Source of the DNA: Candidatus Taenariivivens baikalensis
GTDB taxonomy: Bacteria; Omnitrophota; Omnitrophia; Omnitrophales; Aquincolibacteriaceae
Direction: 5' to 3'
DNA length: 64,000 bases
Assembly (NCBI GenBank): GCA_009691445.1
Contig: SICL01000001.1
Location: forward strand, 129,738-193,737
Below the pieces are notes generated by a model that was not told the DNA's origin, did no database searches, and was given only the letters and a program-made list of their open reading frames with translations. The position numbers were made by a program, and so were the translations under genes. Of this stretch, positions 1 through 64,000 are shown one piece after another; position 1 is the stretch's first letter, and the number at the start of each line of letters is the position of its first letter.

Positions 1-798
1 AAGCCCCCTCCGTTGAACCTCGCTGCGAATTTCGTTTTCCAGAGGCCCGCCCCCCACTAAAACGAGCATGGCTTCCGGAACTTCCTTAATCACCCTCTGA
101 AAAGCGTCCAAACAAAGAATGTGTCCCTTTTCAGGGGTCATCCGAGAAACATACCCCACCAAGGGGCGTCCTTCCGGAATTCCAAATTCGATTTTAATTC
201 GGGAAACATCCTTTTCAAGATGAATAAATCGCGACATTTCAATCCCGCTATAAATTGTAGTAAATTTTTCAGGAGGAGCGATTCGGTAACGAATATAGTC
301 CACCTTTTCACTTTCATTGAGGGTGATAATTTTATCCGTAAAAGAGGCGGTGGCTCGTTCAATCATGGAAAAAAAATTGAGGATAATCTCCGGATAATAG
401 GTCGGATGATAGATGCTCCCGCGCGGCGAATGGACAATCACGGGAACACCGGCCAAATGCGCCGCCCAGCGGCCAATAATTCCCGCCTTCGATGTATGGG
501 TATGAATCAACTGGACAGGATACTTTCGCATATAACTCCATAATCGATAGAGCGCCATCAGATCCTGAAAAGGAAGAATACGGCGTCTGAATTCGGGAAT
601 ATAAAGACGCGTCAAACGAGCATGATCTTTAGGAAGCATCTTTAAAAGCGACTCATCCCCCGGGCCATGCGCAAAGACGACGTCGTATCCCTCGCGGAGT
701 AAGCGAAGCACGATCAGAACCGTGACTTCCTGGGCCCCGCCGCGGATCAAACGAGTGATGACTTCCATCACCCTCGGCCTTTGTTTGGGCTTGTTCAT
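1..798 (-). CDS. GT4-family glycosyltransferase, partial; the 3' end runs off the window
   Basis: Translating the reverse complement from the ATG at 798 gives MNKPKQRPRVMEVITRLIRGGAQEV...HTHTSKAGIIGRWAA...LVLVGGGPLENEIRSEVQRRGL, which has GT4 hallmarks. It stays open to position 1. Its ATG overlaps the TGA stop of the upstream gene in an ATGA arrangement. It is absent from the ORF track because it has no stop inside the window. Confidence 0.7.
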   Translation of the reverse strand, partial: MNKPKQRPRVMEVITRLIRGGAQEVTVLIVLRLLREGYDVVFAHGPGDESLLKMLPKDHARLTRLYIPEFRRRILPFQDLMALYRLWSYMRKYPVQLIHTHTSKAGIIGRWAAHLAGVPVIVHSPRGSIYHPTYYPEIILNFFSMIERATASFTDKIITLNESEKVDYIRYRIAPPEKFTTIYSGIEMSRFIHLEKDVSRIKIEFGIPEGRPLVGYVSRMTPEKGHILCLDAFQRVIKEVPEAMLVLVGGGPLENEIRSEVQRRGL

Positions 799-2051
799 AA
801 TTTTTCCTTTAAAATCAATTCCGACATTGTTTCAGCACGGTCTTTCCAGGTATTATGTTGCGCTATTTTTTTTCTTCGTTCAATCCAATCCGTACTTACT
901 TCTGAAAGAGCTGTCTGCACTAATATTAAAAATTCTGTTCTACTTTTTGCGACTTTAACAAGATCGGCAGGAAATTCATGCGCAGCGGGGAAATCGGTGG
1001 TCACAACGGGCTTACCGTTAGCAAGGTGCTCATACAATCGGGTCGGACAGCAGTATCGAATATGCTCGGTCAGAAGAAAACTAACAACGCAAATATCAAT
1101 CATTTTATAATAGGCGGGAAGTTCAGAATAGTTTTTAGGCCCAAGCAAATAAATATTCGAAATCCCCTGAATTTTTTGGAGTTGGGCATCATATCCAATC
1201 GGCCCAATCATCACGATAGAACCTTTTGGATATTGCTTGGCTAAATCAATGAGCGGACCCCAATCAATCCAGCTCGACACCGCCCCAATCATCCCAATCA
1301 CCGGACGGGGTAAATGGCATAGATCGAGAGGCGGCGTCCCCATCGGTTCCGTTTCATAGTCCGTAAAATTAACACCGTGAGGAAGATAATAGCTGTTTTT
1401 GTTAAAAATTTTCTTTTTCTCTAAAAGCATTCGGTTGCTGGCAAAAACAATATCTGATTTTCGGAAAAGCTGATCGTCCATCTCCTGATACGCGCCGCCT
1501 CGAAATCCGGGATAAGTCGACCATTCATCGACCGCATGATAAATCACCTTTTTTTCATCCAAATAACCAATCGTATCGGATGCCGTAGGCAAGTAAAACC
1601 ACAAGATTGGGTTTTGAAGTTTCAGCTTTCGTATCAGGGAGCGAAAAACACATATCAGAATCATCTGATTAAGTTTTCTTACCCAGGCAATATTAAAAAA
1701 AGGAATCACAATCGGCGAATAAACCCAGAGCTGCTGATCCGGTTCGAGATCCGATGGGCGCACCGGACCCCTCAAACATTTACCCAACCGCTTAAGAATC
1801 ATGGCGAGATGCATCCGATTCATTCCGGGATTTCGCGACCCGATGGTCTCGACAAATAAAACCCGATTGGAACGAGAAAGAATCTCCATCAGGCAGCGCT
1901 TGCTGGTCTTATTTCTCCCCACCCACTCAGTCGATGAAAAACAAATGATATTTTCACCCTCTAGCACGGGCACCCCCCGACGAGACCGTTTCAAAAATTT
2001 GGCGGATAGTTTCTCCAGTTCGATTCCAGGTTTGGCTAAGCGCGTAGGCAC
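795..2051 (-). CDS. Glycosyltransferase (GT1/GT4-like, TuaH-type N-terminus NIICFSSTEW)
   Basis: 418-aa ORF with conserved ICFSS..W and GT-B C-terminal motifs. It overlaps the upstream GT by up to 98 nt, so the real start may be an internal GTG/ATG. Confidence 0.65.
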   Translation of the reverse strand: MPTRLAKPGIELEKLSAKFLKRSRRGVPVLEGENIICFSSTEWVGRNKTSKRCLMEILSRSNRVLFVETIGSRNPGMNRMHLAMILKRLGKCLRGPVRPSDLEPDQQLWVYSPIVIPFFNIAWVRKLNQMILICVFRSLIRKLKLQNPILWFYLPTASDTIGYLDEKKVIYHAVDEWSTYPGFRGGAYQEMDDQLFRKSDIVFASNRMLLEKKKIFNKNSYYLPHGVNFTDYETEPMGTPPLDLCHLPRPVIGMIGAVSSWIDWGPLIDLAKQYPKGSIVMIGPIGYDAQLQKIQGISNIYLLGPKNYSELPAYYKMIDICVVSFLLTEHIRYCCPTRLYEHLANGKPVVTTDFPAAHEFPADLVKVAKSRTEFLILVQTALSEVSTDWIERRKKIAQHNTWKDRAETMSELILKEKL

Positions 2052-3102
2052 GCCCCTGCTCGCTCAGATTTTTTCGCAGTTCATCATTCTGGATTAACTC
2101 GCTCATTTTCGATGCAATCTCGTCAACATTTTCAGGATCCACCAAAACCCCAGTTCCGCCATCTTGGATCACTTCCGGAATCGCCCCGCTTCTACCGCCG
2201 ATGACCACGCATCCGCAGGCTGCTGCCTCGAGAATCACAAGCCCAAATCCTTCCGCATCGCCCTTTTCTTCCCTCGCCAAGAAAAGGAAAACTTCGGCCA
2301 GATTATAAACATCCACGAGTTCGTGTTCTTCCAGGGCTCCCGCAAAACGAACGATACTGCCCACACCAAGATTAATCGCCAAAGCACTAAGCGATTCCCG
2401 GTCAGGACCATCGCCCGCGATGAGAAGCATCACATCATTACGCCCGGCAAAAGCTTTGGCGAAGGACTCAATCGCTCGATCATACCCCTTTCGACGAACC
2501 AGTCGTCCAAGGCAAAGGAACACTCGTCGACCCTCAAGACCATACCTTTTTATTAAATTTTTGTTACGCGCCTTTATCTTGAACCGGGAACAATCGACTC
2601 CCAGAGTGGTAATCGCACAACGTGCGTTAGGCGCAACGGCCAATACCCGCGCTAAAGCATACTCCGAGATACATAGAACACGAGAGCTGCTCTCATAAAT
2701 TATTCGGGCAAGCCATCGGCGAAAAAAAAAGGAATTTCGCATAGGAATCTCGCTTGCATAGGCAAAGATGCAGTAAGGTTTTCCAAAAAAATATTTTAAA
2801 ATTGGACCCAGGATCCCCATCGGCGACAAAGTAGAAATAACCACGAGCGGTATTGAATACCTGCGTATTTGGCTCACCGACTCAAGCAGCCAAATCAATA
2901 ATTGCGCCGTTTTCCCCAACCAAGAGGCATTTAGATCAACCGTAAGGCGGATCACGTTAGATTCTTTTTTTGCTTCCGAGTGATCACAAGCAAGAACAAC
3001 CAATTTTCCCTTCTCAAAACTCCGGCAAAAATGTTCGATCACACGTGCAATTCCGCCACGCATGGGCGAATGATCCGTCGAAATTAATAAAATATCGGCC
3101 AC
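1954..3102 (-). CDS. GT4 glycosyltransferase
   Basis: EX7E-type motif EGFGLVILEAAACG and ILLISTDHSPMRGGIAR N-terminus. The start was re-assigned to the GTG at 3102 (VADILLI...), which sits 1 nt after the asnB stop. The track start at 3201 would overlap asnB by 98 nt. Confidence 0.75.
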   Translation of the reverse strand: MADILLISTDHSPMRGGIARVIEHFCRSFEKGKLVVLACDHSEAKKESNVIRLTVDLNASWLGKTAQLLIWLLESVSQIRRYSIPLVVISTLSPMGILGPILKYFFGKPYCIFAYASEIPMRNSFFFRRWLARIIYESSSRVLCISEYALARVLAVAPNARCAITTLGVDCSRFKIKARNKNLIKRYGLEGRRVFLCLGRLVRRKGYDRAIESFAKAFAGRNDVMLLIAGDGPDRESLSALAINLGVGSIVRFAGALEEHELVDVYNLAEVFLFLAREEKGDAEGFGLVILEAAACGCVVIGGRSGAIPEVIQDGGTGVLVDPENVDEIASKMSELIQNDELRKNLSEQGRAYALSQTWNRTGETIRQIFETVSSGGARARG

Positions 3103-3103
3103 A

Positions 3104-5011
3104 TTACCACCTAGGTTCCAAAGGGATCGTATCAATAAATGTCCGGTGCCAAAGCTCAAACATAAGCAAACTCCAAAGCCGGTGGCCATTTTGCGCTTCA
3201 CCCGACTGATGCTGCGCCCAAATTCGGTGAATTTCTGACGAATTAAAATAAGATCGGCCGATCGTTTGGGGATCGAGCAAAATCTGCTCCGCTGTTTTTT
3301 TTAGTTCCCCGCGAAACCATTGAGAAATGGGAACCCCAAAACCTTGTTTGGGTCGATCTAAAATATCCTGCGGAAGTTTTGACCGCATCATTCGTTTTAG
3401 AAGATATTTAGTTACACCCGATCGAAGTTTATATTGAAAAGGAAGGGATGCTGCAAACTCAATAATGCGATGATCGAGAAATGGCGAGCGAGCCTCTAAC
3501 CCGTAGGCCATCGTGGCTCGATCCATTTTTACCAAAAGATCCCCTGGAAGATAACTTAAAAGCTCCAGAAGTAAAAATCCATCCAAGGGTTCTGAAAACT
3601 CCCCCGTATGGTAGTGGTTTTGAATGAGAAGTTCCGGCTTGAAATCTGCCATGGAATTCAAAAAATCTTTCTGGAATAGAGCACGGCGATCACGTTCTCG
3701 AAACTGAATCATATGACGAAAATAACCTGCTTCAAGACTTCCTTTTGACAGATCTTCCAATATCCCGGTTACGTGCGATCGAGGACCCATCTTTTGGATC
3801 CGCCCTGAAACAGCCCGAAGCATTCCATTCAAAATTCCATAAATTTCTTTGGGAATTCGCTGTAAGGATTGCCATTGCTTCAAGGCATTAAAACGAGTGT
3901 ATCCACAGAAATTCTCATCTCCCCCGTCACCATTCAAAACAACGGTGACGTCTTTTCTCGCCATTTGAGCGACATAAAAGGAGGGCAATGCTGAGACATC
4001 CGAGAATGGCTGATCATAGTGCCAGACAAGCCTCGACATCATATCCGCGGCGTTGGGCCTTAAAACATATTCATGATGATCGGTTTGAAATTGATCGGCT
4101 ATTCTTCGGGCGTGAGGAAGTTCATTGTAGTCCATGTCCTCAAAGCCCACGGAAAAGGTTTTTACTTTACGGGATGAAAGCTCGCTCATCAACGCAACAA
4201 TGATACTGGAATCGATGCCGCCACTAAGAAAAGCGCCCAGAGGAACATCACTAATCATCCGCACTCGTGTGGACTCTTTTAACTTCTCCCACAAAACCTC
4301 CGAGGCCTCGTCTTCGGTAAGAGTTAATTTTTTAAGAAGTGACGGCTTCCAATAACGTTCAATTTCGAGTTTACCGTCATGCCATTCGAGGTAAGAGGCT
4401 GGCGGCAATTCAAAGACATGCCGGAATGCTGTCAAAGGATAATGTACGTAGGTGTAAGCAAAAAAAGAGCTGACAGCTTTGGGTTCTACTTCGCGGGGAA
4501 ATCCCGGAGCTTGAAGGATCGCTTTAATTTCAGATCCAAAATAAAGAGAACCTCTCCAAACCCCATAAAAAAAAGGCTTTTTTCCAATCCGATCACGAGC
4601 CGCAAAAAGCTTTCTTTCGCGAGCATCCCAAATAGCAAAAGCAAACATCCCGACAAAATCCTGGACGCATTCTTTACCTTTTGTGATAAAACTCTGAAGA
4701 AGAACCTCGGTATCCGAAGAGGTGCGAAACGTGCAGCCCTTTTTCTCCAGATCATGTCGGAGTTCTTGGAAATTATAGATTTCGCCATTAAAGACCAACG
4801 TATATCGCTGCGAGGGGTCCTGCATAGGCTGTTTTCCCGTCTCAATGTCGATCACACTGAGACGCTGATGGCCCAAACCAACTCCGGATGCCAGAAAAAT
4901 ATTCTCTTCGTCCGGACCGCGATGCTTCAAAACCCGAATCATGCGCTCTAAAGGTAAACGTTCCGGGAGTTGATCAGATTGGTGAGAGACGATGCCGCAG
5001 ATGCCGCACAT
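3104..5011 (-). CDS. asnB: Asparagine synthetase (glutamine-hydrolysing)
   Basis: N-terminal MCGI nucleophile Cys (class II glutamine amidotransferase) and the SGGIDSS PP-loop; 635 aa. Confidence 0.9.
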   Translation of the reverse strand: MCGICGIVSHQSDQLPERLPLERMIRVLKHRGPDEENIFLASGVGLGHQRLSVIDIETGKQPMQDPSQRYTLVFNGEIYNFQELRHDLEKKGCTFRTSSDTEVLLQSFITKGKECVQDFVGMFAFAIWDARERKLFAARDRIGKKPFFYGVWRGSLYFGSEIKAILQAPGFPREVEPKAVSSFFAYTYVHYPLTAFRHVFELPPASYLEWHDGKLEIERYWKPSLLKKLTLTEDEASEVLWEKLKESTRVRMISDVPLGAFLSGGIDSSIIVALMSELSSRKVKTFSVGFEDMDYNELPHARRIADQFQTDHHEYVLRPNAADMMSRLVWHYDQPFSDVSALPSFYVAQMARKDVTVVLNGDGGDENFCGYTRFNALKQWQSLQRIPKEIYGILNGMLRAVSGRIQKMGPRSHVTGILEDLSKGSLEAGYFRHMIQFRERDRRALFQKDFLNSMADFKPELLIQNHYHTGEFSEPLDGFLLLELLSYLPGDLLVKMDRATMAYGLEARSPFLDHRIIEFAASLPFQYKLRSGVTKYLLKRMMRSKLPQDILDRPKQGFGVPISQWFRGELKKTAEQILLDPQTIGRSYFNSSEIHRIWAQHQSGEAQNGHRLWSLLMFELWHRTFIDTIPLEPRW

Positions 5012-5014
5012 AGA

Positions 5015-5722
5015 TCAGGAAGTCCGCGTCCGCTTAATCGCTCTTACCGTAAATAGGAAAGGATAGTCAGGATCATAATCTTCTAGGTTGGCTTTAGGGA
5101 TCTCCTCTAAAGAAAAGCCATACAAAAAACACGTTCCGACCATCACATTTCCATACGAATTAACGAGAATATTGGAGGCTCCAAATACATTGGAAAAACC
5201 TCGAACGACCGAATCTTGCCGAAAACGCCAGTACTCTTTCCAAGATTCGGTTTTTGCCACACTCGTCTGACTCACAGCGGGAAGTGTCGCGAGTAAAACG
5301 CCGCCCTCCTTAAGCATCTGATAGGCTCCTCGAATCCCCCTTTCAAAATCATAGATATACTGAAATGTCTGCGGACAAATAAAACAATCGAAACCGTCGC
5401 GAGGCAAAGTTTCATGACGCTCCAAATCTCCCCAGATCGTCGACGGACTATCCTTTTTTTCATAGTGAAGGATGGTCATTGTTTTGACCTCTTTCCCAAA
5501 CCGAGGTCCGTAAGCCGGACTACCTATCTCTAATACATCCCCATGAATATCATGTCTATGGCAGGCCATAAAACGATCAATGTAATAGCGGTCAATCGGC
5601 GTCCCACGTTCTGATCCAAATTGCCGGCTAATGGGACAAGATGGGAGAAGAAACTTAAAGAAATAAAAACGCCTAGAAAATACCGATTTTATCCAACGCA
5701 TCATCTGCAGAATCAATCCCAT
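5015..5722 (-). CDS. Class I SAM-dependent methyltransferase
   Basis: VLEIGS motif I and the methyltransferase fold pattern; sits inside the glycan operon. Confidence 0.7.
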   Translation of the reverse strand: MGLILQMMRWIKSVFSRRFYFFKFLLPSCPISRQFGSERGTPIDRYYIDRFMACHRHDIHGDVLEIGSPAYGPRFGKEVKTMTILHYEKKDSPSTIWGDLERHETLPRDGFDCFICPQTFQYIYDFERGIRGAYQMLKEGGVLLATLPAVSQTSVAKTESWKEYWRFRQDSVVRGFSNVFGASNILVNSYGNVMVGTCFLYGFSLEEIPKANLEDYDPDYPFLFTVRAIKRTRTS

Positions 5723-5816
5723 AACCCCTCTAAAACGTTGGTTTATTATCGGCTATTGACACTTAAAAATGCACCGGAAAGTTGGGCTTTGGGCAGACGA
5801 AATTTGAGAGTTACCT

Positions 5817-7346
5817 TTACCCCGCGGGCGCGGAGCTTTTTGATGAAACGGCCGACTTGAGAAAATTTTGAATCAACGTCTTGAGATCGATCTTGAGAGA
5901 GGTTAAATTACTCAGATTTATTCCATGAAAAATATAGTAGCCGGTCAGATAGATCATTCCTCCGCAGGGAATCTGGATAAAAAGATAAAGCATATTCGGA
6001 CAGCGAAACGCCTCAAGAAGATTTCCAAGAAGAACCATACCGAGCATCAAAAAGAACCCAGCACCAAGATACGGAAGAATAATCTTAAGCGAGTTAACAG
6101 GATACTGGGAGAGTTCTTTTTCAACCAACCAGGTAGGTATCACCCATCCCACGGCCTTACTGACAATTAAAGCAACGATAAAACCTGTCACCCCCAAGGA
6201 CTTAAGAAAATAGATTAAACCCAAAAACACAAAAAGCTCAATCAACAAGAAGGCAAAGCTTTTTCGGAACTTTCCAAGGCCATACAGCACGGTTTGACTC
6301 GGCGCCGCGAGTGCACGGATCAAACCGTGAAGACAAAGCATCTGGCACAGACTCACTGCTGGCTGCCACTTCGGACCCAGAATGACGGGGATCAACTGAG
6401 GGGCCAAGACAACGAGGTACATCGAAAAAGGGACTGCGAGGAGTGCGACCCGATGCAAATACTCGGTATAGGCTTTGGCCACTCGGGAGCGGTCTGATTC
6501 TATCTTGGAAACCGCAGGAAAAACCACACGTCCAGCAAATTGAACGGCATAGGTTACAAAAAAATTAGACCAGTTAAAGGCAAGATAAAAATATCCGACT
6601 CGAGAAAGTCCGAACCGATCCGCTACAAAAAACTGAACCAAACGGGACAAGGCGAAATAAAGCAACGTAATCAGGAGACCATATTTGGATTTGTCCCAGA
6701 TTTTTTTCGCCAGAAGCCAATCCCATTCTAACGAGAGTTTTTCAGGCTTTTGAAGGTTGAGAAAAATCACGCGGAAAAACTGGCTCGCAATCGTCGAAAT
6801 GACGAGACTCCAATAACCATAGCCGCGCCAGGCAAGAACAAAAGCAATCCCGGAGGAAGCAATCTGCGCCAACGTCTCAGAATGAATAAACTTTTCGAAT
6901 CTCAACCCCTTCTTGAAGGACATCTCGGTTTTAAAGGCGATCAGATTAGTCAATACCGTCAAAGACACCACCCTGAGAGGGAAAGCTAGTTTTGGTGTTT
7001 TCACAAGGAGTGCTAGATATTCTGCCCCCAGGAAAAGCACTAAGAATGCAAAAAAAGTGAAAAAAATACGCATGACAAAGCCGGTCTGAATCACCTTACC
7101 CGGTTCATCGGCCTGAGTTTGAATCACAGCATCTTCAATGCCCATGTCGGAAAAAATCATGGCAAACATCAGGTAGGATTCGCAGAGAGCAAAAAGCCCA
7201 AAATCTTTGGAACTCAGAAAACGGTAGAGTAAAACGGAGACGACAAAAGACAAGCCCTTCTTAAAAAGCTGGACGCCCGCAACGGCTCCAAGACTTTTAA
7301 CCGTCTTGGCCCGTAGACCTGGTTTTGATGGTTCTGAGTGATTCAT
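5817..7346 (-). CDS. Wzx-like polysaccharide flippase (MOP superfamily)
   Basis: 509 aa, about 12-14 predicted TM helices, with a family-typical N-terminus (KSLGAVAGVQLFKKGLSFVVSVLLYRFL). Confidence 0.7.
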   Translation of the reverse strand: MNHSEPSKPGLRAKTVKSLGAVAGVQLFKKGLSFVVSVLLYRFLSSKDFGLFALCESYLMFAMIFSDMGIEDAVIQTQADEPGKVIQTGFVMRIFFTFFAFLVLFLGAEYLALLVKTPKLAFPLRVVSLTVLTNLIAFKTEMSFKKGLRFEKFIHSETLAQIASSGIAFVLAWRGYGYWSLVISTIASQFFRVIFLNLQKPEKLSLEWDWLLAKKIWDKSKYGLLITLLYFALSRLVQFFVADRFGLSRVGYFYLAFNWSNFFVTYAVQFAGRVVFPAVSKIESDRSRVAKAYTEYLHRVALLAVPFSMYLVVLAPQLIPVILGPKWQPAVSLCQMLCLHGLIRALAAPSQTVLYGLGKFRKSFAFLLIELFVFLGLIYFLKSLGVTGFIVALIVSKAVGWVIPTWLVEKELSQYPVNSLKIILPYLGAGFFLMLGMVLLGNLLEAFRCPNMLYLFIQIPCGGMIYLTGYYIFHGINLSNLTSLKIDLKTLIQNFLKSAVSSKSSAPAG

Positions 7347-7356
7347 AATCCTTAAA

Positions 7357-8562
7357 TTAATTGAGCAATTCTAGCGTTAACTGAGCGGCTTTTTTCAAAG
7401 GAAACTCGGTTTTGATATATTCCACCGCCCGAGACATATCATCCGAGGTCTTAATAGGAATAGCCTTTAATATGGCTGCGGCAAGACCTTTTCCATTGAC
7501 CACATCCAGCTTAAGCATGCAACCCGGCGGGTAATCCCGGAAAAGATCCGGGTCTCCATTCATAATCACGGGAACCCCGCACGCAATATATTCCTTAAAT
7601 TTCAATGCTGCTTCCGCTTGAAACGCCTTAATCGGCTTAAGCAAGGCAACTCCGACATTCATTGCACTTAGATAACTAGGAATTTCATGATGAGGCACCC
7701 AACCGAAAAATCTGACTCGGTCTAAATAAGGAAAATCCTTAAATTTCACCTGAAGAGTTTCAAGCCTTCTTCCTCCCCCTACTATATGGAGCTCAATATT
7801 ACAATTCTCTTCAATCAGAACTTTTAAAGCGTCAAATAAAACATCTATTTCGTGGGTTGGTTGAAACGATCCCAAATATCCAAAAACAATTCGTGATTCG
7901 GGAATATTTAGTTTTTTCCGGCATTCACGCTGATTCAAAGGGTGGAAAATCGTCGAATCGACATACATGCTAACAACCTTAAAGTGCTCTTTGGGAATTC
8001 GAAACTCTTCACAGAGCTCATCTCTCCACGAAGCTGTGTTCGAAGTCAAACCCCGCGCTGTTTTGAACAGAAAAGTTCTCCATATCTTTCTCCAAATTGA
8101 AACAACCCAGCGTATCGCTGGGTTCACCTTCGCAAAACTGGGAAAATGCGAGTGAAAGCCATCCCGGGAAATGTAATCAATGTCAAGTGGTCCGTTCATG
8201 TCCACGAGCAACGGTACCCGAAAAAGACAAGCGCATAGCAGCGTCGAAAGATTCCCTTCCGCTTCACGAATTAAAAACACATCAGGACGAAACACGAGGA
8301 ATGCATAACATAAATAAAAAAAAGAAAAAAAATCAAACGCCATTTCTTGCAAAGATCCAAAGCCAAAAAAAGGTAAAAAAATAGACTCCTTAAGGTCAGG
8401 AATCATATTTTTTTTGGGAGGACGAGGACAAAGCAAAAGCGTTTTAACCCCAAGGTCGTTAAACCCCTTGATAAGATTCATGGTGTGAACCGCCGGGCCT
8501 TCCGGCGCCGCCAGCTCAACCATGGCATAATAAAGAACTTTTATCGTTTTATCGCTTTTCAT
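7357..8562 (-). CDS. Glycosyltransferase family 1 (GT-B)
   Basis: 401 aa; C-terminal GT-B region (VGGG...FGWVPHHEIPSYLSAMNVGV...ACGVPVI). ATGA overlap with the upstream FkbM gene. Confidence 0.6.
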   Translation of the reverse strand: MKSDKTIKVLYYAMVELAAPEGPAVHTMNLIKGFNDLGVKTLLLCPRPPKKNMIPDLKESIFLPFFGFGSLQEMAFDFFSFFYLCYAFLVFRPDVFLIREAEGNLSTLLCACLFRVPLLVDMNGPLDIDYISRDGFHSHFPSFAKVNPAIRWVVSIWRKIWRTFLFKTARGLTSNTASWRDELCEEFRIPKEHFKVVSMYVDSTIFHPLNQRECRKKLNIPESRIVFGYLGSFQPTHEIDVLFDALKVLIEENCNIELHIVGGGRRLETLQVKFKDFPYLDRVRFFGWVPHHEIPSYLSAMNVGVALLKPIKAFQAEAALKFKEYIACGVPVIMNGDPDLFRDYPPGCMLKLDVVNGKGLAAAILKAIPIKTSDDMSRAVEYIKTEFPLKKAAQLTLELLN

Positions 8563-9479
8563 TTTGCGCAGTACAAATCGACATGATTATCGTTCTCTTT
8601 CCCTAACTCCGATAATGGTAGAGATTTCAACCATTCACTTTCGTTGGCAGCGTGATAGTTAATCTGGAATATTTTAAATTCAAAATTAGATAGCATCGCT
8701 AAATACTCTTTGGCAGAGGTTCCCGCATCTCGAAGGCGTTTGTAATTTAATTCCGTAAACAGATGGATTCCCTGCCGGCCCAAAAGTTTTGTAATGCCCC
8801 GAGCAGCAAACATTTCAAAACCTTCAATATCCATTTTGATCACTCGGATACGGTTCAATGCCTCCGGCACTTGCTCTTGAAGATAATCTTCAACTCGAAC
8901 GCATCGGACTACTTGAGAAATTTTTTCTTTACCCGTTGAAAAAAGAATTCGATCGCTCGTATCCCCTTCAAGGTTTCCATACAAGCGACAGTCTTCGTTT
9001 TTTTCTCCGGCGGCACATTGGTACGGAAGGATCTTACCCTCCATCTGATTTTCTCGAATATTTTTCAGGAGAAGTTTAAAATTGGTTTCGTCGGGCTCAA
9101 AGGCATAGACGCGACCACTTCCATTCAACTTTTTGGCTGCTAGCAGTGAGTAATAACCAAAGTGAGCGCCGATATCCAGCACATCCATTCCGGGTGTGAT
9201 TATTTTTTCAAACTGTCGAGTCACATGCGGCTCCCAGATCTTATTAGCAAAAATCAGGGGCGAAATCGTGGGATCGTTTTCAAGCAGTCTTAAGGAAAAC
9301 GAGACCTGGTTGGTTTGAATTTGCACCATCGCATTGGGAGGAGTCATGGGCGGGGTCCCAATCCATTCAAAAATTCGGGCAAAAGCTGGAAAACGACTGC
9401 CCACCCCCCACCCGGGTGATAAGAATTTAAAAAACCGATGCCCCACGTCTTTCAAGGTTCTCTGAATCATATAAAGCAT
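8559..9479 (-). CDS. FkbM-family methyltransferase
   Basis: DIGAHFGYYSLLAAK...VYAFEPDETNF...IKMDIEGFE is the classic FkbM domain signature. Confidence 0.8.
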   Translation of the reverse strand: MLYMIQRTLKDVGHRFFKFLSPGWGVGSRFPAFARIFEWIGTPPMTPPNAMVQIQTNQVSFSLRLLENDPTISPLIFANKIWEPHVTRQFEKIITPGMDVLDIGAHFGYYSLLAAKKLNGSGRVYAFEPDETNFKLLLKNIRENQMEGKILPYQCAAGEKNEDCRLYGNLEGDTSDRILFSTGKEKISQVVRCVRVEDYLQEQVPEALNRIRVIKMDIEGFEMFAARGITKLLGRQGIHLFTELNYKRLRDAGTSAKEYLAMLSNFEFKIFQINYHAANESEWLKSLPLSELGKENDNHVDLYCAK

Positions 9480-9482
9480 AGC

Positions 9483-10430
9483 TTATTTTTTCTTAAGAGC
9501 ATAGACGGTAATCGCTCTCTCCTTATTTTGAAATAAATGGGCGAGTAGGTTCTCTATTTGATTGAGGGCTCGGATCCAGAGACGAGAATTACGAAGATAG
9601 GGAACGGGAAGAGCTGCCCATTGCATCACATTCCATGAGGCAAAACTTTTGAATCCGAAAATTTCAAGAGTACGCTGAACCGTGAAATAGTCATAAATAT
9701 TAACATGTTCCACAGGATTAAAATGCTGACTGAGAAGTGGTTTTCCCAAAGCGGAATTATTAATGTTTTTCCGGATAAAGGTGGGCCGAAAATCCATGGT
9801 GGAAAGAACCAGTACCCCTCCCGGTTTTAATTTGTTATAAGCCAGCCTCATAAGATCTTGGCCCTCCTGAACATGTTCAATGACGGCGTTTAGGATAAAT
9901 ACATCCACAGGCTCAAGGGCTTCCAACTCTTCCTGAGTTTGAAGGATGCGGTTCCCCCGTTTTAATGCCCCTTCAATTTTAAGGCGGTCGAGTTCAAATC
10001 CAAAAGTTTCAACACCCGGACCTCGGTAAACATCCAGCGAATCGCCCCACCCGCATCCAAAATCAAGAACACGCAGCCCTTCGACATATTCCTTCCCATG
10101 GATGGCAAAAATTCGCAGTACATTTTCCCATTGTCGGATCAAATAAAGACGTCTTTCTAAACGGAAAATTTTACGCACACTCATCGCATGATCGATGGTT
10201 TGTTCATAAACTTGACTCAGAATCGTATCCGGCCATCGAAATTTGCAGTAAATCATTCCACAGGAACACTGAGAGTAAATTAGCTGATTCTCATAACCTT
10301 GGAGGGCATCCCTGAATCGTTTTAGCTCGTAACCAACGTTCAGCGACACCACGTCTTCAGGCGTCAAGGAAAGGATCGGCAGGGAGTCGTTTTTTAGGCA
10401 GAGGGGACACAAACGTTCGGGAAGATTCAT
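9483..10430 (-). CDS. SAM-dependent methyltransferase with N-terminal zinc-ribbon (putative sugar C-/O-methyltransferase)
   Basis: CPLC...CSCGMIYC zinc-binding N-terminus, then the LDFGCGWG motif I. Start re-assigned to the ATG at 10430 (MNLPERL), which makes an ATGA overlap with the upstream GT2 stop. Confidence 0.7.
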   Translation of the reverse strand: MNLPERLCPLCLKNDSLPILSLTPEDVVSLNVGYELKRFRDALQGYENQLIYSQCSCGMIYCKFRWPDTILSQVYEQTIDHAMSVRKIFRLERRLYLIRQWENVLRIFAIHGKEYVEGLRVLDFGCGWGDSLDVYRGPGVETFGFELDRLKIEGALKRGNRILQTQEELEALEPVDVFILNAVIEHVQEGQDLMRLAYNKLKPGGVLVLSTMDFRPTFIRKNINNSALGKPLLSQHFNPVEHVNIYDYFTVQRTLEIFGFKSFASWNVMQWAALPVPYLRNSRLWIRALNQIENLLAHLFQNKERAITVYALKKK

Positions 10431-11308
10431 GAAGACCACCGCAAATCTCTTCGGAGAAGATCCTGCTTTTGGCCGAACCATTGAAAATAACCGCTAATAA
10501 ACCCTAAACAAATAAACACCTCGCAACATAAAACAACCGGACTCAATAGAAACCTCAAGCTTACAAATTTACGCAAGGTTGAGGCTATTTTATAAATCAC
10601 CCCCAAAATCGGCTGACGGATCTTAAACCTCTCTGACAATTCAAAGAGTCCAGGATAGATCATAAATGCAAAAGCCGAACCTCTTCCCTTTTGATAACTT
10701 TTTTCAAGCATTCGAAAAAAAGATTTTGGCGGCTCATAGTAAACAAGAGCCTCAGGAACTAGGACGGCATCATAGCCGCTGCGAGCAACCCGGATTCGAA
10801 GATCATTATCGGTGCCCGTGATTAATCTATCGCTTTCCCAACCCACTTTTTGATATATTTTTCTGGGAATTACCATGCAGGCATGTTGAACGCGTGCACC
10901 CAGATAAGGTTTTTCAACCATTGGGATATGGAAGCTTCGAGAAGAAAAATATTGCCGTTGAATCCAGCTAATCCCGGGAAAGGCTTCGCACGATGCTCCC
11001 ACAATACCAATATTGGATGAACTCTCAAACGGGACAAGCATATTTTCAAATATTTTTTCCCCGGTCAAATAAACCGTTTCATCAATAAAAAAAAGAAAAT
11101 CCCCTTTTGCCTGAGCCACACCTTCATTGCGGGCCCGACCATTCGGAGAACATCCCGTCGAAACTATCATCTCAAAATCTTGAAACGTTTGTTTGCGAAG
11201 CTCTTTCAGAAGTCGCGAATAGTGTGGGCTTTGTTCTCCGTTAAAAACCGGCAAAATCACCGAGGCTTTGGGCTGCTCCTTTTTAAATTCTTCGGGCTTA
11301 ATGATCAT
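10427..11308 (-). CDS. GT2-family glycosyltransferase
   Basis: VILPVFNGEQ and GDFLFFIDETV (DxD motif). Start chosen at the ATG at 11308 (MIIKPEEF), which has a GAGG 9 nt upstream. The track start at 11350 is a TTG. Confidence 0.75.
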   Translation of the reverse strand: MIIKPEEFKKEQPKASVILPVFNGEQSPHYSRLLKELRKQTFQDFEMIVSTGCSPNGRARNEGVAQAKGDFLFFIDETVYLTGEKIFENMLVPFESSSNIGIVGASCEAFPGISWIQRQYFSSRSFHIPMVEKPYLGARVQHACMVIPRKIYQKVGWESDRLITGTDNDLRIRVARSGYDAVLVPEALVYYEPPKSFFRMLEKSYQKGRGSAFAFMIYPGLFELSERFKIRQPILGVIYKIASTLRKFVSLRFLLSPVVLCCEVFICLGFISGYFQWFGQKQDLLRRDLRWSS

Positions 11309-12464
11309 CAAAGGCATCCTCGTATTTTTGCAGCACCATCGGCCAATCAAGTTCGTTTTCGACTCTCTGACGGCCTTGTAAGCCTATTTTTCGGGCTAGT
11401 TCTGGATCTTCCAGAAGAAGGCATGCTTTTTCAGCAATCTCCTGAGGATTTGTCGGAGAAACTAAGAAACCAGTGACGCCATCAATCACCGCATCGGCTA
11501 CTCCTCCGGAATTACCGCCAATCACGGGTTTTCCCGCAGCACTCGCCTCAATGAAGGCAACTCCAAACCCTTCAAAATCGCCCACCCAAGGGTCCTTTGG
11601 ATCATCAATAACACGATTCGGGAGAATAAAAATATCACAGGACGCATAACACACCGGAAGGTCTCGGTCTTGAACAAATCCAGCGAAGGTGACGGACCCC
11701 TGAAGATTTTTTTTTTGAACTTTTTGGCGCAAATTTTCTTTTTCCGGCCCCTCACCCACAATTAAATAGTGGGCAGTGGGAACGCGCGCGAGAATCGCGG
11801 GAAGAGCATCGATAACCTGGTCGTGCCCCTTACGTGGAAATAAGCGCGCTACTGTCAAAAGAACTTTTTTTCCCTCAAGCCCAAACTTCTTTTTAAATTC
11901 CAAGGTTCCCGAGACCTTCGGCGAAAACTTTTCAGCATCAATCCCATTGGGGACAAACTCAACATTCTGAAGTTTTGGGATAAATTTTAAAACGAGGTCG
12001 CGCGTATAGTGACTCACGGAAAAAACTCGCTTGGCACGCTTAAGGACGATCTTCAGAAGACCAATGTCGGTCCGCGAAAGCGCAGGGCGAGACACTTCAT
12101 ATCCGTGCGTAAGAACTGCATAAGGAACCCCGGTAAAAAAATTAAAAACACAGCTAGCAACTCCCGAAAAATTCCACGACGTGGCCCAAATGCGGTCAAT
12201 TTTTTCTCGCTGATGAATCTTGAAAATTTGAACGGTGAGAGCCCAAATCTGGACGATTCGGGCCGAGGGCTGGTCCATTCGATTAATTGAGAAGGTTTGA
12301 TCCTGATCTTGAAATTGGGAAGGCCATTTGCCCCGCACATAATTCCAACACAGCACCTGAATCGGCCGTTTGTTTTTACTCCAGTGAGCGGCCATTTCAT
12401 AGGCCACGACAGCAATTCCGCCATCCTGAGGCGGGAATTCACGCGTCACAATCAGATCCGCCAT
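11298..12464 (-). CDS. GT4 glycosyltransferase
   Basis: GFGVAFIEASAAGKPVIGGNSGG (EX7E region) and FPPQDGGIAVV N-terminus. Confidence 0.8.
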   Translation of the reverse strand: MADLIVTREFPPQDGGIAVVAYEMAAHWSKNKRPIQVLCWNYVRGKWPSQFQDQDQTFSINRMDQPSARIVQIWALTVQIFKIHQREKIDRIWATSWNFSGVASCVFNFFTGVPYAVLTHGYEVSRPALSRTDIGLLKIVLKRAKRVFSVSHYTRDLVLKFIPKLQNVEFVPNGIDAEKFSPKVSGTLEFKKKFGLEGKKVLLTVARLFPRKGHDQVIDALPAILARVPTAHYLIVGEGPEKENLRQKVQKKNLQGSVTFAGFVQDRDLPVCYASCDIFILPNRVIDDPKDPWVGDFEGFGVAFIEASAAGKPVIGGNSGGVADAVIDGVTGFLVSPTNPQEIAEKACLLLEDPELARKIGLQGRQRVENELDWPMVLQKYEDAFDDH

Positions 12465-12472
12465 GCAACTGC

Positions 12473-13417
12473 CTACACAGTCTTTGAACGCGCGGTCTTG
12501 GGACGCTTGACTGTCCCCCGCCGGTCATGCCAAGGAAAACGATTAAGATTTAAAATCCGGTCCCAGTCGTAAAAAATGAGCTGTAAAATTATCAAATCGG
12601 GGAAAAAAATATTTTGCAATAATAAAATAAAGCCATGGAGCATCATCCCAATCAACGGATAAATCATCCTTAGATGCCAAGAAAAAAGAATCACCGGATA
12701 AAACAACTCGGAAAAAACAGCCGCGGCAGAAAGTAAAATCCAAACACCGTCCGGCCAATGGATTGTTCCGAGGCCCACCTGGAAACGAAAATGCATAATC
12801 CCCAAGGTATCCTGAAGAATATGATGCTTTAAGTTCCACGGGGCAAACCATTCGAGGCCGCTATTATGAAGTTTGGCATAACCAGCCTGAAAATAGCAAC
12901 CCGCCATGACGGCACGAAGCAGAAAGACTGACCACCCATAAATGACCTGCTGAGTTTCTTTTTCTCCGGATCTTCCCTTTTTTTGACTTTGGCTTTGATC
13001 CCAGGAAAGCCCATCTTCAACGGGAAGCCATAACATAAAAAACATGAGATAAAACGGAAGCAAACCCGTATGAAAAAACCAGGCATAGGCCCGGGGAACA
13101 CTGATATAAATAAAATACATGACCGTCGCCGCAAGTAAACTCCAGCGAGTTTGGCATCCCACCAGTGCCATCAGTAAAAAAACGACGAGAAGCAGCTTAA
13201 ATGCGGCTAGGATCACCGAAGATGAAAGCAAAACCGCCATCATCGAACGCGGGACAAACATCATAAAACCAATGGGACGATACCAATCAAAGGGAACTTC
13301 ACTGAATACCGGAAAATTTTCCCAAAGCACATAAAAGAGTGCTGTCAATAGCACCAGAATCCGGATTGCTCCAAGCCGGGACGCGTTGCACATCCCCACC
13401 ATCTTTCGCTCAAACAT
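12473..13417 (-). CDS. HTTM-domain integral membrane protein (vitamin-K-dependent gamma-carboxylase-like fold)
   Basis: About 8 TM segments with an HTTM-like N-terminal pattern (SRLGAIRILVLLTALFYVLW...FDWYRP). Start set at the internal ATG at 13417, preceded by an AGGAG Shine-Dalgarno sequence. Confidence 0.55.
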   Translation of the reverse strand: MFERKMVGMCNASRLGAIRILVLLTALFYVLWENFPVFSEVPFDWYRPIGFMMFVPRSMMAVLLSSSVILAAFKLLLVVFLLMALVGCQTRWSLLAATVMYFIYISVPRAYAWFFHTGLLPFYLMFFMLWLPVEDGLSWDQSQSQKKGRSGEKETQQVIYGWSVFLLRAVMAGCYFQAGYAKLHNSGLEWFAPWNLKHHILQDTLGIMHFRFQVGLGTIHWPDGVWILLSAAAVFSELFYPVILFSWHLRMIYPLIGMMLHGFILLLQNIFFPDLIILQLIFYDWDRILNLNRFPWHDRRGTVKRPKTARSKTV

Positions 13418-15212
13418 CGGAAGACTCCTCATACGGTTTACCGATCGCTCTTTGGATCACAAATCCTCGATTGGGATCCCGGGGATCGTCGAAAGCATTC
13501 CATTTCCAGCGCTCAAAATGAATTTCAGCAATCCCGGGATCTCCCGATTTACGAAATCTCCGGTCATAAGCTTTGTCATAGATTGTTGTAAATTCGTTGG
13601 CAAGTTCAGGACTTTTAAGGGCTTCCTCGACATACCGTTTTGAACGGCCGTCGGCAAGTATTGGCAGCACCTGATGATCGGGGATCTTTACTTCTTTACC
13701 ATCTTGGAGAATGACCACCATCTTGTCGTAAAGAACGGTTTTTTCTTCAACAAACGAAAACATCTGGAAGGCGGTCAGAGGGAAAAACTCAATGCGGTAA
13801 ATCATCTGAAAAAGCAGATACATTCCATACAAACAAAGAATCCATTTCGGGCGTGCTTCCTGGCGAGTTCTCGTAAAAATAAAAATTACGAGGAATGCCA
13901 AAGCAGCCGTACCCACCAAGGCCTTGAGTTCAAAATCTTTATTTCGATCAGGAAAGCTGCGATACTCCCATCCCGTTTTCTCAATGCTCTTCTCGCGGTC
14001 GAGAGACTCCATCTCTTTCAATCCTTCCGCAACCGCATCCGCAAAAACAGCGTGGCCTGTCCGGACGGGACAATCATCATCATGAATCACCCGGTAGACA
14101 GGAGTTCCGGCTTTAAGAGCTTTTTGCACCGCGGGAAGTACGTCCACATAACCAATTCTTGCCGCACGCAAAAAATCAATCGTCCGGCTGCGGAAGTAAT
14201 TCTCATTTTCGATTAGGTTTTTGAATTTTTCTGATATCGCAAGATCTGATTCGGAAAGAAACTGAGCATAAGCAGATTCTTTTGTGGGAATCAGCACCGG
14301 GACAAACTTCACCGCCTCTTTTTGAAGACGATCCTGGATATCTCGGAGGATTTCCAGCGTGATTCTCATCCCTTCAATAATCCGGGGATCCTCACGGCCC
14401 AGCGCAAGCGCTCGGTATTCGGGCCAAAAAATCATATGGAGGCGTGGATCGTCCACGACCTCCGCAACCCCTTCAACCTTTTGCGCAGCCGCCTTGATCG
14501 TATCCCATTTTGATTCAAGAAAGGCCGCATGACGATTCTCAGTTCCATTCAGTTTATGTTTCAAAAAAAGGCCAAAACGGTAGCACGCGGAATAGCTGAG
14601 TAATCTCCTCATCCCGCCACAAAAACCTTTCGACGACGAAATGTTTCCGCGATAGATTCCTTCCTGTTCCGTCATAAGACTCTGAATGTCCCGGACTTTT
14701 TTCGAAAGAGGAAACCGGTTTTCCAGCTCCGTCCACTGTCGGATGCGATTTGGATCCTGATCACGAAACCGATCCATACGCTTTTCCACATAAACTGTTT
14801 CAAAGACTTTTAAAAAATCACTTCCCAAATCAAGATTCACAAAAATCGTCTTGGGCTTGAAGGCAAGGACAGTATTTAACTGCTCATAAGAATCCACCAA
14901 ACTGAGATAAGGACGGGACACGGTATAAACCGGTTTGCCTAACAAAGAGCCCAACTTGAGTGGCCAAGCATTTTTCTTATCCCAGCATGAGCCGCTGCCC
15001 TGGGAGTCTCCCAAAACGATGAGATCCGCCTGCTTGACGCCCCGGGGATTGGGAAATCCCCTTTCATCCAACTGGGAATGACGAGCAATCCAGTAATGAC
15101 CTCCGAAAGGAAGCAGGATTTCTCCCAAAACAAACAGAAGAATGAACCAGATCACGAAGGTCTTGAGAGAAGATGAAGGACGAATGGGTCCCGAAGACGA
15201 TAATTTAAGCAT
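13410..15212 (-). CDS. Membrane-anchored protein with an SGNH/GDSL-like hydrolase N-domain and an unknown C-terminal domain
   Basis: N-terminal TM helix, a GDSQGSG block-I-like motif, a second TM helix near residue 430, then a 150-aa hydrophilic C-terminal domain. Confidence 0.4.
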   Translation of the reverse strand: MLKLSSSGPIRPSSSLKTFVIWFILLFVLGEILLPFGGHYWIARHSQLDERGFPNPRGVKQADLIVLGDSQGSGSCWDKKNAWPLKLGSLLGKPVYTVSRPYLSLVDSYEQLNTVLAFKPKTIFVNLDLGSDFLKVFETVYVEKRMDRFRDQDPNRIRQWTELENRFPLSKKVRDIQSLMTEQEGIYRGNISSSKGFCGGMRRLLSYSACYRFGLFLKHKLNGTENRHAAFLESKWDTIKAAAQKVEGVAEVVDDPRLHMIFWPEYRALALGREDPRIIEGMRITLEILRDIQDRLQKEAVKFVPVLIPTKESAYAQFLSESDLAISEKFKNLIENENYFRSRTIDFLRAARIGYVDVLPAVQKALKAGTPVYRVIHDDDCPVRTGHAVFADAVAEGLKEMESLDREKSIEKTGWEYRSFPDRNKDFELKALVGTAALAFLVIFIFTRTRQEARPKWILCLYGMYLLFQMIYRIEFFPLTAFQMFSFVEEKTVLYDKMVVILQDGKEVKIPDHQVLPILADGRSKRYVEEALKSPELANEFTTIYDKAYDRRFRKSGDPGIAEIHFERWKWNAFDDPRDPNRGFVIQRAIGKPYEESSDV

Positions 15213-16374
15213 GCTCTTTTACCGATCCGATGTGGTGATAAAAATCCAGTGTCAATTGCGCCATTTGATGCCATGTATATCGACGGGCGCGGCACAGCCC
15301 CTGAAGCTTAAACCGTTCCGCCGTTTCTGAATCACGGGACAGAACCTCATCCAGCGCCTCCGCCATTTTCTGTGAATCATGAGGATCCACCAGCCGAACA
15401 TCATGTCCGAGATTTTCCTGGTGAGGCGGAATATCGGATGCAATCACGGGAATTCCCGAAGCCATCGCCTCCAGCGGGGGCGATGACCATCCTTCCCAAA
15501 ATGAAGGAAAAAAGAACGTCCGGGCGGCACTGTAAAGCATCGGAAGATCCTCGGATTCTTGATCCAACCAGCCCGTCATAAAAACATCTCCCGTTAAATT
15601 CATGTCTGGAATCAGTTGAGCTAAATCTCGGGCATACGCGGGCATTCCGCCCGCAAGAACCAGCATCAAGTCCGAATACCCTTTTTTCTTTTTTAATAGG
15701 GAAAAGGCTTCAAGAATTCCCTGAATGTTTTTATTCCTCTGAATTCCACCCGCATAAAGCACATAGGGACGTTCAAAACTAAAACGCTTTTTCAGATACG
15801 CACGAGCCTGTTGAATGTCTCGGGGATAAAACTCATTTCCAATCCCAAGCGGAGTCACCTTGATTTTATTTGCCCCCACACCGTAATGCGCCATAAAATC
15901 CTGCTTCATGGACTCAGATACACAGATAAAGTAATCGGCATTCCGAAGCGCTTTCTTCATAAAGGCTTCGTAATAGCGCACATAAGATGGATCTAAATGC
16001 CCAGGAATCCGCAGATGAGCCACGGAATGAATCGTGACAACCAGGGGCAGGCGACCGCGCGGGGGCAGGATTTCTCCAAGAGAATGAAAAAGATCGATTC
16101 CCCCAAGAAATGCTCCCAGCGGAGGAATCCCCCATTCATTCCACAGCCACTTAACGACCCCACCCGGAAGATAGATTAACCGGTTACGCATGCGTGATAA
16201 GTTTGGGAACTGAGGAACGGGATAAGCGGGCTTTCGAAATCTAAAATAGAAAGCAATAAATTCGTCCGTGCTCGTAGTTGACTCGGAGGCCAGGGCCTGA
16301 ATCAAATTTACCGCATATCGGCGAATAGCCCTCTCTCCGTGAATCATTTCGTTACCGTCAATTCCGATTTTCAT
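15205..16374 (-). CDS. GT4 glycosyltransferase
   Basis: EGWSSPPLEAMASGIPVIASDIPPHQE (EX7E region). ATGA overlap with the upstream GT39 gene. Confidence 0.8.
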   Translation of the reverse strand: MKIGIDGNEMIHGERAIRRYAVNLIQALASESTTSTDEFIAFYFRFRKPAYPVPQFPNLSRMRNRLIYLPGGVVKWLWNEWGIPPLGAFLGGIDLFHSLGEILPPRGRLPLVVTIHSVAHLRIPGHLDPSYVRYYEAFMKKALRNADYFICVSESMKQDFMAHYGVGANKIKVTPLGIGNEFYPRDIQQARAYLKKRFSFERPYVLYAGGIQRNKNIQGILEAFSLLKKKKGYSDLMLVLAGGMPAYARDLAQLIPDMNLTGDVFMTGWLDQESEDLPMLYSAARTFFFPSFWEGWSSPPLEAMASGIPVIASDIPPHQENLGHDVRLVDPHDSQKMAEALDEVLSRDSETAERFKLQGLCRARRYTWHQMAQLTLDFYHHIGSVKEHA

Positions 16375-17960
16375 AGAGATTTCAGGGGCTTTTTTAAGTC
16401 ATATATCAAAAAATTCGGATCATGAAAGACCACGGGAAAACTTCTATTTAAAAACATCTTCAAATCACCCTGTAAAGCAAGCTGCTCAAGATCCGCAACC
16501 ACAAAATAGTCCCAAGATCCATACTTTTGATAATTTCGGAATCGCTCCTCAGCCGATAACCGCGAAATTCGTCGAATGATTTCAAAATTCATCTGTTCTT
16601 GGCTGGGCCATTCTAATCCCGAAACCCAGCCGTAATACTGAAGCATTTTCCCGGCACCCCACGAGCCCGGCAAATAAATCATACGGGTACTGTGGAGAGT
16701 GGCTTCACCAATCTTTTTTGCATTTGCAATCGTTTGTTCCTGTGAGGAAAACTGATAACTTCTTTCAATATATTTTGTTTTCCCCCAAATTTTCCCGAAG
16801 ATCCCTGCAGCCAAAATCAGCATCAGAAAAACCCAGGGGGATTTTTTAAAATAGCCCGAATAAGGCTTCGCCCGCTCGGCCAGCGCTGCCACTCCCAAAC
16901 AAATCCACGGCATCAGCATCAGTTGATAATATTCATGGGTGTGGATTTGATAAGTGAAGACAAGTCCAAAAATAAAATAGCCAATCCCGTATCCAATCAT
17001 GATCGCGCGTGCCTTGGAGTTGCGAAAAAGAAATAAACCTGTGACCGCAAAAAGCAAAGGGACAAATCCAATCACGATTCCTAGAAGACCTTTCCATCCA
17101 AGCCAGAAGTGGGGTGTCAAAATTAAATAGGGAAGGATACTGACTTGAAACTGCCACTGTAAAAAATCGCCTGTCACAATCCGGTAAACGTAATGCCCCG
17201 CCACTGGAAGAACCAATCCTAAAAAGAATATCCATAGCTGAAAATTCAATAACGCTTTTTTTAGACCATCGCGCTGCCAAATCCCCATACAAAAAGCCCC
17301 TAAAATAGGGAAAAGACAAAGCGGTTTAATCCAAACCGCGAGAATAGAAACTAACGCAGTGGAAAGAAAACTGGAGTCGGCGTCACCCTGAAAATAATCG
17401 ATAATCCTCTGGATTGAAAAAAGTAGCATCACCAGCATCAGGATGTCCGGCTGAAAGCTGGTGCTGATAATAATTCCATAGGGGAAAAAGAGAAATAGAA
17501 AGGCTGAGAAGCACGCGATTTCCGAACCAAACCACTTTTTCGCCAGTTGGTACAAGGCAAGTGCCGCCCAAAACCATATTCCGACAGCCAGAACGCGTGG
17601 GACCCACTCACGTTCTCCCCCAGCCACGGCATATCCCAGTGCAACCGCCATTTGAAACACGGGCGGCTCCAGGCGTTCCTGCTTTTGACCTTGTTCAATC
17701 GCAACCTCCTGGTTCCAGCGATCAGCGGGTTTTACTTTGCCAGCAAAATATTGGTAATAAAGACCACGGCTAATTAAGCGGTCATAATACTGACGGCCTT
17801 TATGAAATCCCGAAGGATGATGAACGATATAGGGAATTCGGATGAGAAGGGCCAAAAGAAGCAAGGCAAAGACAAGGGCTGGGCGGTACTTGGAAGTTTC
17901 AGCAGTGCGGTTGATCGGGGACATGATGTCTCTATTGATCGGAAAAAAAGACCGATACAT
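16371..17960 (-). CDS. GT-C glycosyltransferase of the PMT/ArnT (GT39/GT83) family
   Basis: Polytopic membrane protein with a PMT_2-like N-terminal region (EPPVF...GGEREWVPRVLAVGIWFWAALALYQLAKKWFGSEIACFSAF). Confidence 0.65.
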   Translation of the reverse strand: MYRSFFPINRDIMSPINRTAETSKYRPALVFALLLLALLIRIPYIVHHPSGFHKGRQYYDRLISRGLYYQYFAGKVKPADRWNQEVAIEQGQKQERLEPPVFQMAVALGYAVAGGEREWVPRVLAVGIWFWAALALYQLAKKWFGSEIACFSAFLFLFFPYGIIISTSFQPDILMLVMLLFSIQRIIDYFQGDADSSFLSTALVSILAVWIKPLCLFPILGAFCMGIWQRDGLKKALLNFQLWIFFLGLVLPVAGHYVYRIVTGDFLQWQFQVSILPYLILTPHFWLGWKGLLGIVIGFVPLLFAVTGLFLFRNSKARAIMIGYGIGYFIFGLVFTYQIHTHEYYQLMLMPWICLGVAALAERAKPYSGYFKKSPWVFLMLILAAGIFGKIWGKTKYIERSYQFSSQEQTIANAKKIGEATLHSTRMIYLPGSWGAGKMLQYYGWVSGLEWPSQEQMNFEIIRRISRLSAEERFRNYQKYGSWDYFVVADLEQLALQGDLKMFLNRSFPVVFHDPNFLIYDLKKPLKSL

Positions 17961-17977
17961 TAAATGTATTTTGTTTC

Positions 17978-19639
17978 TCAGGAAGAATGGCAGTTTTCAG
18001 GATGCGTCGATTCAAGGACAAGTGTCTTTGAATCCCGGAATAAAACCCTGACGACCGAGGCAAGAAGCGAAGGAAACGCCTTTTCAGAAGGGACGATGAA
18101 ATAACGAAATCCATAATCCCGGCACAAAGAGTCATACTCGCCGCGAACTGCCAACTCCTTGATGACTTTATCTTTAGACTCGAGGAGCGCAGGAACCCGG
18201 GAAAGATATCCAAACGCCATCGGCTTTTCATGCAGCGTCTGGTAATACAAGGCTTCGTGGCGGGTGGAGACTGTGTCGATCATAGCCCCTGGCGGTAACG
18301 TCTGTAAAAGTCGGATAGACTCAGGGACGCTCATCGAAATTCCTGGGAATCTTGCCGGCCAATATTCAAAAAAAAGCACGACCATCAGCAAAGAGGTGAA
18401 AACACGATGCTTCATCGGTCCTCGCCACAAGTTCCTCAAGGCCATCGCACCGATCACGGCAAGACTGAGTTGAGTCACATCAAACATCCGCGCAGGAATA
18501 CCGGACAATTTAAAAGCTGGAAAAAAATATTCCAAAGCTGCATAAGGCAGAGGAACCGGGTAGGCCCTCCCCATCAGATTCAGCTGTGGACCAAGTGCAA
18601 AAATCGCAAAGACTCCCGCAAGGCCCAGCCAAAGATTCAGTGACTCTTCCTGAAAAGATTTCCGGTTAAAGAGGACGTAGAGAAGCAAAAAAATCAGCGT
18701 AAACCCAACAAATAAACTAGATTCATAGTAATTACCCTTCCAGGAACCCCAGATCTCCCGAGTCCAAGCCGCATAATGAGAAAATCCACCGGGCAGCAAG
18801 GGTGAAAGAAGATCCATCGAATAATCACGGGAATCATGCAATCCTTCCGGCAGAGGCCCCTGGGAATATCCGTGAAGCATCGGCTTGATAAATAAAAAAA
18901 CACTGATCAGGAAAAGAGAGGCCACAAACGTCACGACTTTTCGATTTTGAAATAATAAATTCAGGAAATCCTTTCCCGTTCTTTTTACGAACCCGAGAAA
19001 AATAAGAAAAACACAGAGAGCGGCATAAAAAAAATAATACTGACAGCTCCATGAAATAAGGAAGAAAACGATGGCGGCCGCAATCCCCTTTCGAACATTA
19101 AAGGTTTCGAGAAATTGAAAGGTTAATAAAAGGAAGAGCGGGTTCCATTCAAAGGAAATCATGTGGATATGTCCTGAGGCTGCGTGGGCCATATGGGCAT
19201 TGGAAAACGCATAAATCAATCCCCCGGCAAGACTCGGGATGTAAGACCGCGTAAAATAGCGGCACAAACAGAAGGCGTTGAGCCCACCCAGGACAAACGA
19301 TCCCATGACCAGAAAATTATGGGACTGGATTCTTGTGAAAACAAACTGGAGTCCGGTATAGATCAACCCCTTCAGGGGAGCCAGACTGTGCGTATACAGA
19401 TCAACTCCGAAAGGGTAATGCAGAAAGCTTGTATGCCAAAAAGACGTGTGGAGCGACAGAAGAGACTTGGAAATCCACCAGAGGTTCCAAATGGACTGAA
19501 GACCATCCCGCCTGTCCGTGAAAAAATGAGATGAAAACTTCTGCATCAAAGGGAATGTGTAAACGTAAAAACAGAAAAAATAAATGAGGGCAGGAACGAC
19601 GAACGAAGTAAAACTCTTCCCGATTTTTTGAGAATTCAT
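17978..19639 (-). CDS. Polytopic membrane protein, putative GT-C-like glycosyltransferase (YfhO/DUF-type)
   Basis: More than 12 TM helices and a HYPFG motif. The start was trimmed to the ATG at 19639 (MNSQKIGK). The track's TTG start at 19732 would make the ORF run through a structured repeat element. Confidence 0.45.
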   Translation of the reverse strand: MNSQKIGKSFTSFVVPALIYFFCFYVYTFPLMQKFSSHFFTDRRDGLQSIWNLWWISKSLLSLHTSFWHTSFLHYPFGVDLYTHSLAPLKGLIYTGLQFVFTRIQSHNFLVMGSFVLGGLNAFCLCRYFTRSYIPSLAGGLIYAFSNAHMAHAASGHIHMISFEWNPLFLLLTFQFLETFNVRKGIAAAIVFFLISWSCQYYFFYAALCVFLIFLGFVKRTGKDFLNLLFQNRKVVTFVASLFLISVFLFIKPMLHGYSQGPLPEGLHDSRDYSMDLLSPLLPGGFSHYAAWTREIWGSWKGNYYESSLFVGFTLIFLLLYVLFNRKSFQEESLNLWLGLAGVFAIFALGPQLNLMGRAYPVPLPYAALEYFFPAFKLSGIPARMFDVTQLSLAVIGAMALRNLWRGPMKHRVFTSLLMVVLFFEYWPARFPGISMSVPESIRLLQTLPPGAMIDTVSTRHEALYYQTLHEKPMAFGYLSRVPALLESKDKVIKELAVRGEYDSLCRDYGFRYFIVPSEKAFPSLLASVVRVLFRDSKTLVLESTHPENCHSS

Positions 19640-19654
19640 AGCGCAGGGGGTTTT

Positions 19655-19736
19655 GTCATTGCGAGTCCCGCGCCTTGGCGGAGACACGGCAATCTCTGGC
19701 CAAAACCCGAGATTGCTTCGCTTTGCTCGCAATGAC
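19655..19736. repeat. Structured intergenic repeat (copy A): terminal inverted repeats GTCATTGCGAG/CTCGCAATGAC and nested inner inverted repeats GCAATCTC/GAGATTGC
   Basis: 11 bp perfect terminal inverted repeats about 60 bp apart, with an 8 bp inner inverted repeat. Homologous to the copies at 54147-54260 and 63357-63420. Confidence 0.7.
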
Positions 19737-19796
19737 TGAGAGAAAGTTGATAACCAAATAGGCTGTTAGTTTCTTGCATGATTTAATATTTTAAAA

Positions 19797-21653
19797 TCAG
19801 GCTCGGTTACGAAGTGAAACAACAGGCGCATAGAGAGATCGGCGTTCTCTCACCCACCAAGCCCCTGTTTTCTTATGCGTTTGGGGATCCGCAAAATGGT
19901 AATCATACAGCGTCGCCTGAATGTAGCGCGGTGGATCGTCCGGAAAGGGATTATTCTTCAAAAGCCTTAAGACATCGGGAGATCCTTTAAGCAATTTTTC
20001 ACAGAAGCCGGCAAACCATGGATGTTCTTTGTAACTGCCCAACGCGGCAAACCACATCTGCCAATCCAAGCGCGGCTGATGAGGAAGGTTAAACCCCGGG
20101 CGTCTCATCACATCACCGGGCTTATATTGAAATTCATACGCTTTCCAAGTAATACGATTATTGGATCCTTCGATAATAATTTCCGGGCGCTCCGTCGTCA
20201 TCACCGAGAAAAGCCCATATTGATTAAACGATCGTAAAGGGCGAAGAATATTACTGGGGATCGTTAAAGCGGGAATGGAAAAATTTAAAATAGCCGGGAC
20301 CTGATTCAGAGTTCCCAAAAGAGCCGTCGCCGCAACCGTTCCTACCACCCACTTGGGCCACCCATAATTCTTGGAGAAAGGCGTTCGCTTTTCAAGACTT
20401 TGAAAGAAATAAAGGCAGCTCGCCGGCCAAGTCTGATCATCAATGAGAGGGACACAAAGCACGATCGTGAGTAAATTAAAAAAACAGTAATTACCCGTCA
20501 GCATAATTAGAACCTGAAGCGCAGTAATCGCCGCAGCGGCATAAGAACGAAGTCGGCGCGGCCCCCAAATCAAGAAAGGCGCCAAAAGTTCAACCCCAAA
20601 CATAACAAGGGCAGAAAACTGGTGAAACCCAACGGGAAGAAAATGAAAATACCAGGCCGCCCCGGTCGGAAGCGGTTGAGTTTGATAATGATAAGTCAGC
20701 GCGGTGAGGTGACTCCAGTTCGGATCCCCGCTTCGAAGCTTCATCATCCCGGAAAAAAACATGAGGCGGAAAAGAAGAAAATAAAGTAAAAGACGGATCA
20801 GGTTTGACGCATTGAATCCGCGAAAAACAGGATCGTTTTTTCCGCCCGGCCTCCAGGAGGCCAGAAAAATGGAAAGAAAACCGCTCTCAAGCAAAAGATT
20901 ATCCCATTGAAAGGACATGAAATCCTGGCCTGCGTTCAGCAGGGACAGATAAAGGACCCAAAGGATAAAAAGTACGGGTGCCGGTGAAATTCCTCCAATG
21001 ACCAATAAAGATCCTGCAACTCCCGTCCAACAAACCGTCTGAAGAACTAAGTCGCTCGCATCAAACCAAAACAGGGTCGGAACATGAAAGTAAGCCCCTG
21101 ATCCATAATTCGCATGCAAAAGCGTAAGATACTCTTTAGCGGAAAGAATACCCTTCGAGCCCACCAGGCCCAGGATCTGGGAGGCTAAAGACAAAAATGA
21201 AAATAAATAGATCACGCCCATTAACTTAATAAAAAGCTGCGCGGCAAACCGGTACGTGGACGGGTTTAAATCATCGCCCCAAAGAAAACGTGTCAGATTT
21301 GAAAAGAAAACTCGGTGGGATGCCACAAGCCGGTAAAAGAATTCAGACAATGCCCGGAACCCGGAAACCTTTTGATAAAGCCCAAGAAGCCACGTCTTTC
21401 CCGGAGCGTAAGAAAGCGCGCGGAAAACAGCTTCCGCGCCCTCATAAACATTTCCGTCGGTTTCGATCAGCTGAATCGAACGCTCAAACGACTCTTTTTC
21501 TATTTCGGGATAGATGGCACCCATTTTTTGCGCAGTGTCATAATCCACCCGGGAGTCTGTGAAAACTATCCAGCGATTAATCCACCGGCGGCAAAATCCG
21601 CATTCCCCGTCAAAAATTATGAGGGGCTTTTCGGGAAAATGAGATACGTTCAT
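19797..21653 (-). CDS. DCC1-like thiol-disulfide oxidoreductase (DUF393) fused to an HTTM domain and a lipase-maturation-factor (LMF)-like C-terminal domain
   Basis: IFDGECGFCRRWINRW matches the DCC-family motif. A central multi-TM HTTM-like region follows. The C-terminal ...NPFPDDPPRYIQATLYDYHFA resembles the LMF1-family C-terminus. Start set at the ATG at 21653 (MNVSHFPEK). Confidence 0.6.
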   Translation of the reverse strand: MNVSHFPEKPLIIFDGECGFCRRWINRWIVFTDSRVDYDTAQKMGAIYPEIEKESFERSIQLIETDGNVYEGAEAVFRALSYAPGKTWLLGLYQKVSGFRALSEFFYRLVASHRVFFSNLTRFLWGDDLNPSTYRFAAQLFIKLMGVIYLFSFLSLASQILGLVGSKGILSAKEYLTLLHANYGSGAYFHVPTLFWFDASDLVLQTVCWTGVAGSLLVIGGISPAPVLFILWVLYLSLLNAGQDFMSFQWDNLLLESGFLSIFLASWRPGGKNDPVFRGFNASNLIRLLLYFLLFRLMFFSGMMKLRSGDPNWSHLTALTYHYQTQPLPTGAAWYFHFLPVGFHQFSALVMFGVELLAPFLIWGPRRLRSYAAAAITALQVLIMLTGNYCFFNLLTIVLCVPLIDDQTWPASCLYFFQSLEKRTPFSKNYGWPKWVVGTVAATALLGTLNQVPAILNFSIPALTIPSNILRPLRSFNQYGLFSVMTTERPEIIIEGSNNRITWKAYEFQYKPGDVMRRPGFNLPHQPRLDWQMWFAALGSYKEHPWFAGFCEKLLKGSPDVLRLLKNNPFPDDPPRYIQATLYDYHFADPQTHKKTGAWWVRERRSLYAPVVSLRNRA

Positions 21654-21669
21654 TAGTTTTTCATTCGAT

Positions 21670-22122
21670 TTAAGATATGGTGATTTGATCGGATAACTCA
21701 TTCTCATCATCGGATTGAGCCGGGAAATACTGATGGAGTTTTTCCCCGGCTCGCTCAATCGCTTGAACAATTCCTTCCGCAAACCGGTCCTCACGAAAGG
21801 ATCGAGTCATCTGCTCGCTGATCTCGGTCCAAAAGGATTCGGGAACTTTTTTGTGAATCCCTTCATCCCCGAGGATCGCAAACTTCCGGTTTTTAAGTGC
21901 CAGAAAAATCAAAACCCCGTTTCGGTCTTTGGTTTTTGTCATCCCAAGCTTCTGAAAAATCTCTTGAGCATGCTCCAGAACATCTTTTGTGATTTTCTCA
22001 TCAAGATGGACTCTGATTTCCGCGGAGGTTCTCAACTCAACGCTCTTAATCGCTCGAAAAACAAGATGCTCTTCAGATCGTGAGAAAAAATGCTTCGGAA
22101 AATGCCGGCGATTAAAATTCAT
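21670..22122 (-). CDS. TPM-domain protein (small, soluble)
   Basis: NGVLIFLALKNRKFAILGDEGIH aligns with the NGLILLIFKNDQKMRIEVGYGLE core of the neighbouring TPM protein. Confidence 0.5.
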   Translation of the reverse strand: MNFNRRHFPKHFFSRSEEHLVFRAIKSVELRTSAEIRVHLDEKITKDVLEHAQEIFQKLGMTKTKDRNGVLIFLALKNRKFAILGDEGIHKKVPESFWTEISEQMTRSFREDRFAEGIVQAIERAGEKLHQYFPAQSDDENELSDQITIS

Positions 22123-22125
22123 TTT

Positions 22126-22926
22126 TTACCATCCCCCACTTGCGCCGCCACCACCAAAGCTTCCACCGACGCCGGAAAATCCACCGCCACCACCACCCGA
22201 GGATCCCCCGGATGAAGAGCTGTAGCTTCCTCCGGAAGTCATCATAACTCTTAAAATAAACCAAATGATTGCAAAATGAATCCACCACTCCAAAAATCCG
22301 TAACGGTGCGGATATTGATGACGCGAAACGGCATAATAGACATAACGAGCAAAATCAATTCCCATGAAAAGTAAAAACGACCACACAATAAATGAGAATA
22401 GAAAACTTGGCTGAGACGAACCCTTCGGACCCAAATAGTCTTCTCCTTGTGTAGCTTCCATAATCGCCCTCACGCCTTGAATGACTCCTTGGTCGTATTG
22501 TCCCAGCTTGAAGTTCGGGGCAATCACCTCGCGAATAATCTGGCCGCAAAGCGCATCAGGAAGCCGGGACTCAAGTCCGTAGCCGACCTCGATTCTCATT
22601 TTTTGGTCATTTTTGAAAATTAGCAAAATAAGTCCGTTATCATATTTTTTTTGCCCAACTTTCCACTTTTCCGCCAGGTGAATGGAAAAATCCTCCAGGG
22701 ATTGACCATCCAGACTCGGGAAAGTGACCACCACGATTTGATGACTCGTGGAAGATTCGAAATTTTTTAGGGTATTTTGGAGAAAAATCCGGGCTTGATC
22801 GGAAAGGATCTGGGCATAATCACTGATATAACCTTGTGGATGTTCAGGAATTTCCAGGGCAAAGGCGCGCAAAGAAAAAAAACACCAAGCCACTAGACTT
22901 AAAACTAGAACACGAAAAAATCTCAT
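22126..22926 (-). CDS. TPM-domain protein (YgcG-like) with a C-terminal TM segment and a Gly/Ser-rich tail
   Basis: Signal peptide, TPM core, TM helix and a GGSSGGGGGGFSGVGG tail; the typical partner of LemA. Confidence 0.7.
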   Translation of the reverse strand: MRFFRVLVLSLVAWCFFSLRAFALEIPEHPQGYISDYAQILSDQARIFLQNTLKNFESSTSHQIVVVTFPSLDGQSLEDFSIHLAEKWKVGQKKYDNGLILLIFKNDQKMRIEVGYGLESRLPDALCGQIIREVIAPNFKLGQYDQGVIQGVRAIMEATQGEDYLGPKGSSQPSFLFSFIVWSFLLFMGIDFARYVYYAVSRHQYPHRYGFLEWWIHFAIIWFILRVMMTSGGSYSSSSGGSSGGGGGGFSGVGGSFGGGGASGGW

Positions 22927-22929
22927 CGT

Positions 22930-23526
22930 TTAAAATTTTACTTGCGGAGCTTTCTGAGCGCCTTCTTCAGCCTGAAAATAAGCTTTGGAAGAAAATCCCA
23001 TCAGCTTAGCAATGAACACTGTGGGAAACTGGCGGCGTAATGTATTAAACGTTTGAGCGGCTTCGTTAAAGCGCATCCGTTCAACGGTAATTCGGTTTTC
23101 CGTTCCTTCAAGCTGGGTTTGAAGAGTTAAGAAATTCTGATTCGCTTTCAGATCCGGGTACTTTTCCACCACGATCATCAGACGGCTGATGGCACTCGAA
23201 AGCTCTCCCTGTGATTGTTGGAACTTTTTCAGAAGCTCGGGATTATTCACGATTTCCGCACCCGCCTGAATGGATGTTGCTTTAGAACGGGCCGCGACCA
23301 CTCCTTCCAGAGTCTCTTTTTCATGCGCCGCGTAACCTTTCACCGTTTCCACGAGATTAGGAATCAGGTCCAATCGTCTCTGATAAACATTTTGCACCTG
23401 GGCCCAGGCACTTGAGACGGCTTCTTCGCCGGACACAAGACGGTTATACGATCCTCCCCAAAAAGATCCGATCATGAAACCGATACCCACAATGACTGCC
23501 AACGCGATCAGCAAACCTTTTTTCAT
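22930..23526 (-). CDS. lemA: LemA-family protein
   Basis: N-terminal TM helix plus LemA core (VSSAWAQVQNVYQRRLDLIPNLVETVKGYAAHEKETLEGV). Start moved to the ATG at 23526 to clear the mutL stop. Confidence 0.8.
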   Translation of the reverse strand: MKKGLLIALAVIVGIGFMIGSFWGGSYNRLVSGEEAVSSAWAQVQNVYQRRLDLIPNLVETVKGYAAHEKETLEGVVAARSKATSIQAGAEIVNNPELLKKFQQSQGELSSAISRLMIVVEKYPDLKANQNFLTLQTQLEGTENRITVERMRFNEAAQTFNTLRRQFPTVFIAKLMGFSSKAYFQAEEGAQKAPQVKF

Positions 23527-23536
23527 AATTCCCCCG

Positions 23537-25309
23537 TTAAAGTTTCCGTTTAAATTGCTTCTCAAGATCTTCAAATGAAAATTTTAAAAAACTAGGCCGT
23601 CCATGCGGACATCCGTAAGGATTTTGACACTGAAAGAGCTGGACCAAAAGCTCACGCATCGCAGGCAGTGTCATAGCCTCGTGCGCTTTGACCGAGCGAC
23701 GTTTGCAGGCAATGAGAGCCGCGAGCTCTTCCTGGTGATTCCCCAGAGTTGTTTTGATTTTTCCGTCTTCAAGTTCATGCAAATACTGCTTGAGGATCAT
23801 CTGAGGATTTTCATCAGACAAGACTGCCGGCATCGCCCGAATCACAAACGAGTGTTTGCCAAACTCATCAATATCAAAACCAGTCTTCTGGAGAAAAGGA
23901 AGTGAATTGCGGAACATCTCAACTTGTTTGGAAGAAATTTCAAAGATTTCATCCATGAGCAGATTCTGCTTTGTTACCGATCCTGATTCGAAGCCTTTGA
24001 CAACCGCTTCAAACTGGATGCGTTCATGGGCGGCGTGCTGATCCACTAAAAGTAATCCCTCTTCGGTTTCAGCGACAATAAAGGTACCGTGGATTTGACC
24101 TAAAACTTTCGTAATAAACGATTGCCCGATCATCTCAAGCGGCGTTGTCAGATGGGCCTCCATTTGAATCGGAGCCAATAAAACCGTTGAAGCCGTCAAT
24201 TCCAATTCCGGACGAGACGAGGAGGATGAAAATGATCCATAGTTAACCGACGTCGACTCACTCACCCGCTCCGAGAAAACCGGCTCGCGCTGAGTCGTTT
24301 GAACTCGCGTGGATAAATCCAGGGCCTCGGACAGGCGTTTTGATACCGCCTGTTGAACTAAGGATTTGATCGGTGCTTCATTGGAGATCCGGACCTCCTG
24401 CTTCGTGGGATGGACATTCACATCCACGCGGTTTAAATCGCATTCAATCATGATGACGGCAACCGGAAATTGCCCGTGCATCAAACGACCGTGATAGCCG
24501 GCCTGCACCGCGTAGCTGAAGGAAATGGATTTCACCCAGCGGTGGTTAATAAAAAAACTTTGCCCGCTTCGATTCGCAAACGCTAAGGAAGGCTTCCCAA
24601 TCACACCGTGAATTCGAATCCCGGAAACCTGGGCATCAAGATCAAGAAGATCCTTGGACTCCTTAAATCCAAAATACAAAGCCGACCGGTCTTTCAAACT
24701 AACTGTGGGCGGGAGATCAAAAACTTTTTTATCACCATTTTTGAAAACAAAGTGAACATCCAAGCGGGAAAGAGAAAGATTAAGCAAGATATCCTGAAGA
24801 TGGCCAAGCTCCGTCGTGTCGGATTTCATGAATTTTCGCCGAGCAGGAGTATTGAAAAATAAATCCCTGACTTCTACGGTAGTCCCTTCACGGCAAGCCG
24901 CTTCTTTCACGTGCGTAACGCGGCCGCCTTCCATCAAGATCTCAGTCCCGAATGAAGCCTTCTGAAGACGCGAGGTCATCGTCATGCGGGAAACCGCAGC
25001 CATACTCGGCAAAGCTTCACCACGAAATCCGTACGAGGCAATTTCCTCCAAATCTTTATCCGTACTGATTTTGCTCGTGGCGTGACGCTTAAAAGCAGTC
25101 TCAATTTCAGAAGCTGAAATCCCGCAGCCATCGTCCATCACCCGAATCAAACTTTTTCCGCCATGATTGATCGTCACTTCAATAAAGCGAGCTCCGGCAT
25201 CCAAGGAATTTTCGACGAGTTCTTTGACAATCGACGCAGGACGTTCAATGACCTCCCCTGCGGCAATTTTATTCGCAAGTGCTTCTGGAAGAATTTTAAT
25301 GGTCGGCAT
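23537..25309 (-). CDS. mutL: DNA mismatch repair protein MutL
   Basis: GHKL ATPase N-terminus (IAAGEVIERPASIVKELVENSLDAGA) and a MutL C-terminal dimerisation domain. Confidence 0.9.
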   Translation of the reverse strand: MPTIKILPEALANKIAAGEVIERPASIVKELVENSLDAGARFIEVTINHGGKSLIRVMDDGCGISASEIETAFKRHATSKISTDKDLEEIASYGFRGEALPSMAAVSRMTMTSRLQKASFGTEILMEGGRVTHVKEAACREGTTVEVRDLFFNTPARRKFMKSDTTELGHLQDILLNLSLSRLDVHFVFKNGDKKVFDLPPTVSLKDRSALYFGFKESKDLLDLDAQVSGIRIHGVIGKPSLAFANRSGQSFFINHRWVKSISFSYAVQAGYHGRLMHGQFPVAVIMIECDLNRVDVNVHPTKQEVRISNEAPIKSLVQQAVSKRLSEALDLSTRVQTTQREPVFSERVSESTSVNYGSFSSSSSRPELELTASTVLLAPIQMEAHLTTPLEMIGQSFITKVLGQIHGTFIVAETEEGLLLVDQHAAHERIQFEAVVKGFESGSVTKQNLLMDEIFEISSKQVEMFRNSLPFLQKTGFDIDEFGKHSFVIRAMPAVLSDENPQMILKQYLHELEDGKIKTTLGNHQEELAALIACKRRSVKAHEAMTLPAMRELLVQLFQCQNPYGCPHGRPSFLKFSFEDLEKQFKRKL

Positions 25310-27942
25310 TAGTTTGACTTTTCTTTGAGTTCTTGAAGTTTATTTAAAGCTTGAAGCGGCGTCATTTGATCAAGATTCAAATTCCTGAGCGCTTCCACCA
25401 CAGGATGATTTTCTTTCGGCAAATCAAACAAGGATGGCAGTTCGGGTTTCTTTCCTTTTTTGACCGTTCCCTTTTTATCCAGAAAATCTGAAGCCTGAAC
25501 ATTTTCTGCTTCAAGGACTGCCAGGATTTCATGAGCCCGGGTAATCACTTCACCTGGAATCCCGGCCAGCTTGGCCACGTGAATTCCGTAGCTTCGATCT
25601 GCGCCGCCGCGAATGACCTTGCGGAGAAAAATAATTCCTTCGGGAGTTTCGCGCACGGCAATGTGATAATTTTTAACGCTCTTAAAATGTTCTTCCAGCT
25701 GGGTCAGTTCATGATAATGCGTGGCAAAGAGGGTCCGCGGACAAAGTTTTCCGCCAGCCAAATGTTCGCAGATCGCCCAAGCAATGCTGACTCCGTCAAA
25801 GGTCGACGTCCCCCGCCCAACTTCATCCAAAATCAGCAGGCTCCGATTCGATGCCGAATGGAGAATGTGGGCAGTTTCAAGCATCTCCACCATGAACGTA
25901 CTTTCCCCGCGAGCGAGATCATCCGCCGCTCCGATGCGCGTAAAAATCCGGTCCACGACTCCGATTCGTGCGGACTTCGCAGGAACAAAGGATCCCATCT
26001 GAGCCAAGAGAACGATCTGCGCCACTTGACGAATATAAGTCGATTTTCCCGCCATGTTCGGACCGGTCAGGACAATCAACTGGTGGTCGTCGCGATTCAG
26101 TCGGGAATCATTTTCCACAAATTGTCCGGTGGGTAACATACTCTCCACGACAGGATGACGCCCGGCTTCGATCCAGAGCTCTTCGGTATCCACGACTTCG
26201 GGTTTGACCCAGTGCTTTTGAATCGCAATGACCGAAAGGGATGTCAGCGCATCCAACGTTCCAATGGCTCGTGCCATCCGCTGAAGCGGTTCAAGTGATT
26301 TGAGGACTGTCTCCCGGACTTCATTAAAAAGTTGATACTCCAGCAATTTGATCTTGTCTTGAGCACCAGAGATTTTCTGATCCCACTCATTGAGCTCAGG
26401 AAGGATAAAACGTTCGGCGTTGGCAAGGGTCTGCTTACGAACATAATCGGGAGGAACAAGGTGCAAGTTCGATTTGCTAATATCAATTGTGTACCCAAAC
26501 ACCTGCGAGTACTTAATCTTAAGCGAGCGAATGCCCGTGCGCTCAATTTCACACCGCTCAAACTCCAGCAGCCATTCCTTCCCCTTGCGGGAAATGGCGC
26601 GAAGCTCATCGAGTTCCAGGGAAAAACCGTCCTGAATGATCCCGCCCTCTTTTAAGGCAAGCGGAGGCTCATCTTGAATCGCTCGTGAAATCAATTCAAT
26701 CAATTCCGGAAAGTTTTGAAGCTGGGAATGAACACTCCCCAAAAGTTGAGACGAAACGGTTTGCAATAATCCCTTAAGCTCGGGGATTCTCTGAAGGAAT
26801 TGTTTCAAGTTCACGAGGTCCCGTGCATGAGCCACTGAGCAATTAAGGCGGCTCAGGGTTCGTTCCATGTCCCGGATTCCACGTAAAAGAACGCGGATTG
26901 GATTGAGAACATCCCAAGATTTCGAAAGCTCTTCGACCGCATTCTGTCGTGCTTGAATCTTCTCAAGATCAATTAAAGGCTGAATCAGCCACTGGTGAAG
27001 GGTTCTTGTTCCCATTGAGGTCAGCGTTTGGTCCATCACACTGAGCAGCGTAATCCCGTTTTTTTCCTGACGGAGATTTGCGGCAAGTTCCAGACTCCGC
27101 TGAGTCTGGCGGTCCAGAATCATAAATTCATTCTCGTGAATTTCCTGAGGCAGGCGAAGATGTTCGAGTGACGTATGAAGATGATCCCGTAAATAATATA
27201 GAACCGCTCCGGCCGCTCCCATCAAAAGCGGATCATGAGAAAACGGAAGCTGACTGACACTGGAGAGTTTGAAAGTTACTTGAAGCAGACGCTTAGCTTC
27301 TTGCGCATCAAAAACCCATTCATCATAAGCTGTGATTCCGGTATTGAGATCGGTCTTACAAAACTCAGAAAATTTTTCGCATTGAGCCAGGGCCCGGGGA
27401 AGAATCAGTTCGCGAGGATCAAGAACGGAAAGATCCTGAAGAAGTTTATCCTCGATGCTCCGGCGAATCATGAATTCGCCGGTACTCAGTTCAAGATAGG
27501 CCAGCGCGTAGTCCCCTCCGTCCCGCGCCAGGGCGAGCATATAATCCGGTTTTGCATTCCGGGACTCGTCTTCGAGATAAGTGGCGGGAGAAATAATCCG
27601 GGTGATTTTGCGATCAACAATTCCCTTTCCGGGTTTAGGATCGCTGACCTGCTCACAAATGGCCACTTTGAGATTATGATCCACAAGAATTTTGACATAT
27701 CCTTGAAAGGCGTGGTACGGAACCCCGCACATAGAAACGCGCCCCGCCTCTCCGGCTTCACGTCCTGTCAAAGTAATATTGAGTATTTCCGAAGCGCGAA
27801 CTGCATCTTCAAAAAACATTTCATAGAAATCGCCTAGACGGAAAAAAAGGATGGTGTCCGGAGAAATATTTTTTTTGATGGATAGATATTGTTCCATCAT
27901 GGGACTGAATTTGATTGGTGAAACGGCCTGCTCAGAATTCAT
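25309..27942 (-). CDS. mutS: DNA mismatch repair protein MutS
   Basis: 877 aa; TPMMEQYLSIK and a Walker A GPNMAGKSTYIRQ; 1 nt overlap with mutL. Confidence 0.93.
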   Translation of the reverse strand: MNSEQAVSPIKFSPMMEQYLSIKKNISPDTILFFRLGDFYEMFFEDAVRASEILNITLTGREAGEAGRVSMCGVPYHAFQGYVKILVDHNLKVAICEQVSDPKPGKGIVDRKITRIISPATYLEDESRNAKPDYMLALARDGGDYALAYLELSTGEFMIRRSIEDKLLQDLSVLDPRELILPRALAQCEKFSEFCKTDLNTGITAYDEWVFDAQEAKRLLQVTFKLSSVSQLPFSHDPLLMGAAGAVLYYLRDHLHTSLEHLRLPQEIHENEFMILDRQTQRSLELAANLRQEKNGITLLSVMDQTLTSMGTRTLHQWLIQPLIDLEKIQARQNAVEELSKSWDVLNPIRVLLRGIRDMERTLSRLNCSVAHARDLVNLKQFLQRIPELKGLLQTVSSQLLGSVHSQLQNFPELIELISRAIQDEPPLALKEGGIIQDGFSLELDELRAISRKGKEWLLEFERCEIERTGIRSLKIKYSQVFGYTIDISKSNLHLVPPDYVRKQTLANAERFILPELNEWDQKISGAQDKIKLLEYQLFNEVRETVLKSLEPLQRMARAIGTLDALTSLSVIAIQKHWVKPEVVDTEELWIEAGRHPVVESMLPTGQFVENDSRLNRDDHQLIVLTGPNMAGKSTYIRQVAQIVLLAQMGSFVPAKSARIGVVDRIFTRIGAADDLARGESTFMVEMLETAHILHSASNRSLLILDEVGRGTSTFDGVSIAWAICEHLAGGKLCPRTLFATHYHELTQLEEHFKSVKNYHIAVRETPEGIIFLRKVIRGGADRSYGIHVAKLAGIPGEVITRAHEILAVLEAENVQASDFLDKKGTVKKGKKPELPSLFDLPKENHPVVEALRNLNLDQMTPLQALNKLQELKEKSN

Positions 27943-27957
27943 GAGAATCTCTCAACG

Positions 27958-28254
27958 TCAGGAGGAAGCACTCTTCCCCTTGTCACCGGATTTAGGGGCC
28001 TCTGATTTCTTGCTTGCGTCGGGTTTTGATGGAGCAGAAGGCTGATCCTTTTTCGCGGCTTCATGATAGCCCTTGGAACGGTAATCGGTTTGGTAAAATC
28101 CAGATCCTTTGAAGAGGATTCCTCCCCCACTTCCGATTAAACGTTCAATCTTCCCCTTGCACTTCGGGCACTTCGTCAGGGCCTTAGCGTGAATCGACTG
28201 AAACTCTTCAAAAGTACGAGCGCATTTCTTACACTGGTAATCATATGTCGGCAT
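27958..28254 (-). CDS. FmdB-family zinc-ribbon protein
   Basis: MPTYDYQCKKCARTFE...CPKC (a CxxC...CxxC zinc ribbon) with a Lys/Ser-rich tail. Confidence 0.7.
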   Translation of the reverse strand: MPTYDYQCKKCARTFEEFQSIHAKALTKCPKCKGKIERLIGSGGGILFKGSGFYQTDYRSKGYHEAAKKDQPSAPSKPDASKKSEAPKSGDKGKSASS

Positions 28255-28357
28255 TAACTATTCTCCTGGTAAAGTTGCGCTATTATAGGTTCAAGATAGG
28301 TTTGTGGCAAGGAATGAGGAGCAGTGACGCCGCCATTGCAAGCGAACGGAGTGAGAT

Positions 28358-28723
28358 CTACCTTGTGAGATAGGCAATAATCTGAAATCTTCGTTTTGAA
28401 TCGGGTGTGAGATTCTTCAGGACAAGGTGCACAAAGGGCCCGTAAATCTTGGTGGCCAAAACCCGGGACGATGTTTCTCCGGTTGTCAGCTTGTAAAACG
28501 CTGTTGGGATTTCTTTTTTATCCTCATCAACGCCCATACTGCCGAACTCCTGCCACCCATTGGTGGAGAAATCTTTGCTGGCTTCGCCCATTTCCTGAAT
28601 TTTCTGAATGTCACCCTGAATAGAAAAATAGGCGTCCAACCGGTAGAGAGGAGCTGTTTCATCCGTCATGATCAGGTCAGGGATCACATAAAAGGTTACT
28701 TCCCGGTAGTCTCTTACATCCAA
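28358..28723 (-). CDS. Hypothetical protein (TTG start), possibly the 3' remnant of a disrupted gene
   Basis: 121-aa ORF with no recognisable motifs. Upstream in another frame is a protein-like reading frame interrupted by an in-frame TGA. Confidence 0.25.
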   Translation of the reverse strand: MDVRDYREVTFYVIPDLIMTDETAPLYRLDAYFSIQGDIQKIQEMGEASKDFSTNGWQEFGSMGVDEDKKEIPTAFYKLTTGETSSRVLATKIYGPFVHLVLKNLTPDSKRRFQIIAYLTR

Positions 28724-29202
28724 AGGATCCGACTCTTAGGTTTTTCCGAAAGAGAGCGTCGTTCCGCTGGTAATTTCCAGGGTGTAGCTCTATCCGTAGC
28801 AAGCACCCGGACATGAGGGATGGAGAGATCATCATCGTTGTCCTTTTTGAGAAGATTCTGAATGGGAAGATTCGTCACTTCAACCTCGAGCTTCCACTGT
28901 TTTGGGAGGAAGCCCCCAGGTCAACAGTTTAGCTTCAGAGGGATTTCTTTTTTATCAACGTCCCGACGAGCGATCCAAAATAAGCTTTGTAAACATTTGC
29001 CTCCAGATTTCGCGAATAGAGTGAATATGTTGGTCTTAGGTGGTCACGCAAACTGTGGAGCAAATGAGAAGATAGAAATTTGACATTACAAAAAAAAAGA
29101 GAAGAAATATAACGGAGCCTGGAAAACCTGGGGAGTTTGTCAAATCTAACTTCTTACTTCGATCATCTAACTCCTAGATTTTGGCAGGCGGCTTTCGACG
29201 AA

Positions 29203-30477
29203 TTATTTCTTATCCGTCTTCTGAAGAGCGTCTTTAAGCTTGTCCAGGTCAAGACCGCTTTCCCGCAAGAATTGCTGGAGATTAGCTCCCCCGCCGGCGT
29301 CGAGCTTGAGACCAAAAAAGTCCTTCGCGTTTTCACCGCTGATAATCCACTTAATATCGGCTTCTTTTGCGATACTTGCCAGGGCCCGGAACTTCTCGAT
29401 CAGAATTTCTTTTTGGACATCAATCAGCTTCACGTTAAGAGCGACGTCATTGAATTGCTTAAGGGCCTCAGCCAATTTCAAGGTTCCCGCAGCGTCCGCC
29501 TCTTTTTTAATCCGGACCACGTCGGCTTCGGCCTGTCCCACAGAAATGATCTGCTTTGCCTGACCTTCGGCCTCGACGGTATATTTGATCTTCTGAGCTT
29601 CCGACTGCTGCTCAATTTTCTGCTTCTCAATCTCCGCCTTACCTACCTCAAGCTTTCGAAGCGCTTCCACTTCCTGGTAATTCGCTTCCGCCCTCCGGGT
29701 CTGGATCTCTAGATTTTTTTGCTGTTCGGCAATGCCAATGGTCTGCTCTTTCTCAATCTGTCGTTTGCGGGAGACTTCTTCATTCTGTGCTTTGGCAATT
29801 TCAGTCTCTTTGGTGGTTTCGGAAATGCGAATCTCCGCATCTCTTTTAATTTCAGCGGCAACTTTTCTTTCAATGTCCTGAATAATCGTGCTGTTTTCAT
29901 AATCCTTAATGTGCTTCAGCTCCAGATTCACAAGCTCAATACCCCATTTGGGAAAAACGCTTTCTACTTCGTGGGTAATGGCTGTGCTGAGGGCCTGACG
30001 GTTCATATAAATATCCAGAATGGACTGCTTGGTCACCACGGTTCTCCCGATACTTTCCATGATCGAACGAAAATCCTCGGAGAGTTTCACAAAATCAAAT
30101 CCCATTTCTCTTTCCACGTGGCTAAGCAAAAGACGCTCAGAGGCAAGCTCCAGGTCCTTGATGTTAACGAAGCAGACAATATCGCAGACAAACTTGGCCA
30201 TATTTTTATCATTCAATTTTATATTATCTACGGGAATGGTCAGGTTCGAGAGCGGGAGCCGGTTGAGGCGGGTGATAAACGGAATATACCAATAAGCGGA
30301 TCTTCCGCCGCGATGCGAAAAAATATCTTTTTTATTTCGAAGAATTCTTATATGGGCTTCGTTGGGCGGAATAACTCGATAAAGCCCCAGCATTCCCCCA
30401 AGAATATGGCGTAAGAAAAAAAGCAGCAAACCCACCGCGGCAAAAAAAGCTACAATCACCATAAGCGGAAAACTCAT
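29203..30477 (-). CDS. SPFH/band-7 (flotillin-like) membrane scaffold protein
   Basis: N-terminal TM helix, an SPFH domain and a long E/K/Q-rich coiled-coil. Start set at the ATG at 30477 (MSFPLMVIVAFF). Confidence 0.75.
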   Translation of the reverse strand: MSFPLMVIVAFFAAVGLLLFFLRHILGGMLGLYRVIPPNEAHIRILRNKKDIFSHRGGRSAYWYIPFITRLNRLPLSNLTIPVDNIKLNDKNMAKFVCDIVCFVNIKDLELASERLLLSHVEREMGFDFVKLSEDFRSIMESIGRTVVTKQSILDIYMNRQALSTAITHEVESVFPKWGIELVNLELKHIKDYENSTIIQDIERKVAAEIKRDAEIRISETTKETEIAKAQNEEVSRKRQIEKEQTIGIAEQQKNLEIQTRRAEANYQEVEALRKLEVGKAEIEKQKIEQQSEAQKIKYTVEAEGQAKQIISVGQAEADVVRIKKEADAAGTLKLAEALKQFNDVALNVKLIDVQKEILIEKFRALASIAKEADIKWIISGENAKDFFGLKLDAGGGANLQQFLRESGLDLDKLKDALQKTDKK

Positions 30478-30580
30478 CGTATACTCCTCGTTGGAAGCGC
30501 AAGAGACTAGTTGATGTGCGGAGTATAGCAAAGCCCGCATTCCTTTTCAATGAAGACACTTCTGCGGAGAGAAGCAATGG

Positions 30581-30937
30581 CTACAATTTTTTAGGAAAAA
30601 GAGATTCGAAGGCAGGGTCGCCGAAGTGCTCCTCAAGGTCCTTGTCTTTGCGCATATGCTTAAAGTCGTGGTAGCCGAGCTGGACTGCTTTTTTCAGGGT
30701 CTTTAAGGATTCTTTCTTTTTCCCCACCAGAGCATAACTGCAGCCCAGATTGTAGAAAACAACCGGGTCTTTCTTGCAAAGCGAGGCGAGCCGTTTATCA
30801 ATCTCGAGACCTTTCTCAAAAAGACCTTTGCGAGTATACGCCTCAGCCAGGGGCATCAAGACTTCGATATAAGCCGGCCGCTCGCGAAGAACATTTTCAT
30901 AAAATTTGATTTCAAAATCTAAATGATTTTTATCCAT
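30581..30937 (-). CDS. TPR-repeat protein
   Basis: 118 aa with tetratricopeptide-like repeats (AEAYTRKGLFEKGLEI...YNLGCSYALVGKKKESLKTLKKAVQLG). Confidence 0.6.
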   Translation of the reverse strand: MDKNHLDFEIKFYENVLRERPAYIEVLMPLAEAYTRKGLFEKGLEIDKRLASLCKKDPVVFYNLGCSYALVGKKKESLKTLKKAVQLGYHDFKHMRKDKDLEEHFGDPAFESLFPKKL

Positions 30938-32657
30938 GTTTTTGCTTTTTCTCCGTTATGCGAATGATAAGGCCCTGGATCAAATTCGAATCAAGATTTC
31001 TAGTGTTTCGGACAATTCCGCCCAATTCTTCATTCATTTCTTCGAAGGCAAGCGACCAAATCGGTGTTGAGAGCGCTCTTTCCTCGGGCGTAAACATTTC
31101 TGCCAAATACGCTTCCTTCATCTCGATATTTAGCAAATACTTGAGGCCCTGGACCCGCCACCCTTTTTCGAGAAATTCCATCACCTCGGTCATCGTGAGC
31201 GGTTTAAATTGAATTTTCTTTTTCAGAACATACCACGCAAAGGTTTGTGCGAGTAAAACAAACAGAGTGATTTTGCGCTCACTTTGTTCCTGAATGGACT
31301 TGGAAATCATGATCATCGCCCCGGGAAGTTTCTTTTGGATGACGTCATGAATCAGGAAAAGCTGGTCGAGACCGCGTTTGGCCCGAGCCAAGTCTTCCCG
31401 AGAGACGAAATCCCGGCAGAGAAATTCCTGCTTCGGGTCGGGTTCATAAAATTCAGGGATGGCTTTCAAAAGCCCGCGAAGCATAAGATCGTAAGGGGGA
31501 TCCAAAAAGCCGAGACATTCTTCCTTGGTTCCGCCCCAGTACGTGCGAACTAACTGGAATGCCGAAGTTCTCAAATGATGGAGTTCACCGGACGCAAGCC
31601 GGAAAATCGTTTCAAGCCAATGTTCTTTTAGAATTTTCGCTGCGGCCAAAATATCTTTATCGCACAAGATCTCCAGACCAAGATTCACAAAACGCCTGGC
31701 TCGTTCAATGCCCTGCTTGACCCGCTCCTCGGACGAGAAATCAATTCCATCGCAGGCAATCACCTTGTTCGCCAGCCAAGCAAGTTCTTCCCGGACTTCG
31801 TTAAAAGCGTATTCGTTGTCTTTGGCCAGCAAGACCAGCACCTCATCCAAAAATAATCGGTCTTTACTCCAGAGAGCAATATAATTGGGGGCATGCCGAT
31901 TGGTTTCTTCTTCGGTAAAAGCCGAGGCGGAGTCCTGCGCTTTGAATTTCTTGGGATACTGATGAAATTCTTCGCGAGTCATGGGACTATAAATCATCCG
32001 AGCAGACTCCGGAGAAGGAAATCCTCGTTCGGAAAGCCGGCGGTCACGGCTGGCATAAGCTTCTTCTTCCAGCTGATCGTCGACTTCGGCCAGGATTCCT
32101 TCGAGGATTCCGATATAACGGCCCCGGTGATTTTCAAAAAGGATCTCAAAAGCCCGGCGAACGGATTCCAGATTTTCTTCCCGTACGGCAATAAAATAGT
32201 TGTCATCTAACGTGAAGTAAGGAATGTCTCCCAAAATTTCATCCGTAGCGTACTCACGTTCCGCCTTGATGACTTGAAGGATCATCTTGAATCCCGCGAC
32301 CACCAGCTCATAATCACCAAAGACCAGCCACTGAAGAAGCTTCATATCATCGGCCAAGGTCAGGATTTCAAGCCAGCTCATAAAGCCCTTGATATTAAGG
32401 CGGTCCTTGGACCAGCATTCGATGTCAGAATAAAAACAGAGCTGGGGAAGATCAGCGAAACGAATAATTTCGCTTCGCTCCTCGCTATCCATTTCTTTGG
32501 CAATCAGGAAAAATTCTTCCTGGGAAAGTCCACGCACGAGCCCCAACGGTTCATGAGCCCGAATAAGCAGCTCTGCCTTTTCTTTAATCGGGCTTTGGCG
32601 GAACACTTCTGCCTGCTTTTCCGGGTCTAACGATTCAAATTGTTCAAAATTAATCAT
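30930..32657 (-). CDS. Conserved hypothetical protein (575 aa, soluble)
   Basis: Long ORF with good coding character and no recognised motif. Confidence 0.4.
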   Translation of the reverse strand: MINFEQFESLDPEKQAEVFRQSPIKEKAELLIRAHEPLGLVRGLSQEEFFLIAKEMDSEERSEIIRFADLPQLCFYSDIECWSKDRLNIKGFMSWLEILTLADDMKLLQWLVFGDYELVVAGFKMILQVIKAEREYATDEILGDIPYFTLDDNYFIAVREENLESVRRAFEILFENHRGRYIGILEGILAEVDDQLEEEAYASRDRRLSERGFPSPESARMIYSPMTREEFHQYPKKFKAQDSASAFTEEETNRHAPNYIALWSKDRLFLDEVLVLLAKDNEYAFNEVREELAWLANKVIACDGIDFSSEERVKQGIERARRFVNLGLEILCDKDILAAAKILKEHWLETIFRLASGELHHLRTSAFQLVRTYWGGTKEECLGFLDPPYDLMLRGLLKAIPEFYEPDPKQEFLCRDFVSREDLARAKRGLDQLFLIHDVIQKKLPGAMIMISKSIQEQSERKITLFVLLAQTFAWYVLKKKIQFKPLTMTEVMEFLEKGWRVQGLKYLLNIEMKEAYLAEMFTPEERALSTPIWSLAFEEMNEELGGIVRNTRNLDSNLIQGLIIRITEKKQKHG

Positions 32658-32674
32658 GGTTTCACAGGGCTATA

Positions 32675-33169
32675 CTATTTTTCAATCGTAATCTTGCGTT
32701 CGGTGTCCCGCAGGATTTCAAGATGGACTCTGTAAGTGCTCTTGGGAAAATAACGGATTCCCTTTTCCGCCCACTCCACGCAGCAAATCGCTTTGGGATC
32801 ACTGACAAAATCTTCAAACCCAATCGCTTCAAGCTCTTTATCCTCTTCAAGACGGTAAAGATCAAAATGATACAAAGGAATACGGGTCGGGTAAACATGC
32901 ATCAACACAAAGGTCGGGCTTTTCACCTCATCCGCGTGAGCAAGTCCAAGACCTAGAGCGAGCCCCTTTACAAAAACCGTTTTCCCGCTTCCCAGAGTTC
33001 CCTGAAGCGCCACTGCGTCCCCGCCCTTCAGAATTTGGCTAAAGGACTGCGCAAGTCCCAGAGTTTCATCCACATCGCCGCAAACCATAATCAGTTTGGA
33101 CTTAGCTCCTGAGCGCGCCCATGCCTGCAGTTCCTGCACTTGGAGATTCGCTTCAAAATCAGAGTTCAT
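32675..33169 (-). CDS. tsaE: tRNA threonylcarbamoyladenosine biosynthesis ATPase TsaE
   Basis: GTLGSGKTVFVKG (P-loop) and SPTFVLMHVY...HFDLYRL. Confidence 0.8.
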   Translation of the reverse strand: MNSDFEANLQVQELQAWARSGAKSKLIMVCGDVDETLGLAQSFSQILKGGDAVALQGTLGSGKTVFVKGLALGLGLAHADEVKSPTFVLMHVYPTRIPLYHFDLYRLEEDKELEAIGFEDFVSDPKAICCVEWAEKGIRYFPKSTYRVHLEILRDTERKITIEK

Positions 33170-34047
33170 GAAAAATGCGTATACCCTTTTTGGGAAAGAC
33201 GAAGGTTAAGGATTTTTGGAGTACCTTTTTTAATTTCTCCCACCCAGGAAAGCCGGACCTTTGGAAAGCGTTTTTTCCATAACCGGTCGAGCTTTTCCTT
33301 TTCGCGGCGCGGAAGCGTAAAAAGAAGCTCGAAATCTTCTCCGTCGCTTAAAGCGCGTTGCAAAGACCTCGAGGCATCACGGGAAACAGGGATTTTCTCC
33401 AGATTAATTTCACAGGAAACGCTTGAGGCTTTGAGGATATGTTCCAGGTCCTGTGTAAACCCGTCTGAAATATCAATCATCGCGGTCAGATGAAAGTTAC
33501 GGACCAAAAATTCGCTTTCCTTCAGCCTAGGGCTAAACTCAAGATGATGACGTAAAATCGATCCTCCCAAAGATCCTGTCACCGCAATCAAATCTCCGGG
33601 TCTTGCTCCTGCACGTGTGATCACTTTCTTTGCGTACGGAATTCCAAGCGCTGTGATGGATACAAAAACCTGGTCAGCCTTGGAGAGATCTCCTCCGAGG
33701 CACTTAATTCCATATTCGTTTGATAGCCGGAGCAGACCTTGATACATTTTCGCAACCCACTTCGAATCCACTTTCGGCGAAAGTCCAAGTGACACGAGAT
33801 ACCCCAACGGTTTCGCTCCCATGGCCGCGAGGTCGCTCAGATTAACTGCCAGGGCTTTGTGTCCGATTTGCTGAGGCTTGGCCTGAGATAAACGAAAATC
33901 CACATCCTCAACAATGACATCCGTGGTGCAGACCAGCGAAGAAGATGGAAGTTTCAAAACATCCGCGTCATCTCCGATCCCCAGCTCGCCCTGAAGCTTT
34001 CTCGGGATTTGACGTTTGAAGTTTCGAATAAGATCCCATTCATTCAT
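33166..34047 (-). CDS. thiL: Thiamine-monophosphate kinase
   Basis: AIR-synthase-related fold: GDDADVL...TDVIVEDVDF...ALAVNLSDLAAMGAKP. Start at the ATG at 34047 (MNEWDL). Confidence 0.8.
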   Translation of the reverse strand: MNEWDLIRNFKRQIPRKLQGELGIGDDADVLKLPSSSLVCTTDVIVEDVDFRLSQAKPQQIGHKALAVNLSDLAAMGAKPLGYLVSLGLSPKVDSKWVAKMYQGLLRLSNEYGIKCLGGDLSKADQVFVSITALGIPYAKKVITRAGARPGDLIAVTGSLGGSILRHHLEFSPRLKESEFLVRNFHLTAMIDISDGFTQDLEHILKASSVSCEINLEKIPVSRDASRSLQRALSDGEDFELLFTLPRREKEKLDRLWKKRFPKVRLSWVGEIKKGTPKILNLRLSQKGYTHFS

Positions 34048-34048
34048 T

Positions 34049-35134
34049 TCAGGATCCTCCGTGCGGAGCAAGGATCACTTGTTTGAGGAGAAAAAAGTAA
34101 CTGATAAAAATGGCGTTGTGAGTAATGTGAAGGACCATAGGCGCGACAAGCGACTGGCGAAGCTCATAAAGATAAGTCAGCACAAGACCCAGCACAAAAA
34201 TCGGCCAAAACGCAAACAGGCTTCCGTGAATCGCAGCAAAAATCGAAGCGGTTACAACCATGCCAATCGATTTTCCAAAGCAATGCTTAAACACGGGATA
34301 ACAAAATCCTCGAAAAAAAATCTCTTCCAGCATCGGCGCTAATACCACGGCAATCAATAGCGTGTAGATAAGAAACTGCCTGGACCCTGTTTCATCCAAG
34401 AACATATAGACCAGCGGGTGCGGGTCTGGTTCACTGCCGAAGCTCTTCGAGACCAGGGAGACCAGCGTCAAGACCACGGCAAAAAGCGGAATAATGGCTA
34501 AGTATCCCATCCAACCGATTAGGACTTCCGAGAAAAAGCTTTTAGACGGGAGGCGGAATCCCAGACTTTGAAACGAACCTCCCTGCTTGCGGATAAAATG
34601 CATCATGAAGTAAACACAGAAGAGATTGGAAAGAATCGTATGCGTGAGGATCAAAAAATGATCCGAAAGACCGGGAAAAAGAAAACGTTTCGCGGCTCCG
34701 AGAATGATCGTCAGAACAAAGCTCGTGAGAAGAAACAAAAGAATGGCTTTAAACAGAATTCCCGGAATCCAGCGCATGGAATCCGCCTGCGGTTCCACTT
34801 TGATCTTTTCCCGAAGCTCCGGTTTAAAAAGGTAACGGTATTGAATCCAGACTCCCAAGACCAGTCCCGCAAAAATGAAGGAAGAACCTGCTTGCAGGGA
34901 GAAAGCCATCTTAGGATTTTCCCTCAAAAATTTCTGGAGAGATTTCGGATCTTTTACCTTTTGCTCAAAACTGTCCTCGGCCTGTTCAAAACGTTTGAGC
35001 GATGCCTTGTCTTCTCGGTCATCTTTCTGATTGTGAGACATCCAGGCCACGTAGGAATATATCCCGAGCACAAGGACAAAAAGAATCGAATAGAATTTTT
35101 CCCGGCGGATGAGATCCAAAAGAGGTTTTAACAT
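34049..35134 (-). CDS. CPBP-family intramembrane metalloprotease (CAAX protease-like)
   Basis: Motifs EEIFFRG, FAAIHG and HITHN in a multi-TM protein. Start at the ATG at 35134. Confidence 0.7.
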   Translation of the reverse strand: MLKPLLDLIRREKFYSILFVLVLGIYSYVAWMSHNQKDDREDKASLKRFEQAEDSFEQKVKDPKSLQKFLRENPKMAFSLQAGSSFIFAGLVLGVWIQYRYLFKPELREKIKVEPQADSMRWIPGILFKAILLFLLTSFVLTIILGAAKRFLFPGLSDHFLILTHTILSNLFCVYFMMHFIRKQGGSFQSLGFRLPSKSFFSEVLIGWMGYLAIIPLFAVVLTLVSLVSKSFGSEPDPHPLVYMFLDETGSRQFLIYTLLIAVVLAPMLEEIFFRGFCYPVFKHCFGKSIGMVVTASIFAAIHGSLFAFWPIFVLGLVLTYLYELRQSLVAPMVLHITHNAIFISYFFLLKQVILAPHGGS

Positions 35135-35901
35135 AAACCGAACAGACGGATCGCATTCCGTGTCGTCTGTTCGCAAAGCTCTTCAAGAGGAACCACGCGC
35201 GTCTTGGCGGCCATTTCAGCCGTGTGTACGAGATAAGAGGATTCATTGCGTTTGCCGCGAAACGATTCCGGAGGAAGAAAGGGCGCGTCGGTTTCCAAGA
35301 GAAGAGATTCTTTGGGGCAGGTGCGGCAGGCTTCGCGGAGCACGTCATTTTTCTTATACGTCAACGGCCCTGCAAAAGAAATATGAAATCCCAAATCCAG
35401 AAAGCGGAACATGGTTTCCTTGTCCGATGAAAAGCAGTGCATAACTCCCTGAAAAGCGCCCTGGCGAAAGTGTTTAAGGACCTCCGCCATTTTTGCGTAG
35501 GCGTCGCGGCAATGAATCACGAGCGGCTTTCCTGTGTCCACGTGCATCTGGAGAAAGCGCTCAAAGATTTTAATCTGTATGTCTTCGGGGGAAAGGTTGC
35601 GGAAGAAATCGAGTCCTACTTCTCCAATCGCTACCATTCTCTTTTCATCGATAAGCTTGCGAATCGCCTTAAGTTCATCTTCAGACGCGTCTTTGGCATC
35701 GTGTGGATGAACTCCCGCGGTCGCGAAAAATTCAGGACGGCGTTTGGCCAATTCCAGGGATTTTTCGGAAGTCTCCAGATTGGTTCCCACATTCACAAAA
35801 TAACGCACCCCCGCTTCCTGAGCATGGTGAATCACCTCGTCTCGGTCCGAATCATAATCCGGAAAATGAAAATGCACGTGCGTATCAACCAGTTCAATCA
35901 T
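35128..35901 (-). CDS. tatD: TatD-family metal-dependent hydrolase
   Basis: MIELVDTHVHFHF start and TatD family pattern; 257 aa. Confidence 0.85.
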   Translation of the reverse strand: MIELVDTHVHFHFPDYDSDRDEVIHHAQEAGVRYFVNVGTNLETSEKSLELAKRRPEFFATAGVHPHDAKDASEDELKAIRKLIDEKRMVAIGEVGLDFFRNLSPEDIQIKIFERFLQMHVDTGKPLVIHCRDAYAKMAEVLKHFRQGAFQGVMHCFSSDKETMFRFLDLGFHISFAGPLTYKKNDVLREACRTCPKESLLLETDAPFLPPESFRGKRNESSYLVHTAEMAAKTRVVPLEELCEQTTRNAIRLFGLC

Positions 35902-35913
35902 AGTCTAGGATCC

Positions 35914-37470
35914 TTAGGCCGGCGAACTTTGAGGTTTTTCTTCTTCGAGCTTTGGAAAAAGAATTTCTCCGCGGGTCAATTTGATTCCGGTTTGCAGAAA
36001 CGGCTTGGTAAAGGAAGCTTTGTCAAACGAGGCGCCCGCGTCCTGCCTTCCTAGACGTTCGGAAATTTTTCCAGCCGTGTCCGGTAAAAAGGGCAGAAGA
36101 ACCACGGCGACGTGAGCGACGGCTTCGGCCAAAACTGCAAGAACCTGTGCTAATTCATCGCGGCTGGCAGGACTCTTGGCAAGCACCCAGGGTTTGTTTT
36201 CTTCAACAAATTGATTCGCCTGTTTGACCACCGCAAAAATTGCCGAAAGCGCCTGACGGGGATCCCATTGTTTCATGGCTTCACAAACCAAATCCCAAAG
36301 CCCGAGTGAATTCTGGTAGAGCGGATGAAGAACCGACGCCGATGCCAGAGCGGGCATCTCTCCTTGAAAGTATTTATCCATCATCGATGCCATACGAAAC
36401 CACAAATTTCCAAGGTCATTGGCAAGGTCGGTCGTATAACGCTCTCGGAAAAGAATCTCCGAAAAAGCTCCGTCATAACCCAGCGTTACTTCCTTTAAAA
36501 GGAAGTAACGGAAGGCATCCACACCATATTTTTGAACCAGCTCAGTCGGTTCGACAATATTGCCCAGTGATTTGGAAACCTTGGCGCCCTGCATGGTCCA
36601 CCAACCGTGAGCGACTACCGTTTTCGGCAATGGAAGATCCAAGGCTCGCAGCATGATCGGCCAATAAACCGTGTGCTGACGAAGAATATCCTTCCCCACA
36701 AAGTGAATATCTGCCGGCCAGAGACTTGTGAAATATTCCGGCTTCTCACCGTAACCAATGGCACTGATATAATTGATCAGGGCATCAAACCAGACATAGA
36801 CCACATGTTCATTAGAGGTCGGATAATCTATGCCCCACCCAAGTCGAGCTCGCGGACGGCTGATGCATAGATCCTCAAGCTGTTCCTTCAAAAATCCAAG
36901 GATCTCGTTGCGTCTGATTTCTGGACAAATAAACTCCGGGTGAGCGTGAATATAGGCAATCAGCCATTCTTGATATTTGGAAAGTCTGAAGAAATAATTA
37001 TCCTCACTTAAGCGTTGAACATCGCGGCTGCAATCCGGGCACTTCCCTTCCTCAAGCTGTAACTCGGTCCAGAAGGATTCACACGGCGTACAGTACCATC
37101 CTTCATACGTAGCCTTGTAAATATCCCCTTTTGTTTCTAGATCGGTCAAGACCTTCGCCACAATTCGTTTGTGACGATCTTCGGTGGTGCGGATAAAATC
37201 ATCGTAGCAGATATCCAAAAGTTTCCAGAGGCTTTTGAAATGAGGCACCATTTGATCGACAAAATCTTTGGGATTTAAATTCTTCTCCCGCGCAATTTTT
37301 TCAATCTTCGTCCCGTGCTCATCGGTGCCGGTAAGAAGCAAGGCCTTTTCACCCGTGAACTTGTAAAAACGCGCGAACGTGTCCGCGATCACATTCGTGT
37401 ACGCATGTCCTATATGCGGTTTGGCATTGACATAATAAAGCGGGGTCGTGAGATATTTTGTTTTTGTCAT
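35914..37470 (-). CDS. metG: Methionine--tRNA ligase
   Basis: HIGH motif (PHIGHAYT), KMSKS (KVSKSLGN) and a zinc knuckle CPDC. Confidence 0.92.
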   Translation of the reverse strand: MTKTKYLTTPLYYVNAKPHIGHAYTNVIADTFARFYKFTGEKALLLTGTDEHGTKIEKIAREKNLNPKDFVDQMVPHFKSLWKLLDICYDDFIRTTEDRHKRIVAKVLTDLETKGDIYKATYEGWYCTPCESFWTELQLEEGKCPDCSRDVQRLSEDNYFFRLSKYQEWLIAYIHAHPEFICPEIRRNEILGFLKEQLEDLCISRPRARLGWGIDYPTSNEHVVYVWFDALINYISAIGYGEKPEYFTSLWPADIHFVGKDILRQHTVYWPIMLRALDLPLPKTVVAHGWWTMQGAKVSKSLGNIVEPTELVQKYGVDAFRYFLLKEVTLGYDGAFSEILFRERYTTDLANDLGNLWFRMASMMDKYFQGEMPALASASVLHPLYQNSLGLWDLVCEAMKQWDPRQALSAIFAVVKQANQFVEENKPWVLAKSPASRDELAQVLAVLAEAVAHVAVVLLPFLPDTAGKISERLGRQDAGASFDKASFTKPFLQTGIKLTRGEILFPKLEEEKPQSSPA

Positions 37471-37503
37471 ATCATCCTAAATTTTATCATTGCGAATGTG
37501 TCG

Positions 37504-38295
37504 TTAATTCCCTAACGGGGCGAAGCGTTCAAGCAATGTTCCAAGCCTCGTCAGGGCAAGTTTCTGATTCACGTTCTGATCCAAAGCGTCCTTAGTTTCA
37601 AAAACTTTGTCCACAGCCCGAAGAAGAGATACCGAAGAATCCTCCTCAAGCTGAAGCCTCAAAGTATAAGCTAATTCATCCAGATGAGACAAAATCTCCT
37701 GGCGCGTCTTATCCTGAAGTGCGTCCAGCAGATTGACCCAGGAACGAGATTTTTTTAAATCCCATGGCTGCATGTCAGCCGCTTCCCGTCCGCTGGGACG
37801 GAACCGCAGCTCAAAACAGCGCGACTGAATCGTTTCAATCATATTGGAACGGTTCTCGGTCATCAAAATAAAAATGGAGTGCGCTGGCGGCTCTTCCAGA
37901 GTTTTCAGAAACGCATTGGACGCGTCCATCGTCAGTCGGTCAGCAGCCGGAACAAGAAACACTTTCCACTTTGCCTCAAAAGGTTTTAAGGATGCGAGGT
38001 GGATTTGATTCCGCACTTCTTCAATTTTTATGGACTTAGCCTTGAGGTCTGCGCCCACAATGTGAAGATCTGGGTGAGAATCCTCTTTAGCCTTCAGGCA
38101 GCTTGAGCATTCACAATGCTCAAAACCATTTCCGGACGGACATAAAAGAGCACTTGCAAAGGACCGGGCTACCTCTTCCTTGGCACTGCCTTTGTCTCCG
38201 GTAAAAAGATAGGCGTGGGAAAGGCGGTCCTGTTTGAGATGCGCGGTCAAAATGCGAAGCACAAATTCCTGTTTATTTTTCCAATTTAAAGACAC
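37504..38295 (-). CDS. holB: DNA polymerase III delta' subunit
   Basis: HAYLFTGDKGSAK, a zinc module CECSSC, and a SRC box (IQSRC). Confidence 0.8.
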   Translation of the reverse strand: MSLNWKNKQEFVLRILTAHLKQDRLSHAYLFTGDKGSAKEEVARSFASALLCPSGNGFEHCECSSCLKAKEDSHPDLHIVGADLKAKSIKIEEVRNQIHLASLKPFEAKWKVFLVPAADRLTMDASNAFLKTLEEPPAHSIFILMTENRSNMIETIQSRCFELRFRPSGREAADMQPWDLKKSRSWVNLLDALQDKTRQEILSHLDELAYTLRLQLEEDSSVSLLRAVDKVFETKDALDQNVNQKLALTRLGTLLERFAPLGN

Positions 38296-38908
38296 GGTCT
38301 AATCCTTTTCTTAGATTTGCGGCAACTTCTTCCCGCGACTTGCTTGAATCCAGAACCATAAACCGTTTTGGATTCTGTTTAGCCAGCTTCAAGAATCCCT
38401 TTTGAACCCGGCGGTGAAAGATCAGAGACTCACGTTCCATACGGTCGTGACGGCCCCCGCGTTTCATGCCAAGTCCTGGATCAATATTAAGAAGCACGGT
38501 CAAATTCGGAATCAGTTTACCTCGAACAATCATGGCGCTGACATTTTTAATTGTTGCCTGATTAAAGCCTCGGCCGAATCCTTGGTATGCCAGCGTTGAA
38601 TCTTCGTATCGGTCGCAGATCACGACCATTCCCTTTTTTATAGCTGGGAGAATCTGCTCGCGGACAATCTGGGCTCGCGCCGCTAAATAAAGCAGGAGCT
38701 CGGTCTCCTGGGTCATCTCCGTGAAATCCTTATTGAGAATGACTTCGCGAATAGCTTCTCCAATACGCGTTCCTCCCGGTTCCCGAAGCACCTGGACTTT
38801 ATAACCTTTAGCCGTGAGATAATCCGCCGCAACCTTAATCTGCGTCGACTTCCCGCTTCCTTCCGTCCCTTCAAACGTCATAAAAAATGATTTTTTCATA
38901 TTTTTCAA
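38273..38908 (-). CDS. tmk: Thymidylate kinase
   Basis: FEGTEGSGKSTQ P-loop and REPGGT; overlaps holB by 23 nt. Confidence 0.88.
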   Translation of the reverse strand: MKNMKKSFFMTFEGTEGSGKSTQIKVAADYLTAKGYKVQVLREPGGTRIGEAIREVILNKDFTEMTQETELLLYLAARAQIVREQILPAIKKGMVVICDRYEDSTLAYQGFGRGFNQATIKNVSAMIVRGKLIPNLTVLLNIDPGLGMKRGGRHDRMERESLIFHRRVQKGFLKLAKQNPKRFMVLDSSKSREEVAANLRKGLDRVFKLEK

Positions 38909-40359
38909 ATCCTTGGTTTTAACGCTGATGGTTCTCCGGGACGCCCATCCTTAACCGACCACCCCAAATCTTCTATCTTCCGTCTCAAATCGTCTGATAA
39001 TTTCTGGAGATCCTTATCCGTCTTAAAATTAGGATATTTACGGATGGAAGATCGATGCTCATGACACTGCAAAACCTCAATTGGAATATCCTTTTTATGC
39101 GTAACTCCTAAACCGAAGATCATTTCGAGCACTTCAAAAAATTCCAATGCTTTTACCAAGCTCTCTTGCATGAAAAGCTTATTGGATATTCCGTAATTAA
39201 TATTCCTTACTTCGTCGAATATTGCAGCTAAAGCTACAGAAACATTCAGATTATTTGACAAGGCTTTCTCGATTATGTTTAGTTCGTCGTTCGTATTTTT
39301 TAAAAATTGATCGTAGTTATGATCAGCAACTTTTTTGGGTTCAACTTCATAACCTATATCAATTCTCTGCAGATTCAAAAGGTCCGAGTAACAATTCCTC
39401 AATAATTCAACAACGCCTTTTGCTTCCTCCAATCCTTCCAGAGTAAAATTGAGGGGCGTTTGATAATGAATTGAAAGAAGCGCATACCGAATCGCCATTG
39501 GGTCATAGCCTTTGGCGAGGAGATCCCGGAGCGTATAAAAATTACCTTTGGATTTGGACATTTTTTCGCCGTTCACAAGAAGAAATTTGCAGTGCATCCA
39601 ATACTTCACAAACGGCTTGCCGGTCACAGCTTCCGACTGAGCAATCTCGTTTTCGTGGTGAGGAAAAATAAGATCCTCCCCGCCCGCGTGAAGGTCAAAG
39701 CTTTCGCCGAGATATTTCATGCTCATGGCTGAACATTCAATATGCCAGCCTGGGCGTCCCTTGCCCCACGGAGACTCCCAGCTTGGCTCGCCCTCTTTGG
39801 ATTTTTTCCAGAGCACAAAGTCCGCACCTTCTTCCTTGTCGTATTCATCGACATCTACACGAGCTCCTTCTTTGTTCATGGAAAGATTTTTCTTGGAAAG
39901 TTTCCCGTAATTCTGGAACTTGGAAACGCGATAGTAAACCGAACCTTCACTCTCATACGCGATTCCTTTTTGAATCAGGGACTTGATCAAAGTCAGCATC
40001 GACTCGATTTCGTCCGTTGCGCGCGGCTGTTTGGTCGGCGGAAGGCAATTGAGCATCTTCATATCATCCTGGAAAGCCTTCGTATACTTCTCCGTAAATT
40101 CCGAGAGCGTCTTTCCTTCACGGTTAGCTCCCGCAATGGTTTTGTCATCCACGTCCGTAATATTCATGACATGTTCGACTTTGTATTTCTTGTATTCCAG
40201 AAAACGCCGCAGTAGATCCTCAAACACAAATGCCCGGAAGTTTCCGATATGCGCGTAGTCATAGACCGTGGGTCCGCAGGTGTACAGCCGGACTTCTCCC
40301 GGGTTCAATGGTTCGAAGGGTTCTGACCTTCCTGAGAGGGTATTGTAGAATTGGATCAT
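38905..40359 (-). CDS. cysS: Cysteine--tRNA ligase
   Basis: HIGN (HIGH variant), KMSKS, and a zinc-binding Cys (YTCGPT); ATGA overlap with tmk. Confidence 0.92.
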   Translation of the reverse strand: MIQFYNTLSGRSEPFEPLNPGEVRLYTCGPTVYDYAHIGNFRAFVFEDLLRRFLEYKKYKVEHVMNITDVDDKTIAGANREGKTLSEFTEKYTKAFQDDMKMLNCLPPTKQPRATDEIESMLTLIKSLIQKGIAYESEGSVYYRVSKFQNYGKLSKKNLSMNKEGARVDVDEYDKEEGADFVLWKKSKEGEPSWESPWGKGRPGWHIECSAMSMKYLGESFDLHAGGEDLIFPHHENEIAQSEAVTGKPFVKYWMHCKFLLVNGEKMSKSKGNFYTLRDLLAKGYDPMAIRYALLSIHYQTPLNFTLEGLEEAKGVVELLRNCYSDLLNLQRIDIGYEVEPKKVADHNYDQFLKNTNDELNIIEKALSNNLNVSVALAAIFDEVRNINYGISNKLFMQESLVKALEFFEVLEMIFGLGVTHKKDIPIEVLQCHEHRSSIRKYPNFKTDKDLQKLSDDLRRKIEDLGWSVKDGRPGEPSALKPRI

Positions 40360-40398
40360 AATGCTAATTATTAATATTAAATTTTATTATATTTTATA

Positions 40399-40427
40399 TT
40401 GACAAGGTTTGAATCTAATGCTAAATT
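40399..40427 (+). promoter_or_regulatory. Sigma70-type promoter (TTGACA, 17 nt spacer, TAAATT) driving the small plus-strand ORF
   Basis: Perfect -35 hexamer at 40399-40404 and a -10 at 40422-40427. The predicted transcription start site lies about at the ATG at 40435, which would make the mRNA leaderless. Confidence 0.45.
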
Positions 40428-40434
40428 ACTTCTC

Positions 40435-40683
40435 ATGAATAATTTCCGTGATGAAGATAAACCCTTTTCTGGTACACACGTCGGAGCCCTCATTGAATCT
40501 TTCCGCAATGATATGTCGATCATGGCAGAACAGCTGGACACCGTCAGTTCAGACGTTGCCATTCTGAAAGAAGATGTCAAAGAACTTAAGACCGATATGA
40601 GAACCGTAAAAGATGTTCTTCGAGTATTCATCCCCGAAATCAATGCCCGCATTACCGCTCTCGAAATAAAAACCGGTATCTAA
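40435..40683 (+). CDS. Small hypothetical protein (82 aa, predicted coiled-coil)
   Basis: ATG at 40435 directly downstream of the promoter with no Shine-Dalgarno sequence. Its stop overlaps the gltX stop on the opposite strand. Confidence 0.35.
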   Translation: MNNFRDEDKPFSGTHVGALIESFRNDMSIMAEQLDTVSSDVAILKEDVKELKTDMRTVKDVLRVFIPEINARITALEIKTGI

Positions 40684-42101
40684 CTTTTCTGAGCCTGCTC
40701 AAGCCGCTTCTTAACTTTTTCCATCCCCAAAACAGGAAAAATTCTTTTCAGTTCAGGACCATTTAATTTTCCGGTAAGGGCCATGCGAAGCGGATGAAAG
40801 AGATCCTTTCCCTTCACTTTGACCTTGGGTTTGATGCCGTCAATAAAGGCCTGGTAATCGAGCGCTGGCTGCGCCGCTTGAACCGTCAAAACCTCAAGCG
40901 CCGCCTGGACCACTTCGCGACCCTCGGGCGTCTGAAGACAATGAATCTCTTCATAGGGAAACTCATCGTTCAATACCTCAAGACGGCTCGGAAGCTGATC
41001 AAAGCGCTGAATATTGTCTTTAAAAATCGGTAGGATGCCGTGCACTTTGTCTTCATCCTTGGTCAAGAGCCCCTGGATTTTTAAATACGTCATCGCATAA
41101 CGGCAGAAATCCTGATCGGAAAGCAGACGCAGGTGTTCCCCGTTTACCCAGTTGAGTTTATCCTGATCAAAATTGGAAGATGATTTACTTACCTTCATTA
41201 AATCAAATTCGTGAATCAGCTCATCCCATTTCAGGATTTCATGACCTTCCGGAGGAGCCCAGCCCAACAGTGAAATATAATTACAAAGCGCGTAGGGTAA
41301 ATAGCCAGCCTTGCGGAATTCACGAACCGACACCGAAGACAAGCGCTTGGAGAGCGGCTCCCCGCCCGGGCCGTGGACAAGGGATAAGTGACCATACTGA
41401 GGCGTAGGAAATCCGAGCGCTCTCTGCAACAAAATATGTTTGGGAGTATTGGAGAGATGATCCTCGCCGCGGATAATATGAGTGATTTTCATGAACGCGT
41501 CGTCCACCACCACGGCCATGTGAAAGGTCGGCATACCGTCCGCGCGCTGAATCACAAAATCCCCGACCATTTCATCCAGATTAAACGAGACATCGCCGCG
41601 CACAAGATCATGAAGACTCAGCTCTGGATGTTCAATCTTGAAACGAACCGTGGGCTTGACGCCGCGGGTTTTTCGCTCCTCAATTTCCTTTTGCGTGAAA
41701 TTTCTGCCGCGGTTGTCAAAATGCGGCGGACGGCGTTCAAGCTTTGCGAGATGTTTCATCTCCTCAACTTCCTGTTCCGTCACGTAGCAGTAATAGGCCT
41801 TCCCTTCATCCAGAAGCTTCTGGATATGCGTCCGGTAAATCTCAAGGCGTTCGGACTGAAGATAAGGACCGTACGGGCCGTCGACTTCCGGGCCTTCATC
41901 CCAACGGAGTCCCATCCAGAGCAGATCCTCTTTCTGAGATTCCAGATATTCCTTCCGGGAACGTTCCTTGTCCGTATCTTCCACACGAAGAATAAATTTT
42001 CCGCCATTGGCTTTAGCAAAAAGATAATTAAAAAGTGCGGTGCGCACATTGCCCAAATGAAGATAACCTGTCGGAGACGGTGCAAAGCGAACACGAATCA
42101 T
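40680..42101 (-). CDS. gltX: Glutamate--tRNA ligase
   Basis: RFAPSPTGYLHLGNVRTAL (HIGH region) and KLSKR (KMSKS variant). Confidence 0.92.
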   Translation of the reverse strand: MIRVRFAPSPTGYLHLGNVRTALFNYLFAKANGGKFILRVEDTDKERSRKEYLESQKEDLLWMGLRWDEGPEVDGPYGPYLQSERLEIYRTHIQKLLDEGKAYYCYVTEQEVEEMKHLAKLERRPPHFDNRGRNFTQKEIEERKTRGVKPTVRFKIEHPELSLHDLVRGDVSFNLDEMVGDFVIQRADGMPTFHMAVVVDDAFMKITHIIRGEDHLSNTPKHILLQRALGFPTPQYGHLSLVHGPGGEPLSKRLSSVSVREFRKAGYLPYALCNYISLLGWAPPEGHEILKWDELIHEFDLMKVSKSSSNFDQDKLNWVNGEHLRLLSDQDFCRYAMTYLKIQGLLTKDEDKVHGILPIFKDNIQRFDQLPSRLEVLNDEFPYEEIHCLQTPEGREVVQAALEVLTVQAAQPALDYQAFIDGIKPKVKVKGKDLFHPLRMALTGKLNGPELKRIFPVLGMEKVKKRLEQAQKS

Positions 42102-43309
42102 AGCGAACTCCTTTGAAGCGTAACCAGCGCATCCGCAGAGACTGCTTCTCCCCGACCGATTGCGTCAAGACCTTCCCTAGTTTTTGCTTTGATAGATACC
42201 TGATCTTCCCTAAGACCGGCGAGTGCGGCGATTTTCTTTTGAATCCTCTTCTTATAGGCACCCAGCCGAGGACGCTCCAGATGGATCACCGTATCAATAT
42301 GAGTCACAGACCAACCCTTAGCTTTGGCCTTTTCAAGGACAAAGGCCAAGATTTTAGAGCTATCGATATTTTTGAACTTTGGATTCTTATCCGAAAACCA
42401 TTCGCCAATATCCCCTTCGCCAATCGCTCCTAATACTCCGTCCGCGATCGCATGGAGAAGAGCATCGCCGTCCGAATGACCTTGAGCACCCAGTGAATGA
42501 GGAATCCGGACACCACCCAATATCAATTTCCTTTTCGGAACAAGACGATGGAGATCTTTCCCCATCCCCGTTCTTTGAAAATCAGATTGTTTCAAGCGCA
42601 GATATCCTTGCGCGAGCTCAAGATCCTGAATTGTCGTGATTTTTGGATTCCAGCTCTTCGATTCAAGCACGGTCACTTGCCCCCCGACTGATTCGATAAG
42701 TTGGGCCTCATCCGTCGCCTCAAAGGCGCTAATATTCTTTTGATAAGCCCGCTCAAAAATGGCGCGGCTCACAAGCTGGGGAGTTTCAGCTTCCCATAAA
42801 TTACTACGATCGATTGTTTCAATAATCGTTCCAGAATCCCCAACCCGTTTAAGCGTCGGAACCACTTTGCGCGCGAGAATAACCCCATCAAATCCCAATC
42901 CTACGGCATCAAACATTTTGTGAATCAGCTCTGGATTTACAAATGGCCGCGCTCCGTCATGAACCATTACCCAAGGATATCGAGGATTCGATGCCTTCAA
43001 TCCCTGAAAGACAGAATGGCCTCTGGAAGTCCCCCCCGCGACAACTTTAATTTTCTTCCAATCTTGCTCCCGAATCCACTTTCTAAAAAATGGTATCGAA
43101 ATCGGGGGAACTGTAAGAATGATTTCCTTAATCGATTTTATTTTTGTAAATACCGCAAGGCTCGATGCGAGAATAGGTTTCCCGCCAAGTTCAAAGAAAA
43201 GTTTCGATCGGATCGTGGAAGCCGAAGCGCGCGCTGAAGATTTAGGAGGACATCCGTCAAAAAAACGTGAACTTTGTCCTCCGGCGGCAATGATAAGGCT
43301 CACTTCCAT
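42098..43309 (-). CDS. ispDF: Bifunctional IspD/IspF (MEP cytidylyltransferase fused to MEcPP synthase)
   Basis: N-terminal IIAAGGQSSRF (IspD) and C-terminal IspF motifs (DLHRL..., HSDGDALLHAIADGVLGA). Confidence 0.88.
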   Translation of the reverse strand: MEVSLIIAAGGQSSRFFDGCPPKSSARASASTIRSKLFFELGGKPILASSLAVFTKIKSIKEIILTVPPISIPFFRKWIREQDWKKIKVVAGGTSRGHSVFQGLKASNPRYPWVMVHDGARPFVNPELIHKMFDAVGLGFDGVILARKVVPTLKRVGDSGTIIETIDRSNLWEAETPQLVSRAIFERAYQKNISAFEATDEAQLIESVGGQVTVLESKSWNPKITTIQDLELAQGYLRLKQSDFQRTGMGKDLHRLVPKRKLILGGVRIPHSLGAQGHSDGDALLHAIADGVLGAIGEGDIGEWFSDKNPKFKNIDSSKILAFVLEKAKAKGWSVTHIDTVIHLERPRLGAYKKRIQKKIAALAGLREDQVSIKAKTREGLDAIGRGEAVSADALVTLQRSSL

Positions 43310-43318
43310 AGCTCAACC

Positions 43319-44455
43319 TTAGGACGGACGAGCACCGGAGCTCATGGGATTCCTGGGTGGCTCCTGGCGAAAGCTCCGTTCATCGATTATATCAGCCTCA
43401 TTGGAACGCATGGGCTTGCGATCTGGGCGTTCCGGCTCATCACTCATACGGGCAAAAATCATTCTTCCCGCCTGGGTTTGCAGAACACTGGTAATCGTCA
43501 CATTCATCGTCTGGCCAAGGCGACGGCGTCCATTATCCACCACCACCATCGTTCCATCATCCAGATAGGCAATCCCTTGGTCATGTTCTTTACCCTCTTT
43601 GAGAATCTTGACGGTCATAATTTCACCCGGCATCACCACGGGCTTCAAGGCATTCGCCAGCTCGTTGATATTAAGAACTTTCACCCCTTGAATTTCAGCA
43701 ACCTTATTTAAATTAAAATCATTGGTGAAAACTTTGCCGCCAATCACCTGCGCCATTTTCACGAGTTTCGCATCGACTGTATTAAATTCCGGAAAATCCA
43801 TTTCATGAATCTTGACCTGCATATTAGGATTGCTTTTAATCTTGTTGAGAACATCCAATCCCCGGCGTCCACGACTGCGCTTCATAGGATCCGACGAATC
43901 AGAAATTAACTGGAGTTCCTTAAGCACAAAGCGCGGCAAAATAAATTTTCCAGACATGAAGTGAGTTTTGCAAATATCCGAAATTCGACCATCGATAATA
44001 ACGCTCGTGTCCAGAAGGATTAATTCTTCCTGCGGCCCTTTAGTGTCCAGAGTCACGAACGGAATCATGAGCGTAAACTCATCCTGCCCCCGCAGAACAG
44101 TGATCACACCGAGGTAGGAAAAAATAATTGCACTGGCAAGTCCAAGCTGTTGGATACTGTCGGGAGTCATATGAACGTATCCGACAACGGTCATGACAAG
44201 CCGGTGAACCAATAGACCAAGACCTGCACCGACAAGAATGGAGAGGATATTGCGGACAGTAAACTTCTTAAAAAAGATATCGAGTGAAATAACCAAAACG
44301 CCCAGTATCAGCCCCACTCCGGCACCCATCCACTCGGGATGAGTCAATTGGTCGGTAGGAATCCATGGCATAGGCATATAGTAACCAAAAAGCGAGCAGC
44401 CCAAAATAAACAAAAGACGAATGATTAAAATCATAACATTGACTCCTTCGTTCAA
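43319..44455 (-). CDS. YacL-like membrane protein with PIN and TRAM domains
   Basis: N-terminal TM helices, a PIN domain (LLDTSVIIDGR) and a C-terminal TRAM-like beta domain. Sits next to ispDF, the same gene order as yacL-ispD-ispF in Bacillus. Confidence 0.7.
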   Translation of the reverse strand: MNEGVNVMILIIRLLFILGCSLFGYYMPMPWIPTDQLTHPEWMGAGVGLILGVLVISLDIFFKKFTVRNILSILVGAGLGLLVHRLVMTVVGYVHMTPDSIQQLGLASAIIFSYLGVITVLRGQDEFTLMIPFVTLDTKGPQEELILLDTSVIIDGRISDICKTHFMSGKFILPRFVLKELQLISDSSDPMKRSRGRRGLDVLNKIKSNPNMQVKIHEMDFPEFNTVDAKLVKMAQVIGGKVFTNDFNLNKVAEIQGVKVLNINELANALKPVVMPGEIMTVKILKEGKEHDQGIAYLDDGTMVVVDNGRRRLGQTMNVTITSVLQTQAGRMIFARMSDEPERPDRKPMRSNEADIIDERSFRQEPPRNPMSSGARPS

Positions 44456-44508
44456 AAAAATGAAAATTAAATAGAGTGAAACTTAATAGCACGAAACAGA
44501 CTCCCGAT

Positions 44509-45288
44509 TTACCCTTTTTTGAAGAGCCGCCAGGGATGCGTTTTAATATCCGACACAAAAGATCGCATATCCTGATACAGCTCATCCTTCTTTAACAACG
44601 CCCCAACCGTTCCCTCACCCTGCTTCACATGATCAAGGATTTCCTTGAGAGATTCAGTGGCCTTATCCAGATTCGCGATCGTCTGACCTAGATTTCCTTC
44701 CTTCCCATTCAGCGCCTGCTGAAGCGAATCCGTAATTTTGCCAAGATTAACGATGATCTGCTTAACGGTTTTGCCACTCTCCTTATCCGAAAGAATGTTT
44801 TTAAATGTCGTCGTCATCGCTTCAATATTTTCGGCGATTTTTTGAGCCCTCTCAATAAAAGCCTCAATGGGAACCAGGTTTTCTCCTTCCAAAGTAACCC
44901 CGTCCTCTAACAACGGTGAATTACCAGGTTCGGGAGTAATTTCAATGTGCGGTTCACTTAGAACGTGGGTCCCTTGAATCTTGAATTTGTAATTTTTTCG
45001 GATTTCCACACCTTTTTCGATGAAAAGCTTGATCTTGACCCGTGTCTTCTGACTGGTCGTATCATAAAGAAGATCTACTTGATTGACTTCACCTATCCGC
45101 ACTCCCGCCAAACGAATCGGGGCACCTTTATCCAAAATACTTACGTAGTCATACATCACATTCACGGAATAGCCTGGGCGAAACAAATAAACACCACTAA
45201 TAAAGAACACAACCAAGGACAGGAGAATAAACCCAATAATGACAAAAAAACCTACAATCGTTTGATCTGGTGATTTACGGTTGCTCAT
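44509..45288 (-). CDS. mlaD: MCE-family MlaD-like protein
   Basis: N-terminal TM helix and an MCE domain (VMYDYVSILDKGAPIRLAGVRIGEV). Confidence 0.75.
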   Translation of the reverse strand: MSNRKSPDQTIVGFFVIIGFILLSLVVFFISGVYLFRPGYSVNVMYDYVSILDKGAPIRLAGVRIGEVNQVDLLYDTTSQKTRVKIKLFIEKGVEIRKNYKFKIQGTHVLSEPHIEITPEPGNSPLLEDGVTLEGENLVPIEAFIERAQKIAENIEAMTTTFKNILSDKESGKTVKQIIVNLGKITDSLQQALNGKEGNLGQTIANLDKATESLKEILDHVKQGEGTVGALLKKDELYQDMRSFVSDIKTHPWRLFKKG

Positions 45289-45296
45289 AACGTGAT

Positions 45297-46055
45297 TTAC
45301 CTTTGCTCCTTATCAGTGATAGGCCCATGCGCAGAGCCTGTAATAAATTGCGCAATCGTGGGATTCTTCGTATTCTTGATTTCATCCGGTGTTCCCACTC
45401 CAATAATGACTCCATCATATAGCATTGCGATGCGGTTAGCTACCTTGTAGGCACTTTTCATGTCATGAGTTACCACAATGGACGTAACTTTGAGTTTCTC
45501 CTGCATCCTCAAAATAAGCTCGTTAATAACATCCGCATTGATGGGATCGAGCCCCGTGGTGGGTTCATCGTAAAGAATAATCTTTGGTTCGTTGCAAATC
45601 GCCCGCGCAAGACCTACTCGTTTTTGCATCCCTCCCGAAAGCGACGCAGGCATTAGGTGTTCCACACCATAAAGCCCAACCATCGCCAACTTCTCACGAA
45701 CCTTTTCCTCAATGGTTTTATCCGGAAGCTGAGTATGTTCATAAAGTGAAAACCCAACATTCTCTCTCACGGTCAAAGAGTCAAAGAGCGCGGCTCCCTG
45801 AAACAGCATTCCAAGCCTTAAGCGAAATTGCTCCTGTTCTTTGGAAGTCAGCATGTGGACATCCACACTATCAATCAAAATCTGCCCTTCATCAGGTTCA
45901 ATAGTTCCGACAATATGCTTGAGCAAAACACTCTTGCCACAGCCAGAACGACCAATAATCACCAAGGTTTCACCGTCTTTGATGGTGAGATCCACTCCCT
46001 GGAGGACATGGTTTTTTCCGAAAAATTTGTGAACTTTTTTAATTTCAATCATCAA
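45297..46055 (-). CDS. mlaF: ABC transporter ATP-binding protein MlaF
   Basis: Walker A GRSGCGKS, signature LSGGMQKR, and Walker B LYDEP. Confidence 0.85.
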   Translation of the reverse strand: MMIEIKKVHKFFGKNHVLQGVDLTIKDGETLVIIGRSGCGKSVLLKHIVGTIEPDEGQILIDSVDVHMLTSKEQEQFRLRLGMLFQGAALFDSLTVRENVGFSLYEHTQLPDKTIEEKVREKLAMVGLYGVEHLMPASLSGGMQKRVGLARAICNEPKIILYDEPTTGLDPINADVINELILRMQEKLKVTSIVVTHDMKSAYKVANRIAMLYDGVIIGVGTPDEIKNTKNPTIAQFITGSAHGPITDKEQR

Positions 46056-46876
46056 AAGAAATAGAAAATCGCAGTGAAAAAGGCATCTGAGGCAATAATC
46101 AAAACCAAGGCTGTCACCACGGCAATTGTGGTTGAACGCCCAACACCCTCAGCACCCCCTTGGGTTTTAAATCCAAAATAGCACCCGACAATCGAAATAA
46201 TTCCTCCGAAAAAAAAGGCCTTAATCAACCCGGTCATTACGTCCTTGAGCATCATTGAATTAATACTGCGCTTAATATACTGATGCGAGCTTATCCCAAG
46301 TTTGAAGACTGAAATGATGTAACCGCCAAAAATCCCTATGATATCAGCATAAATTGTGAGGACAAAAAGCATAAAAAAAGCAGCGACAAAGCGCGGGATC
46401 ACCAAATAACGGACTGGATCCACAGCCAGTGCCTTTAAGGCATCGATTTGTTCCGTAACCTTCATCGTTCCAATTTCTGCAGCGATCGAAGCGCCTACCC
46501 TGCCTGCAATCACCATCGCTGTCAAAACAGGGCCAAGTTCACGCACGGTGGAAAGGGAGACCAGATCGGCCGTAAATTGCTCAGCAGCAAATAGCCTGAG
46601 CTGGTAGGCGGATTGAAGTGAAAGAACCATCCCAGTAAATAGTGCCGTCAAGAAAACTAGCGGAAGAGACATGACGCCGATCTTATTCATTTGGTTCAAC
46701 GTCGAACTCCAACGTAGTTTCGTTGTTGCGATGGTACGGATGGTTTGAATAAGAAGCAGTGAGATTCCGCCGGCATGAAAGGCAAGCAGGAGAAAAAATT
46801 CACCCAGTTTTGCCAACCAGTGTTCAATAGAGGCAAGCCGTCGTAGAGACTTAAATCGCCTTTCAGTCGATGCCAT
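46052..46876 (-). CDS. mlaE: ABC transporter permease MlaE
   Basis: MlaE/YrbE-family permease with 5-6 TM helices; ATGA overlap with mlaF. Confidence 0.85.
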   Translation of the reverse strand: MASTERRFKSLRRLASIEHWLAKLGEFFLLLAFHAGGISLLLIQTIRTIATTKLRWSSTLNQMNKIGVMSLPLVFLTALFTGMVLSLQSAYQLRLFAAEQFTADLVSLSTVRELGPVLTAMVIAGRVGASIAAEIGTMKVTEQIDALKALAVDPVRYLVIPRFVAAFFMLFVLTIYADIIGIFGGYIISVFKLGISSHQYIKRSINSMMLKDVMTGLIKAFFFGGIISIVGCYFGFKTQGGAEGVGRSTTIAVVTALVLIIASDAFFTAIFYFF

Positions 46877-47026
46877 ATTTTGTCAATCCTTATGAATCAT
46901 GTTACATGCCGCTCTGAGCGCAGCCTCATTTTTAAGCTGGAGCAAAGGATCACATGAATCAGATTCTTTCGATTCGCTCTGGCTAAGTGCACTTAGTAAA
47001 ATAGGTTAGGAATGCTCTCAGTTAAA

Positions 47027-48934
47027 TCAAAATTTAATCTTCGGACCAACGCCAAAAAAACTCTCGTCCTTAGGCTCTTTTCGTTTTGAGTCCTGAGAAG
47101 CATCCCGGTCACCACCAGACGCTATTTTAATCGCAAGTGCAGGTAAAGACGAGTTTTTATTTTGAATATCGGTATCCTCTGACTGATTAGGATTAAATTC
47201 AGATTCCTTCCAAGCCGTCCATCGATCCGGCGCTTGGACTAGGATGCCATTAAATATATTAGGGAGTGAAAAATCGATACTGCCTTTCAAGTTAAACCGA
47301 TTTCTCCCCTTAAAAGCCTTAGAATCATTCAAGACGAGCACAGGCGGAACTCCTGAAAACTGGATGTAGGCCCGATCATAAGTTAAATCGCCTGTACGCC
47401 CGTCATGCACCGTAAATTGACCCAAACATTCTGGTTTGAGAAGATTCCCTTCGATTTTAAGTTTGCCGTCCAAAACTCCGCTGACGCTATGCGAAAGAGG
47501 TTTCGTTGCGAGACGATTAATCTTCCCCATATCGAAGTCGTGAATTTGAACTGCCATATTCCCGGACCAATCATGATGAGAAACCGTGATTTCCCCACTG
47601 GCTTGAAAATGATCTCCCCAAGAAGCCTCAAAGTGATCCAGCCCCGTAGCGCTAAGGGAAAACTGACTTTTAAAATCTCGAAGCGGCATGTATTCAAGCA
47701 CCAGATTATCCGAAATAAAACTCCCCTTCAACGATGAGAGCTTAGGGTCTCCTGCGTAGAAAATGGGTTCGAGCTTCATCCTGCCGTGGATAATGCAATC
47801 CAGATCTAGAAATCTGTAATGATCCAGCTGAAGACTTAAATCCACAAGGGAGCGCTGGTAATCGACAGATAAACTAAGCCGTTGTGTTTCGCCCGGCCGC
47901 TGCATATCCAGCGCAATCTTTCCGTTTGTAAGATCCAGGCTGCCATGACCTTCATAACGATGATTCAGATGAAGATCCTCCATCATCATCTGGCCCCCAT
48001 CCAAAGTCACATTTCCGTTCATGGTATGCCTAAGAAGGTTGGCGTTATAAACGCGCGCTTCAAAAGAGCCGCGGGAACTATTAACTTCCAACCGCATCAA
48101 TGGACCTTCCTTCAGCCTCCAGTTTAAAAACAGCTGCGGATCTTTATTGTAATTTTCCAAGCTACCATAAAGCACCGTGTCCCAACCCTGGACTTTCGCT
48201 TCAAGGAAGTCTAAAAAAATATTTTGATTTTCCCAGCGCAAATGTCCACGAAATGACTTAAAGGGAAGTGCTATTTTATCTCCCAGCTCTACATCCTGAA
48301 GATCGATTTCAAGGTGATGCGTGTGGTGCTGCGGATCAATCGTCCCATGAATCACCGCCTTGCCCTGAATCGCTCCGGTGAAGGACGTTTCGAAAAAAAC
48401 CTGCAGCTTATTTGAAGACATCAAACTTAGTTTTCCCCGCATTCCATGAGCTTCAATCTTTGTCTTCAAGTACGGAATTGTCCACACAACTTCCCCTCCT
48501 TGAAAACTCAGATTGGAGAGCTTTGATTTCCCCGCCTGAAGCCCTAGGGAATTAAAAAAATTATAAGGAATCTCTCCGCTCTCGACCAGCATTTTTGGTG
48601 CTTTGAACACAATTTCCGATGGGGATCGCACTTTTCGCAGAAGAATTTGAAGGGGATCAAATCGAAAGACAATATTTTGCACCCGTATTTGATAAGAACT
48701 CTTCACGCTTGGCGAATGAATCTGCAGACCTGAAACATCAATCTCATTATACGAACCAAGATTCATCGTCTTAATTTCAACATTGGCTCGCAGGACCCTG
48801 CCAACACTTTCTTCGGCCAAGCGCTTAAATTCATTCCTCCCCATAAAATGATGAATAAGTAATGGGGGCAGAGTACATACGGCGACGAAAAAAATTGTTA
48901 CAGACAGGAAAATGAATTTCCAGCTGCCCCGCAT
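47027..48934 (-). CDS. AsmA-like/TamB-like envelope assembly protein (N-terminal signal anchor)
   Basis: 635 aa, one N-terminal TM helix, a beta-rich repetitive body, and a position next to the mla operon. Confidence 0.35.
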   Translation of the reverse strand: MRGSWKFIFLSVTIFFVAVCTLPPLLIHHFMGRNEFKRLAEESVGRVLRANVEIKTMNLGSYNEIDVSGLQIHSPSVKSSYQIRVQNIVFRFDPLQILLRKVRSPSEIVFKAPKMLVESGEIPYNFFNSLGLQAGKSKLSNLSFQGGEVVWTIPYLKTKIEAHGMRGKLSLMSSNKLQVFFETSFTGAIQGKAVIHGTIDPQHHTHHLEIDLQDVELGDKIALPFKSFRGHLRWENQNIFLDFLEAKVQGWDTVLYGSLENYNKDPQLFLNWRLKEGPLMRLEVNSSRGSFEARVYNANLLRHTMNGNVTLDGGQMMMEDLHLNHRYEGHGSLDLTNGKIALDMQRPGETQRLSLSVDYQRSLVDLSLQLDHYRFLDLDCIIHGRMKLEPIFYAGDPKLSSLKGSFISDNLVLEYMPLRDFKSQFSLSATGLDHFEASWGDHFQASGEITVSHHDWSGNMAVQIHDFDMGKINRLATKPLSHSVSGVLDGKLKIEGNLLKPECLGQFTVHDGRTGDLTYDRAYIQFSGVPPVLVLNDSKAFKGRNRFNLKGSIDFSLPNIFNGILVQAPDRWTAWKESEFNPNQSEDTDIQNKNSSLPALAIKIASGGDRDASQDSKRKEPKDESFFGVGPKIKF

Positions 48935-48948
48935 AGATGAACCTTCGC

Positions 48949-51420
48949 TTACAAAGCTTGTTCGAATTGGATACTTTCTCCACGCAAGAGTGCTCTCAAT
49001 TTCATGCCCTCCTGGAATTTGCCGGAGAGAATATCTTCAGCTAATATATTTTCGATATATCGCTGGATAGTCCGCTTAAGAGGCCTAGCCCCGAACACGG
49101 GATCGTAGCCCTTATCAATCAGAAACTTAATCACTTCGGGGGAAAGAATAAGCTCCAGCTTCTTATCCTTCAAGCGATCCTTAACTTCCTTAAGTTCGAA
49201 CTCAATGATTTGTTCTAGATCCTGCCGGACAAGCGGATGAAAGACCACAATATCATCCACTCGATTGATGAACTCAGGGCGAAAGAATTTCTTAACTTCA
49301 TCCAGAAGTTTATGCTTGAGATGCTCGTAATTAATCTCATCGGGATCCGTACTAAATCCCATAGTTGCATTTTTCTTCACCAGATCCGCGCCGACATTCG
49401 ACGTCATAATAATAATCGTGTTTCGAAAATCAACTTTCCGGCCAAATGAATCGGTAATACGGCCGTCCTCCATCACTTGAAGCATGATATTAAACACATC
49501 CGGATGAGCCTTCTCAATTTCGTCAAAAAGCACCACACTATAGGGACGGCGCCGAACCTTTTCTGTCAGTTGGCCGCCTTCTTCGTATCCTACATATCCT
49601 GGAGGCGCTCCAACAAGACGTGAGACATTAAACTTTTCGCCGTATTCGGAACAATCGACCACGACCATCGCATCTTCATCCCCAAACATAAATCCAGCCA
49701 AGGCACGGGCAAGGAGTGTTTTACCAACACCGGTAGGCCCTAAGAAAATAAAGGCTCCGATGGGACGCCGCGGATTGCGAATCCCTGAACGAGAACGGCG
49801 AACCGCATTGGAAATAGCTTTCACTGCTTCCGCCTGACCAATCACACGGTTATGGAGTTCATCTTCCATCCGTAAGAGTCGTGAAATTTCCTTTTCTTCA
49901 ATTTTCTGAAGAGGAACGCCTGTCCATTTAGAAACTATGTGGGCTATGTCTTCCTTCGTTACCTGAATTTCAATTTCTGATTTTGACTCCTTCCAGCTTT
50001 TTTTGATACGGGCCAACTCTTCTTTAGCCTTGCGCTCTTCATCTCTAAGCTTGGCAGCCTTCTCAAAATCCTGCCCCTTGATCGCAGCTTCTTTCTCACG
50101 CTTAAAACTTTCGATTTCAAGCTCATATTTCTTGAGCTCCTTGGGCAAAGTCGTCACGGAAAGACGAGCGCGCGATGCAGCTTCATCAATGATGTCAATC
50201 GCTTTATCCGGGAGAAAACGTCCGCTGATATAACGGTCAGAAAGTTTAGCTGCAGATTCAAGCGCTTCATCCAGAATTTTCACACGATGATGCGCTTCAT
50301 ATTTATCGCGGATCCCTTTCAGAATCTGAATCGTTTGATCCACCGAGGGCGGATCGACATTGACAGTCTGAAAGCGGCGGGCAAGTGCCGCATCTTTTTC
50401 AATATATTTACGATATTCATCAAGCGTAGTGGCGCCAATGCACTGCAACTCTCCCCGCGCCAAGGCCGGCTTCAGAATGTTAGAGGCATCAATCGCACCT
50501 TCAGCACCACCGGCGCCCACCAAGGTATGAAGCTCATCAATAAAAATGATAACATTCTCCGTCCGGCGTATTTCATCCATCACAGCTTTAATACGCTCTT
50601 CAAATTGTCCCCGGTATTTTGTCCCGGCCACCATCAGAGGAAGATCCAGCACGACGATCCTTTTATCACTCAGGATTTCAGGAACATCGGCCGACACAAT
50701 CCGCTGGGCCAAACCTTCCACAATGGCCGTCTTTCCAACCCCCGCTTCTCCGAGAAGCACTGGATTGTTTTTTGTCCGACGGGCAAGGATTTGAATCACA
50801 CGCTCAATCTCATCTTCGCGCCCTACAACAGGATCAAGTTTCCCATCACGAGCAAGCTGGGAAAGATCTTGTCCAAATGAGTCAAGGGCCGGAGTTTTTG
50901 TTTTTGACTTCCCCCCTGTTACCGCCGGACCACCACCGCTTCCCTGGTTAGCCGCACCACCTGCCCCTGATCCGCTTGGTGTGGATGATCCTAAAAGTTT
51001 GATCACTTCCGCACGAACTTTATTTAAATCTAATCCGACATTCATTAAGACATGACTGGCAACCCCTTCACCTTCCTTAATGAGACCCAGAAGAAGATGT
51101 TCCGTACCAATATAGTTATGTCCAAGGCGCCGAGCCTCATCCATCGCAAGTTCGATCACCTTTTTTGCCTTAGGAGTGAACGGAATATCCCCAGAGACAA
51201 TCGTGCTCGGGCCAAACTGAACTAGTTTCTCCACTTCAAGCCGGATGGTCTCCAGAGAAAGTCCTAGATTCTGAAGGACCGCAGCCGCCACACTCTCACC
51301 TTCCTTAATCAATCCGAGTAAGATGTGCTCTGTTCCAATGTAATCGTGATTAAAGCGTTTCGCTTCTTCTTTGGCTAAGATAATGACTTTTCTTGCGCGT
51401 TCCGTAAAACGATCGAACAT
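48949..51420 (-). CDS. clpC: ATP-dependent Clp protease ATP-binding subunit ClpC
   Basis: Two Clp_N repeats, two AAA+ modules ([13 protein letters not shown]; GPTGVGKT) and a UVR motif. Confidence 0.9.
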
Positions 51421-51477
51421 AAATCCTCCACCTTCTTAAGTTATGATAATAAGAATACGGCCATAAGGACAAAAAGC

Positions 51478-52548
51478 TTAGCTTAAAGAAACCTTTCCCA
51501 GTTTTTCCCGAATCACTTGCGCCCGAAGAATGTCTCGTTCCTGGGCATTCAGGACAGACCCACTCATCTTTTGCAAATGCGCCGGCTGAATATACAAAAA
51601 CAAAGAATGTAGTTCTTCGCGACTGAGAGCGCTTGTCATAATGCCCATATTAATTCCCAACTGGACCAGGGAAAGATACTGCGTAGCTTCCGTCGATGAA
51701 ATAACGCGGGCGGATTTAAGAATTCCAAGTGCCCGCCAAGCCGGATCCTCAAACTTTTGTTTTTTTTTGTCGAGCAGATGCTGTCGCGCCTCACGCTCAT
51801 GATCCGTAATCTGCCGAATCACGGAAACAAGATTATCAATAATTTCCTCTTCATTCTGCCCCAGAGTCATTTGGTTGGAAAATTGGAAATAATCACCAAT
51901 GGCCTGTGTCCCCTCTCCATAAAGACCCCGGGTTGCCAAATTAAGCTTGGTGAGAGCCTGCAAAATCTTGTTGATTTGCTTGGTCAGCACCAGCCCTGGA
52001 ATATGAACCATACATGAAGCGCGGAGACCCGTACCCGCATTCGTAGGACAGGCCGTTAAATACCCTAGGCGGGAATCAAAGGCGTAATCCAGACCGCCTC
52101 GTTCAATCTCAGTGTCGAGTTGGTCAATAATATGCCAAGCTTTTTTCAGGTTGAATCCCGACTGAAAAGCCTGCATTCGCAAATGATCTTCTTCAAGGAT
52201 CATCACGCTAATTTCTTGATTCGGAGTCATCGACACCGCTTTGTGGCCTTTCTCAACCGCATGCTCCAAACTGACTAGATGGCGCTCGACAAGAAATTGC
52301 CGCTCCAACTCTGTCAAATCGGCATAGAGAAAAAAATAAGCGGATTTCATGGACGGTGTTTTTGTAAGGATATCCTGAACACGTTTAATAATTTCATCCT
52401 GCTCTCGGGTCTCAAGGCGCGGCGTATAGGAAAACCCCTGAAGATTACGGGCGATCCGGATACGCGAACTGATCACAATGTCATGATCAGGCCCCTCGGC
52501 ACGAAGCCATTCCGCCGTGTTTTTAACTAGCAGATCAATATCGCTCAT
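51478..52548 (-). CDS. mcsB: Protein arginine kinase McsB
   Basis: ATP:guanido phosphotransferase domain (SSRIRIARNLQGFSY...CPTNAGTGLRASCMVHIPGL). Confidence 0.85.
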   Translation of the reverse strand: MSDIDLLVKNTAEWLRAEGPDHDIVISSRIRIARNLQGFSYTPRLETREQDEIIKRVQDILTKTPSMKSAYFFLYADLTELERQFLVERHLVSLEHAVEKGHKAVSMTPNQEISVMILEEDHLRMQAFQSGFNLKKAWHIIDQLDTEIERGGLDYAFDSRLGYLTACPTNAGTGLRASCMVHIPGLVLTKQINKILQALTKLNLATRGLYGEGTQAIGDYFQFSNQMTLGQNEEEIIDNLVSVIRQITDHEREARQHLLDKKKQKFEDPAWRALGILKSARVISSTEATQYLSLVQLGINMGIMTSALSREELHSLFLYIQPAHLQKMSGSVLNAQERDILRAQVIREKLGKVSLS

Positions 52549-53078
52549 TTAGAAGTTTTTCGGTTTGGCGGGCTTTTCGACTTTCTGGATTTAGTTTCAA
52601 GCTTCTTAATTTCATCGCGAATACCGGCAGCCTCTTCAAATTTCTCTTCCTGAACACATTGCCGCAGCTTTTGTTGAAGCCTTGAAAGATCGCCTACCTC
52701 CAGACGGTTTTTCTGATTAAGGCGGGATGGCGTCTTGCCAACATGCTGAGTTGATCTCTGAATTCGACGGATCAAGGGATCAAGAACTTTTTCGAAAACC
52801 TTGTAACAGACGGAACATCCTAAACGCCCTTTTTTGCTGAGCTCGACAAAGGTCATCCCGCATTGGCTGCATTTTTCCGCGGACTTTTCTGCCTGCGATA
52901 CCCAGGCTGATGGGTCGGCCAAACTCCCCAAAAGCTCGCTCACGTTAAAGTGAGTTTTGAAGTCCGTCCCCTTTTCCTGAGCACAAACCTCACAAAGATG
53001 GATTTCCACCATCTGGCTATTGGTAATTTCCGTCAAATGAATGGTTGCGTCTTGGACGCCACAAATATTACACACCAT
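52545..53078 (-). CDS. mcsA: McsA (zinc-finger and UVR-motif activator of McsB)
   Basis: CNICG...CEVC and CSQCG...CSVC zinc fingers and a C-terminal UVR-like motif. Start at the ATG at 53078. Confidence 0.7.
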   Translation of the reverse strand: MVCNICGVQDATIHLTEITNSQMVEIHLCEVCAQEKGTDFKTHFNVSELLGSLADPSAWVSQAEKSAEKCSQCGMTFVELSKKGRLGCSVCYKVFEKVLDPLIRRIQRSTQHVGKTPSRLNQKNRLEVGDLSRLQQKLRQCVQEEKFEEAAGIRDEIKKLETKSRKSKSPPNRKTSK

Positions 53079-53151
53079 TTTTTTATTATAGCACAAAACG
53101 CCTGATGCGTTTAAAGGCAATCTTGATCAAAAGACAGGAAGGGAAAACTTT

Positions 53152-54051
53152 TTATAACGGCTTGTAACGTACGCCATCAGTTCGGGTCAACCGATGAAAC
53201 GCTTTTAAAAGGGTGGCTGTGATTTTCCCAGGTGTTCCGTCGCCAATCACCCTGCCATCCACTTTGACCACGGGAATAACTTCCGCTGCAGTTCCGGTAA
53301 GAAATACCTCCTGCGCATTAAAAATATCATGACGCGTCATCACTCGCTCCTCTGCCCGGATTCCTTTTTTCCTAGCAAGATCCAAAATTGCATCGCGGGT
53401 AATCCCCCGTAGAGCACCCAAATAAGCAGGTGGGGTAAGCAAAATCTTCTCTTTCCCAGAATAATCTTCGCTCACAATAAAAATATTATCCCCTGTGCAT
53501 TCCGCCACATAACCTTGATGATTCAACATGATTGCTTCCACACATCCAGCATTCTTCGCCTCAATTTTTGCCAGTATGTTATTGAGATAGTTAAGACTCT
53601 TAATTGAAGGATTCACGGCTTCAGGAAGATTTCTCACGGTGGCCACAGTCACAAGATCCAGACCCTTCCGGTAAAGGGAATCAGGATAAAGTTTGATCAT
53701 ATCGGTGATCACAAACACGGTTGGTGTTTTACAATTTGCGGGATCCAGCCCCAAATCTCCTTCACCTCGAGTCACGACCACACGAATATAGGCATCTTTT
53801 AGTTGGTTTCTCTGCAGAGTCTTAATGATGACAGCTTCCATTTCCTGTTTACTCAAAGGAATACGAATCATCAGCGTGTGCGCAGATTCCCAAAGGCGCT
53901 CAAGATGCTCCTTCAGCTTAAAAATAAGGTTGTTATACGAACGGATTCCTTCGAAGACACCATCCCCGTACAAAAGGCCGTGATCGAAAACGGACACCTT
54001 GGCCTGATCTTTAGGAACCCACTCACCATTTAAATAAATCAACTTAGACAT
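53152..54051 (-). CDS. ilvE: Branched-chain amino acid aminotransferase (class IV PLP enzyme)
   Basis: IYLNGEWVPKDQAKVSVFDHGLLYGDGVFEGIR. Start at the ATG at 54051. Confidence 0.85.
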   Translation of the reverse strand: MSKLIYLNGEWVPKDQAKVSVFDHGLLYGDGVFEGIRSYNNLIFKLKEHLERLWESAHTLMIRIPLSKQEMEAVIIKTLQRNQLKDAYIRVVVTRGEGDLGLDPANCKTPTVFVITDMIKLYPDSLYRKGLDLVTVATVRNLPEAVNPSIKSLNYLNNILAKIEAKNAGCVEAIMLNHQGYVAECTGDNIFIVSEDYSGKEKILLTPPAYLGALRGITRDAILDLARKKGIRAEERVMTRHDIFNAQEVFLTGTAAEVIPVVKVDGRVIGDGTPGKITATLLKAFHRLTRTDGVRYKPL

Positions 54052-54146
54052 AAAAACTCCTAAAAAATATTTTCTTGATAACGATATCTCCGTGCTTGTT
54101 ATTCTGGACAAAATGCAGGGGGGCTGCCCTACTACTTCATACCGTT

Positions 54147-54260
54147 CTCATTGCGAGCGATCGCATCGACCCCGGGAATCTAGAGCGTTAAGATTGTCCG
54201 CCACAAAATCTTCGGACGGATCCGCCGTGCTCTCTGTAGGACTTCGCTTCTCTCGCAATA
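54147..54260. repeat. Structured intergenic repeat (copy B) with ends TCATTGCGAG ... CTCGCAAT
   Basis: Lies in the 219 bp spacer upstream of ilvE. Both ends and the internal segment (cttcgctt.ctcgcaat) match copy A; the GCGATCGCATCGA segment matches copy C. Confidence 0.65.
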
Positions 54261-54270
54261 ACGGGCTCTA

Positions 54271-54990
54271 TTACTGAAGGTTTTCTACCCGAATCGGCCC
54301 GCGCTCCTCGCGGAGAAGAATGCCATCAACCAGACGGTAGACCTTTTCTCCGCGCCATGCAAGAGCCTCATCATGTGTGACCATCACAAAAGCTTGACCA
54401 TGCTGCCGATTAAGCTCAAAAATAAGTGAGATCACAGATTCAGCCGTCTCCTCATCCAGATTACCCGTGGGTTCATCGCATAAAACAACCGATGGATGAT
54501 TCACAAGAGCTCGGGCAATTGCGGCCCTCTGCTGTTCCCCGCCAGAAAGTTCCGAAGGATAATGATTTTGGCGGCTTGTCAGCTGCACACGTCCCAGAAT
54601 TTCTTTACACCATGCATCATTTTTCTTTCCGAGAATCATGCTGGGCAGAACCACATTCTCATAAAGCGTAAGTTCAGGGAGTAAGTGATAAGATTGAAAT
54701 ACAAACCCCACGCGCTGATTACGAAGCCGTGCCCGACGCTTCTCACTCAAGCCGGAAACATCTTCACCTTCAAAAAGAATTTTTCCGCTTGAAGGCAAAT
54801 CCAATCCGCCCAAAAGATGAAGCAGCGTGGATTTACCAGAACCGGAACGTCCAATAATAAAATTCATTTGTCCGGGCTCCACAATCATATTTGCGCCTTT
54901 AAGCACCTGAATCAAACCACCCGGAGTTTGATACTCTTTTCTCAAGTCATAAGCAGCAATAATAGGACCCGCATAACTTTTCTCACTCAT
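54271..54990 (-). CDS. lolD: ABC transporter ATP-binding protein, LolD/MacB type
   Basis: GRSGSGKST, LSGGEQQR and a LolD-like length. Start at the ATG at 54990, which overlaps the lolE stop by 8 nt. Confidence 0.8.
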   Translation of the reverse strand: MSEKSYAGPIIAAYDLRKEYQTPGGLIQVLKGANMIVEPGQMNFIIGRSGSGKSTLLHLLGGLDLPSSGKILFEGEDVSGLSEKRRARLRNQRVGFVFQSYHLLPELTLYENVVLPSMILGKKNDAWCKEILGRVQLTSRQNHYPSELSGGEQQRAAIARALVNHPSVVLCDEPTGNLDEETAESVISLIFELNRQHGQAFVMVTHDEALAWRGEKVYRLVDGILLREERGPIRVENLQ

Positions 54991-56284
54991 AACGGAGGGC
55001 CTCGATCGGATTAAGCGATGCAGCGCGGTGGGCCGGATAGAGCCCTGCAGCAACGGCGGCTATCATGGCAAATACCACAGTCATCACCACATCAGGCATA
55101 TTGACTTGCGCCGGTATTTTGTCAAAAAGATAAACATCACTTGGAAACACTTCAAGGCCCGTTGTCCGTTTGAGAAAATCCGATACAGGGTTCAGGTGGA
55201 AAGCCAGAAGCAGACCACAAATAGTTCCTGTCATCACGCCAAAAAAACCAATACTGAATCCTTCCATCACAAAAATCTTCCGGATACTAGCCTTGGTCGC
55301 TCCGATTGCACGCAAAATCCCGATATCTCTGGTTTTTTCCATAACCACCATTGTGAGGGATCCCACAATATTAAAAGCCGCCACAAGAATAATGAGAGCA
55401 AGCAGGATCGTCATCACGGATTTTTCAGTTTTAAGCGCTTGAAAAAAATTATGATTCATGTCATACCAAGTTCGAATAAAATAATCCTCGGAAAGATGCT
55501 GTCGTAAAGGGAGCGCCCACTTTTCTGCATCGTCCACATTTTCAAAACGTAAGCTGATTCCCGTTACGCGTCCATTCAAATGGTACAGATCTCCGGCCTG
55601 GTCAAGGCCAATCAAAGCAAGCCCCGTATCAAAATCATTCATTCCGATCCGAAAAATTCCCCGGACGATAAAATTTCTTGTTTCGGCCCGGTTCAGTTGA
55701 AGCGTTTTAAGATCGTCCTGGAAAGGAGCGATCAACGCCACCGTATCACCGACCCGAGCATTCAGACGAAGCGCAAGCCCTTCCCCAAGGATGACGCTTC
55801 CCGTTTTTTTAATGATGATTTTTTTAAAGAAAAAAAAGCGTCGGTGAACCTCAGTGGTAATCTCATCTTCAAAATCCAGACGCCCGTATTTCATGTGCTG
55901 TTTGTAAATCCCGAGGTCTTCTCGGCGGACATCGATCCCCTTAACCATAATCCCCATCGCATTGACCGCTGATTTCAATATACCCTGACCCTCAATAAAT
56001 CCGGAGATGCTCGAGAGGCCAGAAATCCCAAACGACTTAAGATCTTCAATTTCCCTGTCCACATGTTCAATACCATTAATTTTTTCAATACGAATATGGG
56101 GCTGGACGTTCACGATCTTGGATTTAAGTTCACGGTCAAATCCGCTCATCACCGCCATCACGACAATCAGGGCCATAACACCCACGCAAACGCCTCCGAT
56201 AGAAATTAGGGAAACGAGGGAGATAAAACCGGTCTTTCTGCGGCGGGTCAAATGTCTTGTTGCTATAAAACTTTCATATCCCAT
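54983..56284 (-). CDS. lolE: Lipoprotein-releasing system permease (LolC/LolE, FtsX-like)
   Basis: N-terminal FIATRHL, a MacB-like periplasmic domain, and C-terminal FtsX TM helices. Confidence 0.8.
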   Translation of the reverse strand: MGYESFIATRHLTRRRKTGFISLVSLISIGGVCVGVMALIVVMAVMSGFDRELKSKIVNVQPHIRIEKINGIEHVDREIEDLKSFGISGLSSISGFIEGQGILKSAVNAMGIMVKGIDVRREDLGIYKQHMKYGRLDFEDEITTEVHRRFFFFKKIIIKKTGSVILGEGLALRLNARVGDTVALIAPFQDDLKTLQLNRAETRNFIVRGIFRIGMNDFDTGLALIGLDQAGDLYHLNGRVTGISLRFENVDDAEKWALPLRQHLSEDYFIRTWYDMNHNFFQALKTEKSVMTILLALIILVAAFNIVGSLTMVVMEKTRDIGILRAIGATKASIRKIFVMEGFSIGFFGVMTGTICGLLLAFHLNPVSDFLKRTTGLEVFPSDVYLFDKIPAQVNMPDVVMTVVFAMIAAVAAGLYPAHRAASLNPIEALRYE

Positions 56285-56337
56285 AGGAAATCCTCTTATA
56301 CCTCAATTATACATCGGCAAGCAGAGGGATTTATGAA

Positions 56338-57789
56338 TCAAGCTTTGACATCCCCGGCACGCCCTTCAGCCTGCGGATTCTCGGATGCTTCCAAAGACGG
56401 TGGTTTTTCCGGCTTAAGCTGGGGAAAAAGAATGACTTCACGGATCGATATTTGATTGGTAAGGAGCATCACAAGGCGGTCAATACCGATCCCGAGTCCA
56501 CCGGCCGGTGGCATTCCATATTCAAGCGCCATCAGAAAGTCCTCGTCGATCACCTTATGCTCTCCGATCATTTCGCGCTGGGATGTGAGCCGTCGCCTTT
56601 GATCGTGAGGATCATTGAGCTCAGAAAAAGCATTGGCGATTTCCATCTTGGCCACAAAGAGCTCAAATCGGTAAACCACACTAGGATCATCCTCCTTCGC
56701 TTTGGCAAGTGGTGACATCACGGTGGGGTAATCAATAATAAAGGTGGGATCCCAAAGTTCTTCCTCCACAAACTTGCCAAAAATTTCGTTCAGAACATCC
56801 AGATCCTCTTCATCCGCAAACTGACTGGGAGGACCCAGACGAAGCTTCACGGCGGCTTCTTTAACATTGGCTGTCTTGAAATCCATCCCTGTTTTTTCTT
56901 TCAAGGCATCATAAAAGGAGATTCTTTTCCAAGGTCGCGAGTAATTAAGAATGCGTTCTCCAAAAGGGATTTGAAGAGTTCCGTGGATTTTTTCTACGAG
57001 CAGCGTAATCATTTCTTCCGTGATATTCATCATATCCGTGTAATCCGCATACGATTCATAAAGTTCGAGCATCGTAAATTCCGGATTGTGCCGAACCGAG
57101 ATTCCTTCGTTGCGAAAATTTCGGTTAATCTCGTAGATCTTCTCAAACCCTCCCACAAGCAGACGCTTCAGGTAAAGTTCGGGAGCCACTCGCAGATAAA
57201 GATCGGTGTGAAGGGTGTTGTGATGCGTGACAAACGGCTTGGCTCGCGCACCGCCGGGAATGGCCTGCATCATCGGCGTTTCTACTTCCATGAAATTCTT
57301 ATCATCCAGAAAACGGCGAATATCACGAATAATCTGCGAGCGCTTGCGGAACGTATCGCGCACATCATCATTAACAATCAAATCCACGTAGCGGTGACGA
57401 AACCGAATTTCGGTGTCCTTGAGTCCGTGCCATTTTTCCGGAAGGGTTTGAACCATGGTAGAAAGAACGGTGAATTTATCAACCCGGATCGTGCGCTCAC
57501 CCGTTTTGGATAAAAAAAGATCCCCTTCCACGCCCAGGATATTTCCGAGGCTCTGCGCCTTGAAAAGCTTGAAGGCTTCTTCTCCGGCCTCATCTTGCTT
57601 GATGTAGATTTGAATCTTGGCGAATTCGTCCTTGAGATGAGCAAAGGCAGCCTTTCCCATCACCCGGCACGTCATCATGCGCCCTGCAATGCGGACTTTT
57701 CGGCCCGCCTCAAATGAATCAAGAATTCCTTTGATGGAGTCTTTGGGTAAATAGCGCGAACCGTAGTCTGAACTCATAAATCCTTCCAA
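56338..57789 (-). CDS. lysS: Lysine--tRNA ligase (class II)
   Basis: Class II motifs (FMEVETPMMQ, GGLGIGIDRLVMLLT). Confidence 0.9.
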   Translation of the reverse strand: MEGFMSSDYGSRYLPKDSIKGILDSFEAGRKVRIAGRMMTCRVMGKAAFAHLKDEFAKIQIYIKQDEAGEEAFKLFKAQSLGNILGVEGDLFLSKTGERTIRVDKFTVLSTMVQTLPEKWHGLKDTEIRFRHRYVDLIVNDDVRDTFRKRSQIIRDIRRFLDDKNFMEVETPMMQAIPGGARAKPFVTHHNTLHTDLYLRVAPELYLKRLLVGGFEKIYEINRNFRNEGISVRHNPEFTMLELYESYADYTDMMNITEEMITLLVEKIHGTLQIPFGERILNYSRPWKRISFYDALKEKTGMDFKTANVKEAAVKLRLGPPSQFADEEDLDVLNEIFGKFVEEELWDPTFIIDYPTVMSPLAKAKEDDPSVVYRFELFVAKMEIANAFSELNDPHDQRRRLTSQREMIGEHKVIDEDFLMALEYGMPPAGGLGIGIDRLVMLLTNQISIREVILFPQLKPEKPPSLEASENPQAEGRAGDVKA

Positions 57790-57951
57790 GTCATGGACTT
57801 AAGTTGAAATAAGAATGCACGGATTATAGTACACTCACTTCTCTAGTGTCAATGAACGGACGGTCATTTTTAAGAAAACTCAAGAAAAACTCCGAACGAT
57901 CGTTTATAATGAAAACATTGAAATGTTTCTTAATCTACAACGAGGTTAGCG

Positions 57952-58374
57952 ATGAAAAAGAAAATCGGTGAAGTGCTCATTGAAAAGAACTTGGTCACAC
58001 AAGAACAAATCGACGAAATCCTGAAGGAACAAAAACACAGCAATAAATTAATCGGGGAGCTCCTGGTCGAAAAGCAGATCCTTTCCGAAATTCTTTTATT
58101 TCAGGCACTCGCTCATCAGCACCGGATGGGATTTGTGGATCTTGAAGTCCACAAGATGAATCCGGATTTGATCCATAAAATACCCCTCGCCATGGCTCAA
58201 GCCTATTCACTTCTGCCGCTAGAATTGCGGGAGGGCCTTTTGCTCGTGGCTGTCTCCAATCCTCGCACCTCCATTCCTACCGAAGAAATAAAGAATTTGA
58301 CAGGGGCAGAGGAAGTTCAAACTGTTTTATGTCTTCCGGATCAAATTCAAGAAATGATCCGCAAGAAATATTAA
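57952..58374 (+). CDS. Stand-alone T2SS-E N-terminal (GspE-N/MshEN-like) domain protein, putative c-di-GMP receptor
   Basis: Tandem 24-residue motifs KIGEVLIEKNLVTQEQIDEILKEQ, then a 5-residue spacer, then LIGELLVEKQILSEILLFQALAHQ. A GspE-N fold signature follows (FVDL...IP...A...LPL). Confidence 0.7.
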   Translation: MKKKIGEVLIEKNLVTQEQIDEILKEQKHSNKLIGELLVEKQILSEILLFQALAHQHRMGFVDLEVHKMNPDLIHKIPLAMAQAYSLLPLELREGLLLVAVSNPRTSIPTEEIKNLTGAEEVQTVLCLPDQIQEMIRKKY

Positions 58375-58389
58375 TTCAAAGGCCCTTTT

Positions 58390-58839
58390 ATGAGTTGGCG
58401 CATCGGGGAAATCCTGGTTCAAAAAAAATTGCTCACCTGGGATCAACTGCAAGAGATTCTGGAGGCGCAAAAAGATTCCCCGAAACTGATCGGGGAAATC
58501 CTGGTCGAAACGGGAATCGTCAATAGATTCTTTCTCTATCAAGCCTTGGCGGAGCAATATAAAATTCGCTTCATCGATTTAGAGCGAACTCACATTAATC
58601 CCAAAGCCGTCGAAGTGGTTCCCCGCGAAATCGCGGAACGTTATCACCTGATTCCGATTGAAATCCGCACGGGAAAATTAATCATCGGGATTTCCAATCC
58701 GCTCAACATTTGGCCGGAATCCGAAATCAGGCAGCTCACGGGAATCGTGGAAATCCAAACCGTCCTTTGCCTGCCAAATCAAATTGAGAAAGCGATTGCT
58801 GAAGAATACGCGCCAATTGACGCAACTCAACCCGCCTAA
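58390..58839 (+). CDS. Second stand-alone GspE-N/MshEN-like domain protein (paralogue of the preceding gene)
   Basis: Motifs RIGEILVQKKLLTWDQLQEILEAQ, a 5-residue spacer, then LIGEILVETGIVNRFFLYQALAEQ; the same fold pattern. Confidence 0.7.
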   Translation: MSWRIGEILVQKKLLTWDQLQEILEAQKDSPKLIGEILVETGIVNRFFLYQALAEQYKIRFIDLERTHINPKAVEVVPREIAERYHLIPIEIRTGKLIIGISNPLNIWPESEIRQLTGIVEIQTVLCLPNQIEKAIAEEYAPIDATQPA

Positions 58840-58960
58840 TTTCAACCTGGCATTACAGGCTGGTCATCACCCTGAGCGCAGAGAAGGGGTTCACGAAGAG
58901 ATTCTTCACGGAGCGCTTCGTAAGTTTACTTGCTTCGGTCAGGATGACAAAAAATGTTTT

Positions 58961-59836
58961 TTATCTGAAGAGATTGTGATAAATCTGGCGGGTCGCATTC
59001 GATTTATTCAGGGTGTAAAAATGCAAGCCGGGTACTCCCCCATCAATTAATTCCCGACACTGGCGTGTTGTAAACTCAATCCCGTAAGCTTCAATAGCGA
59101 TTTGATTTTCTCCGTATTTCTGAATCGCCTGATTCATTTCATCCGGAATCGATGCACCGCACATTTGTGCGAACTTCTGGATCTGCGGACCCTGGGTCAC
59201 AGGCATAATTCCGGGCACAATCGGAATTGAGATCCCTATTTTCCGGGCCCGCTCCACAAAATGGAAATACTTCCGGTTGTCAAAAAAGAGCTGAGTGATC
59301 ACAACATCCGCGCCCTGATCCACTTTGTGTTTGAGATTTTTGAGATCCAGATCCTTGTCCTTGCATTCCACGTGACCTTCTGGATACCCCGCAATCGCTA
59401 AAGAGAAGGCTCTCGATAAGGTTGGATGTCTGCGAATAAAATTCACAAGTTCAGAAGCGTGCGTAAATCCATTAGAAACTGGTTTAAACTCCGTTTCTCC
59501 TTTCGGAGGATCGCCGCGCAACGCGACAATATTTTCGATGCCGCTGGATTGAAGATCCGCCAGGACTTTTTCGATTTCATCACGGGTATGAGCTACACAG
59601 GTTAAATGCGCAGCCGCTTCAATTCCAATTTCCTTTTTAATCTTGCTGACAATTCTGAGAGTATTGGAACGGGTCGTTCCCAAAGCACCATAAGTAACGG
59701 AAATAAAGGAGGGCTTGAGTTCTTTAAGCTCCCGGGCAACTTCAAAAAGTTTCAACTCCCCCTCATCCGTCTTGGGAGGAAAAAATTCAAAAGAGACAGT
59801 ACATTTCTGCTTCGCGTAATAGTCTTTGATCTTCAT
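58961..59836 (-). CDS. metF: 5,10-methylenetetrahydrofolate reductase
   Basis: SFEFFPPKT start and MTHFR family pattern; diverges from metH across a 54 bp spacer. Confidence 0.88.
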   Translation of the reverse strand: MKIKDYYAKQKCTVSFEFFPPKTDEGELKLFEVARELKELKPSFISVTYGALGTTRSNTLRIVSKIKKEIGIEAAAHLTCVAHTRDEIEKVLADLQSSGIENIVALRGDPPKGETEFKPVSNGFTHASELVNFIRRHPTLSRAFSLAIAGYPEGHVECKDKDLDLKNLKHKVDQGADVVITQLFFDNRKYFHFVERARKIGISIPIVPGIMPVTQGPQIQKFAQMCGASIPDEMNQAIQKYGENQIAIEAYGIEFTTRQCRELIDGGVPGLHFYTLNKSNATRQIYHNLFR

Positions 59837-59890
59837 AAGGGCACCTATGGTATCGAAACCCCCTTAACCGTTCAAGCGCTTTGTGTTAGA

Positions 59891-63337
<3,447 letters not shown>

Positions 63338-63356
63338 AACAACCAACAAAGCCCTG

Positions 63357-63420
63357 CCATTGCCTGCGAAGCGATGCAATCGAGAGAGATCAGCACGCCC
63401 TACGGCCTCGCGCGATGACC
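63357..63420. repeat. Structured intergenic repeat (copy C, inverted relative to A)
   Basis: CCATTGCCTGCGAAGCGATGCAATCGAG...CCTCGCGCGATGACC aligns with the reverse complement of copy A at about 23 of 27 positions at one end, with conserved terminal ends. It lies between convergent metH and the M48 gene. Confidence 0.55.
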
Positions 63421-63432
63421 GTTTTGACTTTT

Positions 63433-64000
63433 TTAAAACCAAGCTCCATGTTTGGGCGCAGCTGGGGTGGGTTCTTCCTGATCAGGATGAGGCGACGTAT
63501 TGGGATGAGCGTCTATTGAAGGCTGGAACATAATTGAGGCATTTGCGATAGGTTTTTCCTGGCTTTTATTCATCAGTTGCCGGATTTCATCCAAAGCATC
63601 TTTTTTAAATTCAATCTCAGGTTCTTTCCGGTTCACTTTTTTTAGCGCATTCGCTAAATAGTTTTGCCGGTCCTGAAAAGGCGGATGGGTGTTAAGAAAA
63701 ATAACAAACCGGTTCACATCCGACATTGGAATTTTTGTCAGCCTATCGACAAACTGTGCGTAGCCAAATGGGTCGTAACCGGCTTTAAGCAAATAGCGGA
63801 TGGTAGATTCGTCCGCCACAATCTCTTCGTCCTTGCTGAAGCGCTTCACAATTTTCGGAGCTGCGCTGCCAAGACCTCGTAATCCAGTTTTCGCAGCCGT
63901 TCCGTAAGTCCCAATCGCGCCTGAAGCAAATTCGCTACCCGAAAGCAGCATCCCATAAACTCTTTGGATTTTGGCGTGAGAGGGTATGTTGTCGTATTCA
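63433..64000 (-). CDS. M48-family (BepA/HtpX-like) metallopeptidase, C-terminal part; the 5' end runs off the window
   Basis: FLNTHPPFQDRQNYL matches the conserved C-terminal THP...R block of M48 peptidases. The reading frame continues open past position 64000. Pro-rich tail. Confidence 0.55.
   Translation of the reverse strand, partial: EYDNIPSHAKIQRVYGMLLSGSEFASGAIGTYGTAAKTGLRGLGSAAPKIVKRFSKDEEIVADESTIRYLLKAGYDPFGYAQFVDRLTKIPMSDVNRFVIFLNTHPPFQDRQNYLANALKKVNRKEPEIEFKKDALDEIRQLMNKSQEKPIANASIMFQPSIDAHPNTSPHPDQEEPTPAAPKHGAWF

What the first reader, a model, noticed from the sequence alone, without database searches (positions are those of the whole stretch)
57952..58839. Tandem stand-alone MshEN/GspE-N domain proteins with intact c-di-GMP-binding-type motifs and no attached ATPase
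Two adjacent paralogous genes (139 and 149 aa) encode only the N-terminal domain of type II secretion/type IV pilus ATPases. Each carries two 24-residue motifs matching the MshEN consensus RLGxx(L/V/I)(L/V/I)xxG(L/V/I)(L/V/I)xxxxLxxxLxxQ, separated by a 5-residue spacer. Examples are RIGEILVQKKLLTWDQLQEILEAQ-KDSPK-LIGEILVETGIVNRFFLYQALAEQ. That consensus is the c-di-GMP binding site described for MshE. No pilus or secretion genes are nearby. The pair diverges from lysS and has its own promoter region. They are candidate small c-di-GMP receptor or adaptor proteins.
Basis: partly seen in the sequence, partly recalled or inferred. Interest (0 to 1): 0.55.

Follow-up and report, generated by a model that had tools for sequence, protein, structure and literature searches.

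The report
Free-standing c-di-GMP sensor domain gene pair
Two neighbouring small genes in an uncultured Omnitrophota bacterium each encode only the c-di-GMP-sensing "MshEN" domain that normally sits on pilus and secretion motor ATPases, so they are probably free-floating second-messenger receptors whose target is still unknown.

Summary
Window 57952-58374 (140 aa, not 139) and 58390-58839 (149 aa) are two intact + strand genes, 47% identical. Each is a complete MshEN domain and nothing else. Both pass the curated cut-offs of Pfam PF05157 and NCBIfam NF053729 ("c-di-GMP_motif"). Their AlphaFold models (pLDDT 91-95) superpose best on c-di-GMP-bound VcMshEN and Thermus PilF GSPII-B.

The ligand-contact residues are present. 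The first motif residues (K/L and R/L) resemble the 6 nM binder PilF GSPII-B. The "turn" glycine is missing in 3 of 4 motifs, and Leu2 is Ile.

The source is a Candidatus Omnitrophota MAG, where both genes are annotated "hypothetical". The genes belong to a stand-alone MshEN family found in about 28 Omnitrophota species and always next to metF: co-directional in 21 loci, convergent in the window's clade. The upstream copy is an old, separately conserved paralogue.

There are no pilus, secretion or GGDEF/EAL genes in the 64 kb window. A third stand-alone MshEN class in the phylum sits directly upstream of a PilB/GspE ATPase whose own motif I is degenerate. One genome carries both kinds.

Best reading: trans-acting c-di-GMP receptors, with the type IV pilus ATPase the leading but unproven target. 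Binding is untested. I rate it a new variant of a known kind, of moderate interest.

The parts
57952..58374 (+). Gene 1 (MSR76774.1, EXS63_00890): a 140-aa stand-alone MshEN protein, the more divergent paralogue with its own ortholog clade.
   Evidence: ORF. Pfam and NCBIfam hits. Orthologues P0104-P0111 at 55-81% identity. AF2 model with pLDDT 94.6. Best fold match is PilF GSPII-B bound to c-di-GMP, TM 0.78-0.80. Accession.
58390..58839 (+). Gene 2 (MSR76775.1, EXS63_00895): a 149-aa stand-alone MshEN protein, a member of the widespread metF-linked family.
   Evidence: ORF. HMM hits. About 35 close homologues of 141-156 aa. AF2 model with pLDDT 91.3. Best fold match is 5htl (VcMshEN with c-di-GMP), TM 0.76-0.81.
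57961..58032 (+). Gene 1, motif I (residues 4-27): KIGEVLIEKNLVTQEQIDEILKEQ.
   Evidence: Read from the sequence. Column statistics. K at position 1 matches PilF GSPII-B K167 (PMC11731258).
58048..58119 (+). Gene 1, motif II (residues 33-56): LIGELLVEKQILSEILLFQALAHQ, after the 5-residue spacer KHSNK.
   Evidence: Read from the sequence. L at position 1 matches PilF GSPII-B L196. Position 10 is Q rather than G.
58399..58470 (+). Gene 2, motif I (residues 4-27): RIGEILVQKKLLTWDQLQEILEAQ.
   Evidence: Read from the sequence. phmmer aligns residues 4-112 to VcMshE residues 9-117, so R4 = R9, G6 = G11 and Q27 = Q32.
58486..58557 (+). Gene 2, motif II (residues 33-56): LIGEILVETGIVNRFFLYQALAEQ, after the spacer KDSPK.
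   Evidence: Read from the sequence. G35, L53 and Q56 are invariant in 63 family members.
58123..58365 (+). Gene 1, C-terminal subdomain (MshEN_C / T2SSE_N1-like, residues 58-138). This is the probable partner-binding surface.
   Evidence: Pfam PF05157 match covers residues 58-138. The model shows an alpha/beta subdomain with strands E87-93, E96-101 and E121-126.
58558..58812 (+). Gene 2, C-terminal subdomain (residues 57-141). It carries the family signature SNPLNxWPE and TVLCLP.
   Evidence: Pfam match covers residues 57-141. Conservation. The signature is shared with the T4aP-linked stand-alone proteins but not with the ATPase N-termini, which have SDP.
57905..57910 (+). Candidate -10 box TATAAT for the pair, 41 nt upstream of the gene 1 ATG. 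The -35 is weak.
   Evidence: TCGTyTATAAT is conserved upstream of the gene 1 orthologues in the window, L006, L007 and L008. The strict two-hexamer scan did not call it.
57942..57945 (+). Shine-Dalgarno-like GAGG, 6 nt before the gene 1 start codon.
   Evidence: Read from the sequence. GGAG/GAGG is found at the same place in L006, L007 and L008.
57823..57852 (-). Divergent lysS promoter, a perfect TTGACA-18-TATAAT. It belongs to the neighbouring gene but shares the intergenic region.
   Evidence: 12 of 12 match. Conserved in 10 related loci.
58863..58948 (+). Long imperfect hairpin between the convergent gene 2 and metF, followed by A6TGT6. A possible shared terminator, held with low confidence.
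   Evidence: MFE -36.6 kcal/mol and z = -2.06 against shuffles. The terminator scan did not call it.

Best explanation
The two genes encode small cytoplasmic single-domain receptors for cyclic di-GMP. Each protein is a complete MshEN domain. It has an N-terminal four-helix bundle whose two 24-residue half-sites should together clamp one c-di-GMP molecule, and a C-terminal T2SSE_N1-like alpha/beta subdomain. With no output domain attached, the proteins must signal in trans. When loaded with ligand (inferred), they would dock onto another protein through the C-terminal subdomain or through a composite protein-ligand surface. The most likely partner class is the type IVa pilus / T2SS-like machinery of Omnitrophota: a PilB/GspE ATPase or its platform proteins. 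The reason is that a paralogous stand-alone MshEN class in the same phylum, and in at least one genome that also has a metF-linked copy, is encoded immediately upstream of such an ATPase, and that ATPase's own sensor half-site is degenerate. What is shown: domain identity, fold, conservation of contact residues, a phylum-wide family, an old duplication under purifying selection, and fixed adjacency to metF. What is inferred: ligand binding (about 0.75), action in trans, and the pilus ATPase as target (about 0.3). The two paralogues may differ in affinity or partner. Gene 1 carries the K/L first-residue pattern of the 6 nM binder PilF GSPII-B, and gene 2 carries R/L.
For: HMM membership is above curated cut-offs for both proteins. 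The best PDB sequence hits are c-di-GMP-binding MshEN/GSPII domains. AF2 models with pLDDT 91.3 and 94.6 match 5htl and 8pdk (c-di-GMP-bound) at TM 0.76-0.81. G3 of both motifs and Q24 of motif II are invariant in 63 homologues (G6, G35, Q56, plus L9); L21 of both motifs is at least 90% conserved. The first-residue pattern fits the extended consensus (R/K/L)LG, and a hydrophobic residue there predicts high affinity (PMC11731258). Isolated MshEN or MshEN_N domains bind c-di-GMP on their own as monomers (PMC5013675; PMC6957770). The family is conserved in about 28 Omnitrophota species as 141-153-aa stand-alone genes, whereas all hits outside the phylum are full-length ATPases. dN is 0.15-0.40 with dS saturated. 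The gene 1 clade has 83.5% bootstrap support and the tandem pair is kept in three lineages. Stand-alone MshEN with intact motifs lies directly upstream of a GspE/PilB ATPase with degenerate motif I in L068-L072, L084 and one ENA contig, with stop/start overlap in L070 and L071. Assembly GCA_964385615.1 holds both this type (L069) and a metF-linked copy (L025). Type IVa pili are near-universal in Omnitrophota (PMC10066038). PilZ-MshEN-ATPase fusions, pilZ genes and GGDEF domains are reported in the phylum (preprint 10.1101/2023.11.21.568195).
Against: Ligand binding was not measured. The turn glycine (position 10) is absent in 3 of 4 motifs, which fails even the relaxed [GAS] search motif of Wang et al. 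Position 2 is Ile rather than Leu. No diguanylate cyclase, phosphodiesterase, PilZ, pilus or secretion gene lies in the 64 kb window, and there is no c-di-GMP riboswitch. No canonical GG[DE]EF was found in 515 kb of related Omnitrophota loci. A bootstrapped tree gives no support (2.5%) for a specific sister relation between the metF-linked family and the pilus-linked stand-alone class. Most Omnitrophota PilB-like ATPases (79 of 118) keep both motifs and so need no external sensor. In the large sister clade, motif I begins with His and the motif II Gln is replaced by Arg, so binding may not be universal across the family.
Confidence: 0.6

Rival explanations
1. Regulators tied to methylene-THF reductase (MetF) or one-carbon/methionine metabolism. 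The MshEN protein would bind MetF, or control its activity or expression, in response to c-di-GMP.
For: metF is the immediate neighbour in every assessable locus of the family. There are 21 co-directional loci, of which 15 have a metF-to-MshEN spacer under 30 nt or an overlap of the two ORFs. There are 9 convergent loci, including the window. All other neighbours differ between the two arrangements: lysS/metH in one, kinase-REC-GATase/fumC-rpsB in the other.
Against: No precedent exists for MshEN or c-di-GMP control of MetF. The adjacency may be inherited synteny in a compact genome, since rpsB-tsf-pyrH are equally conserved nearby. In clade B a conserved -10-like box in the short spacer suggests that the MshEN gene has its own promoter. 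No interaction evidence is available.
Confidence: 0.1
2. Ligand-independent adaptor or decoy. The MshEN fold would serve only as a protein-protein interaction module, as the degenerate PilB N-terminus of Xanthomonas binds PilZ. It might, for example, compete with ATPase N-domains for PilM/GspL/PilZ partners.
For: The fold also matches the X. citri PilB(N)-PilZ complex 7lkm and the non-binding XpsE N-domain 2d28. The turn glycines are missing. Clade B has His1 and Q24R. A stand-alone MshEN + PilZ gene pair exists elsewhere.
Against: Contact residues G3, L17, L21 and Q24 are under very strong conservation in the stand-alone family. In known non-binders (XpsE; the Omnitrophota group-A ATPase motif I) exactly these positions decay (PMC5013675).
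Confidence: 0.15
3. A c-di-GMP buffer or sponge. Abundant small high-affinity binders would set the free c-di-GMP level rather than relay it to a specific target. The two paralogues would give two thresholds.
For: There is no output domain and no conserved partner gene. The first-residue pattern predicts high affinity. Two paralogues carry different first residues.
Against: The strongly conserved C-terminal subdomain surface (SNPLNxWPE, TVLCLP) is not needed for binding, because the isolated MshEN_N subdomain alone binds. That argues for a partner interface.
Confidence: 0.08
4. The receptors bind a different cyclic dinucleotide, such as 3'3'-cGAMP, rather than c-di-GMP.
For: According to Wang et al. 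2016, VcMshEN can also bind cGAMP (section heading). No diguanylate cyclase was seen in the sequence available here.
Against: The half-sites are symmetric and guanine-type in both motifs. PilZ and GGDEF domains are reported in the phylum.
Confidence: 0.05
5. Remnants of a decayed PilB/GspE gene: two N-terminal fragments left after loss of the ATPase part, with no function.
For: Both proteins are homologous to ATPase N-termini, and gene fission of MshEN from ATPases does occur in the phylum.
Against: The ORFs are intact, of conserved length and position in about 28 species. dS is saturated while dN stays low. No ATPase remnant lies downstream, where metF sits instead. The family-specific conserved signature is absent from the ATPases.
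Confidence: 0.01

Closest known systems
Vibrio cholerae MshE N-terminal domain (MshEN, PDB 5HTL; Wang et al. 2016, PMC5013675)
   Same: It has the same two-subdomain fold (TM about 0.8). It has the same 24 + 5 + 24 residue binding module, with G3, L17, L21 and Q24 in both halves. phmmer aligns it with a constant +5 residue offset.
   Different: MshEN is the N-terminus of a 575-aa pilus ATPase inside the msh operon and regulates it in cis. The window proteins end after the domain and lie far from any pilus gene. Other differences: position 1 is K/L or R/L rather than R/R, position 2 is Ile, the turn Gly is mostly missing, and the Asp of SDP (D108) is Asn.
Thermus thermophilus PilF GSPII-B domain (PDB 8PDK; Neissner et al. 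2024, PMC11731258)
   Same: It is the best structural match of gene 1. Gene 1 shares its K (motif I) and L (motif II) first residues, the feature shown to give a KD of 6 nM without any arginine contact.
   Different: GSPII-B is one of three tandem domains fused to the ATPase, and its motif II is one residue shorter. In the window the 'tandem' arrangement is at the level of genes, not domains.
Stand-alone MshEN proteins encoded upstream of GspE/PilB in Omnitrophota F-type-ATPase/T4aP loci (P0038, L069 4561-4986; uncharacterised)
   Same: They come from the same phylum and have the same size (141-153 aa). They are 36-44% identical, have intact motifs, and share the SNPLxxWP signature. One genome has both kinds.
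   Different: They are embedded in a pilus operon, with a 12-14-nt gap or an overlapping stop/start to an ATPase whose motif I is degenerate. The window genes sit beside lysS and metF. No specific sister relation is supported.
Pseudomonas aeruginosa PA3740 (MshEN plus a highly diverged T2SSE_N1; listed in Wang et al. 2016, Supplementary Table 4)
   Same: It is an MshEN protein with no ATPase or enzymatic output domain. It is reported to bind c-di-GMP and to affect swarming.
   Different: It carries an extra, highly diverged second subdomain and is proteobacterial. I did not compare the sequences here, so this resemblance rests on the paper only.
Single-domain PilZ adaptor proteins (for example MapZ; general knowledge)
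   Same: [quoted passage not shown]
   Different: The fold and binding mode are unrelated.

Membership tests
MshEN domain (Pfam PF05157 / NCBIfam NF053729) | Match to the curated family HMMs above their cut-offs. | tested here: met
   PF05157 scores 56.3 and 57.5 bits (cut-off 23.1). NF053729 scores 52.9 and 55.9 bits (cut-off 38) over residues 4-56.
MshEN domain (Pfam PF05157 / NCBIfam NF053729) | Two-subdomain fold: an N-terminal four-helix bundle plus a T2SSE_N1-like alpha/beta subdomain. | tested here: met
   The AF2 models (pLDDT 91.3 and 94.6) have helices H5-11, H17-28, H34-41 and H46-56 followed by beta strands. The top PDB matches are 5htl and 8pdk at TM 0.76-0.81.
c-di-GMP-binding MshEN (Wang 2016; Neissner 2024 extended consensus) | Two 24-residue motifs joined by a 5-residue spacer (a 53-residue module). 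| tested here: met
   Residues 4-27, 28-32 and 33-56 in both proteins.
c-di-GMP-binding MshEN (Wang 2016; Neissner 2024 extended consensus) | Ligand-contact residues: (R/K/L)1, L2, G3, L17, L21 and Q24 in both motifs. | tested here: met
   Gene 1 has K-I-G..I..L..Q and L-I-G..L..L..Q. Gene 2 has R-I-G..L..L..Q and L-I-G..L..L..Q. Ile replaces Leu at position 2 in all four motifs and at position 17 in gene 1 motif I; these are conservative changes. G3 (both motifs) and Q24 of motif II are invariant in 63 homologues; L21 (both motifs) is kept in 90% or more.
c-di-GMP-binding MshEN (Wang 2016; Neissner 2024 extended consensus) | Conserved turn glycine at motif position 10 (G18/G47 of VcMshE). | tested here: not met
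   Gly is present only in gene 2 motif II. Gene 1 has N and Q, and gene 2 motif I has K. This residue is structural, not a ligand contact. M. xanthus and G. metallireducens PilB also carry N there. The models still predict the helix-turn-helix. It weakens confidence in binding but does not exclude it.
c-di-GMP-binding MshEN (Wang 2016; Neissner 2024 extended consensus) | Measured binding of c-di-GMP, with a KD from nM to low uM. | not testable with these tools
   This needs ITC, DRaCALA or DSF on purified protein.
c-di-GMP signalling network of the host | Presence of GGDEF diguanylate cyclases in the same genome. | tested here: inconclusive
   None was found in the 64 kb window, and there is no canonical GG[DE]EF in 515 kb of related loci. 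Relatives do carry a degenerate GGDEF domain with RxxD on a histidine kinase near metF-MshEN and PilZ-fused ATPases. A preprint reports GGDEF domains and pilZ genes in Omnitrophota. The rest of this genome is not available.
T2SS / type IV pilus assembly ATPase (GspE/PilB/MshE) | A C-terminal T2SSE ATPase domain (PF00437) with Walker motifs. | tested here: not met
   The proteins end at residues 140 and 149. There is no PF00437 hit, no ATPase ORF downstream, and tblastn with an ATPase core finds nothing in the window. They are not members of this family.

The most novel reading that the evidence does not exclude
Omnitrophota use free-standing MshEN proteins as detachable c-di-GMP sensor subunits. 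In the F-type-ATPase/type IVa pilus 'symbiosis' loci, the sensor has been split from a motor ATPase whose own half-site has decayed. A second, phylum-wide lineage (the window's genes) has been fixed next to metF. That lineage may plug the same second messenger into a non-pilus target such as one-carbon metabolism, or act as orphan sensors that tune the pilus motor from a distance. The tandem paralogues would provide two affinities or two partners.
Probability: 0.2. Interest if true: 0.7.

Novelty: new variant of a known kind. Interest (0 to 1): 0.45.

Why it matters
Every MshEN domain studied so far is fused to the enzyme it regulates: a pilus or secretion ATPase, the NfrB glycosyltransferase, or a kinase. 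A conserved family that consists of the sensor alone would show that MshEN, like PilZ, also works as a diffusible adaptor. It would add a receptor class to an uncultured phylum whose predicted predatory or symbiotic lifestyle depends on type IV pili. The split sensor/ATPase loci give a natural system for asking how MshEN talks to the motor. The strict metF linkage gives a concrete, testable lead to a possible non-pilus output. If the proteins simply bind c-di-GMP and nothing else emerges, the finding is an expected extension of a known domain.

Tried and rejected
- **Riboswitch search.** An Rfam gathering scan of the whole window, looking for c-di-GMP riboswitches or other RNAs, found nothing.
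- **Genome scan query.** The wide family alignment A1 was too diverse to seed a genome scan. The narrower alignment A2 worked.
- **dN/dS.** Synonymous sites are saturated for all informative pairs, so only dN could be reported.
- **First tree.** The first NJ tree placed the pilus-linked P0038 as sister to the window family. A larger tree with 200 bootstraps gives that grouping only 2.5% support, so I dropped the claim. A Biopython bootstrap run timed out before that.
- **External sensors for degenerate ATPases, as a general rule.** I rejected this idea. 79 of 118 Omnitrophota-type PilB/GspE N-termini keep both motifs, and only the 39-member group next to stand-alone genes has lost motif I.
- **Diguanylate cyclase search.** A regex search for GG[DE]EF in 515 kb of Omnitrophota loci gave no hit. 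The only GGDEF-family domain seen is degenerate.
- **Pseudogene or fragment reading.** Rejected on conservation.
- **Strict promoter and terminator scans.** These called no + strand promoter before gene 1 and no terminator after gene 2. The -10 box and the hairpin reported here rest on cross-locus conservation and folding and are tentative.
- **Literature.** Searches found no paper that characterises a single-domain MshEN protein. Supplementary Table 4 of Wang et al. lists no stand-alone architecture apart from PA3740-like proteins.
Full report
**Observation**

The window holds two + strand ORFs exactly at the stated coordinates. Gene 2 is 58390-58839 (ATG, 149 aa). A 15-nt spacer separates them. 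The proteins are 47% identical over 140 residues, E = 1e-48.

Both pass the curated cut-offs of two independent models:
- Pfam MshEN PF05157: 56.3 and 57.5 bits against a cut-off of 23.1. [quoted passage not shown]
- NCBIfam NF053729 "c-di-GMP_motif": 52.9 and 55.9 bits against a cut-off of 38, over residues 4-56.

No other domain is present and no ATPase follows.

**Motif anatomy**

The published consensus is RLGxx(L/V/I)(L/V/I)xxG(L/V/I)(L/V/I)xxxxLxxxLxxQ (PMC5013675). Against it:
- Gene 1 reads KIGEVLIEKNLVTQEQIDEILKEQ - KHSNK - LIGELLVEKQILSEILLFQALAHQ.
- Gene 2 reads RIGEILVQKKLLTWDQLQEILEAQ - KDSPK - LIGEILVETGIVNRFFLYQALAEQ.

phmmer aligns gene 2 residues 4-112 to VcMshE residues 9-117. 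This gives R4 = R9, G6 = G11, L20/L24 = L25/L29, Q27 = Q32, G35 = G40, L49/L53 = L54/L58 and Q56 = Q61. The residues Wang et al. identify as ligand contacts are therefore all present. Ile replaces Leu at position 2 in all four motifs.

Three deviations matter:
- **Position 1.** It is K/L in gene 1 and R/L in gene 2. Neissner et al. (PMC11731258) showed that exactly K167/L196 in Thermus PilF GSPII-B give a KD of 6 nM. They extended the consensus to (R/K/L)LG and proposed that a hydrophobic first residue predicts very high affinity.
- **Position 10.** The glycine is absent in three of four motifs (N, Q, K). Wang et al. describe G18/G47 as turn residues, not contacts. M. xanthus and G. metallireducens PilB carry N there. 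The AlphaFold models still predict the helix-turn-helix.
- **The Asp of "SDP".** This is D108 of MshE, which is dispensable there. It is Asn in this family.

**Structure**

AlphaFold2 with family alignments gave confident models: gene 2 at pLDDT 91.3 and pTM 0.80, gene 1 at pLDDT 94.6 and pTM 0.84. Foldseek against the PDB gave these best matches:
- Gene 2: 5htl, VcMshEN with c-di-GMP, TM 0.76-0.81.
- Gene 1: c-di-GMP-bound PilF GSPII-B (8pdk, 9glg and related entries), TM 0.77-0.80.

Next came the X. citri PilB(N)-PilZ complex and the non-binding XpsE N-domain. Nothing outside this fold scored.

**Source and annotation**

The proteins are MSR76774.1 and MSR76775.1, locus tags EXS63_00890 and EXS63_00895. 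They are annotated "hypothetical protein" in a Candidatus Omnitrophica/Omnitrophota MAG, on a 195-kb contig.

**Surroundings**

I scanned essentially every ORF of 120 aa or more in the 64 kb against Pfam. The content is housekeeping:
- a polysaccharide biosynthesis cluster (about 0.8-18 kb);
- mutS and mutL;
- several aminoacyl-tRNA synthetases;
- mlaEFD;
- clpC, mcsB and mcsA;
- ilvE;
- lolCDE-type genes;
- lysS, then the pair, then metF (convergent) and metH.

There is no pilus, T2SS, PilZ, GGDEF, EAL or HD-GYP gene, and no Rfam family, so no c-di-GMP riboswitch.

The 162-nt lysS/gene 1 spacer holds a perfect TTGACA-18-TATAAT for lysS on the minus strand. On the plus strand a TATAAT at 57905-57910 is conserved upstream of the gene 1 orthologues in four loci. 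A GAGG lies 6 nt before the ATG. The short gene 1-gene 2 spacer suggests co-transcription. A long hairpin at 58863-58948 (z = -2.06) separates gene 2 from metF.

**The family**

- Gene 2 has about 35 close homologues of 141-156 aa carrying only PF05157.
- Gene 1 has its own orthologues, P0104-P0111, at 55-81% identity. All homologues of gene 2 are closer to gene 2 than to gene 1.
- A scan of one genome per GTDB species returned 57 loci.
- Every hit at 39% identity or above is an Omnitrophota gene of 141-153 aa.
- Every weaker hit is the N-terminus of a 560-970-aa ATPase. These come from Planctomycetota, Acidimicrobiales, Desulfobacterota, Bdellovibrionota and others.
- In a 63-sequence alignment G6, L9, G35 and Q56 are invariant, and L24, L38 and L53 are at least 90% conserved.
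- Between orthologues dN is 0.15-0.40 while dS is saturated.

The tandem pair is kept in a near-identical contig (L005), in an ENA contig (81%/79% identity) and in GCA_964581425.1 (L006). Related genomes have only a gene-2-type copy (L001, L003, L004, L012, L025) or only a gene-1-type copy (L008). In a bootstrapped NJ tree the gene 1 clade has 83.5% support and the whole metF-linked family 60%. The duplication is therefore old, and both copies are maintained.

**A fixed neighbour**

tblastn synteny shows metF next to the MshEN gene in every assessable locus:
- **Convergent**, as in the window (lysS | MshEN -> <- metF | metH): nine loci.
- **Co-directional**, with metF immediately upstream: 21 loci. 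In 15 of these 21 the spacer is under 30 nt (18-28 nt) or the two ORFs overlap.

In the co-directional clade the conserved array is: SDR, C-methyltransferase, [PAS-HisKA-HATPase-GGDEF], REC, (GATase), metF, MshEN, fumC-like lyase, rpsB, tsf, pyrH. The kinase's GGDEF domain has lost GG[DE]EF but keeps an RxxD. Only the metF-MshEN adjacency is common to both arrangements. This may be inherited synteny or a functional link, and I cannot decide between them. In the co-directional clade motif I starts with His and the motif II Gln is Arg. Binding competence may therefore vary across the family. The window proteins keep the canonical Gln residues.

**A lead to the partner**

A third stand-alone class (P0038; 36-44% identical to the window proteins, intact motifs, shared SNPLxxWP signature) lies directly upstream of a GspE/PilB-type ATPase in an operon. 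That operon also carries GspF/PilC, pseudopilins, PilM/N and PilO/GspM, and sits just after F-type ATPase subunits (L068, L069, an ENA contig). A metagenome scan found the same split arrangement in L070, L071, L072 and L084, with overlapping stop and start codons in L070 and L071. Thirteen related loci (L073-L083, L085 and L086) instead encode a fused MshEN-ATPase of about 523-560 aa; in all of them except L086 the gene follows F-type ATPase subunit genes. These match the F-type-ATPase/type-4a-pilus loci that Seymour et al. describe across Omnitrophota (PMC10066038).

The ATPase next to the stand-alone gene belongs to a 39-member group whose own motif I is degenerate (G3 to S/T/E/K, L21 to Q/E/R/K) while motif II is intact. 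A second group of 79 Omnitrophota-type ATPases keeps both motifs. Assembly GCA_964385615.1 carries both the pilus-linked stand-alone gene (L069) and a metF-linked one (L025).

Together these results show that free-standing MshEN proteins in this phylum can be pilus-motor components. They make the pilus ATPase the most plausible target class for the window proteins. The inference has two weaknesses. The bootstrapped tree does not unite the two stand-alone classes (2.5%). The nearest relatives of the window family (P0036, P0039, P0146, P0160) have unknown context.

**Wider picture**

A profile search of 1.84 billion cluster representatives found 24,806 MshEN proteins at E of 1e-3 or below. Among the best 150, about 35 are stand-alone proteins of 141-158 aa. 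There are also forms of about 200 aa with an extra MshEN_N, and ATPase-less (MshEN)2 and (MshEN)3 proteins. Elsewhere a stand-alone MshEN is paired with a PilZ gene. Omnitrophica also have PilZ-MshEN-ATPase fusions.

The stand-alone architecture is thus common in sequence space. I found no paper that characterises one, and Wang et al.'s architecture table does not list it apart from PA3740.

**Mechanism**

Isolated MshEN or MshEN_N domains bind c-di-GMP as monomers with 1:1 stoichiometry. VcMshEN_N(1-62) has a KD of 0.35 uM and CtPilB(1-146) a KD of 107 nM. Removing the domain raises the ATPase activity of CtPilB.

I therefore propose that each window protein binds one c-di-GMP in its four-helix bundle. 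It would then act in trans through its conserved C-terminal subdomain, most likely on a PilB/GspE-type motor or its platform. The two paralogues would differ in affinity or partner.

My probability estimates are:
- c-di-GMP binding: about 0.75;
- trans-acting receptor overall: about 0.6;
- pilus ATPase as target: about 0.3;
- MetF or one-carbon link: about 0.1;
- ligand-independent adaptor: about 0.15;
- buffer: about 0.08;
- pseudogene: about 0.01.

**What cannot be settled here**

Three things remain open: ligand binding, the diguanylate cyclase content of this genome, and the partner. The window has no GGDEF gene, and 515 kb of related loci contain no canonical GG[DE]EF. However, PilZ fusions, a degenerate GGDEF with an I-site-like RxxD, and a preprint reporting GGDEF domains and pilZ genes in Omnitrophota indicate that the phylum uses c-di-GMP.

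**Verdict**

It is a new variant of a known kind: the MshEN receptor domain as an autonomous, conserved, duplicated single-domain protein. It is of moderate interest, and two added leads make it experimentally tractable: the strict metF linkage and the split sensor/motor pilus loci.

Noticed in passing
L013-L031, L061 (e.g. L031 6399-7934 and 7955-8326): In about 18 Omnitrophota species a PAS-HisKA-HATPase kinase carries a C-terminal GGDEF-family domain that has lost GG[DE]EF (now K[ND][ST]K[AV]I) but keeps RxxD. A REC protein follows it. Both lie co-directionally two genes upstream of metF-MshEN. This could be a c-di-GMP-sensing kinase linked to the receptor gene.
   Followed up: partly
L068-L072, L084 versus L073-L086: F-type-ATPase/type IVa pilus loci come in two forms. 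One is a fused 523-560-aa MshEN-ATPase with intact motifs. The other is a split form: a stand-alone MshEN (intact motifs) plus a 572-705-aa ATPase whose own motif I is degenerate. Stop and start codons overlap in L070 and L071.
   Followed up: partly
L013, L022-L024, L026, L029-L031 (metF-MshEN spacer): The 18-28-nt spacer between metF and the MshEN gene holds a conserved CCGTA[GCA]AATAG (-10-like) box 8-12 nt before the ATG, with no Shine-Dalgarno sequence. This suggests a separate promoter and a near-leaderless mRNA.
   Followed up: no
L066 1423-2266; L067 2773-3616: A stand-alone MshEN gene (P0073, 152 aa) is followed after 13 nt by a stand-alone PilZ gene (123 aa). This is reminiscent of the Xanthomonas PilB(N)-PilZ complex. 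The organism is unknown.
   Followed up: no
P0350, P0373 (Candidatus Omnitrophica proteins): These 722-728-aa ATPases have PilZ-MshEN-T2SSE architecture, meaning two different c-di-GMP receptor domains on one pilus or secretion motor.
   Followed up: no
window 48949-53120 (-): A clpC / mcsB (ATP:guanido phosphotransferase, protein arginine kinase type) / UVR-motif mcsA-like operon. It is conserved at the same place in related Omnitrophota contigs (L001, L003, L006). This system is best known from Firmicutes.
   Followed up: no
window 19797-21794 (-): A 665-aa protein that combines a DCC1-like thiol-disulfide oxidoreductase domain with LMF1 and LMF1_C (lipase maturation factor) domains.
   Followed up: no
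window 30930-32657 (-) and 47027-48934 (-): A full-length DUF6178 protein (575 aa), and a 635-aa ORF with no Pfam family (only a weak TamB-like hit) immediately upstream of mlaE-mlaF-mlaD.
   Followed up: no
window 795-17960 (-): A long co-directional polysaccharide biosynthesis cluster: five GT4 and one GT2 glycosyltransferases, three methyltransferases, an asparagine synthase homologue, a flippase, a PMT_2-type transferase, and two to three ORFs with no family.
   Followed up: no
window 57823-57852 (-): A perfect sigma-70 consensus promoter (TTGACA, 18 nt, TATAAT) upstream of lysS. It is conserved in ten related loci.
   Followed up: partly
window 59606-63337 (+): The mechanical metH ORF starts at 59606 and overlaps metF on the other strand. 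The orthologous gene call in L005 (1148 aa) implies that the true start is near 59890.
   Followed up: no
P0115, P0117, P0137, P0147: ATPase-less proteins made of two or three complete MshEN domains in tandem (293-464 aa). These are fused counterparts of the tandem-gene arrangement, although they are not close relatives of the window genes.
   Followed up: no
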